The position numbers and the translations under genes are program-made. A DNA stretch of 64,000 bases from positions 384,001 to 448,000 of the forward strand of contig CAWGMQ010000007.1 in the NCBI GenBank assembly GCA_963823665.1, written 5' to 3'. The notes under the pieces were generated by a model, which searched no databases, was not told the origin of the DNA, and was given only the letters and a program-made list of their open reading frames with translations. Source of the DNA: an uncultured Planctomycetota bacterium (GTDB taxonomy: Bacteria > Planctomycetota > Planctomycetia > Isosphaerales > Isosphaeraceae). Position 1 is the stretch's first letter. The number at the start of each line of letters is the position of its first letter. Positions 1-64,000 of this stretch are shown here, piece after piece.

Positions 1-437
1 TCTTGCCCGTCAGGTTGAAGGCGTGCGTGGCGGTGCGCATGCCGATGATCGGGCGGCCGGATTCGACGTAGTCGACCACTTCCTTCATCTGGTCGTCCGG
101 AAGGTTGCGGAACCTTGTGGCGATGATCATCAGGTCGGCCGAGCGCAGCGATTCGAGGCCGGGGATATTGTCGTTCCGGGTCGGGTCGATCGTGCCGTCT
201 TTCGCGATGGCGAAGAGGACCGTGCACTTGAAGCCGTGACGCTTCGCAAGGATTTTGGCCAGTTGGGGGAGTGCTTCTTCGGATCGATACTCCTCGTCGC
301 CGCTCAGCAGGACGATGTGCTTTCCCTTGCCCGGGGCCATCCGTTCCCTCGAAGACGAGCCAGGGGTCGGCCGCGTCGGCGGCGACGCTGGAAAAAAGGG
401 GCAAGACGAGTGCCAGCGCGGTAGTGAGCCTTGCCAT
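1..437 (-). CDS. ThuA-like (trehalose utilisation / GATase-like) domain protein, 5' part; runs off window; one apparent frameshift near 335
   Basis: Manual minus-strand translation: signal peptide MARLTTALALVLPLFSSVAADA, then after a shift GKGKHIVLLSGDEEYRSEEALPQLAKILAKRHGFKCTVLF...GLESLRSADL...GRPIIGMRTATHAF, typical of planctomycete ThuA proteins. Confidence 0.75.
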   Translation of the reverse strand, partial: MARLTTALALVLPLFSSVAADAADPWLVFEGTDGPGQGKAHRPAERRRGVSIRRSTPPTGQNPCEASRLQVHGPLRHRERRHDRPDPERQYPRPRIAALGRPDDHRHKVPQPSGRPDEGSGRLRRIRPPDHRHAHRHARLQPDGQ

Positions 438-501
438 TTTGCTGCCACGTTGATTCGCGGTTCCACTCAATTGAAACACGGTCAAGCCTTTCTGGAAGAA
501 G

Positions 502-1945
502 TCACTTCCCGGTGGCGAGCTGCAACGTGCAGCTCAGCGCGAGCACGGCCTTGACCACGTTGCCGTACACGTCGGTCAAGCGGTAGTCGCGGCCGGAGTG
601 GCGGTACGTCAGCTTTTCGTGGTTGAGCCCCAGCAAATGCAAGATGGTGGCGTGCAGGTCGTGAATATGCACCCGGTCTTCGACGGCGTCCCAGCCGAAT
701 TCGTCGGTTGCGCCAAAGGTCATGCCGCCGCGAACGCCACCGCCGGCGAGCCACATCGTGAAGCCATACGGGTGGTGATCGCGGCCGTCGGTTCCTTCGG
801 CGGCGGGGGTCCGGCCGAACTCGCCGCCCCAGATCACCAGCGTTTCGTCAAGCAGGCCGCGGGCTTTCAGATCGATGAGCAACCCGGCGATGGGCGAGGT
901 CCGTCGCCAGCGCGTTGCGTGCGTGGCCGCCCTTCAGGTCGCTGTGCTGGTCCCAGGGCTGGAAGCCGCCGCTCGTGTGATAGAGCTGCACGAAGCGAAC
1001 GCCTCGCTCCACCAGGCGGCGCGCCAGCAGGCACTGGCGGCCGAAGACATCGGTTTGCTCGCGATCAATGCCGTAGAGCCGCCTGGTCGAGGGGCTTTCG
1101 CGAGTCAGGTCGAAGGCGTCCGGGGCCTCTCGCTGCATGCGAAACGCCAGCTCGAATGATTCGATCCGCGCGCTTAACCGGGTGTCATCCGGCCGTGCTT
1201 TCCAGATGGAGCTCATTGAGCCGCCCGAGCACATCGAGCTCGGCGCGCTGCTGGAGGGGGCTCACGCGCGGATTCTTGAGGTTGCGAATCGGGTTTTGCA
1301 GGTCGGAGACGAACGTGCCCTGATATGCGGCGGGAAGAAAGCGGCGCCGTACTGGCGTGCTCCTTCGATCAGCGGGCCGGGCCCGATGGCGATGAAGCCG
1401 GGCAGGTTCTGGTTCTCGGTTCCGAGGCCGTAGGTCACCCAGGCACCCAGGCTCGGGCGCGTGGCCACCCGCTCGCCCGTATTCATCAAGAGGCAGCCGC
1501 CGGGGTGATTCACGTCGTCGCCGATCATCGAGCGAATCACGCAGAGCGAGTCCGCACACGAGCCGACGTGCGGAAACAGCTCGCTCACATCCAGCCCCGA
1601 CTCGCCGTGGTTGCGGAACTTCCAGGGTGATGCGAGCAGTTTTCTGGTCTGGCCGAGGTAGGCCTTGGGCGAAGGCTTCCCGTTGTCTCGAGCGAGCCGC
1701 GGCTTGGGGTCAAACGTGTCGACCTGCGAAGGGCCGCCGGGCATGAACAGGAAGATCACGCGGCGAGCCCGGGCGGCGAGGTGCGGCCGGCGGGGTGCCA
1801 GAGGGTCGGCCGCTCCTGCTGGTGCGGCCACCTGGTCGTGGAGCAGAGCCGCCAGCGCCACCGAGCCGAAGCCGGCGCCGGCCCGCCGCAGGATTTCGCG
1901 GCGGCTTGCTCGTGCTCTGAAGTTGTCGCCTTCCATCGTGGCCAC
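502..1945 (-). CDS. DUF1501 domain protein (Tat signal), split by about three frameshifts (~1340, ~1200, ~895)
   Basis: SRREILRR Tat motif; [74 protein letters not shown] spread over ORFs 1262-1945, 1185-1559, 848-1234 and 502-882. Confidence 0.9.
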
Positions 1946-1961
1946 TCCATTACTGCCAGCG

Positions 1962-4900
1962 TCAGTCTATATAGAGAAACTCGCTCTGGGAAACGATCAA
2001 CTGGCAATAACGCTCCCATCCCACGGCGCCGGGCTCCGCCGCCAGAAATCGCAAGCCGAGGTCGAGCTCCTCGGGACCAGGAGGCCGGCCGAGAGCCAGG
2101 GCATAGAGCCGCCTGATTCTCGGCTCGCTCGCCGCGGATTCTTCGCTCACGATTCTTGCGGCGAGCGCTTGAGCCAGGGTATTCACAAACGGGTCGTTGA
2201 GGAAAAAAAGGGCCTGGGGGGCGACGACCGACTCGCCTCGCTTGCCGACGATCGACCCGGGATCTGCCCGGTCGAACACGCGGCCGAAATCGGTTGTGGA
2301 CGGGCCCGTGCGCACGGATTGAAGATACACGGTGCGCCGCGGAACGGCCAGATCCGCGAACGATGGCCCGCCCATGCTGCCGCCCAATCGCCCGGCCACA
2401 CGCAGTAAACTGTCACGAATCGATTCCGCGTCGAGGCGCCGCCGGCTCATCCGCGTGAAGAGACGATTATCAGGGTCTTTGGCCAGCACCTCCGTGGCGA
2501 CGCGGCTGCTTTGCTGATAAGCCGACGATAACATGATCGAGCGATGCATCGCCTTCAACGACCACCCCGATTCGATGAACCGGGCGGCAAGCCAGTCGAG
2601 CAGGGCGGGATTTGACGGCCGCTCTCCGCGTTCGCCGAAATCGTTGGGCGTGCGCACCAGGGCCTCGCCGAAGTGGTGCTGCCAGATCCGATTGACCATA
2701 ACGCGGGCCGTGAGCGGGTTGTCGCCGCGCGCCAGCCATTCCGCGAGCTCGCGCCGGCCGCTTCCGCGGGTAATTTGAAGCGGGGTTTGGTGGCTCGCCT
2801 GCAAGCTTCTGGGCACACCGCGTGGCACGGTTTTTCCCAGCGCTTCGAGTTGCCGCGGAGGAAGACCGGGGCGTCCTTGAATCCCTCGTGGCGCGTGCCC
2901 TTGGGGCCGCCGTCTTGCACGACGACGGCGCGGGGAAAGTCACGCGGCGGTTTTTTCTGGAGAGCTTCCAGCTCCCGGCTCATGCTTTCCAGCCGCAATC
3001 GCTCGCCCGCTGGAAGCATGGCGAGCCGCTGGCCCTCAGGCAGCCAGAAGGGACCGCGGGCGGAGAGCCATTCGTCGAGCAGCTCCGTCAGGGCGTCGGT
3101 GCGGATGGGCTCGGGCGCGGCAGGTTCGAGCCAGCGCATGCGCAACTCGGCTTCCACCCGTTCGCGCTCGGCTTGCGTGAGCTGGCGGTTGTAAACGCGC
3201 ACCTCGGCGAGCTCTCCCTGGAAGCGCGGGCTGGCGCCGGAGCCAGGTCCACCCAGGCGCAGAGCCGCGATGTCCGGGCCGGACGAGAGGGCGTCGATGC
3301 CCTTACCTTGGCCCGCCGGTGCTCCGTTGCGGTGGAGCGTGACACCTTGCGGGCCCCAGGTGAGGCAGACCAGCTCCAGAGCCGCGATCCCTCGTGTGTC
3401 GACCAGGTCGCCGGAGCGACCGTCATTGCGGAGGATCGCATGCAGCCGCCCGGGTTTCTCGAGCATCAGGCCCAGTCCGTGCTTGCCGGTGTCGGCATCT
3501 TCCCAGCCGAGCAGACGGTGGCCCGGTCGGGCGCGGGGATCCGGCCGGAAGACGGCGAAGAGGCTGCCCGCCGCGGGAATCCGGCGCGGAAAGGCCAGCA
3601 GCGATTCGCCGTCAAACCTCAGCACGGAGCGGGTGCGGCCATTGATCGCAACGCTAGTCTTCAAGGGGCCGTGCAGCGGACTGACGGGCCGTGCGTCAGA
3701 GGGCAGCGAGCCCCGGTTGGGCCAGAGCAGGACGCGGCCGTCGTCGCCCACGGGCAGGTGAGGGTCGTCGGCGCGCAAGCTGATCAAGCAGGAGTCGTGC
3801 AGCGAAAGTTCGGCGGAGCGTGCTGGGAGGCCCTTTGACTTGCTGGCGGCTTGCGCGGCGAGCTCTCGACCGAGGGCCGCCGCCTTTTCCTCGAGCCGTG
3901 GGGCGACGAGCGTTCCGGCGGCTGTGTCTCGCACTGTCTGGTGCCGCTCGATCGAGGGCTGCGCCGCGACGCGAGCCAGGTAGTCGATGAATCCGGCCAG
4001 GAGTTTCTCATCGATGTGTTTCTGGCTGGCGAGGGCAGCCAAAGAGGTTTTTTGACTTCCAATCGGGTGGCGGCGGTAATCGCTGGCCGCAACCAGATAT
4101 AATGCTGTTTTTTCTGTGATCACACGACGAAGGAACGCGACATAGGCGCGGTCGGCCGCGTCGGGGAGCTGTTGCTCGAGCTCGGCCTTGCGGCGCTTGT
4201 CGGCGGCGTCCTGTGCCTCGATCGTTTTCAGCTCGTCGGGCGAAAGGAGGGGTACTCGGACGAGAGGCGTGTTGCCGGCGATGGGCGCCGGGATGAGTCG
4301 GGTGCTGAAGAAGATGCCGGCCAGGGCGTAGTAATCCTCGGTCGAGATCGGGTCGAACTTATGGTCGTGGCAGCGTGCGCAGGCGATCGAGATGCCGAGG
4401 AAGGCCTTGGAGACGACGTCGATCTGGTCATTCACGTAGTCGGCGATCATCTGGTCCTTGTCGACGTCGCCGGGCACGAAATCGGCGATGGCGAGCATGC
4501 CGGTGGCGATGAGTCCATCCTTGTTGATACCGCCGGGCCGGGCGGGTGGGAGCAGGTCGCCGGCGATCTGGTAGCGAATGAAATCAGGGTACGGCAGGTC
4601 TCGGTTAAAGGCTGCGACGACCCAGTCGCGGTAGCGCCAGGATTCGCGGAAATCGCTCTCGGCGGGCAACTGGATGAGGTCGCGCGCGTCGGCGTAGCGG
4701 ACGACGTCGAGCCAGTGGCGGCCCCAGCGCTCGCCGTAGCGCGGAGAGGCGAGGGCGCGATCGACGACGCGTGCGAATGCGTCGGGCGAGTCATCGGCGA
4801 GGAAGGCGTCGATCTCTTCGGGGGCAGGAGGCAGACCGGTCAGGTCGAGCGTGGCGCGCCTGATCAGCGTGCGCCGTTCGGTGGGCTGAGCGGGTTCGAG

Positions 4901-5422
4901 CCCATTCTTCTGGAGCTCGGCCCGGAGGAAGCGATCGATGGGCGATTGGGAGTGTGCGGAGTCGCGGACGACGGGCACGGCGACGGTCTTGACCGGCTCG
5001 AGGGACCAGAACCGTGATCTGGATTCGGTATCTCGCGCATGGGTTTCCGGGGCGCCCGTCGTGCTTGCTCCGCTCGTCTCTGGCCAGGGAAGCTTCATCG
5101 CCACCCAGCGCGACAGGACGTCGATTTCGCGGTCGGGCAGTTTGCCCTTCGGCGGCATTTTCAATTCCTGGTCGTAGCGAACGGCCTGGATCATCCGGCT
5201 GCCGGCGATATCGCCTGCGACTGCGGCGGGGCCGCTGTCTCCGCCTTTGAGGATCAATGCTCGCGAGGTCAGACGGAGGCCGCCCTTGTTCTTCTCGCCG
5301 TTCCCGTGGCACGGCCAGCATTTCTCGACCAGGAGCGGGCGCACGCTCTTTTCGAAGAACTCGGCTTCGTCAGCAAATGATTGTGCGGCGTTGGTTGAAG
5401 ATGGTGCGAGCGCAGCCATCAC
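1962..5422 (-). CDS. Planctomycete cytochrome c / DUF1549 (PSCyt2) / DUF1553 (PSD1) protein with inserted LamG-like domain; frameshift near 2835
   Basis: CWPCH and CARCH heme-type motifs; FFEKSVRPLL, YGERWGRHWLDVVRYAD, NPLTARVMVNRIWQHHFG, PQALFFLN; FQGELAEVRVYNRQLT LamG-like motif; start uncertain. Confidence 0.9.
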
Positions 5423-5521
5423 GAGGAGGAGCGCGCCACAGCGAACAATGAGCCACGTTTCCGGTTGCAGGATGAGCCTCCAGTGTGAAGACCCGAGCTG
5501 GGGGGGATACGGTGGGGCAGG

Positions 5522-6442
5522 GTGCGGAGCGCACTGATGCCGACGTCGTTGCTCGCCGAGCAGCGGTGCGGAGTGTTATCGCCTCGACTTCTTGACTTTA
5601 TCACTTGCGGGAGATGCTCGCTAGCCGTCAAAACCAAGGATCTGACCGCCTGCCTGTCCTATTGCCGTCAGTTGACAGACGAGGTCCAGGACCGGGACAG
5701 CACGACCGATGCCCGCTACCTGGGTGCTTACTGCCTCAACGCCCTCCGCAAGTTTGCGGATTCGGAGGCCTGGGTGGACCGGCTCTTCAACCCGGCGCGC
5801 TCGCTGGAAGAGGCATGGCGGCGGCTCCTCGGCGCACAGCGGGATCTGCTTCTTGGAGAAGTTGACTCGGCGCGAGGCGCGATGGATTCCCTGAACACCG
5901 ACTTTCCCGACCTCGATGATGAAGAACGCCACGACCTGCTCCTGAAGACATCCTTCCTCCTCCGCCTGAACGGCCGCGCGGACCGCGCCCGTGAATTGAT
6001 CGGGGCCGAGCTGCTCCTCTGCTCCGGCCGGCCGGAAGACCAGGTGGAGTCGCTTCTTGACGAACTTGAGGCGGCCTTCGGCGACGACCGCCATGCCGAC
6101 TTCCTGACCGCCCTGGGTCGTTTGTCTGGCGATCGAAAGGCCCCGGTCGTGGTTCGCGTATCGGCCCGCGACCGTCACACCGAAGCTCTGAGGGGTGACG
6201 AGCACCCGGAAGAGGCGGAGGCGATGCTGCGTGAGGCGCTCGCGGGCGAAACCGCTGAATTCCCGCGATGCCGCGCGGCCATGAAGCTGGCCGAGATTCT
6301 GGCCGATGACCTCGAGAAACCTGACGAGGCGCTAAAGCTCCTTGACCAGCTCCGCACGCAGCTCAAGCGCCGCGATCTCATCAACGAGCTGCGGGAGGCT
6401 GCCGAGGGTATCAAGAAACAGGCGGAGCAGGGCGATGATTGA
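5522..6442 (+). CDS. Hypothetical helical (TPR-like) protein; start uncertain, possibly a fragment
   Basis: 306-aa ORF, Leu/Ala/Glu-rich helical pattern (MKLAEILADDLEKPDEALKLLDQL). Confidence 0.5.
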   Translation: MRSALMPTSLLAEQRCGVLSPRLLDFITCGRCSLAVKTKDLTACLSYCRQLTDEVQDRDSTTDARYLGAYCLNALRKFADSEAWVDRLFNPARSLEEAWRRLLGAQRDLLLGEVDSARGAMDSLNTDFPDLDDEERHDLLLKTSFLLRLNGRADRARELIGAELLLCSGRPEDQVESLLDELEAAFGDDRHADFLTALGRLSGDRKAPVVVRVSARDRHTEALRGDEHPEEAEAMLREALAGETAEFPRCRAAMKLAEILADDLEKPDEALKLLDQLRTQLKRRDLINELREAAEGIKKQAEQGDD

Positions 6443-6476
6443 CGAACCAAGCGAACGCCCAGTGCGGCGAGAATCT

Positions 6477-6584
6477 GTGGTCGATTGTCAGCCGCGGCAA
6501 TGCCCGCTGTAGCTCTTTCATTTCGGCGTCGGTGACCTGGGTGTGGTTGAAACCGAGTTCGGTAAGGTGAGTCAGCCCCTTCAA
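6477..6584 (-). pseudogene. Remnant C-terminus of a planctomycete leucine-rich-repeat protein
   Basis: Manual translation LKGLTHLTELGFNHTQVTDAEMKELQRALPRLTIDH matches the last LRR plus cap pattern; in-frame TGA three codons upstream. Confidence 0.65.
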
Positions 6585-6949
6585 TCGAGCTCATCGGTGG
6601 ACTCCGCGTGGGGCAGAACAGCGTCTTCGTAGGTTTCGTATCAGATTCCCGACCGTAATGCCAGTCGATGAAACGCCGGAAAAGGCCTCTCGTCTTCCAG
6701 AGCAACCATTGTGCTTAACAACGCCGAAACTTTCATAAGAAAGCTGGACTCCGTGACCCTAAAGCCCATTCAGCCACCATATTCGGAAATATCAATACAA
6801 CGCGAGAAAGCAATAAAGTGCCCGGCTTCACCCGGCCGATTTCCTTGCAGTCGGGCGATCGGCGCCCTGGCACATTTCGCGACTGACGGGCGAGGACGGC
6901 CCGAGAATCAAGTCTATGTATACATGATAATGGAGCCTGGAGGAAAGTC

Positions 6950-9373
6950 ATGAGGCGAATTCACATACTTCTGGCCCCATGGCTCTGCCTGCTGGTCGGG
7001 CTCTCGGGCTGCCATCACCCGTCGATCACGGCGGTGTCGCTTGATCATTATTGTGATCATAAATGGGCATTCTTGTATGATCCATGCAAGGACAAGGAGG
7101 GAATTCCATTCTACCTGCCCAAGCCGCTCTTGATCGTCGCCAAGAATTTCCGGAACATCGAGGAAACCAAAGTCGGACTGACCCAGGGCGCACCGATCCC
7201 GAATTTCTTTGACGACCAGGCGAAATACGCTGACCTGAACGCACGAACGAACTTTAACGGTCTTAATGGGACTAATGGGACCGGTTCCACCGACGTCTCC
7301 CCCAACGAGACGTTTCCGACCGGGACAACCGCGAGCGAGCTTGCTACTTCTGCCCCTGCAAATATTTATTCGAGCAACGGCGCGCCGCTCAGCCCTGGAA
7401 ACGCACCCAGCGACGGGTTGAAACCCGAGACGTTTTACACATATCACATCGTTTTCGTTCCGGACATGACGCAGAAATTCGCGCTCAAGATCAACGGTGG
7501 TGTCGGCGAGATCAGGGCGGCCATGAACCTCGTCAACGGCTGGCAATTCACCGGGCTCGGTCCGTATTACATGAAGGATAGCTCAACGGCTCAGAATACG
7601 CTGGCGAGCGGAATCACGGCGAATCTTGCCGCCAGTGGGGTCGCGGATGTGGTGAGCGCCGTCGCCAACATCAAGCCGCCGGCCGGTCAGGTTGCCAAGC
7701 CCGACGTAGCGCCGCCGCCAGGCGGAGCGAACACGCCGGCACCTCTGCCAGTCGACGCGACTCGGGTTCAAGCGGTTCACAACCTGATGCGTTCGCTTAA
7801 CCCGAAGACGTTGACCCTCACTGGATTCGCGGAGATCAGCATCTATGAGCCGTACATCGCGCCGGAAGGCACGATGGAATGGCGGCTCATCACCAAGCAG
7901 TCATTCGACAGAGACCACCTCTCCATCAGCGCTTCAGTCGACGAGGTGATGGCGATGCTCAAAGCCGCGACCACGACGTCCGGAGCGGCACCCGCGGCTG
8001 GTAACGGAAACACAGGCGCGGCCGCGCAAGGGCCGAGCGGACAAGCACAAGCGTCGGGGGGCAACGCCCAGGGCGCGGGTCTGGGGGGGGGTGGGACGGC
8101 AGTCCCGCCCGCGACAACCCCCCCGACGCCTGCCGCAGACCCCGAGGGCGCGGGTTTGCCGCCCGCGCAAGGCGGCGGGTCCGCGGGTGCGGCTAAAGGC
8201 CATGCAGGTGCCGCCGAACCGGCTCCGGCCGCGGTCGACCCGGCGCAAAACCCGCAGACGCCAGTCGACAAGTCCGGGTCGCCTCCGGCGCCGGCTGCCT
8301 CGCCGGGTTCAGCGGCCCGGTCGCCGCGAAGCGGCAGTCCAGCGACGAGATCGCCAATCAGCCGAGGCAACAACGCACCTCCGCCGCTGCAAGGCCCGAA
8401 AGTCTCGTCTACGACCAGGTCAAGGATCCCCCCGCCGCTGGAAATGGCGGGCGCGGGCCCGAAGTCAGACGCTTCGCTCGTGCGCTCGCAGATGCAGGCC
8501 CCCGCGTTCCTTGATGCCCACCTCGCTGCAAGCGCTCTCGCCCAAACCGACGGTGCGTCCACCACGTTCCTCACACTTGATCCGCTCGTTCAATCCTCGG
8601 GGGATTCGCTCACTTCGAGGAGTCCTCAGCCCTCCATTGATGTGCATAACGCGCCCCCAAACACCACGCTCACGCTCTTTCGAGATCAGGTACCAGTCAA
8701 CAGCATCACCACTGGATCCATCCCCATCGGTACTGTCCTCCCAATTCCGGATAGTGGTGGCGTGCCGGCTCCGGGCAGTTACACATATCAAGTCGTGCAA
8801 AGTGAACCAAATCAGCAACCGGTCGTATTCGGCCCGCTCAAAATCACTGTGCTAACCGGCAACAATCAAGCCGGCGCGAATCCCAGCGGAGCGGTCACAC
8901 CGACCGGCCGTACGAATAACGCGACTACTGGGACCGGCAACAATACAGCGACCCCCCCCGCGACCAACGGAACAGCCGTCGCTCCAGGGACACTGACCAG
9001 TCAGGCTTCTAATGCTGTGCTCAACCAGTTTCTCGGTCAATTCGGATCGGTCGCGAGCGCCACGTCGGCCAAAGCGAACACTGCGCCCGTGGCCGCTCCG
9101 GTGACGCCGGTCGTACCGGTGACAACCGCAACCCCGGGAAATACGGTGACTCTCAACCAGTTCTTTGGCAAGGTCAAGACAGCCCCCGCCTCAACCGCTG
9201 CGCCTCGTCGATTCTCGCTCTTCCATCAAAAGGACAACAAGACAATCAAAACGGTCGCGTTGAACGGGATTGAGAGCCAAGCGCTCGTCGCGGCCGCTCC
9301 GACAGTTCCGACAGTGCCCACGCTTCCGGCCGGGGGCACAGCCGCCCCCGCTTCGTCGCTGCCATCGCCTTGA
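6950..9373 (+). CDS. Hypothetical lipoprotein with globular N-terminal region, long Pro/Ala/Gly linker and a small Ig-like domain
   Basis: GGAGG SD upstream; lipobox LSGC at aa 18-21; GIPFYLPKPLL and IVFVPDMTQKFALKINGGVG motifs; PGSYTYQVVQ Ig-like strand. Confidence 0.75.
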   Translation: MRRIHILLAPWLCLLVGLSGCHHPSITAVSLDHYCDHKWAFLYDPCKDKEGIPFYLPKPLLIVAKNFRNIEETKVGLTQGAPIPNFFDDQAKYADLNARTNFNGLNGTNGTGSTDVSPNETFPTGTTASELATSAPANIYSSNGAPLSPGNAPSDGLKPETFYTYHIVFVPDMTQKFALKINGGVGEIRAAMNLVNGWQFTGLGPYYMKDSSTAQNTLASGITANLAASGVADVVSAVANIKPPAGQVAKPDVAPPPGGANTPAPLPVDATRVQAVHNLMRSLNPKTLTLTGFAEISIYEPYIAPEGTMEWRLITKQSFDRDHLSISASVDEVMAMLKAATTTSGAAPAAGNGNTGAAAQGPSGQAQASGGNAQGAGLGGGGTAVPPATTPPTPAADPEGAGLPPAQGGGSAGAAKGHAGAAEPAPAAVDPAQNPQTPVDKSGSPPAPAASPGSAARSPRSGSPATRSPISRGNNAPPPLQGPKVSSTTRSRIPPPLEMAGAGPKSDASLVRSQMQAPAFLDAHLAASALAQTDGASTTFLTLDPLVQSSGDSLTSRSPQPSIDVHNAPPNTTLTLFRDQVPVNSITTGSIPIGTVLPIPDSGGVPAPGSYTYQVVQSEPNQQPVVFGPLKITVLTGNNQAGANPSGAVTPTGRTNNATTGTGNNTATPPATNGTAVAPGTLTSQASNAVLNQFLGQFGSVASATSAKANTAPVAAPVTPVVPVTTATPGNTVTLNQFFGKVKTAPASTAAPRRFSLFHQKDNKTIKTVALNGIESQALVAAAPTVPTVPTLPAGGTAAPASSLPSP

Positions 9374-9718
9374 GTTAGAGCGCGAACAGCGCGTGGACCG
9401 GACCTCGTGTACGAGAGCGGCCGATCTGGAACCTTTGGTTGCAGAGTGCGTTCTCGATATCGCCGCGTTTCTCCGCGCCCGCGACGCCACCGGTTTCTGT
9501 CCTCAATTCGTGTGATGACGACGCGACGAATCAAGATCAGTCTTTGCGAATGCCGCGCGCGAAAAAAAGCTCTCGAGACTTGACCGCGGTCCTCAGCCAG
9601 TCGAGAATCGACAGTCGTGTAGGTATTGCAGAAGATCGTTGTGCAGTTAGCGTGGCGCGTGCACACGCGGCTCTTCGGTTGTTGATATTCGCCGCGTCGA
9701 GCGCGGTCGAGGCACCAA

Positions 9719-10426
9719 ATGTTAGTCGACTTTGAGCAAGAATGGGGAGATTGGCCGCAGATCGTTACGGTGCTTTCGCATTTCCCCACGCTTCGAAATT
9801 TCCCATTTCCCTACACGCTTGGGTCTGGCACTCTGATCAATAGCCAGGCCGTGCTCACTGCGGCGCACGTCATCTACGACCCGACATACGGCGGGTGGGC
9901 CGACTCGTTCGATATTTTCTTTGGCGATGGCAGCTCACAGGTCGGTGTGCCGATTGGGCAGGCGAGGGTGCGCACGGAATGGGTTGCGAACAACACGGTC
10001 GACTCGCTGTCCAGCGTGGACGCCGGAGTGATCTTATTGCCGCAGCAGTCCAATCTGCCGTTTGCCACGCCAGATGTTGGGGACCCTAGCGTGCTTGACG
10101 GTTTTCCAATCGACGTGCTCGGTTTTTCCGGTGGTGACGAGGCCATGTGTCCCCCGTACGGGCACTTGGCGCTCGCCGAAACAACCGCGAGCAACGAAAA
10201 CACACCCTCGGAAGACATCTTTTTTCGTGTCGGGTATAGCGATTTTGTGTGCGAAGGAATGAGCGGAGGGCCCGTGATACGCGTCGACGAGTTCAACAAT
10301 GGAACTTTCCGCGTCCGTGCCGTTCATACGTCGCTTTACCCTGACGTCAATGGCCTCGGCAATGGCCTGATGCTTTATCCGGATCTGCTCGCCCAGGTTC
10401 AGCGCTGGGCGGTCGGCTTGACCTGA
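9719..10426 (+). CDS. Trypsin-like (V8-type) serine protease
   Basis: GSGTLI...VLTAAHV (His), DAGVI (Asp), GMSGGPV (Ser) catalytic motifs. Confidence 0.85.
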   Translation: MLVDFEQEWGDWPQIVTVLSHFPTLRNFPFPYTLGSGTLINSQAVLTAAHVIYDPTYGGWADSFDIFFGDGSSQVGVPIGQARVRTEWVANNTVDSLSSVDAGVILLPQQSNLPFATPDVGDPSVLDGFPIDVLGFSGGDEAMCPPYGHLALAETTASNENTPSEDIFFRVGYSDFVCEGMSGGPVIRVDEFNNGTFRVRAVHTSLYPDVNGLGNGLMLYPDLLAQVQRWAVGLT

Positions 10427-10490
10427 TTTCGCGGAGCGCGCCCTATTTTGGCCAATCGACTAAGGTCAGACTGTGATTCGGGAGAAGACC

Positions 10491-10925
10491 ATGCCGACGG
10501 ATTCCAAAAGACCGACCTTGCGTTCCTGCACGGCTCAGGCGCCGGTTGTGCTGGCACTACTCGACGTCAAGCGCGACGCTGGATCAGCCCAGAAGAGCGA
10601 GAAAGCTGCCGCTCCAAAGCGAACTCCTGCCCCGAGCGGCGCGGAGTCGCCGTCGCCGACGTATGGACCGTGCGGCGGCAAGGAACGCGCGATCGTCAAG
10701 ATCCTGCACAAACTCAATCGACTCAGCAGGTTGCGAACGCTCTCTGTCACCGAGCAAGCGCTCGTCGCCGGCGCCAAAATCAACGTTGAAAAACTCGCCG
10801 AGGCATGTGGCGCGACTCTCAAACGCAAGGATTCGGACGCGACTGCCCGTCGGCCGTCGGCTGCGCCCTCGCTGGCGCAGGGAGCTAACTACTCTGTCAG
10901 CGGCAAGCAGGAACTCAAGTCCTGA
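10491..10925 (+). CDS. Hypothetical protein
   Basis: ATG at 10491 preceded by GGGAGA; same strand as the protease; no recognisable motif. Confidence 0.4.
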   Translation: MPTDSKRPTLRSCTAQAPVVLALLDVKRDAGSAQKSEKAAAPKRTPAPSGAESPSPTYGPCGGKERAIVKILHKLNRLSRLRTLSVTEQALVAGAKINVEKLAEACGATLKRKDSDATARRPSAAPSLAQGANYSVSGKQELKS

Positions 10926-10970
10926 TCTTTCAACCCGAGCCGAGCGTGAGCGAGACGACCGCCGTTCCAA

Positions 10971-11573
10971 TTAGTGGCCGTTGTCGAACTTGTTGATCAC
11001 CAGCAGTTTGACTGCGTTGATCATACTGAGCCGGGCCGCCTGGATCGCATTCGTCGCCGTCAGCGTGTAAAGACTCGCCGTTGCTCCCGTCGGAGGTGTC
11101 GACGGTATCGCCGGGATCGACGTGTTGATCAACGATTGCAGCAGGCTGTTCGACGTACTGCCGCCGTTGATACGCTTGAAGAGAACGTGCTGCAGCACAG
11201 TCGCGCCGCCGCCATCCGCGCTTCGCTCACTGGAATCCTTGATAATCACCAGACTCGCGGGGATGCGCGTAAGAGTGCGCGTGAGGTTCTGCGCGAGCAC
11301 CTCGACGGCCTGAGTGGCGAACGCCTTCATTGCCGTCGAGTCGGCCGCCGTGCCTGAAGACAGGTACGCGCCTTGCGCTTGCAGGTAGTCGGAAGTGAAC
11401 TGATTGAAGGCGGCGTTGACCTGCGCGACGTCGCGACCGATCGCGCCCGAGGCGCGCGGATTGGCCGAAAGTGTGCCGATGAGCCCCGGTGCGATCGTTC
11501 CACCGTGGGTCATCACCAAGCGGGTTTCCAATGAATCCCCGATCACGGGTTGAAATCTGTGGCGCTTCCTCAT
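10971..11573 (-). CDS. Hypothetical exported protein with planctomycete N-terminal motif
   Basis: AAGGAGG SD; MRKRHRFQP...SLETRLVMT resembles the Planctomycete extracellular 'LE.R.LL' motif. Confidence 0.75.
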   Translation of the reverse strand: MRKRHRFQPVIGDSLETRLVMTHGGTIAPGLIGTLSANPRASGAIGRDVAQVNAAFNQFTSDYLQAQGAYLSSGTAADSTAMKAFATQAVEVLAQNLTRTLTRIPASLVIIKDSSERSADGGGATVLQHVLFKRINGGSTSNSLLQSLINTSIPAIPSTPPTGATASLYTLTATNAIQAARLSMINAVKLLVINKFDNGH

Positions 11574-11749
11574 CGAACTTCACCCTCCTTGAAACCCGCA
11601 CCGACGGCAAAGTTTGCGCTCCGGCCGCCGCGAGAAAAGTAGCGGGCGTGAGTCACCCGAGCCTTTCCGATTAACGGCATTGCGACGCCGCGACATGAGC
11701 AGCAAGTTGACGCATGTCGCGGCGGCAGCCGCCGCAATCCGCACACGTC

Positions 11750-14700
11750 TTACACGTGGCGCGTTTTATGGCGCGAGCGCGCGGTGAGATGCAAAGTGGG
11801 TATCGCAGAGTGTCCCGTGCTCGTGATCCGCACATTGACGTACTCTCGCTTCAAGCCGTTGCCGGCCAGGTCGGTGATCTGGCCGAGAGCAACCTTCGCG
11901 TGCGCATGATTTTTCGGAAGATGATTGAACTGAAGAGTCACCGTGACCGGGTCGCTGGGTACGACCGTCGCGTTCGGCACGATTATCACGCTCGTGGGAT
12001 GAATTCGAGCCCGGTGCGGACCCACGAGTGCGTAATTCAAGGGATTCGCAATGGTGGCGAGATCCAATCCACTCAAGTTGTCCTTGAAAGTGATGGCGAT
12101 CTGGTTCGTGTTCGAGGAGCCAGACGTCGCGACGACCGTTGGCGGCACGGTATCGATGATCACATTACCGGGCGTGAGCAGAACCATCGGCGACGGCGGG
12201 CCGTTTGTCGGAATCTGCGCTACTGAAAAAGTGTAGGCACCGTCCGGCAGCGCTCCGACGGCAAAGTTCCACGCGCCCAGATAGTTGGCGACAGCCTGGC
12301 CGAGCAGAACGGGCTGCGCCTGGTTCACCCCGCGCGAGTAGAACTGAATGACCGCATACGGCGTCGCCGTTCCGAAGAATGACGGATAGTTGATCGCGGT
12401 GACGCCATCGGTATCGGAGACGCCGGTGTCGCTGAGCGGATCGAGCTCGCCGCCAAGCGTGGCTGTAGCGCTCACGACGATTCCCGTGCTGCTGGCCGTT
12501 GCGGTTGCGCCGTCCGAGTTTCGCACGATCGTCACGAGAATCATCTCGCCGCTACTTGCTGCGCCGAAGAAAGTTGTTCCAACGACGCTAAATCCTCCCG
12601 TCGCGTTGGCAACGATTGTGCCCACCGAGCTTTGTCCGTTGCCCCACGAGATCGAAGCGTGGTAGTCACCGGGAACGGTACCAGGAGTCGCATCCGAGAA
12701 GATAGCGACCGTGCCCGTGAAGGTCTGGCCGGCAGTCGCGACGATCGTCGTTCCGGTAGCAGCAATCGAAGGCGCGACGACCACAGCGGTGCTTGTCGCG
12801 GTCGCCGACTGGTTATCGATCAACCGCGTGATTGTGACAGTAATCGATTGCGTACCCGTAGCGGCGTATGTGTTGGTCCCGAGGATGTTATACCCGCCGG
12901 TTCCGTTGGGCTCGACGGTCCCAACCGAAGTGTGCCCGTCGCCCCATGCGACCACTGCCGTATAGCCGCTTGCGGTCAGGCCGGGATAGGTGTCTGTGAA
13001 CGTTGCGACCACGCCGGTGAACGGCTGGCCCGCGACCGGCGTGATCGTCGTTCCGGTCGCCGTGATTGCAGGCGCGACAACGACAGCGGTTGTCGTCGCG
13101 GTCGCCGATTGGTTGTTGGTGAGCCGTGTGATGGTTACGGTGACGGAATCCGTGCCGGTGGCGGCGTAGGTGTTTGTGCCGGTGACGTTGAACCCGCCGG
13201 TCGCGTTCGGCGCGATGATTCCGATCGAGGTGTGGCCGTCACCCCACGCAATGGTCGCCGAGTAATCGCTCGCCGGCAGGCCTGTCATACTATCGGTGAA
13301 CGTTGCAACCAGGCCAGTGAAAAGCTGCCCCGCGATCGGCGTGATCGTCGAGCCTGTCGCCGTGATTGTGGGCGCGACGACAACAGCGGTTGTCGTCGCG
13401 GTCGCAGATTGATTGTTGGTGAGCCGTGTGACGGTTACGGTGACCGAATCCGTACCGGTGGCGGCGTAGGTGTTTGTGCCGGTGACGTTGAACCCGCCGG
13501 TCGCGTTCGGCGCGATGGTTCCGATCGAGGTGTGGCCGTCACCCCACACAATGGTCGCCGAATAATCGCTCGCCGGCAGGCCTGTCAGACTATCGGTGAA
13601 CGTTGCAACGAGGCCAGTGAACGGCTGGCCCGCGATCGGCGTGATCGTCGTGCCGGTCGCCGTGATTGCAGACGCGACGACAACAGCGGTTGTCGTCGCC
13701 GTCGTCGATTGATTGTTGGTGAGCCGTGTGACGGTTACGGTGACGGAATCCGTACCGGTGGAGGCGTAGGTGTTTGTACCGGTGACGTTAAACCCGCCGG
13801 TACCGTTCGACGCGATGGTGCCGGCCGACGTGTGGCCGTCACCCCACGCAACGGTCGCCGAGTAATCGCTCGCTGGCAGGCCTGTCAGATTATCGGTGAA
13901 CGATGCAACCAGGCCGGTGAACTGCTGGCCAGCGATTGGCGTGATCGTCGTACCGGTCGCCGTGATTGCGGGCGCGACGACAACAGCGGTTGTCGTCGCG
14001 GTGGCCGATTGATTGTTGCTGAGGCGTGTGATGGTTACGGTGACCGAATCGGTACCGGTGGCGGCGTAGGTGTTTGTGCCGGTGACGTTGAACCCGCCGG
14101 TCCCGTTCGACGCGATGGTTCCGACCGACGTGTGGCCGTCACCCCACGCAACGGTCGCCGAGTAATCGCTCGCCGGCAGGCCTGTCATACTATCGGTAAA
14201 CGATGCAATCACGCCCGTGAATGGCTGACCGGCGATCGGCGTGATCGTCGTACCGGTCGCCGTGATCGCGGGCGCGACGACAACTGCATTCGTCGTCGCG
14301 GTTGCCGACTGATTATCGATCAGTCGCGTGATCGTCACTGCCACCGACTGTGTTCCTGCGGTGGCATAAGTATTCGTGCCGGTCACATTGAAGCCGCCGC
14401 TTCCATTGGGCGCAATGGACCCGATCGTGGTATGGCCATCACCCCATGCGACGGTTGCCGCATAACTGGACGCGCTCAGGCCTGGGTAAGGATCGGTGAA
14501 CGACGCAACAACGCCGGTGAACGGCTGTCCGGCAACCGGTGTGATCGTTGTCCCCGTCGCAAGCAGCATGACCGGGTTGATGGTGGCCTGGCCCTGGCCG
14601 GAGGCAGTGCTTCCATCTGTGCCGCTGACCGTGACGTTCACAGGATACGTGCCGTTGACCGCATAGGTATTGGTGCCGTCGACGGCGAAGTTGGTACCGT

Positions 14701-14968
14701 CCATCACGACTGTGCCGGCAGTCGTATGGCCATCGCCCCACGAGATCACCGCTGTCGGGCTGCTTCCCTGTACGTCCGAGCTCAAAAACGTGGCAATCTG
14801 ACCGGTGACCGGGAAGCCTTCGGACCCAGACACAGGCCCGACGCTCACGGCGAGCAACTCGCGCATCTCGAGCTGCTCGACTTGCTCTCGCCGCGCGCGA
14901 TCGCGTCTCCGTCGTTTGGATTCCCACCCTTGCCCGCGCCGCCGCGAAACATTCCATTGCGAGAACAT
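11750..14968 (-). CDS. Large surface protein with eight PKD-like (WGDG) repeats and a C-terminal bacterial Ig-like domain
   Basis: RRRR...EQLEMRELLA N-terminal motif; seven WGDG plus one WGNG units; SDTGVSDTDGVT..PSFFGTATP and IDTVPP Ig-like motifs. Confidence 0.9.
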   Translation of the reverse strand: MFSQWNVSRRRGQGWESKRRRRDRARREQVEQLEMRELLAVSVGPVSGSEGFPVTGQIATFLSSDVQGSSPTAVISWGDGHTTAGTVVMDGTNFAVDGTNTYAVNGTYPVNVTVSGTDGSTASGQGQATINPVMLLATGTTITPVAGQPFTGVVASFTDPYPGLSASSYAATVAWGDGHTTIGSIAPNGSGGFNVTGTNTYATAGTQSVAVTITRLIDNQSATATTNAVVVAPAITATGTTITPIAGQPFTGVIASFTDSMTGLPASDYSATVAWGDGHTSVGTIASNGTGGFNVTGTNTYAATGTDSVTVTITRLSNNQSATATTTAVVVAPAITATGTTITPIAGQQFTGLVASFTDNLTGLPASDYSATVAWGDGHTSAGTIASNGTGGFNVTGTNTYASTGTDSVTVTVTRLTNNQSTTATTTAVVVASAITATGTTITPIAGQPFTGLVATFTDSLTGLPASDYSATIVWGDGHTSIGTIAPNATGGFNVTGTNTYAATGTDSVTVTVTRLTNNQSATATTTAVVVAPTITATGSTITPIAGQLFTGLVATFTDSMTGLPASDYSATIAWGDGHTSIGIIAPNATGGFNVTGTNTYAATGTDSVTVTITRLTNNQSATATTTAVVVAPAITATGTTITPVAGQPFTGVVATFTDTYPGLTASGYTAVVAWGDGHTSVGTVEPNGTGGYNILGTNTYAATGTQSITVTITRLIDNQSATATSTAVVVAPSIAATGTTIVATAGQTFTGTVAIFSDATPGTVPGDYHASISWGNGQSSVGTIVANATGGFSVVGTTFFGAASSGEMILVTIVRNSDGATATASSTGIVVSATATLGGELDPLSDTGVSDTDGVTAINYPSFFGTATPYAVIQFYSRGVNQAQPVLLGQAVANYLGAWNFAVGALPDGAYTFSVAQIPTNGPPSPMVLLTPGNVIIDTVPPTVVATSGSSNTNQIAITFKDNLSGLDLATIANPLNYALVGPHRARIHPTSVIIVPNATVVPSDPVTVTLQFNHLPKNHAHAKVALGQITDLAGNGLKREYVNVRITSTGHSAIPTLHLTARSRHKTRHV
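12720..14600 (-). repeat. Intragenic tandem repeat, period 300 bp (100 aa)
   Basis: GTGATCGTCG-like anchor recurs at 12741, 13041, 13341, 13641, 13941, 14241, 14541. Confidence 0.95.
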
Positions 14969-15271
14969 GGTTTCGGCACTCTCTTTTAATTCGATTTGGG
15001 CCCGACGTCGTCGAGTAACTGAAGGCGATCGCCTGATCGCTTACGAAGATTCCCTACTGTTCCGCCCGGTCTGCCCGCAACCGTGATATGATGAATCGCC
15101 AAGAAGTGCGGCCTGTAGCGGTCGTCGGGACAGGCGAGTTGTTCGACATCCCTGTCCTGTTTCTCAGAGAGGATACCACATGAACCGGGTCGAGGCGCTG
15201 TGAGGGGCGGCGGTTTGTGTGCCGGTGAACCGCGAGGGGGGGAGAGGCTTGCCGGGAGACACGCCTTGGCA

Positions 15272-18200
15272 TCAGGGCGCTTCGGTGGGATTGCCCGGGG
15301 CGGCTCCTGGTGGCGACGCGCGCCGCAGCGCGGCGCGCAGTGAGGCTTGGCGCAGCGGCTCGCTCAGCGCCGGGTCGCTCCGGAGAGCCTCCACGACCCC
15401 GGCCGGGTCGTTCTTCTGCCGCCATACCGCGTCCACCAGCCGTTCGGCCTCGGGCCGCAGGGCCTGGGCCTCGTGGTGCGCCTGGTAACGCGCCCGCGGC
15501 GGCGCCGTGTCCCACAGGCGGACCGTGCGGTCACCGGAACCGGACGCCAGCGTTGTGCCATCGGGGCTGAAGGCCAGCGACCAGACGTAGTTCGTGTGCC
15601 CTTGCAGCCTGGCCACCTCCGCGCCTCGCGCCAGGTCCCAGAGCCAGACCGCCCGGTCGCGGCCGGCCGAGGCCAGGCGCGTGCCGTCGGGGTGAAAAGC
15701 GACTGCGAAGACGTCGTCGGTGTGCCCTCGAAGCACCTGGCAGGCGCCCCCTTCGATCTGCCACACGCGAACGGTTTGGTCCGAACCGCACGAGGCGAGG
15801 CGGCGGCTGTCCAGACTGAACGTCACGGCGCGGACCCGCCCATCGTGCCCGGGGAACTGGGCCGACGGCTGGTACGTGTGGGCGTCGAACAGGCAGAGGG
15901 TCTTGTCGTTGGTGCTGACGCCGGCCAGCCAGCGGCCATCCGGGCTAAAAGCGAGCGCCTTGGTGTCGTGCCTGCCGGACAGGCGGAGGCGGGCAACCAC
16001 CGCGCCGGTCGCGGCGCCGAACACGGTCATGCCACCGGAGCCGTCGAGGGCAGCCAGGGTCGCCCCATCCGGGTGGAACGCCACGGCGAGGATGTTGGGC
16101 GCGGGCAATCGGAACTCCTGCACGCGCCGGCCCGTGGCCACCTCCCAGACCTGAAGCCGGTCCTGCCGCGCGGACACCACGCGGGAGCTATCCGGGCTAA
16201 AGGCCAGCGTCTTCACGAGATCGCCGTTGTCCAGGATCGCACAGGCCTCGCCGGTGCGGGCGTCCCAGAGGCGTAGCCTCTTGTCCCAGTCGCCGGAGGC
16301 GATCCAGCGGCCGTCGGGGCTATAGGCCACCGGGTAGACGTAGCTCCCATGGCCGCGGAGCACGGGCAGGGTCGCCCGCGGATCAACGTCCCAGACCCGG
16401 ATCGTGCCATCCACCGCCTCGCCGACCAGACGCGTCGGGTGACTGACGGACGCCAGCCGGAGGCCGCCCGGCGCGAACGCCAACCCGGCCACGGGCCCAG
16501 TGTGCCCGTGCAGGACCGCGACATCCTGTCGACCCGTCGCCTGCCACACGCGGACCGTTCGGTCGGTGCCCGCCGAGGCGACCCATCGCCCGTCCGGGCT
16601 GTACACGGCTGCGGTGACGTCGCCTGAGTGGCGGTCGTAAGGCGGCTCGACCTCCCGGCCCGTGGCGACGGCCCACTGGCGCACCGTCCCGTCGGAGGAG
16701 GTCGACACCAGGCGCGTGCCGTCCGGGCTGAACGAGACGCCCAGGACCTTGTTCGCGTGCCCCCGACACGTGGCGAGCAGAGACCCGGTGGCCGCATCCC
16801 AGATGGTCGCCGTCCCGTCCTCGTGGCCCGAGCTCAAGAGCTTGCCGTCCGGGCTGAACGCCCACGACCAGAGTTCGCTGTCGGGGCCTTTGCAGGACGC
16901 CGTCTGCTTGCCGGACACCGCGTCGTACACGACAACCCCGTGCCAGCCGTTGCCAATGTTTTCCGCAGCCAAACGGATTCCGTCGGGGCTCACGATCACC
17001 CACCTCGGCCCGCCGCCCCAAGGGTGGTCCACCCGAGCGAGGCTTCGGCCGTTCTCGTCCAGCAGGCAAAAGGTCCGGCTATCGACCCACACTGCGACCC
17101 GAAGTCCGAGGCGCGTCTGAGTGGCGCCCCCCCACGCAATCATTCGGGCGGGGAGCGGCACGTGCGCTGGTTCCCCACCTTCCAGGTCCGTGAGGCTCAG
17201 CCCGGCGCCGCTTGCGATCCCGACCCGTAGGTGATCGGAGGCGGGAAGCAGGAGCCCGCTTGCCCTCGCGGGCAGCGGGATGACCGAGGTGCTCAAGTCG
17301 AGCCGGCTACGCAAGTGCTGCCATTCCCAGCCGCGCAGTGCCTGCGGGGCCTCGTCGAGCTGCCGCGCGGCGTCGACCACGTCGTGCGCCGAAATCGCCA
17401 TGGCCGCGGCCGCCAGCCGGGCGCGGTACAACTGGAACAGGGCCTCACCCTTCTCGGCGTTCGCCTGTCGCTCGTTGGCCTTCGCCAGGTCCCGTTGCTC
17501 GTTCGCTTCCAACCATTTCCAGGCCACACCCGCCATTCCACCGAAGAACGACGTCGTCAAGAGGCCGAGCAATAGCGCGACCAGTGGCCGACGCCGGCAC
17601 GCGCGAGCCAACCGTGCGCCCGACCCCACTGGCCGCGCCGCGACTTGCATGCCCTCGCGAAAGCGCTGCAGGTCTTCGGCCAGCGCCAGGGCGCTGGGAT
17701 AACGACGGTTAGGCTCCTTCTGCAGGCAGTGCAGCGTGATCGCTTCCAGGTTGCGCGGCAGGCGCGGCTGCAAGCGGCGCGGGCGTAGCGGCTCGTCGGA
17801 CGTCACCGCGCGCAGCACTTCGAGCGCGCTGTCTCCCTGAAACGGCATTTGCCCGGTGATGAGCTGGTAGAGAATCACCCCCAAGGCGTGGATGTCGGCC
17901 GCCGGCCCCACCACGGCGCGCCGTTCGCTGCCGCCGGCCTGCTCGGGGGCCATGTATCCCGGCGTGCCGACCAGGATGCCGCTCTGCGTGAGCGTCAAAC
18001 TGCCCTCAGTCCCCTGGGCGAGTCCGAAGTCGGTGATCTTGGGAACGATGAGGGGAGACAGATGCGGGATGAATTCCGTGCCGGCCGAGATTCCTTCGAC
18101 CTTCATTCTTGCGCGCTCATCCTGCTGGAGAAGGATGTTCGCCGGTTTCAGGTCGCGGTGCACGACTCCTTCGGTGTGCGCCACGTGAATGGCACGGGCG

Positions 18201-18850
18201 AGAGTCTCGATGAGCGAAGCTGCCTCGAGCGGCGACCATGGATCGCCATCGAGTCGGTTCGCGAGGCTGCCGCCATCGACCCACTCGAGGGCAAGGAACG
18301 GCCGGCCTTCGAAGCTGCCGATCTCGTAGACCTGCACGATGTTCGGATGCTGCACCCGCGCCGCCAGCTCCGCCTCGAGCCGGAACCGCACTTCCTGGGC
18401 TGGGGACGCGAACTCGCCCGACAGCACCATTTTCACGGCCGCAAGCCTTTGGAGGCCCCGGTGCCGCGCCTTGTACACCACACCCATGCCTCCACGTCCC
18501 GCCTCGGCCAGGATGTCGTAGTCCCCGATCTGCTTGGGCGCGGGACGAATGACACTCTCTTCCGGACCTGTTCGTGGCACGGCTGCCCAGGCAGAATGCC
18601 CGCGGCGCAGCGCGCCCACCGCCGACCGACGCTGGGCGCTCTTGACCAGCGTCTCTTCACCTTCGGCAGCGCCTTGTTGGAGCCGCGCCAGCAGGGGATC
18701 GGTGGCGGCCGTCTGATCGAGGCGGCGGCAACACTCGGCACAGTCGCCGAGGTGAGCAGACACACGAGCCAGCTCGGCCTCCGTGAGCCGACCAAGGGAC
18801 AGCGCACGCAGCTCGTCGGAAGTTGGGTGTTTCGACGGGTCTTCGGACAT
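15272..18850 (-). CDS. Ser/Thr protein kinase with N-terminal anti-sigma-type zinc finger, one TM helix and C-terminal WD40 repeats
   Basis: HLGDCAEC (Hx3Cx2C); GRGGMGVVY, HRDLKPANIL, DFG, GTPGYMAPE; TM LVALLLGLLTTSFFGGMAGVAW; many GH...FSPDG...WD repeats; ATG at 18850. Confidence 0.95.
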   Translation of the reverse strand: MSEDPSKHPTSDELRALSLGRLTEAELARVSAHLGDCAECCRRLDQTAATDPLLARLQQGAAEGEETLVKSAQRRSAVGALRRGHSAWAAVPRTGPEESVIRPAPKQIGDYDILAEAGRGGMGVVYKARHRGLQRLAAVKMVLSGEFASPAQEVRFRLEAELAARVQHPNIVQVYEIGSFEGRPFLALEWVDGGSLANRLDGDPWSPLEAASLIETLARAIHVAHTEGVVHRDLKPANILLQQDERARMKVEGISAGTEFIPHLSPLIVPKITDFGLAQGTEGSLTLTQSGILVGTPGYMAPEQAGGSERRAVVGPAADIHALGVILYQLITGQMPFQGDSALEVLRAVTSDEPLRPRRLQPRLPRNLEAITLHCLQKEPNRRYPSALALAEDLQRFREGMQVAARPVGSGARLARACRRRPLVALLLGLLTTSFFGGMAGVAWKWLEANEQRDLAKANERQANAEKGEALFQLYRARLAAAAMAISAHDVVDAARQLDEAPQALRGWEWQHLRSRLDLSTSVIPLPARASGLLLPASDHLRVGIASGAGLSLTDLEGGEPAHVPLPARMIAWGGATQTRLGLRVAVWVDSRTFCLLDENGRSLARVDHPWGGGPRWVIVSPDGIRLAAENIGNGWHGVVVYDAVSGKQTASCKGPDSELWSWAFSPDGKLLSSGHEDGTATIWDAATGSLLATCRGHANKVLGVSFSPDGTRLVSTSSDGTVRQWAVATGREVEPPYDRHSGDVTAAVYSPDGRWVASAGTDRTVRVWQATGRQDVAVLHGHTGPVAGLAFAPGGLRLASVSHPTRLVGEAVDGTIRVWDVDPRATLPVLRGHGSYVYPVAYSPDGRWIASGDWDKRLRLWDARTGEACAILDNGDLVKTLAFSPDSSRVVSARQDRLQVWEVATGRRVQEFRLPAPNILAVAFHPDGATLAALDGSGGMTVFGAATGAVVARLRLSGRHDTKALAFSPDGRWLAGVSTNDKTLCLFDAHTYQPSAQFPGHDGRVRAVTFSLDSRRLASCGSDQTVRVWQIEGGACQVLRGHTDDVFAVAFHPDGTRLASAGRDRAVWLWDLARGAEVARLQGHTNYVWSLAFSPDGTTLASGSGDRTVRLWDTAPPRARYQAHHEAQALRPEAERLVDAVWRQKNDPAGVVEALRSDPALSEPLRQASLRAALRRASPPGAAPGNPTEAP

Positions 18851-18906
18851 GGGAAGCCTGCGCGGGGTTGATCGGACGAACAAGAGACGGCCGGGATTCT
18901 CTTTAT

Positions 18907-18937
18907 AGAACCGTCGCCGAACCGAGAACCTGACACG
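18907..18937 (-). promoter_or_regulatory. Putative ECF promoter upstream of the kinase gene
   Basis: CGTGTCAGGTTCTC-N13-TTCT; second copy at 19589-19619 on +. Confidence 0.55.
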
Positions 18938-18943
18938 TCTCAC

Positions 18944-19525
18944 TCAGTCGATGAGCCCCTCCGCCTCCTGGCGGATGCGCTGGAGGACGCGCGACTTGGC
19001 CACGTAGACGGCAGCCACAGACATCCCCAGCTCCGCGGCCACTTCGGCACCGTTGGCCTCTTCGAGGGCCAGTCGCCGAAAGGCCCGCAGCGTGGGCGGT
19101 TCGAACTCCGCTTCGATCAGGTCCAGCAGGCAGCGGATTATGTAGCGGTCGTGTTCCTGGTCCCACTGGCGGTTCAGCTCGCTGTCGGGGTCCGCGATCT
19201 GCTGGAGGGCCGCCGTGGCGCCGCTGCCACCGCTGGCCTGGGTGCTCGCGCCGGTGGCCCGCCAGTAATTGCTCGTGCGGCTGCAGACGATGGTGCGCAG
19301 CCACGAGCGAAACGCGCCTCGGTGACCAGAGTGTTCGAAGGTGGGGAGGTGCTTGACCACGTTCAAAAGAACGTCCTGGCTGAGGTCCTCCAGATCGGCC
19401 GCCGGCACACCCTGGCGGTTGAGCCAGCCGATGATCAGGGGACGATAGAGGTCCGTCAGATCCCTCCACGCATCCGCTTCGCCGGACTGAGCGCGGAAGA
19501 GCAGGCTTTGCCGGGTCTCGTTCAT
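18944..19525 (-). CDS. ECF sigma-70 factor (kinase-associated planctomycete type)
   Basis: TRQSLL, LYRPLI, DLEDLSQDV, GAFRSWLRTI, AEVAAELGMSVAAVYVAKSRVLQRIR. Confidence 0.95.
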   Translation of the reverse strand: MNETRQSLLFRAQSGEADAWRDLTDLYRPLIIGWLNRQGVPAADLEDLSQDVLLNVVKHLPTFEHSGHRGAFRSWLRTIVCSRTSNYWRATGASTQASGGSGATAALQQIADPDSELNRQWDQEHDRYIIRCLLDLIEAEFEPPTLRAFRRLALEEANGAEVAAELGMSVAAVYVAKSRVLQRIRQEAEGLID

Positions 19526-19588
19526 GACCCAATTTTACCGTCGACGCGGCGGGAGAGCTTCACACTTTCTGTCGTTTCTCGACCGATT

Positions 19589-19619
19589 CGTGTAAGGTTT
19601 TCCGCCGCCGGTTGTTTCT
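19589..19619 (+). promoter_or_regulatory. Putative ECF promoter facing the beta-helix gene cluster
   Basis: CGTGTAAGGTTTTC-N13-TTCT; same motif and spacing as 18907-18937. Confidence 0.55.
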
Positions 19620-19951
19620 TATCCCCGTCGGCGATCGTGTGAACGCGACAACGCTGACTTGCCTGGCCCGCCTTCAAATGCTCTTCCGCTAGAGTGTGGG
19701 CCACTGGATTCGACCCGTCGCGGGCGCGTCGGGTCGAGAAACTTTTTTATCTGACGATTCTGCGGACCGAGCAAGAATCGGTTCTGCCGAGTCGCTGCGC
19801 AGACGGGCCCGCGCCGTTCGCGTAGACGAACCGCTCTGGCGCAGCTTGGTTTCCGCGCCGTTTCGGCGTGCGTCTCCAGGTTTGCGAAAAGCCGCGCCAG
19901 CCGTCACTTCCGTCTGACAACTCTTTTTCCATGACTCGGAGGAGCACCATT

Positions 19952-21286
19952 ATGTTTCGCTTCGGAGCCTTCTACAAACGGTGGAACCAACGACCCGACG
20001 CGGCCCGAGGCCGGCTGCGGCTGCGGCCGGGATTGATGGCACTGGAGGGCCGCACGCTGCTCTCGACCTTCACGGTCAACAGCACGGCCGACAACGGCAG
20101 CACAGGCACACTGCGGTGGGCTGTCGACCAGGCGAACTCGAGCGATCAGGCGAGCACGATCGTTTTCTCGAGCCAGTTCAACACGCCGCAAAAGATTACC
20201 TTGACCGGCGGCCCGCTGGTCCTCAGCAATCCGGCGACAACCACGATCACCGGGCCGGGAGAAAACGTGCTGACGATCAGCGGCAAGAACGCCACGCGCG
20301 TGTTTGCCATCACCCCCGGTTCGGCGGCGGCGCTGTCGGGACTGACCATCACCGGCGGCAAAGTGAACGGCAACGGCGGTGGCATACGAAACGACGGCGG
20401 CACCCTGGCGCTTGACGACATGGTCCTGCGCGGCAACTCCGCCCGCGTCGGCGGCGGCCTGTTCAACAATGGCAGCGCGACGCTGACCGACGTCATTGCC
20501 CGCGGCAACCACGCCCGCACCGGCGGTGGCATTTTCAACAATGGCAGCGCGACGCTGACCGATGTGGTCACGCGCGGCAACTCGGCCCTTGTGGGTTCTG
20601 GCGTCTTCAGCGCACGAACAGCGACCCTCACCCGGAGCGGCCTCTCGAGTGAAGCGTCCACGAAGACGATCCTGAGCGATAACTTCACCAAGAATGTGAC
20701 CGGAGGAGTACCCACGAACTGGGCAGCCTTACCCGCTCCTTTCGCCGGTACGTACTCCGAGAGTTCTGGCAATGTCACGATCACCGTGGGCAACTCGAGC
20801 GTGGGTGACGCGGGAATCCTATCGGGCCTCCCGTCTTCGGCCTTCGCCCCTCTGAATGTGGTGACGACGATCCAGGCGCAAATCAACAACGTCAACCAGG
20901 CCGGCAACGCCGTCTTCGGACTGATCGGCCTGTCGTCCTCAGGGACTCAAACGGGCTACCTGGCGGCGGGAATCGACGCCCAAGGCAATGTTGTCATCGT
21001 CGAGCAGGAAGCAGGCATCTCCCAGATCGTGGCCACCAAGAAGGACGCAAGCTACAAGGGGGGCTCGATCGAGATGACTTTCGTCATCAGCTCGGCGGGT
21101 GTGGAGGTGAAGGCTCCTGGCTACGATTCCGGCGTGCTGTCCTTCAAGAGTCTGAGCAATTTCTCACTGACGACTGCATTCGGATTTGAGGCGATTCCGG
21201 CGCTCGTCGCAGCGAATCAGCCGAAAGCGACGAACGGCGCGGCGAGCTTTGGGTCGATCAACGTCTCCACGACGCCGCTCGGCTGA
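19952..21286 (+). CDS. Exported right-handed beta-helix (Pmp-like GGG..N repeat) protein with uncharacterised C-terminal beta domain (paralogue 1)
   Basis: GGAGGAG SD; RLRLRPGLMALEGRTLLS motif; GTLRWAV (CSLREA-like); GGGLFNNG repeats. Confidence 0.85.
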   Translation: MFRFGAFYKRWNQRPDAARGRLRLRPGLMALEGRTLLSTFTVNSTADNGSTGTLRWAVDQANSSDQASTIVFSSQFNTPQKITLTGGPLVLSNPATTTITGPGENVLTISGKNATRVFAITPGSAAALSGLTITGGKVNGNGGGIRNDGGTLALDDMVLRGNSARVGGGLFNNGSATLTDVIARGNHARTGGGIFNNGSATLTDVVTRGNSALVGSGVFSARTATLTRSGLSSEASTKTILSDNFTKNVTGGVPTNWAALPAPFAGTYSESSGNVTITVGNSSVGDAGILSGLPSSAFAPLNVVTTIQAQINNVNQAGNAVFGLIGLSSSGTQTGYLAAGIDAQGNVVIVEQEAGISQIVATKKDASYKGGSIEMTFVISSAGVEVKAPGYDSGVLSFKSLSNFSLTTAFGFEAIPALVAANQPKATNGAASFGSINVSTTPLG

Positions 21287-21410
21287 CCTAGGGCTGCGGT
21301 CGGGCCGACTAGCGGTGGCGGCATACGAGACGACGACGGGACGCTCGCCGTTCTTCACGTCGTCTCAGGCGCCGCCGTGGCGGCCTGTTTAATTCACAAG
21401 AGAATATATC

Positions 21411-24400
21411 ATGACTCGCATCGAAGTGAAGCCTGAGCGATGGCGCCGCCGAGGGACCAAAGCCGGCAGAAGCCGGCGGCTGCGGCCGATGGTGATGGCG
21501 CTCGAGGGCCGTGCGCTGCTCTCGACGATCTCCGTCAGCAACACGAGCGACAGCGGCGCCGGCTCGCTGCGCGCGGCGATCAACCAGGCGAATACGGACG
21601 GTGGGGGCGACACGATCGTCTTCTCCAGCCTGTTCGACACCCCGCAGACGATCACCCTGACCAGCGGCTACCTCGAGCTGACCGGAACCGAGGCCGGCAC
21701 CACGATCGCCGGCCCGGGCGCGAACCTGTTGTCTGTCAGCGGCGACGATGACAGCCGGGTGTTCCTGGTCGATACGAAAGTCACCGCGTCCATCTCGGGC
21801 CTGACGATCACCGGCGGCAACGCTGGCAAGTCCCGCGGCGGCGGTCTGTATAACAGGGGCGCGCTGAACCTGACCGATTGCACCGTCAGCGGCAACACGT
21901 CATCCGGGCAAGGCGGCGGCCTGGACAACTTCGGCACGATCTACAACACGGCCACGCTGAACCTGGCCGATTGCACCGTCAGCGGCAACTCCGCCCGGTA
22001 CGGCGGCGGGCTGCTGAACGACAACGGCGTTACCTCGCTGACCAATTGCACTGTCAGCGGCAACTCCGCCCGGTACGGCGGCGGCCTGGACAACGACGGC
22101 CTGACCTCGCTGACCAATTGCACCGTCAGCGGCAACTCCGCCCCCTACGGCGGCGGCCTGCGGAACTACGGCACGACCACGCTGACCAACACGATCGTCG
22201 CCGGCAACAACGGCGGCGACGTCTCGGGCAGCTACTCCGGAGGCAATAACCTGATTGGAGGCAACCCGCTCTTGGCGGCGCTGGGCGACTACGGCGGGCC
22301 GACCTTCACCATGCCCCCGCTCCCCGGTAGCCCTGCCATCGGCGCGGGCACAACCACCGGCGCCCCCGCCACCGACCGGCGCGGCCAGCCGCGCTCCGGT
22401 ACCAACGACATCGGCGCCTTCCAGGGACAGGGCGCCACCTGGGTGGTCAACGACGCATCCGACGGCGTCGGCTCCCCACCCGGCGGGCTCAGCCTCCGCC
22501 AGGCGATCAACCTCGCCAATGCCCTCGGCACGGCCGACACGATCACGTTCTCGAGCCTGTTCGACACCTCCCAGACGATCACCCTTACCGCCGGGCAGCT
22601 CTCGCTGACCGACAATGCGACCATCACCATCGATGGCCCCGGGGCCAAGCTGCTGACGGTCAGCGGCGGCGGTAAGAGCCGGGTGTTCGACGTCGAGGGT
22701 GGTTCCGCGGCGCTTGAGGGCCTGACGATCAGCGGAGGTAACGCCTCGACCGGCGGTGGACTTTTTGACCACGGCGGCATGTTGTCGCTCGCCGACTGCA
22801 CCATCAGCGGCAACTCTGGTGTCGTTGGCGGCGGCCTGTATAACAGCCAGGGCGGCGCGACCTCAATGACCAGTTGCACCTTGAGCGGTAACTCCGCCCG
22901 GTACAGCGCCGGCGGCCTGTTTAACTGGGGCACGGCCACGCTGACCAATTGCACGTTGAGCGGCAACAACACCGGCAGGGGCGGCGGCGGCCTGTTCAAC
23001 GACCAGGGCGGCACGGCCACGCTGACCAATTGCACCTTGAGCGGCAACACCGCCGCCGGGCCCGGCGGTGGCCTGTATAACGACGACGGCACGACCAACC
23101 TGACCCTGACCAATTGCACCGTCAGTAGCAATTACTCCCGCTATTGCGGCGGCCTGGACAACTCCGGCACGGCCACGCTGACCAACACGATCGTCGCCGG
23201 CAACGACGGCGGCGACGTCTCCGGCAGCTACACCGGGGGCAATAACCTGATTGGCGGCAACCCGCTCTTGGCGCCTCTGGGCGACTACGGCGGGCCGACT
23301 CAGACCATGGCCCTGCTCCCCGGCAGCCCGGCCATCGGCAAGGGCATCATCGTCGACTACCCGGGCACGAGTACGCCGATTGTGACCGACCAGCGTGGCG
23401 AGAAGCTCGACTCACCCACCCCCGACATCGGCGCCTTCCAGAGCCAGGGCTTCACGCTCACCCCGGTCGCCGGCAGTACCCCGCAGTCGACCATGGCGGG
23501 CGCGGCTTTCGCCAACCCACTGCCTGTCACCGTGACGGCCAACAACCCGGTCGAGCCGGTCGACGGGGGCGTCGTCAACTTTGCCGTCCCGACGGCGGTC
23601 GGCGGCGCCTCGGCGACGCTCTCGGCCGCCACCGTGATGATTGCCGACGGCCAGGCGGCGGTGAACGCCACGGCTAACCTCACGCTCGGGTCGTACACCG
23701 CCGCCGCGTCGGCGGCCGGCGCCGGTCAGGTCGGCATCTCGCTGACGAACACGCAGCCCTACAGCCTGGTGGTCAATGCCACAGAAGACCTGCCGCTCGA
23801 GACCGACGCACAGAACAGCCTGCGCGCGGCGATCAACTACGCCGACACACTCACCGGCCCCATTATCATCACCTTCGACGCCTCCGTCTTCGGCACGACG
23901 CCGCAGACGATCACCCTGACCGGGGGCCAGCTCGTGCTGAACGGCGGGGCGACCATCACGATCGCCGGGCCCGGGGCCGAGCTGCTGACCGTCAGCGGCG
24001 GCGGCACGAGCCAGGTCTTCGACATCGAGGGAGGGTCGCTGGCGCTCGCGGGGCTGACGATCAGCGGAGGTAATGCCGCGAACGGCGGTGGACTTTATGA
24101 CCACGGCGGCATCTTGTCGCTCACCGACTGCACCGTCAGCGGCAACTCCGCTGGGGCCGGCGGCGGCCTGTTTACCAGCCACGGCGGCACGACCTCGTTG
24201 ACCGGCTGCATCGTCAGCGGCAACACCGCTACGCTCGGCGGCGGCCTGCTTAACTACGGCACGGCCACGCTGACCGAATGCACCATCAGCAGCAACACCG
24301 CCGGAGCTGGGCAAGGCGGCGGCCTGGCCAACCTCGGCACGGCCAAGGTCACCGTGACCGATTGCACCGTCAGCGGCAACTCCTCCGCCGGCGGCGGCGG

Positions 24401-27400
24401 CCTGTTCAACCTCGGCGCGGCCACCGTGACCCTGGCCAATTGCACGGTCAGCGGCAACTCTGCTGGCGCTGGGGGAGGCGGCGGCCTGGCTAACAACAAC
24501 GGCTTGATCTCGCTGACCAATTGCACCGTAAGCGGCAACACCGCTGGCGACGGCGGCGGCATAGCCGACGGCGGTTTCACGCCCAGCCTGACCCTGACCA
24601 ATTGCACGCTCAGCGGCAACACCGCCCCGACCGGCTCGGGCGGCGGCCTGGTGATCCCGAGCGGCGGCACGACGACGCTGACCAACACGATCGTCGCCGG
24701 CAACAACGGCGGCGACGTCTCCGGCGGCACGCCCGGCGGGGCCAACAACCTGATCGGCGGCAACCCGCTCTTGGCGGCGCTGGGCGACTACGGCGGGCCG
24801 ACCTTCACCATGCCCCCGCTTCCCGGTAGCCCGGCAATCGGCGGGGGCACAACCACCGGCGCCCCCGCCACCGACCGGCGCGGCCAGCCGCGCACCGGTA
24901 CCATCGACATCGGCGCCTTCCAGGGACAGGGCACCACCTGGATGGTCAACGACGCATCCGACGGCGTCGGCTCCGCACCCGGCGGGCTCAGCCTCCGCCA
25001 GGCGCTCAACCTCGCCAATACCCTCGGCACGGCCGACACGATCACCTTCTCGAGCCTGTTCGACACCCCCCAAACGATCACCCTGACCGGCGGGCCGCTC
25101 TCGCTGACCGACAAGGCGACCACCACCATCGATGGCCCCGGGGCCAAGCTGCTGACGGTCAGCGGCGGCGGTAAGAGCCGGGTGTTCGTCGTCGAGGGTG
25201 GTTCCGCGGCGCTGGCGGGCCTGACGATCAGCGGCGGCAGCGCCGACGACGACGGCGGCGGCCTGTTGAACAACGGCGGCACGCTCGGGCTGAGTGACGT
25301 CACGGTCACCGGCAATGTGGACGCCAATGACGGCGGCGGCGTGTACACCGCCTCCGGCACGACCACGCTGACCGATTGCGTCGTCAGCGGCAACTCCGCT
25401 GCGGACGGCGGCGGCGGCTTGTTTAATAGCCCGGGCGGCGCAACCTCGCTGACCGATTGCACCTTGAGCGGTAACTCCGGCCGGTACAGCGCCGGCGGCC
25501 TGTTTAACCAGGGCACGGCCACGCTGACCAATTGCACCTTGAGCGGCAACACCACCACCAAGGACGGCGGCGGCCTGTTGCAACGGCGAGGGAGGCACAG
25601 CCACGCTGATCGATTGCACCTTGAGCGGCAACTCCGCCTCTGGGCACGGCGGCGGCCTGTTTAGCGACGGCGGCTCGACCTACCTGACCCTGACCAATTG
25701 CACCGTCAGTGGCAACTCAGCCCCCGATGGCGGCGGCCTGCGTAACTACGGCACGGCCACGCTGACCAACACGATCGTCGCCGGCAACTCGAGCGTGGAC
25801 GTCAGCGGCCCGATCTCGGACAGCGCGAACAACTTGGTCGGCGGTAATCCGCTGCTGGCGCCTCTGGGCGACTACGGCGGGCCGACCCAGACCATGGCCC
25901 TGCTCCCCGGCAGCCCGGCCATCGGCAAGGGCATCATCGCCGACTACCCGGGCACGAGTACGCCGATCACGACCGACCAGCGGGACCTCAAGCTCGACTC
26001 GCCCACCCCCGACATCGGCGCCTTCCAGAGCCAGGGCTTCACCCTCACCCCCGTCGACGGCAGCAACCCGCAGTCGACCATGGCCGGCGCGGCATTCGCC
26101 AACCCGCTGGCCGTCACCGTGACGGCCAACGACCCCCTCGAGCCGGTCGACGGGGGCGTCGTCAACTTTGCCGTCACGACGGCGGCCGGCGGTGCCACGG
26201 CGACGCTCTCGGCGGCCACGGTGATCGTCGCCGGCGGCCAGGCCAGCGTGACGGCCACGGCCAACGTCAAGCTCGGCCAGTACTCGGCCAGCGCTAGTGC
26301 GGTCGGGGCCGGTCTAGCCGGCTTCTCGTTGACCAACACCCAGGCGTACAGCCTGGTGGTCAATACCACCCAGGACCTGCTGCTCGAGACCGACGGACAA
26401 AACAGCCTGCGCACGGCGATCAACTACGCTGACACCCTCACCGGCCCCAGCACCATGACCTTCGACCCGGCCGACTTCGGCACCACGCCCCAGACCATCA
26501 CCCTGATCCTCGGCGAGCTGACGCTCTCCAACACAGCCACCATCACGATCGTTGGTCCAGGGGCCAAGCTGCTGACGTTGAGCGGCGGCGGTAAGACCCG
26601 GGTGTTCGACATCGAGGGAGGGTCGGCGGCGCTCGAGGGGCTGACGATCACGGGCGGTAACAGCGTCTCCAGCTCTAACGACTCGAGCGGCGGCGGACTT
26701 CTTGTCAACGGCGGCACGTTGTCGCTGACCAATTGCACCGTCAGCGGCAACTCCGCCCCTGGGCAGGGCGGCGGCCTGTGGGAATACCACGGCAGTCTGT
26801 CGCTGACCGATTGCACCGTCAGCGGCAACTCCGCCCCCTATGGCGGCGGCGGACTTTTTGACAACGGCGGCACGTTGTCGCTGACCGATTGCACCGTCAG
26901 CGGCAACTCCGCGCCCTCTGGCGACGGCGGCGGCCTGGACAACAAGTACGGCACGGCGACGCTGACCAATTGCACCCTCAGCGGCAACACCGCTGTGAAC
27001 TTCGGCGGCGGCCTGTATAGCACCTGGAACACCAGGACCACGCTGACCGATTGCGCCGTCAGCAGCAACTCCGCGGCGTACGGCGGTGGCCTGCTTAACA
27101 AGGGCGGCTTCGCCACGGCGGCGCTGATCCTGACCGATTGCACTTTCAGCGCCAACTCCGCTGGCGCTGGGAAGGGCGGCGGCCTGCTTAACGATGGGGC
27201 GGCCGCGCTGACCGATTGCACCGTGAGCGGCAACACCGCGGCGGATGGCGGCGGCCTGTTTAACGCCGGCACGGCCGCGCTGACTGATTGCACGTTGAAT
27301 GGCAACACCGCTGCGGGCGCCCACCAGGGCTACGGCGGAGGCCTGTATAACCTGGACACGACCACGCTGATCAATTGCACCTTGAGCGGCAACGACGCTG

Positions 27401-29380
27401 CGCACGGCGGCGGCCTGGACAACAGCGGCTCGGCCATTGACTCGGCCATTGCGGCCCTGACCGGTTGCACGGTGAGCGGCAACACCGCTGTCGGCAGCGG
27501 TGGCCTGGGTAACTACGGCGGCGGCCTTTATAACTTCAGCGGGGACTCGATGGCGCTGACCAACACGATTGTCGCCGGCAATGGCGACGGCGGCGCCGCC
27601 AGTGACATCGCCGGTCCCGGTACTGCTTCGGGCTCGTTTGACCTGATTGGCACCGGCGGCTCGGGTGGGCTGATCAACGGGGTCGACCACAATATAGTCG
27701 GCGTCGCCGCCCCCATGGTCGGCACGCTGGGCAACTATGGCGGGCCGACGCAGACGATCCCGCTCCTACCCGGCAGCCCGGCGATCGGCGGGGGCACCAC
27801 CGGCGGCGCCGCCACCGACCAGCGCGGCCAGCCGCGGACCGGGCACGTCGCCATCGGCGCCTTCCAGAGCCAGGGTTTCACCCTCACCCCCGTCACCGGC
27901 AGCAGCCCGCAGACGGCCGCACCCGGGACGGCGTTCCAGAACCCGCTGGTGGTGACGGTGACGGCCAACAACCCCGTCGAGCCGGTCGACGGCGGGGTGA
28001 TCACATTCACCGCGGCGTCGGCCGGCGGCGCTTCGGCCAAGCTCTCGGCCGCCTCGGCGACCATCGCGGGCGGGCAGGCCGCAGTGACCGCCACGGCCAA
28101 TGGCAGAGCCGGAGGTTATTCCGTCACTGCGACGGCCGCCGGAGCCTCTTCGGCCCCTTTCTCCCTGACCAACGGCCAGACGCTGGCATCACCCGGCCCG
28201 ATCCCGACGCCTGCACCGTCCCCCACCCCCGGCCCGACAACGACCGCTCACGATGTGGTGCTCGAGTTTTACAACCTGGCGAGCCTGCGCAGCGATCGCT
28301 TACGCCGACAACCACGCAGGTCCCGACACCATAACCTTCGATCCCGACCCGCAGGGCACCAAGCGTCGGACGATCCGGCTGGTCGGTGGCCCGCTGGTGC
28401 TCACCAACCCGGCCACCACCACGATCATCGGTCCGGGTGCCCGATTGCTAACGATCAGCGGCGGCCGCAGGAGCCGGGTTTTCGACATCCAGCGCGGTTC
28501 GCTGGCGCTAGAAGGAATGACAATCACCGGCGGTTCGGCTGTTCGCGGCGGCGGCATACTCAACGACCGCGGTACACTGGCACTGGACCACGTCGTCCTC
28601 CGCGGCAACCGCGCCCTCGTTGGTGGCGGCCTTTACAACAACGGTGCGGCGACGCTCTTCGACGTGGTGATCCGCGGCAACACCGCCCGTTCGGGCTCTG
28701 GCCTTTTCAGCGCCCGCGCAGCGACCCTCAACTGGCGCGACCTCACGCGTCCTGAGTCCACGCATCCGATCGTCGTCGATCACTTCAACGGCAAGGGCGG
28801 AATCCCCACGAACTGGACACAGTTCGAAGGTCAACCGGGCGACGTCGTTGAGAAGCCGCACCATCTCACCATCACTGACTCCGCCGGCAACTCCGCGGGG
28901 ATCGTGTCGACTGCGAACACTGTGCCCTTCAATCCCGTGGGGGTGAAGACGACGATCGTGGCGCGGATCAAATCGCTCAATTCGAATGCCAGCGCCATGT
29001 TCGGACTCATTGGCCTGGACGCGCAAAATTCGCCGGCGGGGTACCTGGCGGCGGGGATCGATGCTCACGGCAACGTGTTCATCGTCTCGAGCATCGCCCC
29101 GACGCTCAAACTGACGCCGAAGCTGATCGGCGCGGTCAAGGGCTACAGCGGCAAATCGATCACCTTGACTTTCACCATCAAGTCAATGGGTGTCGAAGTG
29201 GAGGGAGGGGGCTTCAAATCCGGCTTGATCCGCTTCAAGGACTTATCCAATTTCTCGCTGGCGGCTGCATTCCCAAACGGCAATGCGCGCCCGGCGCTGG
29301 GGGCAGCGAGTCAGCCGGGTCAGAGCGGCGGCTCGGCGAGCTTCGGCTCGATCCGGGTCAGCACGGTCCTCGGGAGGTGA
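21411..29380 (+). CDS. Giant (~2650 aa) beta-helix / choice-of-anchor-Q-like repeat protein (paralogue 2); frameshifts near 25580 and 28290
   Basis: ORFs 21411-25664, 25621-28755 and 28253-29380 continue the same repeats (LTNCTVSGN, GGGL.N, LAPLGDYGGPTQTMALLPGSPAIG, DQRG..DIGAFQ). Confidence 0.85.
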
Positions 29381-29559
29381 TGAAGCGCGGCGGCGGCGAT
29401 CGCGGCGGCACGCTGGCGCTGGACCACGTGATCCGCGGCAACAGCGATTGTATCCAAAACGGTCTGTTTAACTCACGGCGGGCGAAGTTTTCCTGGCGGC
29501 AGTTGCCGACAGAGGATGCGTAAGTCTCGGTTTTCCCTCGAATTACCGGAGAATTCAGC

Positions 29560-31922
29560 ATGAATCTCATCGAGCTCAAGTCTGATCGCGGGCGCGGACG
29601 AGGGACTATCGGCGCCAAAACCCGGCGGCTGCGTCCGTCTCTCATGGCGCTCGAAGGTCGCACACTGCTCTCGACCTTCACGGTTACCAGTACCGACGAC
29701 AGCGCCCCGGCCGGCAATCCGGCCGCCGGAACGCTGCGCTGGGCCGTCGAGCAGGCCGACACGAATGATCAGGCCGACACGATTGTCTTTTCCAGCCTGT
29801 TCGACACGCCCCAGACAATCGCCCTCGACCAAGGCACACTGCAGATCACGGACACGGCGAAGACAACATTCACCGGCCCGGGGGCCAGCCTTTTGAAGGT
29901 CGACGGCAGCGCGGGGCCCGGCGGCCCGGTCTTCGAGGTCACGAAGGGTGCGGCGGCGGCGCTCTCGGGGCTCACGATCACCGGCGGCTACGCGAATGAC
30001 GCGGGTGGTGGTGTGTTCAACGACGACGGCCAACTGACGATGACCGACGTGGTCGTGCGCGGCAACGAGGCGGGCAGCACCGACAGTTCCCCGGTCGGCG
30101 GCGGCCTGGCCACGTGGGACGGCGGCACGACCACGCTTTCCAACTGCACGATCAGCGGCAACGCTGTCTCTAACGGAGGCAGCGGCAGTAGCGGCGGCAT
30201 CTACAATGGATCTTACGACACGCTAATCATGACCGACTGCACGATCAGCAACAACTCCGACACCCAGTCTGGCGGTGGCCTTTTCAGCGCCGGCAACGCC
30301 ACGCTGACCGATGTCACCATCGCGGGCAACTCCGCGCCCACAGGCGGCGGCCTGGTCAGTACCGGCACGCTCGCGATGGTCGGCTGCACCGTAAGCGGCA
30401 ATTCGGCCGGCCTTGGCGGCGGCCTGCTGACATACGAAGGCGGCGATATCAAGCTGACCAGTTGCACGATCAGCGGGAACATCGCCGCCGGCGTCAGCCC
30501 CTTCAGCGGCCAGGGCGGTGGCGTATTCAACTTCCGCGCCACTCTGACGCTCACCAACTGCACCCTCAGCGGCAACTCGGCGGGTGTCAGCGGCGGCGGA
30601 CTGCAAAACGGGAGCTCGGGGCCTCCGGTCTTCGCGACGTCTGGAGCAACCGCGGCGGGTGCCACCCGCGGCGTCAATGACGATCAAAGCACGATCTCTT
30701 TGACTAACTGCACCGTTAGCGGTAACACCGCCTACGACATTGGCGGCGGGTTGGCGAATTACGATACGCTCTCGCTGACGAACACGATCGTCGCCGGCAA
30801 TAGTGGCGGCGACGTCGTCGACTCCGGCGGTTCGCAGACCGGCAGCAATAACCTGATCGGCGGCAACTTGCTGCTTTCGCCCCTCGGCGATTACGGCGGC
30901 CCGACTGCCACCATGGCCCTGCTTCCCGGCAGCCCCGCCATCGGCGGTGGCACGAGCGGAGGCGCCCAAGCCTCGACCAGCGCGGACAGCCACGCTCGGG
31001 GCACGTCGACATCGGCGCCTTCCAAAGTCAGGGCTTCACGATCGCACCCACGGGCGGCAGCAACCCCCAGTCGACCCCGGTCAATCAGCCGTTCCCGAAG
31101 CCGCTGGTCTTTACCGTGACGGCCAATAATCCCGCCGAGCCGGTCGACAGCGGCATCGTGCGCTTCGTCGTCACATCACCTGGCGGCGCCTCCGCCAGGC
31201 TGTCGGCCTCTACAGCGACCATCGCCGGCGGCGTGGTGACTGTCACAGCTACGGCCAACGCGACGATGGGCAACTACGTCGTCAGCGCGACGGCCACCGG
31301 GGCGGACCCAGACGGATTCATCTTGACCAACACCGAGCGACCCAGCCTGGTTGTCACGACCAACCTGGATACCCTGGACGACACCGACGGCCTGACCAGC
31401 CTGCGCGAGGCGATCGCTTACGCCGACAGCCTCCCAGGACCGAGCACCATCACCTTTTCCCGCGCCGTCTTTGGCACCAAGCGTCGGACAATCCGGCTGA
31501 CCGGCGGACCACTAGTCCTCTCTGACCCGGCCACCACCACGATCGTCGGCCCAGGCGCCAGGCGGCTGACGATCGGCGGCGGCGGCAAGAGTGGGGTCTT
31601 CGACGTCGAGGGTGGGTCGCTCTCCCTCTCGGGCGTAACGATCGCCAACGGTAACGCCGACCTCGGAGGCGGGCTGCGGAACGACGGTGGCAGGCTCGTG
31701 CTGACCAACGTGTTGATTCAGGGCAATCGCGCCATCGTCGGCGGAGGGCTATTCAACGACGGCCGCACAACGCTCAGCGCCGTGTCGATCAAGGGCAACC
31801 GCGCCCGCGTGGGCAGTGGAATGTTCAACACCCGCGCGGCGACACTCGTGTGGCGTCGGACTCCGGCGGCCATCCGCCAAATGGCCCGCGTTCACCGCAC
31901 CGAGACGGAGCCAACACCGTGA
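29560..31922 (+). CDS. Beta-helix / choice-of-anchor-Q-like repeat protein (paralogue 3); frameshift near 30970
   Basis: RRLRPSLMALEGRTLLS; same repeats; DGLTSLREAIAYA CSLREA-like motif; ORFs 29560-31119 and 31116-31922. Confidence 0.85.
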
Positions 31923-32755
31923 ATCGCACGCTTCCCAGCACCCCGGCGTCGTATGTGCTCGCCACCGGCGAGGCTGCTGCGCACCGCCTGCGCATCTTGC
32001 ACGGGCTTTACGGACCAGGCAGTCGCCGCGTGCTCCTCGAAGCGGGTCTCCGCAGGGGAATGCGCGTCGCCGACTTCGGCTGCGGTGTCGGCCTGGTGAC
32101 CGCCTTGCTCGCCGAGCTGGTCGGGCACGAGGGGCACGTCGTCGGCCTCGACGCCAGCGCCGCGCAGCTCGACCAGGCACGTAAGCGCATGCCTGCCGGC
32201 AGCACAAACATCCGCTTCGCCCTGGCCAGTGCCACCGACTCGGGCTTGCCGCCTGCGTCGTTCGACCTCGTCTATTGCCGCTTCCTCCTGCTCCACCTCA
32301 CCGAGCCGGAACGAGCCTTGCGCGAGATGGGAGCCCTGCTCAAGCCGAACGCCATCCTGGTGTGTGAGGATGGCGACCTGACCACGGCAGGCAGCGAGCC
32401 TCCGTCGGCACTGGGAGCGTTTGCTGATCTGTGGGGCCGGCTGGGCCCGTCGCGGGGGGTGGATTACACCCTCGGCCGCCGCCTGTTTCAGATGGTTCAG
32501 GCCGCCAGCTTCCCGGCGCCGGAGATCGCCTTCAACCAGCCGGTCCTGGCACGCGGTGAGAACAAGCGATTTCTGGAGCTGTCGGTCGCCGAAGCGGGGC
32601 CCGCGTTTGTGGACGCAGGATTGATCACGGCGGAGCAGCTCGAGCGCACCGTTGCGGAAATGTGTCGTCTGAACGCGGACGATAACGTCGTCGCGGTGAT
32701 GCCGCGCATGGCGCAGGTGTGGGCGCGGAAGCCTGCTGGTCTTACAGGGGGTTAG
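31919..32755 (+). CDS. Class I SAM-dependent methyltransferase
   Basis: VADFGCGVG, VVGLDAS, FDLVYCRFLLLHL; GTG start overlaps upstream TGA (GTGA). Confidence 0.9.
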   Translation: MNRTLPSTPASYVLATGEAAAHRLRILHGLYGPGSRRVLLEAGLRRGMRVADFGCGVGLVTALLAELVGHEGHVVGLDASAAQLDQARKRMPAGSTNIRFALASATDSGLPPASFDLVYCRFLLLHLTEPERALREMGALLKPNAILVCEDGDLTTAGSEPPSALGAFADLWGRLGPSRGVDYTLGRRLFQMVQAASFPAPEIAFNQPVLARGENKRFLELSVAEAGPAFVDAGLITAEQLERTVAEMCRLNADDNVVAVMPRMAQVWARKPAGLTGG

Positions 32756-32806
32756 GACGGCTTGACCTTGCGCTTGAGCCACCTCCTGTCTGGCCTCGCG
32801 CGCTAA

Positions 32807-32948
32807 GAGCGTGTCTGCGAATTGCGGTCGTGTGCGGAAGGGCTCTCACGCCGGTTCTCTCCCCGAGGGAGAGGGAGCGATAAGTCGTCGCGTCGGATTC
32901 CTCAACGGGTACAGGACCTTATCGCACGTTGAATTCGCAGAGACGCTC
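32807..32948. mobile_element. 142-bp MITE-like element with 17-bp terminal inverted repeats
   Basis: GAGCGTGTCTGCGAATT ... AATTCGCAGAGACGCTC (1 mismatch); flanks TAA / CAA; internal CTCTCCCCGAGGGGAGAG and GCGATAAG/CTTATCGC palindromes. Confidence 0.65.
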
Positions 32949-32981
32949 CAAGGGCGCCGAGTCGATCGGATCGCGCCACGA

Positions 32982-33041
32982 ATCGGAATGGGGCGTTGCT
33001 GCATATCGCTGCGGCGAGGGACTGTTACAATCGGGTTTCTT
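32982..33041 (+). promoter_or_regulatory. Duplicated 60-bp promoter-like segment, copy A (extended -10 TGTTACAAT)
   Basis: Near-identical to 34989-35048. Confidence 0.6.
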
Positions 33042-33077
33042 GAGTTCCGGCCCGGCGATCGATCAGGGGGTGCGGTG

Positions 33078-33586
33078 ATGCATTATCAGGTCGATGAAAA
33101 CTGGCTTCTTCTGCCAGAAGCAACGCGATTCGTCGAACTTGCCGGTGTGGCCACCGACTCGCGCGACCGCGTCTTTGTCTTCGCTCGCGGCGAAACCCCG
33201 ATCATGGTCTTCGACCGCGAGGGTCGGTTCCAGTTCTCCTGGGGTGAGGGCCTCTTGCGCGGCCCCACGGGATCACGATCGGACCGGATGATGCTGTCTA
33301 CATCACGGACGATCTCGACCACACGATCAGGAAGTTCACACCTGATGGGGACCTCTTGCTGACCTTCGGCAAGAGCGGCGTTGCGTCAGACACCGGGGCG
33401 ACCAGCCAGGATTTCCGCAGTATTCGCCGCGCCGGTGCACCGTTTCATTACCCCACGAACGTGGCCCTGGCGGCGGACGGGTCGCTCTATATCAGTGATG
33501 GATATGGAAACGTGCGCATGCATAAGTGTTCACACGATGGCCGGCATCTTTTGTCGTGGGGGGAGCCGGGCGCCCTACCGGGGCAG
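33078..33586 (+). pseudogene. Truncated duplicate of the NHL-repeat gene at 36153
   Basis: MHYQVDENWLLLPEA... matches 36153-36661 at DNA level; frameshift ~33256; homology stops abruptly after PGALPGQ. Confidence 0.85.
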
Positions 33587-33609
33587 CCGCGTGCGGGCCG
33601 CGTCACCTC

Positions 33610-33800
33610 AGACCCTCGTCAAGCAGGCCGGTTTGCAACGGCTCGTCCTCTATCGCCCGGCGACCCTGGCCGATCTCACGGCCCCCGACCCGCGGCCGAT
33701 CACCTGGGGTTGCTTCAGCCCCGATGAGGGCCGCCTGGCGGTGGCGGGCGCGAGCCACTTGATCCACGTTTGGGATCTGCGGCGGATTCGGAGGCAGTTG
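33610..33800 (+). pseudogene. Fragment resembling the last WD40 repeat of a planctomycete kinase
   Basis: LADLTAPDPRPITWGCFSPDEGRLAVAGASHLIHVWDLRRIRRQL. Confidence 0.55.
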
Positions 33801-33803
33801 ATC

Positions 33804-34697
33804 ATGCTTTCTCTTATGCAGACGCCGTTGATCCGCCTGGGCAACCTTTTTCCGCGTCATGAGGTTTACGCGAAGTGCGAGTTCCTTGCCCCGTCCGGTT
33901 GTTTCAAGATTCGCGGCGCGGCGCATCTGCTGGACCACCTGCGTCGTGAAGGGGACATGCGCCAACTGATCGTACCGTCGATGGGAAACACAGCGCTGGG
34001 AGCGGCGACGGGCGCACAGGCATTGGGCTTCAGCATGACCGGCGTCGTGCCGCACACCATCGCCCGCGCCAAGGACGAGAAGCTGAGGGCCCTGGGCGTC
34101 GAATTGATCAAGATTGCTGGTGGGGGCAGCGACCTGTTGCGCTATGCCACCGACCTCGCCAAGGAACGCGGGGGCTATTTCGTACATCCTCACCTGGATC
34201 CGCTCTGGACTGACGGCTACAGGTCCATCGCAGCCGAGGTCGTACTGGATCTCCCCGGTTGCCGGTCGCTCGTGTTTCCTTTGGGCGGCGGGGGCTTGCT
34301 CATGGGCCTGCTGGCGTACTTGCGGAACAACCCGGCGCAGCTCCGACTGTTCGGCTGCGAGCCGTACAACTACCCAAAGTACGCTTGCTTCGACCACGCC
34401 CGGTCTACCACGATCGCGGACGGGCTGATCCTGGAGACTGCCCATCCACAAGTGCAGCACGCGATCACGGATGGGGGGGTGGCGATCTCTCTGGTCCCGG
34501 AGGTAGACATCCGCACGGCGCTGAAAGACCTGTTCGACACGCAGGGGGTGGTGGTCGAACCGTCGAGCGCGATCGCTCTGGCCTTCGTCAGAGCCCGCGC
34601 CGAGCAGTTAGAAGAACCGATCTGCGTGATCCTCACAGGTGAAAATATCGCTCGCGAGGATCACCGTCGACTCATATCCGCGGCGCGCGAAGCTTGA
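33804..34697 (+). CDS. PLP-dependent fold-type II enzyme (threonine/serine dehydratase-like)
   Basis: QTPLIRL, KCEFLAPSGCFKIRGA (PLP Lys), SMGNTA, PLGGGGL, VVEPSSA, ILTGEN; GGAGG SD before ATG 33804. Confidence 0.85.
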   Translation: MLSLMQTPLIRLGNLFPRHEVYAKCEFLAPSGCFKIRGAAHLLDHLRREGDMRQLIVPSMGNTALGAATGAQALGFSMTGVVPHTIARAKDEKLRALGVELIKIAGGGSDLLRYATDLAKERGGYFVHPHLDPLWTDGYRSIAAEVVLDLPGCRSLVFPLGGGGLLMGLLAYLRNNPAQLRLFGCEPYNYPKYACFDHARSTTIADGLILETAHPQVQHAITDGGVAISLVPEVDIRTALKDLFDTQGVVVEPSSAIALAFVRARAEQLEEPICVILTGENIAREDHRRLISAAREA

Positions 34698-34988
34698 GGC
34701 GTCGGGGCTCGCCGCGGCCTTGGATTGGATTTCGGCGCTCGCGTCGCTTACGAAGTTCAGAGCGGAAGGCGGCCTCTTGCAGACTTTCGGCAAGAGCGGT
34801 GTCCCGTCAGACACCGGTGCTATCCGATCGCCAAGCCGCTAAATCCAGCCCTCCGGGAATTCTGCACCCGGGAAGACACGGCGAACCTCCTCCAGCAATT
34901 CCAGCCACTGACTCCGCGTGTAGCGGTCGGACAGGTGGAACAAGAGGAGCCGACCCGCCCCCGCCAGCACCGCGATACGGCCCACCTG

Positions 34989-35048
34989 ATCGGAATGGCG
35001 CGTTGCCGCATATCGCCGCGGCGTGGGGCTGTTACAATCGGGTTTCTT
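34989..35048 (+). promoter_or_regulatory. Duplicated 60-bp promoter-like segment, copy B, upstream of the lactonase operon
   Basis: TGTTACAAT at 35030-35038; near-identical to 32982-33041. Confidence 0.6.
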
Positions 35049-35084
35049 TGAATTGGGCTCGACGGCCTATTTGGGAGTTTGGCG

Positions 35085-36131
35085 ATGCAACCATTCTCAC
35101 TTTGCGTGATCTTGCTTCCGCTCATCGGAGCATTTGCGCCGGCTGATGCCCACGCCGACGAGCTCGTTCCCCCCGATTCAAAGCTCGAGCTGCTCTATAC
35201 GCGATCCGCTCCGATCAAAGGGGGATTGACCGAGGGCGTCGCAGCGGCGCCGGATGGATCCATGTATTTCTCTGAGATTCCGTTCGGCGACGACAAGGGG
35301 TTGATCATGCGGTTCGACCCTCGCACGAAGCTAACCACGATCTTTAGCCCCGATAGCCACAAGTCCAACGGGTTGATGTTTGACGCCAAGGGAAACCTGA
35401 TTGCTTGCGAAGGTTCCGACGGCGGCGGCCGCTGCCTGGCGCGCTGGGACGTGAAAACCGGCCGTCGCGAGATCATCGCCGACAAGTACAACGGCAAGCG
35501 ATTCAATGCCTGCAATGACCTTTGCATCGACGAAAAAGGTCGCATCTACTTCACCGATCCCCGCTATCTCGGCACGGAGCCGCGCGAGCTGGAATTCCGC
35601 GCCGTCTATCGGGTCGAGACCGACGGCACGGTCGTGGAAGTGACGCACGACATCGAGAAGCCGAATGGAATCGCGATCAGCCCCGACCAGAAAACGCTCT
35701 ACGTCGCGGACCACAACAATGGCACCGACCGGATCGACCCGACCGCACCGCCTCCAGAGAAGGGTGCAATGAAGGTCTACGCGTTTCCGCTGGGCTCGAA
35801 CGGGCTGGTGAACGGGCCGCGAAGGACCCTGATCGACTTTGGCGACGAGGAGGGCAGCGACGGCATGACCGTCGACACCGACGGACGTGTCTACCTCGCC
35901 GCACGCACGCCGAGCCGCCCCGGAATCCTCGTCGTCGACCCGACCGGACGGGAGGTTGCTTTCATCAAGACGGCCGATCCCCAGACGGGCGCGCGCGAAC
36001 CGGTCGGAAATCCGTCAAACGTCGATTTCGGCATCGGCGAGCTGAAAAACTACTTGTACGTCACAATCGATAAGAGCCTGTACCGGATCAAGCTGAACGC
36101 GACCGGCTATCATATTCCCTGGGCGAACTGA
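35085..36131 (+). CDS. SMP-30/gluconolactonase/LRE family protein, secreted
   Basis: Signal peptide; TEG, SNGL, RFNACNDL, IYFTDP, PNGIAISPD, DGMTVD motifs. Confidence 0.9.
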   Translation: MQPFSLCVILLPLIGAFAPADAHADELVPPDSKLELLYTRSAPIKGGLTEGVAAAPDGSMYFSEIPFGDDKGLIMRFDPRTKLTTIFSPDSHKSNGLMFDAKGNLIACEGSDGGGRCLARWDVKTGRREIIADKYNGKRFNACNDLCIDEKGRIYFTDPRYLGTEPRELEFRAVYRVETDGTVVEVTHDIEKPNGIAISPDQKTLYVADHNNGTDRIDPTAPPPEKGAMKVYAFPLGSNGLVNGPRRTLIDFGDEEGSDGMTVDTDGRVYLAARTPSRPGILVVDPTGREVAFIKTADPQTGAREPVGNPSNVDFGIGELKNYLYVTIDKSLYRIKLNATGYHIPWAN

Positions 36132-36152
36132 ATAAGCAAATGGAGAGGCGTC

Positions 36153-37117
36153 GTGCATTATCAAGTCGATGAAAACTGGCTTCTTCTGCCCGAGGCAGCG
36201 CGATTCGTCGAGGTCGCTGGCGTTGCCACTGACTCTCGCGACCGGGTTTATGTGTTTTGCCGAGGCAAAACACCGGTCCTGGTCTTCGACCGCGAGGGGC
36301 GCTTGCAGTTCTCCTGGGGTGAGGGTCTCTTTGCGCGGCCGCATGGAATCACGATCGGGCCGGATGATGCTGTCTACATCACGGATGATCTCGACCACAC
36401 GATCAGGAAGTTCACACCTGATGGGGACCTCTTGCTGACCTTCGGCACGAGCGGCGTTGCGTCCGACACCGGTGCGACCAGCCAGGATTTCCGCAGTATT
36501 TGCCGGTCCGGTGCACCGTTTCATTACCCCACGAACGTGGCGCTGGCGGCGGATGGGTCGTTGTATATCTCGGATGGATATGGAAACGCACGCGTGCATA
36601 AGTTCTCACCCGATGGCCGCCATCTTCTGTCGTGGGGTGAGCCGGGCGCCCTACCGGGGCAGTTTCACCTTCCGCACGGAATTGCCGTCGGGCCCGACGG
36701 CACAGTCGCTGTGGCTGACCGCGAGAACAGCCGCCTCCAGTTCTTTTCACCGGACGGGCGGTTCTTGCGAGAATGGACACAGATTGCGCGGCCGTGCCAG
36801 GTCGCGATCGATACGCAGGGGATCGTATACGTGGCGGAGCTGGGGTATCGGGCCGGGATGTGGCCCGGGACCGTGCCGCCGGAGCCGGGTGCCACCGGGG
36901 GACGCGTGAGCATCTTCGATTCCGGAGGCGAGCTTCTGGCTCGCTGGGGCGGGGGTTCTGATCCCTGCGCGCGGGTGATTTCTTTGCGCCGCACGATATT
37001 TGCCTCGATTCGCGTGGCGATCTTTATGTGGGCGAAGTGGTCTGGTCGGCGGGGGGCGACGTGGGCGCCGTGCCGGCGAGCTGCCATGCGCTTCAGAAAT
37101 TCACCAGGAAGGGTTAG
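36153..37117 (+). CDS. NHL-repeat protein (peptidyl-alpha-hydroxyglycine lyase-like); frameshift near 36970
   Basis: PHGITIGPDD, PTNVALAADGSLYISDGYGNARVHKF, PHGIAV..VADRENSRLQFF; shifted tail GDFFAPHDICLDSRGDLYVGEV...QKFTRKG*. Confidence 0.85.
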
Positions 37118-37173
37118 AGTCATCGTTTGCGGGATCGTGGCGCCGTGGGCGCGACCTGGAGACGCTCGCATTT

Positions 37174-37233
37174 GTAGGGTGGGTGAAACCCACCAGTAGA
37201 TGCCGGAATCTTGGTGGGTTTGGCCCACCCTAC
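37174..37233. repeat. Inverted pair of GTAG-type REP elements
   Basis: GTAGGGTGGGTGAAACCCACC-N18-GGTGGGTTTGGCCCACCCTAC. Confidence 0.75.
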
Positions 37234-37244
37234 GGGAGCTGTTT

Positions 37245-38330
37245 GTGAAGGCCTGGCGGTTTTATGCATTCGGGGACATGCGGCTTGACGACGTGCCGGA
37301 GGTGGTCGCTCGGCCGGGGCACGTGGTTGTCGAGCCTCTTTGTGTTCAGCCCAGCGTCACGGAGGCGCAACTTGCGTTTGGAATTCCGACGCTCGCGTTT
37401 GCGAACATCAAGCGCCGGCTGGAGACGGAAGCTCCGGTACAGCTTTTCGGTCACGAGTTCTGCGCTCGGGTGCTCGAGGTCGGCGAGGGGGTGACGCGCT
37501 TCCGCCCGGGAGACCGGGTGGCCGCGCGGGCGAAGCTGCCTTGCGGGACGTGTGCTTTCTGCCGGGACGGCCGCAACCATCTTTGCCGCGCGGGGCCGAT
37601 CGTCGGTTTTCAGCTTCCCGGTTGTTTCGCCGAGCGGGCGCTCTTGCCGGAGATCGCGCTCGTGCACGTCGACGATCGGATTTCGGACAGCGAGGCCGCT
37701 TGCTTGCAGTCGCTGAGTGACAGTGTCGCGGCCGTTGAAACCGCTGAGATCAAGATCGGTGACTCGGTCGCGATTTACGGGCAGGGGAGCATGGGGCTCG
37801 AGTGCCTGCAGATCGCGCGGACGAGCGGCGCGGGGCTGATCGTCACCGTTGACGTGCGCGATGAGGCCTGCCGGGTTTCACGCGAGCTGGGCGCCGACGT
37901 GGCGCTCAACGCTCGCGACGACGATCCGGTCACGTCGATCCGGGAGCTGACCGGTGGCAATGGATCGGACGTCGTCTTCGAATGCGCGGGTGGAAGCCCG
38001 AAGCAGGGGCTGGCGGGAACCCGTTCGTTGCAGCAGGCGATCGAATCGGTTCGCTCGGGTGGCAAACTTGTGGGCGTGTCGTGGTTCGGGGCTCCGATGG
38101 AGCTCGACGTCGACTTCTTGCGTGAGCGCAGCCTGCGCTTTCTGTTTCCGGATATCAGCACGCTGGCTCATCTCGAACACACGGTGAGGCTCGTCGCCTC
38201 GGGGCGCGTGCGGCTGAAGCCGACGATCACTCATGTCTTGCACGGACTTGAGTCTGTGCCGCGGGCGTTCGAGATCACCGCGAACAAGGGAAAGTACCAG
38301 GCGATTAACCCCGCGCAGGTCATTCCATGA
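37245..38330 (+). CDS. Zinc-binding (MDR) alcohol/polyol dehydrogenase
   Basis: GHE, CGTCAFC..NHLC structural Zn site, GQGSMG Rossmann motif; GGGAG SD before GTG. Confidence 0.9.
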   Translation: MKAWRFYAFGDMRLDDVPEVVARPGHVVVEPLCVQPSVTEAQLAFGIPTLAFANIKRRLETEAPVQLFGHEFCARVLEVGEGVTRFRPGDRVAARAKLPCGTCAFCRDGRNHLCRAGPIVGFQLPGCFAERALLPEIALVHVDDRISDSEAACLQSLSDSVAAVETAEIKIGDSVAIYGQGSMGLECLQIARTSGAGLIVTVDVRDEACRVSRELGADVALNARDDDPVTSIRELTGGNGSDVVFECAGGSPKQGLAGTRSLQQAIESVRSGGKLVGVSWFGAPMELDVDFLRERSLRFLFPDISTLAHLEHTVRLVASGRVRLKPTITHVLHGLESVPRAFEITANKGKYQAINPAQVIP

Positions 38331-39646
38331 CGAAGTCTGCGGCGATGGTGCCGGATCGCGACGAGATTCGGAGCTTGCGTGATCTTTCGGCTTACCAGTG
38401 GAAATCGGGTATTGCCGCGTGGCTGGGATGGCTGTTCGACGGCCTGGACATGCACCTGTATGTTCTTGTGGCTGCGCCGTTCGTCGCGGAACTGGTGGGT
38501 GTTACCGACACGCGGAATGAGAGCGTCGGCTGGTACAGCTCGTGGATCCAGGCCGCGTTCCTGGTCGGCTGGGCGCTTGGCGGCGGTTTCTTCGGGCGGA
38601 TCGGCGACCGCATCGGCCGCAGCCGCGCGCTTTGTTTGACCATACTGACGTATGCGCTTTTCACGGGACTGGCTTTCTTCGCGCAAACGTGGTGGCAATT
38701 GTTGATCGTGCGATTCCTGGCGGCGCTGGGCATCGGCGGCGAGTGGGCGGTGGGTGCCTCTTTGCTTTCGGAAACATGGCCGCGGCGGTGGCGGCCCTGG
38801 ATTGCCGCCGTGCTCCAGAGCGGAGTCAATCTCGGCGTGCTGCTGGCCTCGGTGGCGACGTTTGTGCTGGCTGGCACGAGTCCTCGCGCGGTGTTCCTGG
38901 TCGGCGTGCTGCCGGCGCTCTTGGTCTTGTGGATCCGGTGGGCGGTTCCCGAAACGGACGAATGGAGTGCGGCCAAGCGCGAGGCGCAGGACGATGCGCC
39001 GGGAATCGCCGATCTGTTCCGGGGCCGGGTGCGGCGAACGGCGATTCTGGTGATCCTTGTCTGCTCGGTCAGCTTGACTGCGCATTGGGCATTCCTGTTC
39101 TGGTACCAGCAGCACTTGAGGAACTTGCCGGATGTGATCGGCTTATCGGCGGCGCGGAAAAATGAGATTGCCAGCCTTGCCAATTTCCTGGTCATGGGGG
39201 CGGCGATCTTGGGGAATTTCATGGCCGCGGCGATGGCGCGAGTGATGGGATACCGGCGTGCGATCGCGATCCTGTGTCTGGCATACTTTCTTTCGATGCT
39301 ACTCACCTACTCGGCACCTCGAAGCTACCCGGTCTTGCTCGCGTGCATTCCGGTCATGGGAGCCAGTGGCGGCCTGTTTGCGCTCTTCACGATGTACCTG
39401 CCGCCGCTGTTTCCTGTGCTCTTGCGAACGACCGGCGCGGGGTTCTGCTACAACATCGGGCGCATTGCCGCGGCGGTGGGGACGATCGTGTTCGGGTTGT
39501 TCACGAAGGTGGGCGACTACCGGATCGCCTTGATTTGCGCGGGCACGCTGTTCCTGCCGGCGGCGATCATCGCCTGGCGGCTGCCCGAGCTCTCCGACCT
39601 AGATCTTTCGCCTGCTTCTCCACCGGTTCGGCCGGTTCACTCTTGA
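38327..39646 (+). CDS. MFS transporter
   Basis: GWLFDGLD, GRIGDRIGR, GIGGEW, RTTGAGFCYNIGR; multiple TM helices. Confidence 0.95.
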   Translation: MTKSAAMVPDRDEIRSLRDLSAYQWKSGIAAWLGWLFDGLDMHLYVLVAAPFVAELVGVTDTRNESVGWYSSWIQAAFLVGWALGGGFFGRIGDRIGRSRALCLTILTYALFTGLAFFAQTWWQLLIVRFLAALGIGGEWAVGASLLSETWPRRWRPWIAAVLQSGVNLGVLLASVATFVLAGTSPRAVFLVGVLPALLVLWIRWAVPETDEWSAAKREAQDDAPGIADLFRGRVRRTAILVILVCSVSLTAHWAFLFWYQQHLRNLPDVIGLSAARKNEIASLANFLVMGAAILGNFMAAAMARVMGYRRAIAILCLAYFLSMLLTYSAPRSYPVLLACIPVMGASGGLFALFTMYLPPLFPVLLRTTGAGFCYNIGRIAAAVGTIVFGLFTKVGDYRIALICAGTLFLPAAIIAWRLPELSDLDLSPASPPVRPVHS

Positions 39647-39672
39647 CGATTGTCCGATCGCCGTTTTACAAT
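39643..39672 (+). promoter_or_regulatory. Putative sigma-70 promoter for the paralogue array
   Basis: TTGACG-N18-TACAAT, ending 77 bp before ATG 39750. Confidence 0.55.
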
Positions 39673-39749
39673 TGTCGTCGATCGAGCATCCTGTGGGGGG
39701 CGGCTGGTAGCCGGGGGTGCTCGTGCTTGTTGGGGTTGGGAGTGGATTC

Positions 39750-41127
39750 ATGTCGCGCGGGTTTTGCGCATGTGCTTTGTTTGGCGTGCTGGCGGCACCG
39801 TGTGCCGGCGGGCAGACGGATGCGAAGCCTGAGTTGCTGATCTCGCTGACGGTCCGGCCGGTTGCTGCGCCAGAACCGGCGCTTGAGTACGTGCTGCTTC
39901 CCCAGCTCAGGGAGATGACCCCGGGGAACCCGATCCAGGGCTACTTGAAGTGTTACCTCGAGCAGTATCGGTTTGTCTTTGACGAGGAGGAATTCGGGCG
40001 GCGCCAGACGCATCTGACGATGCCGCTCGAGGAATTGCCGGCACCGGAAGCGGCAGAAGTCGACCCCCGGTCGCTGGCGCAGGTTGACACGGCGGCCCGG
40101 CTCGACAAACCTGACTGGCAGGTCCTTCTGAAGCTCAGAGCCGACGGCATCAAAACGATGCTTCCCGACCTGCAGATTATGCGAAATCTGGCCAGGGCGC
40201 TGCAGGCGCGGTTGCGGGCCGAGGTTGCCGAGGGCCGGGTCGACGACGCGATGCGAACGGCCAAGACCATGTTCGCCATGGCGCGGCACATGGGGGAGCA
40301 TCCCACCTTGATCGGCGGTCTGGTGGGATATGCAATCATCAATATGGCGTTCGGCCCGCTGGAAGCGCTGGTGGAGCGCCCCGAGTGCCCCAACCTTTTC
40401 TGGGCGCTCACGAATCTGCCGGATCCCTTGATCTCGATCAGGACGGGAATGGAAGGTGAGCGGCTGATGAACTGGGCGCTTTTCCGGGAGCTGGATCGAG
40501 CCGCTCCCATGAGTGCCGAGCAGATCGAGAAATTCGTCGGCCCGGTCGACGCGATGTTTGCTGAGGGCGACCGTCTCAATATCCGGGCTTTTCTCGCGGA
40601 GCGGACGAGCAACGAACAGAATCTGGCCGCGGCGCGAAAGCGTCTTGCTCTTGCGGGGCTGCAGGAGGCGGATGTCAAAGCGTTCGTTCCCGCTCAGGTG
40701 ATCCTGCTGGATGATGCACGTGAGTGCGATGCCCGATTTGACGAGATCGCGAAGATCGTGGGGTTCTCCGCCTGGCGATTCGAGGAAATGGCGGAAAAGT
40801 TTGCCACCCTCAAGAAAGAACGGGCGTTCTTTGCCGATGCGCTCATGCCTCACCTGCTTGGCGCGGCGCGCTCACGCGCGGATCGAGCAGCGAATCGGCC
40901 TGCTGCGGCATGTCGAGGCGCTGCGGATGTATGCGGCTGAGCACGGCGGTGCCTTCCCGGCGAAGCTATCCGATATTTCCGTGCCGCTGCCGGATGACCC
41001 GTTCACCGGCAAGCCTTTTCTTTACGAAGCAAGTGGTAAGACTGCGCACGTTCGCGGCAGGCCGCCGAAGGCGATGGAGAACGATCGGGCGTTCCGCGTG
41101 CACTATGAAATCACTCTGAAGAATTGA
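39750..41127 (+). CDS. Secreted hypothetical protein, array paralogue 1; frameshift near 40870
   Basis: Signal peptide; PEPALEYVLLP..PGNPIQGYLKC; tail EALRMYAAEHGG..DPFTGKPF lies in ORF 40711-41127. Confidence 0.85.
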
Positions 41128-41189
41128 CGAATCGGGTCGGCTGCTCAAACGAGCCGCTGGTCTCTTGTCCGCGAGGGGAGTGCTTTGCA

Positions 41190-42599
41190 ATGAATCGAGA
41201 TCGCCTGGTCCTTGCGGTGCTGGGCGCAATCGTCGCCGTCGCCTCGATCGCTCGACCATGCCCCGCACAGCAGACTGGTGCCAAGCCCGAGCTGCTGATC
41301 TCGCTTTCGGTCGTGCCGGCCGCGGCGCCGCAGCCGGCGCTCAAGTACTTGCTCATTCCCGAGCTCAGGGAGATGAATCCGGGCAACCCGATCCAGGGAT
41401 ACTTGAAATGTTACCTCGAGTCGTACCGGTTCGTCTTCGACGAGGAACAATTCGACCGCCGCCAGATTCTTCTCGCGATGCCGCTCGAGGAATTGCCGGC
41501 GCCTGAAGCGCGCGAATTCGGCCCATTCGCACTTGCCCAGGTCGACGCCGCGGCCCGGCTTGACAACCCCGACTGGCAAATCTTGCTCAAGCTGAGGGCC
41601 GATGGTTTCGAAACGTTGCTCCCCGATGTGCAGGCGATGCGCAGCCTGGGCCGGGCGCTGGCCGTCCGCTTTCGGTCCGAGATCGCCGGCGGGCGAATCG
41701 ACGACGCGATCCGGACCGCCAAGACGATGTTTGCGATGGCGCACCAACTGGGCGAGCATCCCACGTACATCGGCGATCTTGTGGGCATCGCGATCGCATC
41801 GATTGCGATCGTTCCGCTCGAAGAGATGATCCAGCATGCCGACTGCCCCAACCTCTACTGGGCGCTCACCAATCTTCCCGATCCTCTCGTTCCGATCAAG
41901 CGCGCGACGGAAGGTGAGCGGCTCTCGCTCTGTTGGTTCACCCGCGACCTCGACTCGAAGGGTCCTATGAGTGACGAGCAGATCAAGCGGTTCATCGCCC
42001 ACGTCGAGAAAATGGCTGGTAGCGATGCGGCGCTTTTGGCCAACGGTGGGGTTCGGGGCTATCTTGATGCCCACACCAAAGACGTCGCCAAGCTGGCCGC
42101 GGCCCGCAAGCGGCTTGTTGACCTGGGATTGCCGGAGGCACGTGTGAAGGCGTTTTCGCCCGATCAGATCATCCTGCTGGACGAGGAGCGCGAGCTCCGG
42201 GCGCGGTTCGATGACATTGCCAAGCTCATGGGTTTCCCGCTCCGGCAGTTTCAGGAGCTCAACGAAAAGCTAAGCGGCGTCAAGAAAGAGCCGGCGCTCC
42301 TCGCCGACTCCTTCTTGCCCTCGATGACAGCCGTGCGCATGGCGGTTGCCCGGCTCGAGCAGCGGATAGCGCTGTTGCGGAACGTCGAGGCACTGCGGAT
42401 GTATGCGGCGGAGCACAAAGGTGCCTTCCCGGCCCAGCTATCAGACGTTTCGGTGCCTTTGCCCGGCGACCCGGTCACCGGCAAGCCCTTTGTGTATGAA
42501 TTGAGTGGCAAGACCGCGCACCTGCGCGGCACGCCGCCGAAGGGAATGGAAGAGAACCGCTTTTTCCGCGTGCATTATGAAATCACTTTGAAAAACTGA
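41190..42599 (+). CDS. Secreted hypothetical protein, array paralogue 2
   Basis: GGGGAG SD; signal peptide; same motifs. Confidence 0.9.
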   Translation: MNRDRLVLAVLGAIVAVASIARPCPAQQTGAKPELLISLSVVPAAAPQPALKYLLIPELREMNPGNPIQGYLKCYLESYRFVFDEEQFDRRQILLAMPLEELPAPEAREFGPFALAQVDAAARLDNPDWQILLKLRADGFETLLPDVQAMRSLGRALAVRFRSEIAGGRIDDAIRTAKTMFAMAHQLGEHPTYIGDLVGIAIASIAIVPLEEMIQHADCPNLYWALTNLPDPLVPIKRATEGERLSLCWFTRDLDSKGPMSDEQIKRFIAHVEKMAGSDAALLANGGVRGYLDAHTKDVAKLAAARKRLVDLGLPEARVKAFSPDQIILLDEERELRARFDDIAKLMGFPLRQFQELNEKLSGVKKEPALLADSFLPSMTAVRMAVARLEQRIALLRNVEALRMYAAEHKGAFPAQLSDVSVPLPGDPVTGKPFVYELSGKTAHLRGTPPKGMEENRFFRVHYEITLKN

Positions 42600-42661
42600 C
42601 GAACGAGATCGGCTGCCTGATTGTGTGGCGAGATTGTGGTCCGTGAAGGGAGTGCTTTCTG

Positions 42662-44070
42662 ATGAGGCGAGATAGGTTGGTCCTTGCGGTGCTGGGCGCG
42701 GTCGTTGCCATTGCTGTGAGCGCTCGATCATCCTTGGCCCAGCAGACCGCTGCCAAGCCCGAGCTCTTGGTCTCGCTATCGGTCGCGCCGGCGCCTGCGC
42801 CCAACCGGCGCTCAAGTATTTGCTCATTCCCGAGCTCAGGGAGATGAACCCCGGCAACCCGATTCAGGGATACTTCAAGTGTTATCTCGGGCAGTACCGG
42901 TTTGTGTTCGACGAGGAGAACTTCGACCGTCGCCAGATTCTTCTGGCGATGCCGCTCGAGGAATTGCCGGCGCCTGATGGGCCAGAGCTGGGCCGATCCG
43001 CGCTCGCTCAGGTCGACGCCGCGGCCCGGCTGGATAGCCCCGATTGGCAGATCTTGCTCAAACTGAGGGCCGATGGTTTCGGTACGTTGCTTCCCGATAT
43101 CCAGGCGATGCGAACCCTGGCCCGGGCGCTGGCCGGTCGGTATCGGGTAGAGGTCGCGAGCGGGCGAATTGACGACGCGATCCGAACCAACAAGACCATG
43201 TTTGCGATGGCACATCAATACGGCGTACACCCCATGCTGGTCGGCAATCTGGTGGGCATCGCGATCGCATCGATTGCGATCAATCCGCTTGAAGAACTGA
43301 TCCAGCAGTCCGATTGCCCGAACTTCTACTGGGCGCTCACCAATCTTCCCGATCCTCTGGTCCCGATCAAGCGCGGGATGGAAGGGGAGCGGCTCACGCT
43401 CTGGGGGTTTACCCGCGACCTTGACTCGACAAACCCGATGAGTGACGACCAGATCAAGAGGTTCATCGTCCACGTCGAGAAAAACTCTGGTAACGATGCG
43501 GCGCTCAATGCCAACGGCGGGGTTCGGGGCTACCTGGCTGCCCGCACCAAAGACGCCGCCAAGCTGGCCGCGGCCCGCAAGCGGCTTGTTGACCTGGGAT
43601 TGCCGGAGGCACGTGTGAAGGCGTTTCCTGCCGATCAGGTCATCCTGCTGGACGAGGAGCGCGAGCTCAGGGCGCGATTCGATGACATCGCCAAGATCAT
43701 GGGCTTCTCGGCCTGGCAGTTTCAGGCACTCTACGAAAAGTTGAGCAGCGGCAAGAAAGAGCCGGCGCTCCTGGCCGACTTATTCTTGCCCTCGCAGGTA
43801 GCCGTGCGGTGGGCGGTTGCCCGGCTCGAGCAGCGGATAGCGCTCTTGCGGAACGTCGAGGCGCTGCGGATGCACGCGGCCGAGCATAAAGGTGCCTTCC
43901 CGGCGCAGCTTGCGAACGTATCGGTCCCCTTGCCGGGCGATCCGGTCACCGGCAAGCCTTTTCTGTATGAGCTGCGCGGCAAAACCGCACACCTGCGCGG
44001 AACGCCGCCCAAGGGAATGGAAGAGAACAAGTTCTTTCGCGTGCATTATGAATTGACTCTGAAGGATTAA
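42662..44070 (+). CDS. Secreted hypothetical protein, array paralogue 3; frameshift near 42800
   Basis: ORFs 42662-42847 + 42820-44070; same motifs. Confidence 0.85.
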
Positions 44071-44131
44071 TAAGTCGATCGGCGGGACGAATGAGTCGAG
44101 GGTTTCTTGTCGGTGAGGGGAGCGTTCCGTA

Positions 44132-45541
44132 ATGTTGCGAGATAGGTTGGTCATTGCGGTGCTGGGCGCAATTGTCGCCGTCGCCTCGAGCGCTCGGCCG
44201 TCCTGGGCCCAGCAGACCGGTGCCAAGCCCGAGCTCTTGATTTCGCTTTCGATCACGCCTGCCGCATCGCCTCAGCCGGCGCTCAAGTATTTGCTGATTC
44301 CCGAGCTCAGGGAGATGTCGCCGGGGAATCCGATCCAGGGGTATCTGAAGTGTTACCTCGAGCAGTACCGGTTTGTGTTCGATGAGGAGAACTTCGACCG
44401 GCGGCAGGCGCTTCTGGCGATGCCGCTTGAGGAAATTCCGGCGCCTGAAGTACCCGAGCTGGGCCGGTTTGCACTGGCTCAGGTCGACACTGCGGCCCGA
44501 CTCGACAACCCCGATTGGCAGATTCTCCTCAAGCTGAGGGCCGATGGTTTCAGCACCTTGATTCCCGACGTGCAGGCGATGCGAACTCTGGCGCGGGCGC
44601 TGGCCGTGCGTTTTCGGTCCGAGATCGCGAGCGGGCGGATCGATGACGGGATCCGAACCGCCAAGACCATGTTTGCAATGGCACATCATCTTGGCGAGCA
44701 CCCGACGCTGATCGGCGGCTTGGTGGGCATCGCGATCGCATCGATTGCGATCACGCCGCTTGAAGAGATGATCCAGCAGCCGGAATGTCCGAACCTCTAC
44801 TGGGCGCTCACCAATCTTCCCGATCCGATCGTGCCGATCAAACGAGGGCTGGAAGGGGAGCGGCTCACGCTCTGGGCGTTTACCAGCGACCTGGACTCGA
44901 CGCGTCCCATGAGCGACGAGCAGATCAAGGCATTCATCAGACACGTCGAGAAAAATTCCGGCGACGATGTGGCGTTAAAGGCCGACGGCGGGCTCCGCGG
45001 CTATCTTGCTGCTCGCACGAAGGACGCGGGCAAGCTGGTGGCGGCCCGCAAGCGGCTCGTCGAGCAGGGATTACCGGAGGCGCGGGTGAAGACGTTTCCG
45101 CCGGACCAGATCATCCTCCTAGACGAAGAGCGCGAGCTACGGACGCGGTTTGATGACGTCACCAAGATCATGAGCTTCCCGGGCTGGCAGTTTCAGCCGC
45201 TCTACGAGAAGTTAACCAGCGGCAAGAAAGAGCGGATGCTCCTTGCCGACACGTTCATGCCGTCGCAGCAAGCCGTGGTGTGGGCAGTCACCCGGCTCGG
45301 CCAGCGGATCGCGCTTCTGCGGAACGTCGAGGCGCTCCGAATGTACGCGGCCGAGCACAAGGGTACGCTACCAGCGCAGCTTGCGGATGTCTCGGTTCCC
45401 TTGCCTGGCGATCCGGTCACGGGCAAGCCTTTTCTCTACGAGGTAAGCGGCAAGACTGCGCACGTGCGCGGCACGTCGCCGAAGGGAATGGAACAGAACA
45501 GGTTCTTTAATGTGCATTACGAAATTACTCTCAAAAATTGA
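44132..45541 (+). CDS. Secreted hypothetical protein, array paralogue 4
   Basis: 469-aa ORF; signal peptide; same motifs. Confidence 0.9.
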   Translation: MLRDRLVIAVLGAIVAVASSARPSWAQQTGAKPELLISLSITPAASPQPALKYLLIPELREMSPGNPIQGYLKCYLEQYRFVFDEENFDRRQALLAMPLEEIPAPEVPELGRFALAQVDTAARLDNPDWQILLKLRADGFSTLIPDVQAMRTLARALAVRFRSEIASGRIDDGIRTAKTMFAMAHHLGEHPTLIGGLVGIAIASIAITPLEEMIQQPECPNLYWALTNLPDPIVPIKRGLEGERLTLWAFTSDLDSTRPMSDEQIKAFIRHVEKNSGDDVALKADGGLRGYLAARTKDAGKLVAARKRLVEQGLPEARVKTFPPDQIILLDEERELRTRFDDVTKIMSFPGWQFQPLYEKLTSGKKERMLLADTFMPSQQAVVWAVTRLGQRIALLRNVEALRMYAAEHKGTLPAQLADVSVPLPGDPVTGKPFLYEVSGKTAHVRGTSPKGMEQNRFFNVHYEITLKN

Positions 45542-45601
45542 CGTTTTGGATCGGCGGCTCGAACGGGCGGCCGAAAGTTTGGCAGCGGGGGTTGCCTTCT
45601 C

Positions 45602-47011
45602 ATGATGCGTGGCATGTTCTTCCGGGCGACGATCGCGGCGATTCTCGCTCTGGCATCATCTTTTCGGTCATCCATGGCCCAGCAGGCGAGCGCTCCGCCG
45701 GAGACGCTGGTCCGCCTGTCTGTGGCCGCTGCGAAGGCGCCGGAGCCCGCCTTGCGGTACCAGCTTCTGCCCGAGCTCAAGGAAATAAGTCCGGGCAATC
45801 CGATCGAGGGATATCTGAAGTGTCATCTGGAGCAGTACCGGTTCGTGTTTGACGAGGAGGGCTTCGAGCGCCGCCAGAGTCTGCTTGCAAAGCCGCTCGA
45901 GGAGCCGGAGGAGCCCTTTACACGAGAGATTCCTCAGAGCGCTCTGGCACAGGCGGATCGGGCCGCCCGACTTGACAACCCCGACTGGCAGATTCTCTTG
46001 AAGATCAAGTCCGACGGCGTCAACACCCTGCTGCCGGACGTGCAGGCGATGCGTGGCGTCGCGAGATCCCTGCAGGCGCGGTTTCGCACGGAGGTTACGC
46101 GTGGGCAGATCGACGATGCGCTCCGGACGGCGAAGACGATGTTTGCCATGGCTCGTCACATGGGCGAGCACCCGACGTTGATCGGCGACCTGGTCGCGAT
46201 TGCGATTGCAAACATGGCCATGACTCCGCTCGAAGAGCTGCTCGAGCAGCCCCGTTGCCCGAACCTTTTCTGGGCGCTCACAGACTTGCCCGAGCCACTG
46301 ATCTCGCTCAGGACGGGAATTGATGGGGAACGGCTCATCCTCTGGACGCTTTTCCGAGAGCTCAATTCGACTTCGCCGATGAGTGCCGAGCAGATCAAGC
46401 ATTTCATCGATCCGCTCGACGCGGCGATCAGGCAAGTGGCCGGGCCCGGCAACCGGCTGCGAGACCACTTTGCGTCGCTTGCGAAGGACCCTGAGAAAGT
46501 GCGAGCGGCTCGCAAGCGGCTCGTCGCTGGGGGGCTTCTCGAGCCGAGCGTGAGTGCGTTTCCGGTGGAACAAGTGCTCTTACTCGACGAGGCACGCGAG
46601 TGCCAGGCACGATTCGACGAGATCGTCAAGATCATGAAGTTCCCGGCCTGGCAATTTGAGGCTCTGTTCAAGAATTTGAACGCCGGCAAAGGCGCGCAAT
46701 CGATTTTCGCGAAGGAACTCTTCGGACTGGTATCTCTGGTGAACGCCCGCCGCTCGGTGGCCCGGCTCGACCAGCGGATCGCCTTGCTGAGGCACGTGGA
46801 GGCGGTGCGAATGTACGCAGCAGAGCATGGTGGCGCGCTGCCTGCGAAGCTTTCGGAGATTGCCGTGCCGTTGCCGGTTGACCCGTTCACGGGCAAGCCG
46901 TTTGGCTATGAGGTCGCCGGAGGGACTGTGCACCTTCGGGGTTCGCCACACGAAGCCGAACAGAACAACGCGAACTACCGGGTGCATTACGAAGTCACCA
47001 TCGGGCACTGA
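45602..47011 (+). CDS. Secreted hypothetical protein, array paralogue 5
   Basis: 469-aa ORF; signal peptide; same motifs. Confidence 0.9.
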   Translation: MMRGMFFRATIAAILALASSFRSSMAQQASAPPETLVRLSVAAAKAPEPALRYQLLPELKEISPGNPIEGYLKCHLEQYRFVFDEEGFERRQSLLAKPLEEPEEPFTREIPQSALAQADRAARLDNPDWQILLKIKSDGVNTLLPDVQAMRGVARSLQARFRTEVTRGQIDDALRTAKTMFAMARHMGEHPTLIGDLVAIAIANMAMTPLEELLEQPRCPNLFWALTDLPEPLISLRTGIDGERLILWTLFRELNSTSPMSAEQIKHFIDPLDAAIRQVAGPGNRLRDHFASLAKDPEKVRAARKRLVAGGLLEPSVSAFPVEQVLLLDEARECQARFDEIVKIMKFPAWQFEALFKNLNAGKGAQSIFAKELFGLVSLVNARRSVARLDQRIALLRHVEAVRMYAAEHGGALPAKLSEIAVPLPVDPFTGKPFGYEVAGGTVHLRGSPHEAEQNNANYRVHYEVTIGH

Positions 47012-47071
47012 AGACTGATCGAGGGGATCTTGAGGTCATTCGTCGATCGATCGCCGCGGGAGTCGCCTCTG

Positions 47072-48439
47072 ATGAAGCACATTTTGATCGCGGTTGCCGC
47101 CTTTGCCGTGCTTTCCGCTCGTTCCGCGGCGGACGAGACGCTCATTCAGTTGAGCGTCGAGCCCAAGGCGGCACCTGTGCCGGCGCTCAAGTATTTGCTT
47201 TTGCCCGAGCTCAAGGAGATGAATCCGGGCAACCCGATCCACGTGTATCTGAAGTGCGTGCTCGAGGTTCACCAGTCTCTGTTCGATAAAGAACAGTTTG
47301 AGCATCGTGCCAAGCTGCTGGCGATGCCGCTCGTCGCCCTGCCGGAGGCGGAAATCCGCCATTACGGACATCGGACGCTGGCACTGGCGGACAAGGCCGC
47401 GCGGCTCGACAGTCCGGACTGGCAGATCTTGTTGAAGCTCAGAGAGGACGGCATCAGCACGCTGCTGCCCGACGTGCAGGAGATGCGACCGCTCGCCGGG
47501 GCGCTTCAGGCGCGTTTTCGGAGCCAGGTGGCGATCGGCCGCTTTGACGACGCGATTGCGACGGCCAAGACCATGTTTGCGATGGCCAGGCACATGGACG
47601 AGCACCCGACGTTGATTGGCGGCCTGGTGGGAATCGCTATTGCCGGCCTTGCGATTGTCCCTGTTGAAGAAATGATCCAGCAGCCGGGGTGCCCGAACCT
47701 CTACTGGGCGCTGGCAAGCCTGCCGGCACCGCTCATCACCTGTGCGAAAGGGCGGGCAGGAGAGCGGCTCGTGGTCAGTACGGTTTTCAGGGAATTGAAG
47801 TCCGAAACGCCGATGAGCGAGCTGGAGCTGAAGAAATTCATCGACCCGCTCGACGGGCTGCTGGGCGACGGCAGCGCCGCGAACCGCGGCATGGCGACTC
47901 GTTGGATCGTTGAGCGGGCTAGTGCCCCGGTGAAGCTGGCCGCGGCCAAAGCGCGGTTGATCGAAAGGGGCATTCCCGAGTCGGTGCTCCGGTCCTTTCC
48001 AGCCCAGCAGGTCATCCTGCTGGATGACAAGCGCGAATGCGAGGTCCGGTTCGACGAAGTCACCAAGATCCAGATGTTCCCAGCGTGGCAGTTCGAGGCG
48101 CTGGCCGCGGCGGCCAGGCCCCACAAGGAGCCGTCGCTCTTCGCCGATGCGCTCTTGCCGGGCCAGGATCGAGTGCGTCGAATCCAGGCGAAGCTCGAGC
48201 AGCGAATCGCGCTGCTCGTGTGTGTGGAAGCACTTCGCCTGTATGCGGCCGAGCACGGCGGTGTTTTCCCTGCGAAGCTGTCGGATATATCGGTGCCGGT
48301 GCCTGTCGACCCGTTCACGGGCAAGGCGTTCGGCTACGAAACGACTGGCAAGAAGGCCCACTTGCGCGGCACTCCACCAGCCAGCGAAGCGAAGAGCGCC
48401 GAGTTCCGCTTCCATTATGAAATCATCTTGCGAGAATGA
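47072..48439 (+). CDS. Secreted hypothetical protein, array paralogue 6
   Basis: GGGAG SD; MKHILIAVAAFAVLSARSAA signal peptide; same motifs. Confidence 0.9.
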   Translation: MKHILIAVAAFAVLSARSAADETLIQLSVEPKAAPVPALKYLLLPELKEMNPGNPIHVYLKCVLEVHQSLFDKEQFEHRAKLLAMPLVALPEAEIRHYGHRTLALADKAARLDSPDWQILLKLREDGISTLLPDVQEMRPLAGALQARFRSQVAIGRFDDAIATAKTMFAMARHMDEHPTLIGGLVGIAIAGLAIVPVEEMIQQPGCPNLYWALASLPAPLITCAKGRAGERLVVSTVFRELKSETPMSELELKKFIDPLDGLLGDGSAANRGMATRWIVERASAPVKLAAAKARLIERGIPESVLRSFPAQQVILLDDKRECEVRFDEVTKIQMFPAWQFEALAAAARPHKEPSLFADALLPGQDRVRRIQAKLEQRIALLVCVEALRLYAAEHGGVFPAKLSDISVPVPVDPFTGKAFGYETTGKKAHLRGTPPASEAKSAEFRFHYEIILRE

Positions 48440-48503
48440 GAGTGACAGAAGAAATGAGAAGCTCAATCCCTATCTTGGTTTTTGACGCCGGGAGTTTTCT
48501 GCA

Positions 48504-49880
48504 ATGAAGCGACTGTTGCTGGCGGCCGTTGCGATCGCCGGTGTTTCGATCGATTGCTGCGCACAGGAGACGGAGGTCTCGTTCCGGGTGCACGCGATGC
48601 CGGCGCCTGAGCCCGCGCTCAAGTATCAGCTTTTGCCGCAGCTCGATGAGCTGAATCCCGGCAACGCGGCCCAGAACTATCTCAAGTGCTTCATGGAGCA
48701 ACACCCGTTCTTCTTCAGCAAGCAGGGAGTGGGGGAGCGCGAGCACTATCTCTCGATGACGCTTGCCGAGCTGGCGGGCAAGAAGCTGGGCACGTATGGC
48801 GGAGGCGCGCTGCGGCAAGCGGACTGGGCAGCCCGCATGGAGAGCCTGGACTGGCAGAGCCTGGGGAGTATCCAGGGCGGCGGGATGGAAGCACCGCCGG
48901 CGGAAGTCGGGCCGATGCAGGTTCTGGCCAAGGCGCTTCACGTTCGGTTTCGCATTGAAGTTGCCGAGGGCAGGTTCGACGACGGGGTTCGATCGGCGAA
49001 GACGATGTTCGCCCTGTCGCGCCATCTGGGTGAGCATCCGACCGAAGTTGCCAATCTCGTCGGGCTGTGGCTGGCTCATCTCACGCTTTCCACGATCGAG
49101 GAGATGGTGCAACAGCCGAAGTGTCCGAACCTGTACTGGGCGCTCACCGATCTACCAGCACCGCTCGTCGATCTGCGCAAAGGGGTGCACGGAGAACAAA
49201 CGATGGTCGCGGCGGAATTCCGGGCGATCCGCGCAGACTCGCCGATGACCGAGCAGGAGCTTGAAGCGCTCGTGAGCCGCCTCTCGGGCGTGATCAGCTT
49301 CTCGCGCGAGCAGACCGGCCAGGCGCCGCGCAGCGTCAGGGCGGCGCTTCGAACCAGCACGCGGGACGGCAAATCGGTTGATGCCGCGAGAGAGCGCTTG
49401 ATTCAGTCAGGCTGCAAGAAGGAGACGATCGCCAAATTCCCGCCGCTTCAGATCATCTTGCTGGACCAGAAGCATCGGTACGCGCTCGAGCGTGACGAGC
49501 GGCTCAAGCTGCTTTCGGTTCCGGTGTGGCAGACGCCGGGCTCGGGCTCCGCGGGCAAGCTTCAGGGAGGGGCACGATGGCCGCTGGCGGACCTCTTGCC
49601 GAATATCGACAAGCTGCGTGCGGAGGAAGCCGAGCTCGAGCGCCAGCTCGCCTTGCTGCGGTGGGTCGAGGCGCTGCGCATGTACGCAGGCGGACATGAC
49701 GGTAAGCTGCCGGCCAGTCGCGACGAGATTGCCGTGCCGCTGCCGCTGGACCCGGTCACCGGGAAAGCGTTTGCGTATTCCCTCGACGGGACGACGGGTC
49801 ACATTCGCGGTGAATCGCCTGCGGGACGCGGAACGAGCTCGAGCGCGGGTGTTTACTACGGCGTCACGGTCGGGAAGTGA
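48504..49880 (+). CDS. Secreted hypothetical protein, array paralogue 7 (most divergent)
   Basis: 458-aa ORF; PEPALKYQLLP..PGNAAQNYLKC, CPNLYWAL, EALRMYA..DPVTGKAF. Confidence 0.9.
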   Translation: MKRLLLAAVAIAGVSIDCCAQETEVSFRVHAMPAPEPALKYQLLPQLDELNPGNAAQNYLKCFMEQHPFFFSKQGVGEREHYLSMTLAELAGKKLGTYGGGALRQADWAARMESLDWQSLGSIQGGGMEAPPAEVGPMQVLAKALHVRFRIEVAEGRFDDGVRSAKTMFALSRHLGEHPTEVANLVGLWLAHLTLSTIEEMVQQPKCPNLYWALTDLPAPLVDLRKGVHGEQTMVAAEFRAIRADSPMTEQELEALVSRLSGVISFSREQTGQAPRSVRAALRTSTRDGKSVDAARERLIQSGCKKETIAKFPPLQIILLDQKHRYALERDERLKLLSVPVWQTPGSGSAGKLQGGARWPLADLLPNIDKLRAEEAELERQLALLRWVEALRMYAGGHDGKLPASRDEIAVPLPLDPVTGKAFAYSLDGTTGHIRGESPAGRGTSSSAGVYYGVTVGK

Positions 49881-49910
49881 TGAATGTGATCGAAGCGAAG
49901 ACAGAGGTGG

Positions 49911-51455
49911 ATGATGAGGGTAAGGAACGCGACGCTCGAGAAGATCGACCCTGCAGAGGCTTGGAAGCCGTGGCAGCCTTCGGCGGGGGATCCGTGGAAC
50001 CGGAAGTGGGCGGCTCAACTCTATCGGCGCGCGGCATTCGGGTATAGCCGCGAGGAGCTGATCGAAGCTGAGCGCCTCGGTCTGCAAGGGACGCTGGACT
50101 TGCTGTTCGAAGGCAGGCCCTATGCGACGGAATCGCTCGAGACGTTGATCGACGTGGGCCGGTTGGCGGCTCTGCGTGACGATGGGGGCAATCAGCTTCG
50201 GGGCTGGTGGCTGTACGCGATGCTCCAGGGCGGCCATCCGCTGCGCGAGAAGCTCACGCTCTTCTGGCACGATCATTTCGCGACCAGCCTGGTCAAGGTG
50301 CAGAACCCGGCGCTCATGTTTCGCCAGAACTGCCTGCTGCGCGAGCACGCGCTCGCGCGGTTTGGGCCGATGCTGCAAGCGATCAGCCGCGACGGCGCGA
50401 TGCTGGTGTGGCTGGATTCCAACAGCAACGTGAAGGGGAGGCCGAACGAGAACTACGCTCGCGAGCTGATGGAGCTTTTCAGCCTGGGGGTTGGCCATTA
50501 CACCGAGAAAGACGTGCGTGAGGCTGCGCGGGCCTTCACCGGCTGGCGGACGGACGGCGCCGAATTTGCGTTCAACGCCGCTTCTCACGATGGCGGGGCC
50601 AAGACGGTGCTGGGCCGGACGGGCAACTGGGATGGCGGCGACGTGGTGCGGATCGTGCTCGAGCAGCCCGCGGCGGCACGTTTCCTGGTGCGCAAGCTGT
50701 ACCGGTTCTTCGTGAGCGAGGCGGATCAAGTGCCCGAGGCACTGCTCGAGCCGCTGTGCGAATCGTTCCGCAAGAGCGATTACGATATTGCGGCGCTCTT
50801 GCGGACGATACTTTCCTCGCGACATTTTTATTCGAGCCATGCGTTTCGCCAGCGCGTGAAGGGGCCGGTGGAATTCGTGCTCGGTGCGGTGCAAGCGGTT
50901 TGCAGGCGATACGCGGAAGACGAACCCGATTATCGGCCACTGCCGCAGCAAATGCTGGTGGGCGAGCTGGCCGAACTAGGGCAAGCCCTTTTCGCACCGC
51001 CGAACGTCAAGGGGTGGCCCGGCGGGAAGGCCTGGCTGAACACGGGGACCCTGCTCGAACGCTCCAATTTCGCTCAAGTGCTGGCGATGGGCACGATCTG
51101 GGCGACCAGGTCGCCGCAGCCGAGGGTGGCACCGGAATCGTCGTACTTATTCACCCTGCGGCAAGTTGTCGGTGCGATCGCGCCGGGCCTCTTCCCGATC
51201 GATATCGCTGCAGAGCCCAGTCCGCCCCGCGCTTTCGATCCGGCGCGGATCCTGGAGGAAGAGCACGTGAGCGGGGCGGAAGACGTGGTGCGCGTGCTGC
51301 TGGATCTTTACCTGCCGGGCGGCGTCTCTTCGATTCTGCGATCGAAGCTGGTGGCGTTCGTGGGCGAAGGGAAGCCGGAAAAGCAAGACCTCGAGCGGCG
51401 GGTGCGCGAGTCCGTGCATGCGATTCTCTCGCTGGCGGAATATCAACTGTGCTGA
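49911..51455 (+). CDS. DUF1800 domain protein
   Basis: LYRRAAFG, LREKLTLFWHDHFATS, PNENYARELMELFSLG, YTEKDVREAARAFTGW, PPNVKGW, EYQLC. Confidence 0.95.
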   Translation: MMRVRNATLEKIDPAEAWKPWQPSAGDPWNRKWAAQLYRRAAFGYSREELIEAERLGLQGTLDLLFEGRPYATESLETLIDVGRLAALRDDGGNQLRGWWLYAMLQGGHPLREKLTLFWHDHFATSLVKVQNPALMFRQNCLLREHALARFGPMLQAISRDGAMLVWLDSNSNVKGRPNENYARELMELFSLGVGHYTEKDVREAARAFTGWRTDGAEFAFNAASHDGGAKTVLGRTGNWDGGDVVRIVLEQPAAARFLVRKLYRFFVSEADQVPEALLEPLCESFRKSDYDIAALLRTILSSRHFYSSHAFRQRVKGPVEFVLGAVQAVCRRYAEDEPDYRPLPQQMLVGELAELGQALFAPPNVKGWPGGKAWLNTGTLLERSNFAQVLAMGTIWATRSPQPRVAPESSYLFTLRQVVGAIAPGLFPIDIAAEPSPPRAFDPARILEEEHVSGAEDVVRVLLDLYLPGGVSSILRSKLVAFVGEGKPEKQDLERRVRESVHAILSLAEYQLC

Positions 51456-51488
51456 GCTTATCGACTTACCATATCCGGAGACTATCTC

Positions 51489-52730
51489 ATGTTCAATCGT
51501 CGTAGATTCTTGACGCGATCGCTGCAAGGCTCATCGCTTCTGGCCATGGGCACGGTGGTTCCGCAGTTCGTTTCGCGCACGGCGGAGGCGGCTGCGCCGG
51601 GCAAGGACAACATCCTGGTGGTGCTCGAGATGACCGGGGGCAACGACGGGCTGAACACGGTGATTCCCTATGCCGACGACCTGTATCACAAGGCCCGGCC
51701 GACGCTGCGGCAGACCAAGGACGTCGTGATCAGGCTGGACGATCACGTCGGGCTCAATTCGGCGATGCAGGGCATCCGGCCGATGTGGGAGAAGGGGCAG
51801 TTGGCGGTGGTGCAGGGGGTAGGTTACCCCAATCCGGAGCGCTCGCACTTCGAAGCGATGGACATCTGGCAGTCGGCCGACCCGAAGGGGGTCGTCACGA
51901 CCGGCTGGTTGGGGCGTGCGGCGTGTGAGATGAAGAACCTCTCGGGAGGGGTGCCGATCTTGCAGGTTGGCTCGAAGAAATTGCCGCTGGCGCTTTCGGG
52001 TGCGCCGGGCGGCGGGGCAGTCACGGTGTTTGATCAGAATTCATTTCGTCTCCAGCTTGGTGGAGGCAAAGCCGCGCAGCAGAAGGCGAGGCGCAAGCTG
52101 CTGGATGAGCTGGCGGCGGCGGGCGCGAGCAATGGGGATCAGGATCTCACCTCGTTCATCCAGCGGCGGCAAGTGCAAACGCTGACGGCCGTGGAGACGC
52201 TGCGCGAGCTGATGGCGGGGAAGAACGCCGTTGCGCGGCCGGGCGCGGGGCTTTCGCAGAAGCTCTTGCTGATCGCCGAGTTGATCGACCGCGGGTTCGG
52301 CACGCGCATTTTCTATGTCAGCCTCGAAGGTTTTGACACGCACGCCGCGCAGGCCCCCGCGCATGCCGGATTGCTCGGTGAGCTGGCAAGCTCGATCAAT
52401 GCGTTTTTCGAGACCCTCAAGAAGACCGGCAACGACAGCCGGGTGCGACTGATGACGTATTCGGAGTTCGGCCGGAGGGTGCAGGAGAACGGCAGCCGGG
52501 GCACGGACCATGGCGCGGGTTCTTGCCTGTTCCTGGCCGGGCCGTCGGTCAAGGCGGGCGTGGTGGGCAAGCACCCGAGCCTGGCCGATCTCGACGCCGA
52601 TGATCTCAAGTACCACACCGACTTCCGCCGTGTTTATGCGACACTGCTCGACGGCTGGCTGGGGTGCGACAGCAAGTCGGTGCTGGGGGGCAAGTGGGAG
52701 CATGTGAAGGAGCTGGAGGCGAGGGTGTGA
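51489..52730 (+). CDS. DUF1501 domain protein (Tat signal), DUF1800-associated type
   Basis: NRRRFL; GGNDGLNTVIPY, GVGYPNPERSHF, GFDTHA, YSEFGRRVQENGSRGTDHG, DFRRVYATLL. Confidence 0.95.
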   Translation: MFNRRRFLTRSLQGSSLLAMGTVVPQFVSRTAEAAAPGKDNILVVLEMTGGNDGLNTVIPYADDLYHKARPTLRQTKDVVIRLDDHVGLNSAMQGIRPMWEKGQLAVVQGVGYPNPERSHFEAMDIWQSADPKGVVTTGWLGRAACEMKNLSGGVPILQVGSKKLPLALSGAPGGGAVTVFDQNSFRLQLGGGKAAQQKARRKLLDELAAAGASNGDQDLTSFIQRRQVQTLTAVETLRELMAGKNAVARPGAGLSQKLLLIAELIDRGFGTRIFYVSLEGFDTHAAQAPAHAGLLGELASSINAFFETLKKTGNDSRVRLMTYSEFGRRVQENGSRGTDHGAGSCLFLAGPSVKAGVVGKHPSLADLDADDLKYHTDFRRVYATLLDGWLGCDSKSVLGGKWEHVKELEARV

Positions 52731-53000
52731 TTTTGTGCGTCAGGCAACGCGGCCGATCCGTAATCGGAGAGCATTGACACGTAAGGCTGCGTGCAGTAGC
52801 TTTATCTTATCGAGTTGCTCGTGATGGGCACATTCGAGGAATTTGTTATGGTGGCCCGGCCGTGCACGTGTGTACGGACGGGTTTTTTTTTGCACCCATC
52901 TTCTGTTGCGGTTGGGGGCCAGGAGTGTTTCTGCGGCGGATGGTTTTGGATTCGATGTCGCGGCGGGGGCATTCAGGGCTCATTTTGAAGGGGAAAGAGG

Positions 53001-53507
53001 ATGAAGATCGAAGTCGACTATCAAGATCGCCCTGTGGAGCGCATGACATTGCTGGCGCACCAGTTCATGAGTAGCCCTGCCGTATCCGTTGGTCCGACGG
53101 CCAGCGTCGCCGAGGTCGCTCAGATCATGGCCGAGAAGCGCGTTGGCTGCGTTCTGGTTGTCGATCGAGAGGGAAAGTTGTGTGGCGTTGTCACGCAATC
53201 GGACTTCGGAGGTGACAATCACGCAGTTCCGTTCTCGATCGAACTGCTGCTCGAGATGTTCAGCCGAGCGCTGTCGCCGTCGGAATTCGATCGAATTCGC
53301 AATGATGCACGCTCGAAGACTGCAGAGGATATCATGGTAACCGAGGTCCATAGCGGCGAGGAGGAGACACCCGTTGAAGAACTGGCTCGATTGATGCTTC
53401 GTTACGACATCGATCACATTCCGATCGTCCGGGACGGGATGCCGGTCGGGCTCGTCGCGCGTCATGATTTTCTGCGGATGGTTGCGACGGACGAACAGTG
53501 TCGATGA
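53001..53507 (+). CDS. CBS domain pair protein
   Basis: MSSPAVSV..VGCVLVVDREGKLCGVVTQSD; IDHIPIVRDGMPVGLVARHD. Confidence 0.9.
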   Translation: MKIEVDYQDRPVERMTLLAHQFMSSPAVSVGPTASVAEVAQIMAEKRVGCVLVVDREGKLCGVVTQSDFGGDNHAVPFSIELLLEMFSRALSPSEFDRIRNDARSKTAEDIMVTEVHSGEEETPVEELARLMLRYDIDHIPIVRDGMPVGLVARHDFLRMVATDEQCR

Positions 53508-53599
53508 CGCGTAAGTCACGGCGCTCGTTTAATTGACTCGTTCGCGGGCGAGTCAGTCACGCTTTCCGGGCAACAGCGCCTCGAGGAGATCGATCAGCG

Positions 53600-54192
53600 A
53601 TGCGAGTGGTGGGCGGGTCGGCGAGGGGATCGAAGCTGCTGGTGGTACCGGGTGATGGGACTCGCCCCATACTGGATCGCGTCAAGACGGCGCTCTTTGA
53701 CATCCTGCGCCGCGGATCGACGGCATCACCGTGCTGGACTTATTTGCGGGGAGCGGAAGCGTGGGCATCGAGGCGCTCAGCCAGGGAGCGGCTCACTGCA
53801 CTTTCATTGACCGCGGGCACAAGGCGGTGGCCACGATCAAGAAGAATCTGGAAGTCACCGGTCTGGGCGACCGGGCCGACGTGTTGCACGGGGATGCGCT
53901 CGGGTATCTGAAAGCAACGACGAAGACGTTCGACCTGATCTATGTCGCCCCGCCTCAATACAAGGGGCTCTGGATCGAGGCCATGCGGCTGGTGGCGGGG
54001 CGGCTGGCGGCACCTTTGCGGGAAAGTGCGGAAGCTGAAGACGAGCGCGAAGCGGGAATGGCGATCGTGCAGATTGATCCCAAGGAATATGAAAGTCTTG
54101 ATTCAGGGCCGATACGCGAGGTGCGGCAGAAGCGGTACGGGAATACGATGCTGGTGTTCTATGAGATCTCGGACAGCGGCTGCGCGGAGTGA
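53600..54192 (+). CDS. rsmD: 16S rRNA (guanine(966)-N2)-methyltransferase; frameshift near 53710
   Basis: MRVVGGSARG..TRP..DRVKTALFDIL; LDLFAGSGSVGIEALSQGA; FDLIYVAPPQY; KRYGNT. Confidence 0.85.
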
Positions 54193-54274
54193 GGCTCGAT
54201 GGCTATTCCGGGAGGGAGAAGGAGGGGGCGGTTTTATCGGGGCACTGGCTGAGTGAGCGGCAGTCACTTGGCAC

Positions 54275-54306
54275 GGAGCGGGCGGCACACGGAGTGTGCC
54301 TGCTAC
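54275..54306 (-). repeat. GTAG-type REP element, copy 1
   Basis: Minus strand GTAGCAGGCACACTCCGTGTGCCGCCCGCTCC; 32/32 identical to 55743-55774. Confidence 0.8.
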
Positions 54307-54373
54307 AGGGGGATCGCCGGTGTGGCCGGCGCCGAACCGCTTTCGTCGTGAATTGCGGGAACGGATGTCGAGG

Positions 54374-55586
54374 TCACGGTTTGTCTGCGCGGGCCTTCCA
54401 GGCGGCGAGGACCTTGGCTTCGCGGTCCGGTGTGATACCGGCACGCAGCTTGGCGCGGCGGTCGGCGGGCTGGGTGGAGAACCAGTCGAGCGTGGCCTTG
54501 GCGGTCTCTTCGATCGGAAGGAAGGTCAGCCCTGCCTTCAGGGCGCGTGCGTTCGAGACTCTGGCGAAGCCTGCGGTATCGCCGGAGCTGGGCACCCAGA
54601 CGGGCATGTCGCTCCAGGCGTGAACGCCCTCTTTCTTGAGAAAGTCGGCATCGACCCATGTGAATTTGGCATTGCTTTGTGCGGCTCGCTTGCAGGCGGC
54701 GAGCAGCTTGCCGATCGTGAGGACCTTGTCGGGCCCGAGCGCGTTGAATACTCCGGTCGCCTTGTCCTCGATGAGCTTGACGAGGAACGAGCCCAGGTCG
54801 CGCACGTCGATCAACTGGACCGAGTCCTGGGGGGAGCCGGGCGCGAGCACCTCGCCGCCGCGCGCGACGCGGACTGGCCAGTAGGTGAATCGATCGGTGG
54901 GATCGTCGGGACCGACGATCAGGCCCGGGCGCACGACGGAGACTTTGCCGGGCATGGCTTCCTCGGCGGCCTTTTCGCTCAAGGCCTTGAGCGCGCCGTA
55001 GGTCTGGGCTGTGATCTTCTCGGTCGTGGTGTCGGGGATGGTGGACACCGGGGCCGATTCGTCCATGCCGGGCTTGCTCGTATCGTCATAAACGGAGATT
55101 GAAGAAATATAGACATAGTGGCTGATGTTCGGGCCCAGGACGGCCGCCGCCTTCTTGACCCAACGGGGGACGTTGGCGGAGGTGTCGACGACGGCGTCCC
55201 ACTTTCGGCCCTCGAGGGCCTTCAAGTCGTCGGTTTCGCGGTCGCCGTGCAGCTTCTCGAGATCAGGAAAGAGGCCAGGGCGCGTCTTGCCGCGGTTGAA
55301 GAGCGTGACCTTGTGGCCGCGTTTGAGGGCGGCTTCGACGGTCTGCGGGCCGAGGAAGCCGGTTCCGCCCAGCATCAAGATGGAAAGGGGTTTTTGCGCC
55401 CGTTCAACTGGGGGAAGACCTTCGGTCATGGGGACGGCGAGGTCGGAGACCCGCCGAACCGGGGACGCTGGGCGGGGTGAGTGACCCGCGCCCAACCGCG
55501 GCAGAGACCTCGTGTCCTCGCTCGATTGTGGCTGCTCCGAGGAGGGCACCGGCGGATAGACCGAGGAATTCGCGGCGATTTGTCAT
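54374..55586 (-). CDS. NAD-dependent epimerase/dehydratase (atypical SDR) with Tat signal; frameshift near 55480
   Basis: MTNRREFLGL; LGGTGFLG, FNRG, YGALK, RPGLIVGPDD. Confidence 0.9.
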
Positions 55587-55742
55587 TTTGGTGATCCTGT
55601 ATTCACGGTTGGACGTCGGATGCAGCTATAGTATAGTTACGCGCGCGGGTGCGTTCACGCCGCGTTTTTTGCAGCCGGGCAGAATCAAGGGCGATGTTTC
55701 GGCCCGGGATTTTCGAGCCGCGTTGATTTTCCGCTGGGGTCT

Positions 55743-55774
55743 GGAGCGGGCGGCACACGGAGTGTGCCTGCTAC
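55743..55774 (-). repeat. GTAG-type REP element, copy 2
   Basis: Identical to 54275-54306; hairpin GGCACAC-N3-GTGTGCC. Confidence 0.8.
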
Positions 55775-55930
55775 GAGCACGGACCTTTGAGCCGCGCGGA
55801 TTTTCCGCGGGAGTCTGGACGCAGCCGCCCGGATGGAAAAGAATGATGTCCTCTCCCGTTGTAACTCATTCCGATATGGCCGCGGCAGTAAGTTCGCACG
55901 GGTTGCCGGCGAATCCGAGGAGACTTGACC

Positions 55931-57718
55931 ATGAGACGGTGCATTTTGGTCGCATGCATGGCGCTTGCCGTGTTGACGAGCTTCGCCCTCGCGGGCGCAG
56001 GGGGCGACAAAGGGAGTGGCAAAAGCGCGGACATCGAGCGCATCTTGTCCGTGGGGCACGAGCCGAGCCAGGTGATGGACCATCTCGACGTGCTTTGCAA
56101 CCGGATCGGCCCCAGGCTGACTGGGTCCGACAATCTGACGAATGCGTGCGAATGGGCGCGCGATCGATTTGCGTCGTTCGGAATCGACAATGCGCGGCTC
56201 GAGGAATGGGGCAAGTTTCCCGTCGGCTTCGATCGAGGGCCGTGGTTTGGCCACGTGATCGAGCCGGAGGCGAAAAGTCTCGATCTCGTGACGGCGGCCT
56301 GGTCGGCCGGCACCAAGGGAGTGGTTCGCGGCAAGGCCGTGCTTGCGCCGACGAACAAGAAAGAGCTGGACGAGGCGAAGGAGAAGGGGACGCTTGCGGG
56401 CGCGTGGGTGATCATGGCGGCGCGACCGGGTGGCGGGGGCGGGGGAGCGCCCGGGAAGGCTGCGGGTGCTGGAGGCGCGGCGCCGGCTCCCGCGTCCAGC
56501 CCCAGCCCCAGCTCGGATCCGGATTTCCGCCGCACGCTGCGCAAGGAGCTCGAGGATGCGAAGGTGGCCGGGATTATCACCAGCGTGGGCTCGAACGAGT
56601 TGCTGCTCACCTCCGGAAACTATCACATCTCGTGGGACAAGTTGCCGACCGTGCCTTCGATCGGCCTGTTGAGCAAGCAAGCATACGAGATCAGCAGTTG
56701 GATCAAAGAGGGCAAGCCGGTCACGCTCGAGTTTGACATTCGCAACTATTTCAAGAAGGGCCCGATCAAGTTGTATAACGTGATCGCCGACATCGTGGGG
56801 AGCGAGAAGCCCGAGGAGTATGTGATTGTCGGCGGCCACATCGATTCGTGGGACGGCGCCACCGGGGCGACCGACAACGGGACGGGCTGCGCGACCACGC
56901 TGGAGGCGGCCAGGCTGCTGATGAAGGCTGGTGTGAAGCCGAAGCGGACGATCCGGTTCATGCTGTGGAGCGGGGAAGAGCAGGGGCTGCTGGGCTCGGC
57001 CGCCTACTGCAAGGCGCACACGGATCTCATGACGAAGATCTCGGCCGTGCTGGTGCACGATGGCGGCACCAACTTCCTCTCGGGCATCGGCGCGACCGAC
57101 GCGATCTACAACGACTTCGAGCAGGTTTTCACTCCGGTCAAGGAGCTTGACCCGAAGAATTATCCGTTCGCGGTGAGCAAGGTACCGGGACTACGGGGTG
57201 GCGGCAGCGACCACGCGTCATTCCTGGCGGCCAACGTGCCGGGCTTTTTCTGGGGTCAGCGAGGCGGCACGGCCAAGTATCAGCATACGCACCACACGCA
57301 GTTTGATACATATGATGCGGCGATTCCGGACTATCAGAGGCACTCGGCGCTGGTGGTGGCGATGGGTGCGTATGGGATCGCCAATTTGGACCATCTGCTG
57401 TCTCGCGAGAAGATGAAAGCGCCCGGTGGCGGCGGCGGATTCGCCCGCCGAGGCCCCGGGGCGCGGCTCGAGGATATGGTCGTGACCGAAATCACCGACG
57501 GCAGCCCGGCACAGAAGGCCGGCATGAAGGAAGGTGACGAGATTCTCAAGGTCGACGGGACGAAGGTCGGCGAGACCATGGATTTCATCAACGCGTTTCG
57601 TGCCGGAGAGCCGAAGAAAACCGTCACCGTGCGGCGCGGCGGCAAGGAGATCGACCTGACGCTGACCAGGGAGGCACCGCCCGAGGGAGAGCCGAAGAAG
57701 GAAGCACCGCGGCCTTGA
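55931..57718 (+). CDS. M28 family metallopeptidase (carboxypeptidase Q-like) with C-terminal PDZ domain
   Basis: IGPRLTGS, GGHIDSWD, GATDNGTG, GEEQGLLGS, GSDH, HHT; SPAQKAGMKEGDEILKVDG. Confidence 0.9.
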   Translation: MRRCILVACMALAVLTSFALAGAGGDKGSGKSADIERILSVGHEPSQVMDHLDVLCNRIGPRLTGSDNLTNACEWARDRFASFGIDNARLEEWGKFPVGFDRGPWFGHVIEPEAKSLDLVTAAWSAGTKGVVRGKAVLAPTNKKELDEAKEKGTLAGAWVIMAARPGGGGGGAPGKAAGAGGAAPAPASSPSPSSDPDFRRTLRKELEDAKVAGIITSVGSNELLLTSGNYHISWDKLPTVPSIGLLSKQAYEISSWIKEGKPVTLEFDIRNYFKKGPIKLYNVIADIVGSEKPEEYVIVGGHIDSWDGATGATDNGTGCATTLEAARLLMKAGVKPKRTIRFMLWSGEEQGLLGSAAYCKAHTDLMTKISAVLVHDGGTNFLSGIGATDAIYNDFEQVFTPVKELDPKNYPFAVSKVPGLRGGGSDHASFLAANVPGFFWGQRGGTAKYQHTHHTQFDTYDAAIPDYQRHSALVVAMGAYGIANLDHLLSREKMKAPGGGGGFARRGPGARLEDMVVTEITDGSPAQKAGMKEGDEILKVDGTKVGETMDFINAFRAGEPKKTVTVRRGGKEIDLTLTREAPPEGEPKKEAPRP

Positions 57719-58965
57719 GGCCGACTGGGATCCTTCGAGGTCAAACCGAGTCCGGCCGATCCCGCGCGGTTGTGCGCGGGGTTGCGTCGGCCGGTGCGCA
57801 AGGATGCTGGCACGTCGGCGAGCGCTTCGTCGGGCACGACGAACGAGTTTTCCAGCAGCTTCTCGTCTTCATTGATCAGGTCGGGGTAGCGCCGGCCCGG
57901 GAGCACGGCGACGGCGAAGACTTCCTGCACGCCCGACTCGAACCGAAGGAGAGCGACCACGCGGCCCGTGGCCAGCTCGACGGCACAGACGCCGCACGTG
58001 CGCTCGGACTCGGCGAGGCGCTCGGTGATCGGGATGCCGCTGAACACGGCGCTTTCACGAACCTGGGAGAGCCCAACGAACGCCAGGCCGCCGGCGAAGT
58101 CGAGGCCGCGGGTAAAGCCGGGCATTTCGGCGATCGGCGTGTAGCGGGAGGTTGCCGGGTCGATGAAGCCGAGCGTGCCGCCGCCGGACTCGCAGACCCA
58201 GAGGCGGCCGCCGTGCCAGCGAGGGGAGTGGGGCATGGAGAGCCCGCGGACGATTACCTCGCCGCTGGCCACGTCCATCAAGAGGCCGCCGTGGGCCTTT
58301 TTTTCACGCCATCCGGCGGGCGTGTCGGTCTCGCCCAGCGCCGTGACGTAGCGTGGGCGGCCATTGACCATGCCCAGGCCGTTCAGGTGGCAGCGGTCGG
58401 TCGGCTCGAGGGCGGTCACAAACGGCGGGCGCCACCGCGGCGTGAAGCTGGCGGAGCGGTCGAGCGTGCATAGACAAGAGAACCGGGTGTTGACGACCCA
58501 GAGCTCACCGCCTGAGCCCCAGGCCAGCTCGTGGCCCTGGATATTGCCCGTGACGTGGCAGGAGCGAGGCAGGAAGCAGCCGTCATGCCGGCCGGGGGGG
58601 TCGAGTTTTGTGGTGACGGCGGGGACGTCGACGAATTCCCACACCTGGATCGAGGTGCCCAGGGCCAGCCGGCCGGCATCGAAGGCCAGGCCCATGGGCG
58701 CCCGGAAGCTGCGGAAGTGGGTATTGAGGTGGTCTCCCTCATCGCGCACCATCACGAGTTTGCCGGCCTGGTAGGTGGTGACCAGGAGCGAGGCGTCGAG
58801 CTGCCGCAAGAGGGCAGGGAAGTTCATCGAGTGAACGGCACGCAGCGGCTCGGGCTCGGGAGTCTCGGGCTTGGGAGTCTCGGGCTTGGGAGTCTCGGGC
58901 TTGGTGTCGGCGCCTGGAGTGTTGTCGTCAGGAGCCGGGGCGGGCGTTTCGGTGGAGGATGGCAT
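57334..58965 (-). CDS. TIGR03032 family (DUF4915) protein; true stop probably near 57750, as the ORF overlaps the M28 gene
   Basis: SLLVTTYQAGKL, HVTGNIQGHE, VNTRFSCL, DRCHLNGL, GLSMPHSPRW, PGFTRGL. Confidence 0.85.
   Translation of the reverse strand: MPSSTETPAPAPDDNTPGADTKPETPKPETPKPETPEPEPLRAVHSMNFPALLRQLDASLLVTTYQAGKLVMVRDEGDHLNTHFRSFRAPMGLAFDAGRLALGTSIQVWEFVDVPAVTTKLDPPGRHDGCFLPRSCHVTGNIQGHELAWGSGGELWVVNTRFSCLCTLDRSASFTPRWRPPFVTALEPTDRCHLNGLGMVNGRPRYVTALGETDTPAGWREKKAHGGLLMDVASGEVIVRGLSMPHSPRWHGGRLWVCESGGGTLGFIDPATSRYTPIAEMPGFTRGLDFAGGLAFVGLSQVRESAVFSGIPITERLAESERTCGVCAVELATGRVVALLRFESGVQEVFAVAVLPGRRYPDLINEDEKLLENSFVVPDEALADVPASLRTGRRNPAHNRAGSAGLGLTSKDPSRPQGRGASFFGSPSGGASLVSVRSISLPPRRTVTVFFGSPARNALMKSMVSPTFVPSTLRISSPSFMPAFCAGLPSVISVTTISSSRAPGPRRANPPPPPGAFIFSRDSRWSKLAIPYAPIATTSAECL
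58858..58902 (-). repeat. 15-bp tandem repeat x3 encoding KPETP
   Basis: GGGAGTCTCGGGCTT x3 on + strand. Confidence 0.9.
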
Positions 58966-59491
58966 GGAGACGTCTCGCTGGGCAGCATCGCCTCCCGGCG
59001 CGGGGGAAAGCCGGGCCACACTGACTGCCGTGCAACCCGACGCCTTAGCCGGTGGACGCCCTGGTAGAAAAGGAGAAATGCGATTTCGTGATCGGCAGGA
59101 ATGAGAACCTTGGATCGCGGATCGCAGGTCGATTGAATGTTAATGCGGCCGATTGTAACTGAGGTGGATAGGTGCTGGCCAACAAAAACTCACTCGTGAT
59201 CAGTAGCGGGTGCATCGACGCCGCCGATCAAGTGCGCTATTGTCGAGGGAGACTGGCACAGCCGCCGCGGCCGCTGTGGTCGTGAGCGATGTGCTTCCTT
59301 CAATCTATCGATTTTGGCATGATCTTGGTTGTGCGGAGCCAAACGAAACGGGCTGAGTCACGGCTGAACAACCGCAGCGATGAATCGGGTGGCCGCTGCG
59401 GCCAGATGGACTAGGGGAAGAGCGTGGGCACGATTATGGTTCCACCGTGACTCTAGCCAGCCCGTCGATGTCATACGGGGTAGGAGTACTC

Positions 59492-60427
59492 ATGTCAGTT
59501 GGCGCTATCCCGAAGCCGACGATTGAGGCCTGGCAAGCGCAGGAGTTGCGAGCTAGCTTCTTTACGACGCTCGATGCGGTGCCACTGCGGCGGAGCGGGT
59601 GGTGGCAATTGGCCACGGGAGGCGCACCTGAGCGAATCGAGGACAGGCCGCAGGTGCCTCTGCATGTCGAAGAGGGACCGTTCGGAGGCGGTGTCTTGAC
59701 TCTTAATGTTCAGGCCGATCGCGTCGATTGGATACTTGCACCGCAAGTCGATTCGATTGACGGGTTTGAGGACGGTCCGACGGTCGATCGGTTTGCTGCT
59801 GCGCGCGATGAATTCCTCGGTTTGATCTCAGGTTGGGTGCCATCGGCGCCCGACTGCCGTCGCTTGGCGTTCGGCGCCCGGGTACTCCTTCGCGTTCCCA
59901 GTCGGGAAGCCGGATACCACTTGCTGGCCGCTTATTTGCCGTTTGCTCCGGATCCCGAGAGTTCAACTGATCTGCGGTACCAAATCAACCGGCAGCGCAA
60001 ATCGCGTGTCGACGCCGGACTGTTGATCAACCGTCTCCAGAGCTGGTCGGTCCTGTCCTCTCGAAAGAGCGCCGTGTCCGTTGCGGGACGCCTTCGGGTC
60101 CCAGAGGTCGTTCTTCACGAGAAGTGGTCGATCATGCTGGAGGCCGACGTGAACACGGATGCCGAGGCATGGGACAGGATCGTGCGCGAGCGAACGGGTG
60201 TGCTCATTCAGGAACTCGCCGACCTCGCGACACAACTCGTGCTCGAGGGGGACCGACCGGGCCAAGGCGACCCGCCAGCCGCAAGATCGAACGCCGGTAC
60301 AGTTGACGAGACGGTCGAGGCTACGCCTGCTGAAACGCTAATGCCGCCAATTGATATGCTGTTAAAGCTGGCGAGACAGTCGCCTCCCCCGCAATCCTGG
60401 TTCGAGGAGGATTTCAGCGATCTGTGA
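59492..60427 (+). CDS. Hypothetical protein (TIGR04255-like body) with short acidic C-terminal extension
   Basis: AGGAG SD; LTLNVQADRVDW, RRLAFG, LRYQINR, LEADVNT; tail LLKLARQSPPPQSWFEEDFSDL; family call tentative. Confidence 0.6.
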   Translation: MSVGAIPKPTIEAWQAQELRASFFTTLDAVPLRRSGWWQLATGGAPERIEDRPQVPLHVEEGPFGGGVLTLNVQADRVDWILAPQVDSIDGFEDGPTVDRFAAARDEFLGLISGWVPSAPDCRRLAFGARVLLRVPSREAGYHLLAAYLPFAPDPESSTDLRYQINRQRKSRVDAGLLINRLQSWSVLSSRKSAVSVAGRLRVPEVVLHEKWSIMLEADVNTDAEAWDRIVRERTGVLIQELADLATQLVLEGDRPGQGDPPAARSNAGTVDETVEATPAETLMPPIDMLLKLARQSPPPQSWFEEDFSDL

Positions 60428-60445
60428 TGGCAGGAGAGGCGACGG

Positions 60446-60835
60446 GTGCTCTCGGTTCGGTTTGGCGATATTGTTCTCGTTTCGCTGGTTGACATGAATG
60501 GTGTCAACACGAAACCCAGGCCTGCGGTCGTCGTCAGCCCTAATGAGGTGGTCTCGAGCGGCGGTCCTATCGTCGTCGTGGCGCTCACGTCGACGCTCCC
60601 TCGAGTGATGACCGAGGACCACGTCCCTCTTCAGTGGCAACATAACAAGCATCCGATAACCGGGCTCAATAAACCGAATGCGGCCGTCTGCAATTGGCTT
60701 TCGGTTGTGCAACCGGATCAGATAATCAGACAAATTGGTCGAGCGGTCGGCGATCGCCTTCAGGCGATAGCCGCTCGCTGTCGAGAGAACGCCCAAGCGC
60801 TCATCGACTCTGACACCGCTGAAGAGGAAGGCTGA
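60446..60835 (+). CDS. PemK/MazF family toxin
   Basis: RFGDIVLV..NTKPRPAVVVS..IVVVALTS..GLNKPNAAVC..IIRQIG. Confidence 0.85.
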   Translation: MLSVRFGDIVLVSLVDMNGVNTKPRPAVVVSPNEVVSSGGPIVVVALTSTLPRVMTEDHVPLQWQHNKHPITGLNKPNAAVCNWLSVVQPDQIIRQIGRAVGDRLQAIAARCRENAQALIDSDTAEEEG

Positions 60836-60933
60836 TCGCGGTCAGACCCAAGCGATCACGAGGCTGCGAATTCTGCCGTGGCGTTCCGCGGCGCGAGCGC
60901 CTGGAATAGAATCAGTGAGCCTGGGAGGTGTGT

Positions 60934-61344
60934 GTGATCCTTCGTATTCGTGACGCGCGGGTCTGTGGGCCGCATTCGTTGCGGTTGACATTCAGCGATG
61001 GGACTACCAAGCAGGTCGAAGTCAGTCCGCTGCTTGACGGCCCGATCTTCGAGCCGCTTCGGGACCCCGTGTATTTTGCGCGTGCGACCCTGGACGCGAC
61101 CTGCGTGACGGTGGTCTGGCCCAATGGCGCGGACTTCGCTCCGGAGGCCCTCCATGAGCTCCAGGCCGAGGCCATGTCCGAATTCTGTCTAATTCTTGTT
61201 CGGCCGGGGAGGGTCGCGGATGGCGGAGCGGGACTATTACGGGATCCGTGCTGCCTCCGCGGTGGATGCCTTGTCGATCGCCGCGGCCAACAGGCTAATC
61301 CGCGAGATGAAGCTGCTCCTTGCCGATTCAGGGAAGGCATGTGA
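60934..61344 (+). CDS. DUF2442 domain protein (putative antitoxin)
   Basis: LRLTFSDG..GPIFEPLRDP..F..TVVWPNGADFAPEAL; GGAGG SD. Confidence 0.85.
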   Translation: MILRIRDARVCGPHSLRLTFSDGTTKQVEVSPLLDGPIFEPLRDPVYFARATLDATCVTVVWPNGADFAPEALHELQAEAMSEFCLILVRPGRVADGGAGLLRDPCCLRGGCLVDRRGQQANPRDEAAPCRFREGM

Positions 61345-61368
61345 GATCAGTGTAACCGGCGCTTGGCT

Positions 61369-62343
61369 ATGATCAATGACATCAAGACTGCTATCGATAT
61401 CAGCTTCAGAGGTCTTCTTCGGCGCGCTCTGCTGGCGGTTTCGTCGATTTTGATTGTGGGCATACCGGGGAGTGTGACGGTCGTGCGCGACGAGCGCACA
61501 CGGCCCAGGAGCGACCGGGTGGCAAGGACTGGATCGGGAAGCTGGTCGTGCCGAAGTATGCCGGGTTCAAACTTCGGGTCGAGGGCAGGCTCGTTGATCC
61601 TGATTGGAGCGAGACGTATCGTGTCTAGCGGGTGGATGGACCGCGGGTCTGGTTGAAAGTCGACGGACGAGGGATATCCGGTTGGGCCGGGGCCGACCAG
61701 GTCGTCCTGGTCGAAGAGGCGAGCGCGTTCTTCGAGCGCATGATCCGGGAAAAGCCCAGGGATATTCGCGGCTACTACATGCGCGGGAGGATCGCCAAGG
61801 AGGAGAAAAAGGACTTCGGGTCTGCTCTGCGCGACTTATTACACCGATGCTCTTTGCAACCGCGGGAGTGCGTGGTGCCGCGAGAAAGAATATGACAAGG
61901 CGATCGCCGATTTCTCGGAGGGGATCCGGATCAATCCGAACCTCGCGGTGCTCTTTCACAACCGCGGTTTCGCATGGCAACGGAAGAAGGAATACGAAAA
62001 GGCGCTGGTTGACTTCGAGCGGGCCATTCGAATCGATCCAACCGACGTCGGCGCACTGAACGATGGCGCCTGGCTCATGGCGACATGCCCGGATGCGAAA
62101 TTGCGCGATGGCGGGAAGGCCGTTGTGTCGGCGACGGCGGCGTGCCAGCTTTCGAAGTGGAATGATTCGGAGCACATCGCGACTCTTGCCGCAGCATGTG
62201 CCGAGGCGACTGATTTCGCTGCTGCCGTCAAATGGCAACTCAGAGCCATCGAGCTTTTGGCGGACGAGACCGAAAAGGACGAGCATCAGTTGCGGCTGGA
62301 GCTTTACCGGGCGAAGAAGCCTTTCCACGAGAGCGAGAACTGA
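61369..62343 (+). pseudogene. TPR protein, disrupted by frameshifts and an in-frame TAG near 61626
   Basis: EYDKAIADFSEGIRINP, NRGFAWQRKKEYEKAL, AWLMATCPDAKLRDG, TLAAACAEATDF. Confidence 0.75.
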
Positions 62344-62613
62344 CAGGCGAGGGATAACAGAAGATAACGGAGGCAACGAAGAAGAATCAGAGGTCTGATT
62401 CTGCGATCGGGTCTTCCCGGCCGATCCGTTTCCGCGCTGATCGACAGAAACCGCAGTCCGCAATCGCCCCCGCGACGCGTGAGCAGCACGCGCGTCGGCC
62501 CGGGTGTCGGCGCGGTCGCGGTGCGTACGCTCTTGGCGCGGTGGTGGTCGACTGGAGTCCAGCAATAGATACGCGATTGGTCGGTTCGATCAATGGCGGA
62601 CTCGAGACCTTCG

Positions 62614-62721
62614 TGGTTGATGCCGGTTGAACCGACACCACAGGAATATCGACTTCAGCGCCTGGCTGAGCCGAGTGTCCGATGTCTTTTGCTTCACCAC
62701 CCAGTGCCCGCGCGTAAGCCA
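62614..62721 (-). pseudogene. Remnant of group II intron reverse transcriptase/maturase (RT7-to-thumb junction)
   Basis: Manual translation WLTRGHWVVKQKTSDTRLSQALKSIFLWCRFNRHQP resembles the LtrA-family G.WVVK.KT...RL.RAL..I..WCR.NRH.P motif. Confidence 0.65.
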
Positions 62722-62750
62722 GTTCAGTCAATGTGGTTGGCCAGGCGGTC

Positions 62751-63119
62751 TCACGGTCGTTCGCCAATGAACCGGCCGAGCGTGTCTCGGCATCCCGTGG
62801 AGATTCGTCGGAAGCCGGCGCTGAGTCCGTCCGCTTCGCAGAGGCGTGACCAATACTTTAGCGCGTGGTTCGCCACTTCGGGCCACAGGTGCAGGTTCAA
62901 GGCGGTAGGCGGTCGTGGGGTGAATTGTCTCTCGATCAGGTTCGCGTCCGCAGGCGCAAACACCATCGGCAGCATGTCGTACACTGGCGTTTGACTCAGT
63001 GCCAACTGCCTCGCCTCATCGGCGAAGAAGCAAAAGTTGCCGAAGTGCCTGTCCGTGTTCCCGATGAGATCGCCAAAGGTGTCCAGCCAGATCATCCGGT
63101 CGGCATGTCCTGAGTCCAT
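62751..63119 (-). pseudogene. C-terminal fragment of a HipA-family (YjjJ-like) kinase toxin
   Basis: FGDLIGNTDRHFGNF and PVYDMLPM motifs; N-terminal part missing. Confidence 0.8.
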
Positions 63120-63477
63120 GCTCAGGAACGGCTCCCGGAGAAATGGTTCCTGGAATGACTCGGTTCTGACCTCACGATGCCAAGATCAATCCGGGAGCCG
63201 CGAGAGGTTCACGGACTGAACGAACGAACTGGATGTGGGAATGGCGGGGGGTGTTTTTCCCGGTTCTTGGCCGCGGTGCGGCAGATTTTGGGGTTTTAAT
63301 CGAGTTCGTCGTTGCATCCCTCGCGACGTGAAAAAAATCTCAGATCAACTGGTCGACGAAATTGGCACATCAGGGAGAGCCGTCGCATATTATCTTTAGC
63401 TCGATCTCGATCGCCGACACTGGAGTCGGCGCACGGGATCACCCACCTCTGATCTTGAACCGAGAATTGACACTGAT

Positions 63478-64000
63478 ATGGCCTCTGATGCACAAATCAA
63501 TGCGAACCGGCGCAATGCGTTGCGCTCCACCGGGCCGACTTCGCCGCGCGGCGCGCGATCAGCTCGAGGAATAGTCGACGCCATGGTATGCGGTCGGAAC
63601 GTGAGAAGCTCGCGCGGGAGGAAAGCATCGCGTACGAAGCGCGATACTTTCGCTGGGCCGCGAATTATGGGGTGGAGTCCGACCCCGAGGAGTTTCTGCT
63701 CAATGCCAACGTGTTCCTGGCGTCGGACATGGATCGGGTCAGGGGTGCGTATCTGGAACTCACTCAAAGCCAGGTCGACGATGCCGACAACGCGGAGATC
63801 AAAGAGGCGAGTGACACGGGCAACCGGCTGTTCTCCGATCCGCGAGGAGTGCCGGTTTCGATGTATGGCAACCGTCGCTTTAACGGCATGAAACCGGGGG
63901 GACCGTCGTGGGGCAGCGCAAAGCGCCGGCGCTTGACCCCGGGGAACTCATGGGGCAACTGGAATCGAGCGCGATGGGGTGCTACTGGATACTGGAAGTT
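63478..64000 (+). CDS. Multicopy planctomycete hypothetical protein family member, frameshifted, runs off window
   Basis: MASDAQINANRRNALRSTGPTS..G...S N-terminal motif; tail LESSAMGCYWIL. Confidence 0.6.

Follow-up and report, generated by a model that had tools for sequence, protein, structure and literature searches.

The window, the whole 64,000-nucleotide stretch of DNA analysed here, comes from a 16.46-Mb soil planctomycete genome and carries seven co-oriented tandem paralogues followed by a DUF1800 gene and a DUF1501 gene (Table 1). The seven copies are separated by gaps of 60-64 bp, display 39-82% pairwise identity and, as judged by eye, carry signal peptides with a basic n-region, a hydrophobic core and an A-x-A-like end. 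An earlier note on this DNA had described such an array, closely followed by the two downstream genes, and both the array and the short gaps were borne out, as were all seven of its listed motifs (e.g., PAL.Y.L.P...PGN...Y.KC, AAR....DWQ and CPN..WAL), each present in 7/7 copies; the DUF1800 and DUF1501 identities were confirmed with Pfam. Seven copies exist as claimed, but intact frames were found in only five. Compared to the sister locus L035, 2 nt are missing at the break in copy 1 and a single nt at that in copy 3. The extra base at the copy 3 position was present in one 151-nt short-read contig, among low-depth contigs that did not bridge the copy 1 break. Because many DUF1800 genes elsewhere in the same assembly are also split, both frameshifts are likely, though not proven, to be assembly indels.

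Table 1. Features of the array and its downstream genes, with window positions, strand and remarks.
Feature	Position	Strand	Remarks
Sigma70-type promoter TTGACG-18-TACAAT with overlapping operator-like box	39643..39676	+	TGAC-N4-GTC at -35, ACA-NN-TGTC at -10
Copy 1, type A	39750..41127	+	frameshift near 40861
Copy 2, type A	41190..42599	+	469 aa, intact
Copy 3, type A	42662..44070	+	frameshift near 42799
Copy 4, type A	44132..45541	+	469 aa; modelled
Type A hypervariable segment (copy 4 residues 244-300)	44861..45031	+	same place as the predicted DUF1800-binding segment of B
Predicted pilin-like C-terminal head (copy 4 residues 376-469)	45257..45538	+	present in all copies; model pLDDT 92.4
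Copy 5, type A	45602..47011	+	469 aa, intact
Copy 6, type A	47072..48439	+	455 aa, intact
Copy 7, type B	48504..49880	+	458 aa; predicted DUF1800-docking adaptor
B-specific helix-loop, most of the predicted DUF1800 interface	49275..49343	+	from the co-fold
DUF1800 (PF08811)	49911..51455	+	Pfam E 2e-115; 30 bp after copy 7
DUF1800 predicted contact residues 74-107	50130..50231	+	from the co-fold
DUF1800 clade-specific insertion 333-347, predicted contact	50907..50951	+	from the co-fold
DUF1501 (PF07394), twin-arginine motif	51489..52730	+	Pfam E 8e-26; 33 bp after DUF1800
Terminator-like stem, weak, 3' of DUF1501	52860..52877	+	17 such sites found vs 14.6 expected by chance

The family to which the seven copies belong is unnamed. 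Pfam and NCBIfam searches with all seven copies gave no match, a PDB sequence search with the family returned nothing, and 68 diverse members compared to family libraries gave only scattered weak matches, each in at most 3 of the 68, in line with the earlier suggestion that this is no characterised protein. Clustering at 50% identity divides the family into at least 1,890 clusters. It was found in at least 4 of the 151 genomes of a phylum sample (E ≤ 1e-30), a count that understates its range as only 10 candidates per genome were scored, and three longer fused forms occurred among 8000 scored candidates. The two cysteines previously called invariant are indeed present in all seven copies, but in a set of 116 diverse homologues from across the family C74 was found in 40 and C219 in 32, the others having mostly Ala or Ser. 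Co-occurrence of the two in diverse homologues was above chance (p 2e-5); it follows clade, and we rejected the cysteines as a family-defining functional or disulfide pair.

The window copies fall into six of type A and one of type B, the latter being copy 7. In a tree of 95 family proteins, type B formed one clade (SH-aLRT 100) in which 19/19 copies are adjacent to DUF1800. The six A copies grouped with copies from loci L035 and L049 (support 99), five copies having one-to-one counterparts in L035, and independent expansions were seen in Gemmataceae and Isosphaeraceae. Copy 7 was also considered as a lipoprotein, a candidate rejected on the weakness of its NCBIfam match (E 0.11) and the absence of the cysteine from B orthologues.

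We surveyed 58 loci gathered with close-clade patterns, the related genomes among which are not independent, and in 30 of these a family gene lay directly before one DUF1800 clade, supporting the proposed enrichment beside DUF1800-DUF1501. All 30 DUF1800-linked loci carried at least two family copies, compared to a single copy in 20/20 uncut loci without DUF1800, and every B-type region led into DUF1800, bar one cut by a contig end. Copy number among relatives ranged from 2 to 7 and the minimal operon, A-B-DUF1800-DUF1501, which has one A, was found in Gemmata algarum JC673 (L082). 15 uncut loci with an ECF sigma factor carried a lone A gene and neither B nor DUF1800, which indicates that A works without them. 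In the distant clade, none of 11 loci was near DUF1800.

A model of copy 4 (pLDDT 88.6, pTM 0.83) consisted of a helical body and a small sheet built from the N-terminal strand and the C-terminal strands, and the predicted family fold is a helical one that ends, at the C-terminus, in a head resembling type IV pilins. When the head was searched against 48,161 chains, the top 23 structural matches were all pilins or pseudopilins, the best being EpsG (4lw9; Z 7.9, rmsd 2.4, 81 aligned). Foldseek gave no match to the head at E ≤ 0.001, three pseudopilins standing at ranks 5, 8 and 9, and nothing to the whole protein at the same cut-off. The best whole-protein match by VIA, to designed helical repeats (Z 8.5), was discounted as a common arrangement. 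A predicted helix and three-strand head is shared with type IV pilins and T2SS major pseudopilins (EpsG/GspG, PilA, PilE, PilV; Z 7.2-7.9, rmsd 2.4-3.4), but these carry a class III leader and a membrane helix, both lacking in the family, whose head comes after a Sec-type signal and a helical body of 350 residues. By inspection the N-termini are Sec-type signal peptides and show neither a prepilin leader nor a hydrophobic helix, and no N_methyl or T2SSG Pfam match was obtained in 68 members.

The resemblance raises a pilus role, in which the head would join the tip of a type IV pilus or pseudopilus as a variable adhesin or cargo. Distant-clade genes, which precede a secreted protein ending in DUF1559 in 8 of 11 loci and are fused to it in two proteins (P0271, P0272), point the same way as the structural matches, as does the nearest named Atlas cluster, with T2SSG on 13% of its members. 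We nevertheless consider this very unlikely: besides the missing leader and helix, the N-terminal strand locks the head to the body in the model, and a scan of 45 chosen neighbour proteins turned up none that was recognisable as part of pilus assembly.

Co-folding predicted that copy 7 docks on DUF1800, with an ipSAE of 0.74 compared to 0.00 for the best of three controls. Of 157 solved complexes, 116 reach the ipSAE mark applied, compared to 2 of 215 mismatched pairs; the mark is a rough guide here, where our own alignments were used. At least 51% of contacts agreed between runs, with partner pLDDT of at least 83, and model memory is unlikely since neither chain has a solved sequence relative. 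Residues on both faces of the predicted interface are clade-specific. The B consensus at interface residues was matched at 68% in 19 B proteins, 19% in 42 A proteins and 17% in 15 ECF-solo proteins, and the DUF1800 interface at 76% in 18 orthologues and 15% in 15 other paralogues (whole DUF1800 domain, 82 vs 44). B would be the first predicted physical partner for DUF1800.

The earlier note had treated all seven proteins as interchangeable subunits, each binding a DUF1800/DUF1501 core. The seven do share a fold and an operon, and of the proposed pairing of paralogues with DUF1800 one part stands, the predicted binding of copy 7. Interchangeability itself was not borne out and is highly improbable: only B has the interface segment, which none of the six A copies carries, and B is a fixed, separate single-copy clade.

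The A copies vary most at the segment which B uses. Between copies, dN/dS was 0.19-0.41 overall and 0.19-1.1 in residues 244-300, with dS of 0.4-1.4 and purifying selection overall in all pairs, and the copies are therefore old and kept. This bears on whether the A copies reflect birth-and-death expansion that is neutral or driven by dosage, the genome being very large, with one A and B sufficing and the differences carrying no specificity. The range of copy number among relatives, the single A of the minimal operon and the two copies frameshifted in the window assembly would all fit such an expansion, and a dN/dS near 1 in the variable segment is as compatible with relaxed constraint as with diversification. 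The purifying selection and divergence just given, the five one-to-one counterparts in L035 and the independent expansions in two families, confined to DUF1800-linked loci, make it quite unlikely.

No hydrophobic leader was found at the start of DUF1800 orthologues and no signal peptide was visible in the DUF1800 of the window, while DUF1501 has an N-terminal RRR-F-L twin-arginine motif that its orthologues carry too. D53, S119-H120, D283-x-H285 and D340-H341 were invariant in 29 DUF1501 sequences. These Asp/His motifs, which we take to resemble ligands of the alkaline phosphatase/sulfatase superfamily, suggest a metal site. One sulfatase matched the DUF1501 model at E 0.00097 and hhalign to one sulfatase gave a probability of 0.3%; PDB searches gave no significant match of DUF1501 to a solved enzyme and no sequence match for DUF1800.

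The DUF1800-DUF1501 pair is common in bacteria and, to our knowledge, has no known function. 14 of the 15 other DUF1800 loci in this genome are preceded by an ECF-sigma fusion, a BlaI/BlaR1 gene or a CarboxypepD_reg-repeat gene, and elsewhere the pair lies mostly downstream of trans-envelope regulators or other exported proteins; a conserved 590-aa protein is also encoded upstream of DUF1800 and is another candidate partner. BlaI-BlaR1-cargo operons follow a sensor-then-cargo logic, and some DUF1800-DUF1501 pairs (this genome, G022) stand behind BlaI and/or BlaR1-M56 genes, but the window operon has neither BlaI nor BlaR1.

The promoter claimed for the array, TTGACG-18-TACAAT, is present at 39643-39672, but alone it is not above chance (4 sites vs 2.5 ± 1.6 in shuffled sequence). 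A longer box, conserved in relatives ahead of family genes, had this site as its single match in the 16.46-Mb genome (reversed control, 0) and precedes a family gene in 17 of 58 related loci, the same loci from which the pattern was drawn. BlaI was rejected as its repressor, the box not being seen before two blaI genes checked.

Among these 58 loci, an ECF sigma and a putative anti-sigma lie directly upstream of the family gene in 29; this pair is absent from the window. The ECF was confirmed in six distant-clade loci scanned, and L156 is a third, more distant ECF/anti-sigma/family triad in this genome. A conserved ECF-type promoter, GCGGAAT-N14-GTCGTCT, was found in 25/25 loci examined and before four ECF-less Gemmataceae loci, and no site scoring at least 2 of 26.9 was found within 450 nt upstream in the window. 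ECF, putative anti-sigma and family gene represent the commonest arrangement and probably the oldest. None of 23 Planctomycetes passages in the supplement of PMC7826278 fits an ECF group with this context.

This context resembles other signalling operons. The rpoE-rseA-rseB operon encodes an ECF sigma, its anti-sigma and a periplasmic accessory protein, and relatives of the family likewise have an autoregulated ECF, a one-helix protein at +1 and an exported protein at +2; here, however, the protein at +2 is predicted to be helical and to bear a pilin-like head, and the window has lost the ECF pair. Type A proteins might be RseB-like co-sensors on the periplasmic tail of the one-helix anti-sigma, controlling the ECF. 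B-DUF1800-DUF1501 would in that case be a regulated output of its own, and the six A copies would broaden the range of signals, working in trans through an ECF pair located elsewhere. The recurrent triads and the putative anti-sigma, which has a single hydrophobic segment and is conserved at the end of its tail, are consistent with such a role. We consider it unlikely, as the ECF pair is missing from the window despite its six A copies, the nearest ECF in this genome (58% identical) has its own family gene, no ECF lies near 19 of the 30 DUF1800-linked arrays, and expansion occurs only with DUF1800, never in ECF-only loci. The RseB fold is LolA-like and the predicted family fold differs from it; Pfam, NCBIfam and PDB searches did not match the family to RseB/MucB.

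We tentatively prefer, as close to an even call, a reading in which the operon encodes a periplasmic envelope-response complex: B docks on DUF1800, DUF1501 is the enzyme and the A copies are diversified recognition subunits. A and B would be exported by Sec, copy 7 serving as a fixed adaptor on DUF1800, and the signal-less DUF1800 would leave the cytoplasm as a hitchhiker on Tat-exported DUF1501, which is likely to be a metal-dependent enzyme with presumed catalysis. The variable A segment may bind different envelope or external ligands, with A perhaps coupled to the enzyme through B, a link drawn from operon structure. The family may go back to operons of an ECF sigma and a one-helix anti-sigma, to which it would have added a third component located in the periplasm, and this lineage would have exchanged ECF control for a repressed sigma70 promoter.

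A wider version, possible but rather doubtful, would make DUF1800-DUF1501 a widespread but unrecognised periplasmic enzyme platform, with DUF1800 as its docking subunit and the variable N-terminal face of DUF1800 matched to the upstream exported partner. In this locus a protein that once was a co-sensor of an ECF, its pilin head domesticated, would have split into adaptor B and an antibody-like A repertoire, varying at one binding patch and steering the enzyme to different envelope targets.

Two published systems are also close. In the parts of PMC3542564 considered, PVC gene modules of unknown function pair a Tat-type DUF1501 with an exported partner that varies, in clusters that are repeated and conserved. 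The likeness lies in that pairing and in a faint DUF1800-PSD1/DUF1553 similarity (E 0.024, below cut-off); their partners are PSCyt/PSD1 cytochromes, whereas those of the window are DUF1800 and the pilin-headed family, neither of which those parts mention, and no window operon protein matched PSCyt in Pfam. In the passages of PMC5122149 considered, a DUF1800-DUF1501 pair, its DUF1501 with a twin-arginine motif, lies beside bacterial chitin synthases and is co-transferred; the two genes are the same, but the window operon has no chitin synthase, and no physical partner of DUF1800 is named in those passages.

On our best reading, an X-DUF1800-DUF1501 periplasmic complex is undescribed. The locus offers a short predicted interface with matching clade-specific residues on both B and DUF1800, suggests a general rule of an exported or sensor gene X upstream of DUF1800-DUF1501, and defines a predicted pilin-like head outside a prepilin together with an ECF operon type and its promoter. 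Partners that can be named for the possible platform are ECF-sigma or BlaR1 sensor fusions, the 590-aa protein and the pilin-headed family. The minimal operon of G. algarum JC673, a named strain, makes testing practical.

The seven paralogues were co-oriented and followed by DUF1800 and DUF1501 in the order claimed by the earlier note, and every motif it had listed occurred in all seven copies, which share 39–82% pairwise identity. The two cysteines it had called invariant were near-invariant in 106 close homologues but not more widely, with Cys present in only 40/116 and 32/116 diverse ones. Measured against the sister locus L035, copy 1 lacks two bases and copy 3 one base, each causing a frameshift. 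The base at 42799 (copy 3) was present in one 151-nt contig from another run, with one further mismatch. Both frameshifts are likely assembly errors, since many DUF1800 genes of this assembly (16.46 Mb in 12 contigs) are likewise split.

The array had been proposed to be undescribed and, in keeping with this, neither the seven copies nor the family matched Pfam, NCBIfam or, by sequence, any PDB protein. A profile search brought up 1,890 clusters (50% identity level) at E ≤ 1e-30, rising to 6,705 at E ≤ 0.001. Atlas matches were exclusively unnamed Planctomycetota and Verrucomicrobiota clusters, and the nearest cluster with any family annotation carried T2SSG on 13% of its members. Copy 4, modelled with AlphaFold2 (pLDDT 88.6, pTM 0.83), was helical with a small sheet of residues 35–41 and C-terminal strands; a structure search with the whole model gave no clear match. 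When the last 94 residues were folded alone (pLDDT 92.4) and compared to 48,161 chains, the top 23 matches were all type IV pilins or pseudopilins, the best being EpsG (4lw9; Z 7.9, rmsd 2.4, 81 residues), with no significant match for this head by Foldseek. On the model, these Sec-type proteins end in a head resembling that of pilins; as the prepilin leader is absent from the family, they are not pilins. A role as pilus-associated adhesins would draw on this head and is, with that leader missing, quite improbable. Distant family-like helical domains were also seen following membrane anchors or regions that look like multi-helix permeases (protein P0273; loci L157:1741–7092 and L158:3613–4701), and suggest that these extracytoplasmic domains belong to a larger superfamily.

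Relatives were Planctomycetota, chiefly Isosphaeraceae and Gemmataceae. Among 58 loci from the best 80 of 112 matches, whose counts are not independent as the genomes are related and the search was biased to the close clade, a family gene lay directly upstream of a DUF1800 orthologue in 30, bearing out the proposed association. Copy number was at least two in all 30 linked loci and one in all 20 uncut unlinked loci. ECF sigma and putative anti-sigma genes were also upstream in 11 of the 30; 18 of the 58 loci had this pair without DUF1800 (a contig end cuts off three of them), and neither was present in 10 (five cut). A distant clade (loci L024–L034, ~30% identity) had no DUF1800 nearby in any of 11 loci; in eight of the 11 the next gene encodes a secreted protein with DUF1559 at its end, and all six loci scanned for an ECF gene had one confirmed. 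The family protein and this DUF1559 protein are fused in database proteins P0271 and P0272, each half terminating in a pilin-like domain. The window's own contig carries, ~70 kb upstream, a third, more distant ECF/putative anti-sigma/family-like triad (L156:2301–4413; G000:C7:352000–366000). Locus L066, labelled Alcaligenaceae, has the same triad, clusters with planctomycete sequences in the tree and is probably a misassigned contig.

In a quick-search tree of 95 near-complete family proteins (frameshifted pieces below ~340 model positions excluded), the 19 DUF1800-adjacent copies including copy 7 formed a single clade (type B; SH-aLRT 100). Each lineage expanded its upstream copies (type A) on its own, and the six of the window grouped with those of L035 and L049 (SH-aLRT 99). 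The same segment was conserved in B and hypervariable in A, and three diagnostic positions also differed. dN/dS among window copies (Nei–Gojobori) was 0.19–0.41 overall and 0.19–1.1 in residues 244–300; set beside the overall values and the repeated expansions, a neutral or dosage expansion of the A copies appears unlikely.

Co-folding copy 7 with DUF1800 gave an ipSAE of 0.74 (runs 0.76, 0.74, 0.71; best control 0.00), with at least 51% of contacts in common between runs and partner pLDDT of at least 83. The ipSAE mark was reached by 116/157 solved complexes vs 2/215 mismatched pairs, a rough calibration for this pair, in which each chain had its own alignment. The model supports, rather than demonstrates, binding of copy 7 to DUF1800; no solved relative of either was found in the PDB by sequence. 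At interface positions, 19 B proteins agreed with the B consensus at 68%, against 19% for 42 A proteins and 17% for 15 ECF-solo ones. On the DUF1800 side the match was 76% in 18 orthologues vs 15% in 15 other paralogues (whole domain, 82% vs 44%), and the 333–347 insertion was absent from the latter. Independently of the model, the stretches that make up the predicted interface are thus the clade-specific ones on both sides. Given the model and these residues, B is predicted to act as the adaptor, and no binding at this DUF1800 interface is expected of the A copies. The earlier note had the array supply interchangeable subunits to a DUF1800/DUF1501 core; the B-specific residues and the separate clade of copy 7 make seven interchangeable DUF1800 partners very improbable.

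We tentatively favour, at somewhat short of an even chance, a periplasmic DUF1501–DUF1800–B–A complex descended from an ECF envelope-signalling operon, in which DUF1501 would be the enzyme, DUF1800 the docking subunit, B a fixed adaptor and the A copies variable recognition subunits. A singletons in 15 uncut loci without B or DUF1800 count against this. The A proteins may be anti-sigma co-sensors, which we consider rather unlikely. An ECF-type promoter (consensus GCGGAAT-N14-GTCGTCT, 8–11 nt before the start codon; loci among L037–L090) preceded the ECF gene in 25/25 close loci examined (spacer 14–15; GCGGAAT in 20/25, GTCGTCT in 22/25, 8–11 nt upstream in 24/25), and this gene is likely leaderless and autoregulated. 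The product of the gene after it had a single hydrophobic segment, at about residue 40, in 25/25 loci, and we infer an anti-sigma factor. The promoter also lay upstream of ECF-less Gemmataceae loci (L050, L062, L083, L085). It was not found in the window, and the nearest ECF in the source genome (58% identical) heads its own triad.

The sigma70 promoter reported before the window array was recovered within a longer conserved box, which occurs once in the source genome and in 6/41 related genomes. The box preceded a family gene in 17/58 loci, from which its pattern was derived, five times inside an array. Since −35 and −10 are each overlapped by one of its two palindromic halves, a repressor may bind there, and the box possibly marks a regulon. 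In related genomes the same box was seen before a gene for a small exported protein and before efflux-adaptor-like and WD40/TolB-like genes (loci L115, L119, L122–L126; genes by eye).

The source genome holds 16 DUF1800 loci. Of the 15 outside the array, several frameshift-split, eight lie behind an ECF-sigma gene that in most cases has CarboxypepD_reg repeats, three behind a BlaI and/or BlaR1-M56 gene, three behind a CarboxypepD_reg gene and one behind a gene for a 608-aa secreted protein. Across 11 loci of four other genomes, the upstream gene encoded a conserved 608-aa-type secreted protein in four, an ECF fusion in four, and BlaI-BlaR1, a 1,763-aa protein and a prepilin-like protein in one each. 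At nearly every DUF1800–DUF1501 pair (L141–L155; L159–L169), the gene ahead thus encodes an exported protein or a trans-envelope sensor, be it an ECF sigma–CarboxypepD_reg fusion, BlaI/BlaR1-M56 or a conserved Pfam-less secreted protein of 590–610 aa. DUF1800 orthologues are leaderless and a twin-arginine motif is present in DUF1501; this fits export of DUF1800 as a hitchhiker. The invariant Asp/His motifs of DUF1501 are reminiscent of the alkaline phosphatase superfamily; direct sequence and profile comparisons gave no significant match.

Literature listed for DUF1800, DUF1501, ECF/planctomycetes and pilins showed nothing on the family. Excerpts of PMC3542564 describe DUF1501 modules, those of PMC5122149 a DUF1800–DUF1501 pair adjoining chitin synthases, and those of PMC7826278 and its supplement ECF groups, none of these excerpts giving this operon; the ECF genes seen here fitted none of the groups described there. 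The window operon is genuine: a variant, not described before, of the exported DUF1501 modules, whose partner family is new and whose predicted B–DUF1800 interface can be tested.

Features of the operon and of the surrounding window
Feature	Coordinates	Strand	Details
Seven co-oriented family paralogues	39750-49880	+	intergenic gaps 60-64 bp
DUF1800 then DUF1501, downstream of array			gaps 30 bp (array-DUF1800) and 33 bp (DUF1800-DUF1501)
Predicted interface, B side	49275-49343		mature-chain residues 238-260; co-fold model
Predicted interface, DUF1800 side			residues 74-107 and 333-347; co-fold model
Second tandem array, large secreted repeat proteins	19868-31922		common N-terminal planctomycete-type leader motif; several members frameshifted
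Broken near-duplicate NHL-repeat-like gene running into PLP-enzyme-like frame, and its intact-looking copy	32811-34697 and 36153-37199		by eye; intact-looking copy 3.3 kb downstream
ECF-like sigma gene, then large Ser/Thr-kinase-like gene	15275-19525	-	by eye
Cytochrome-motif protein, then split DUF1501-like gene	505-5344	-	by eye

An ECF-like sigma gene beside a Ser/Thr-kinase-like gene is the usual planctomycete pairing, and the cytochrome-motif and split DUF1501-like genes apparently form a classic PVC module.
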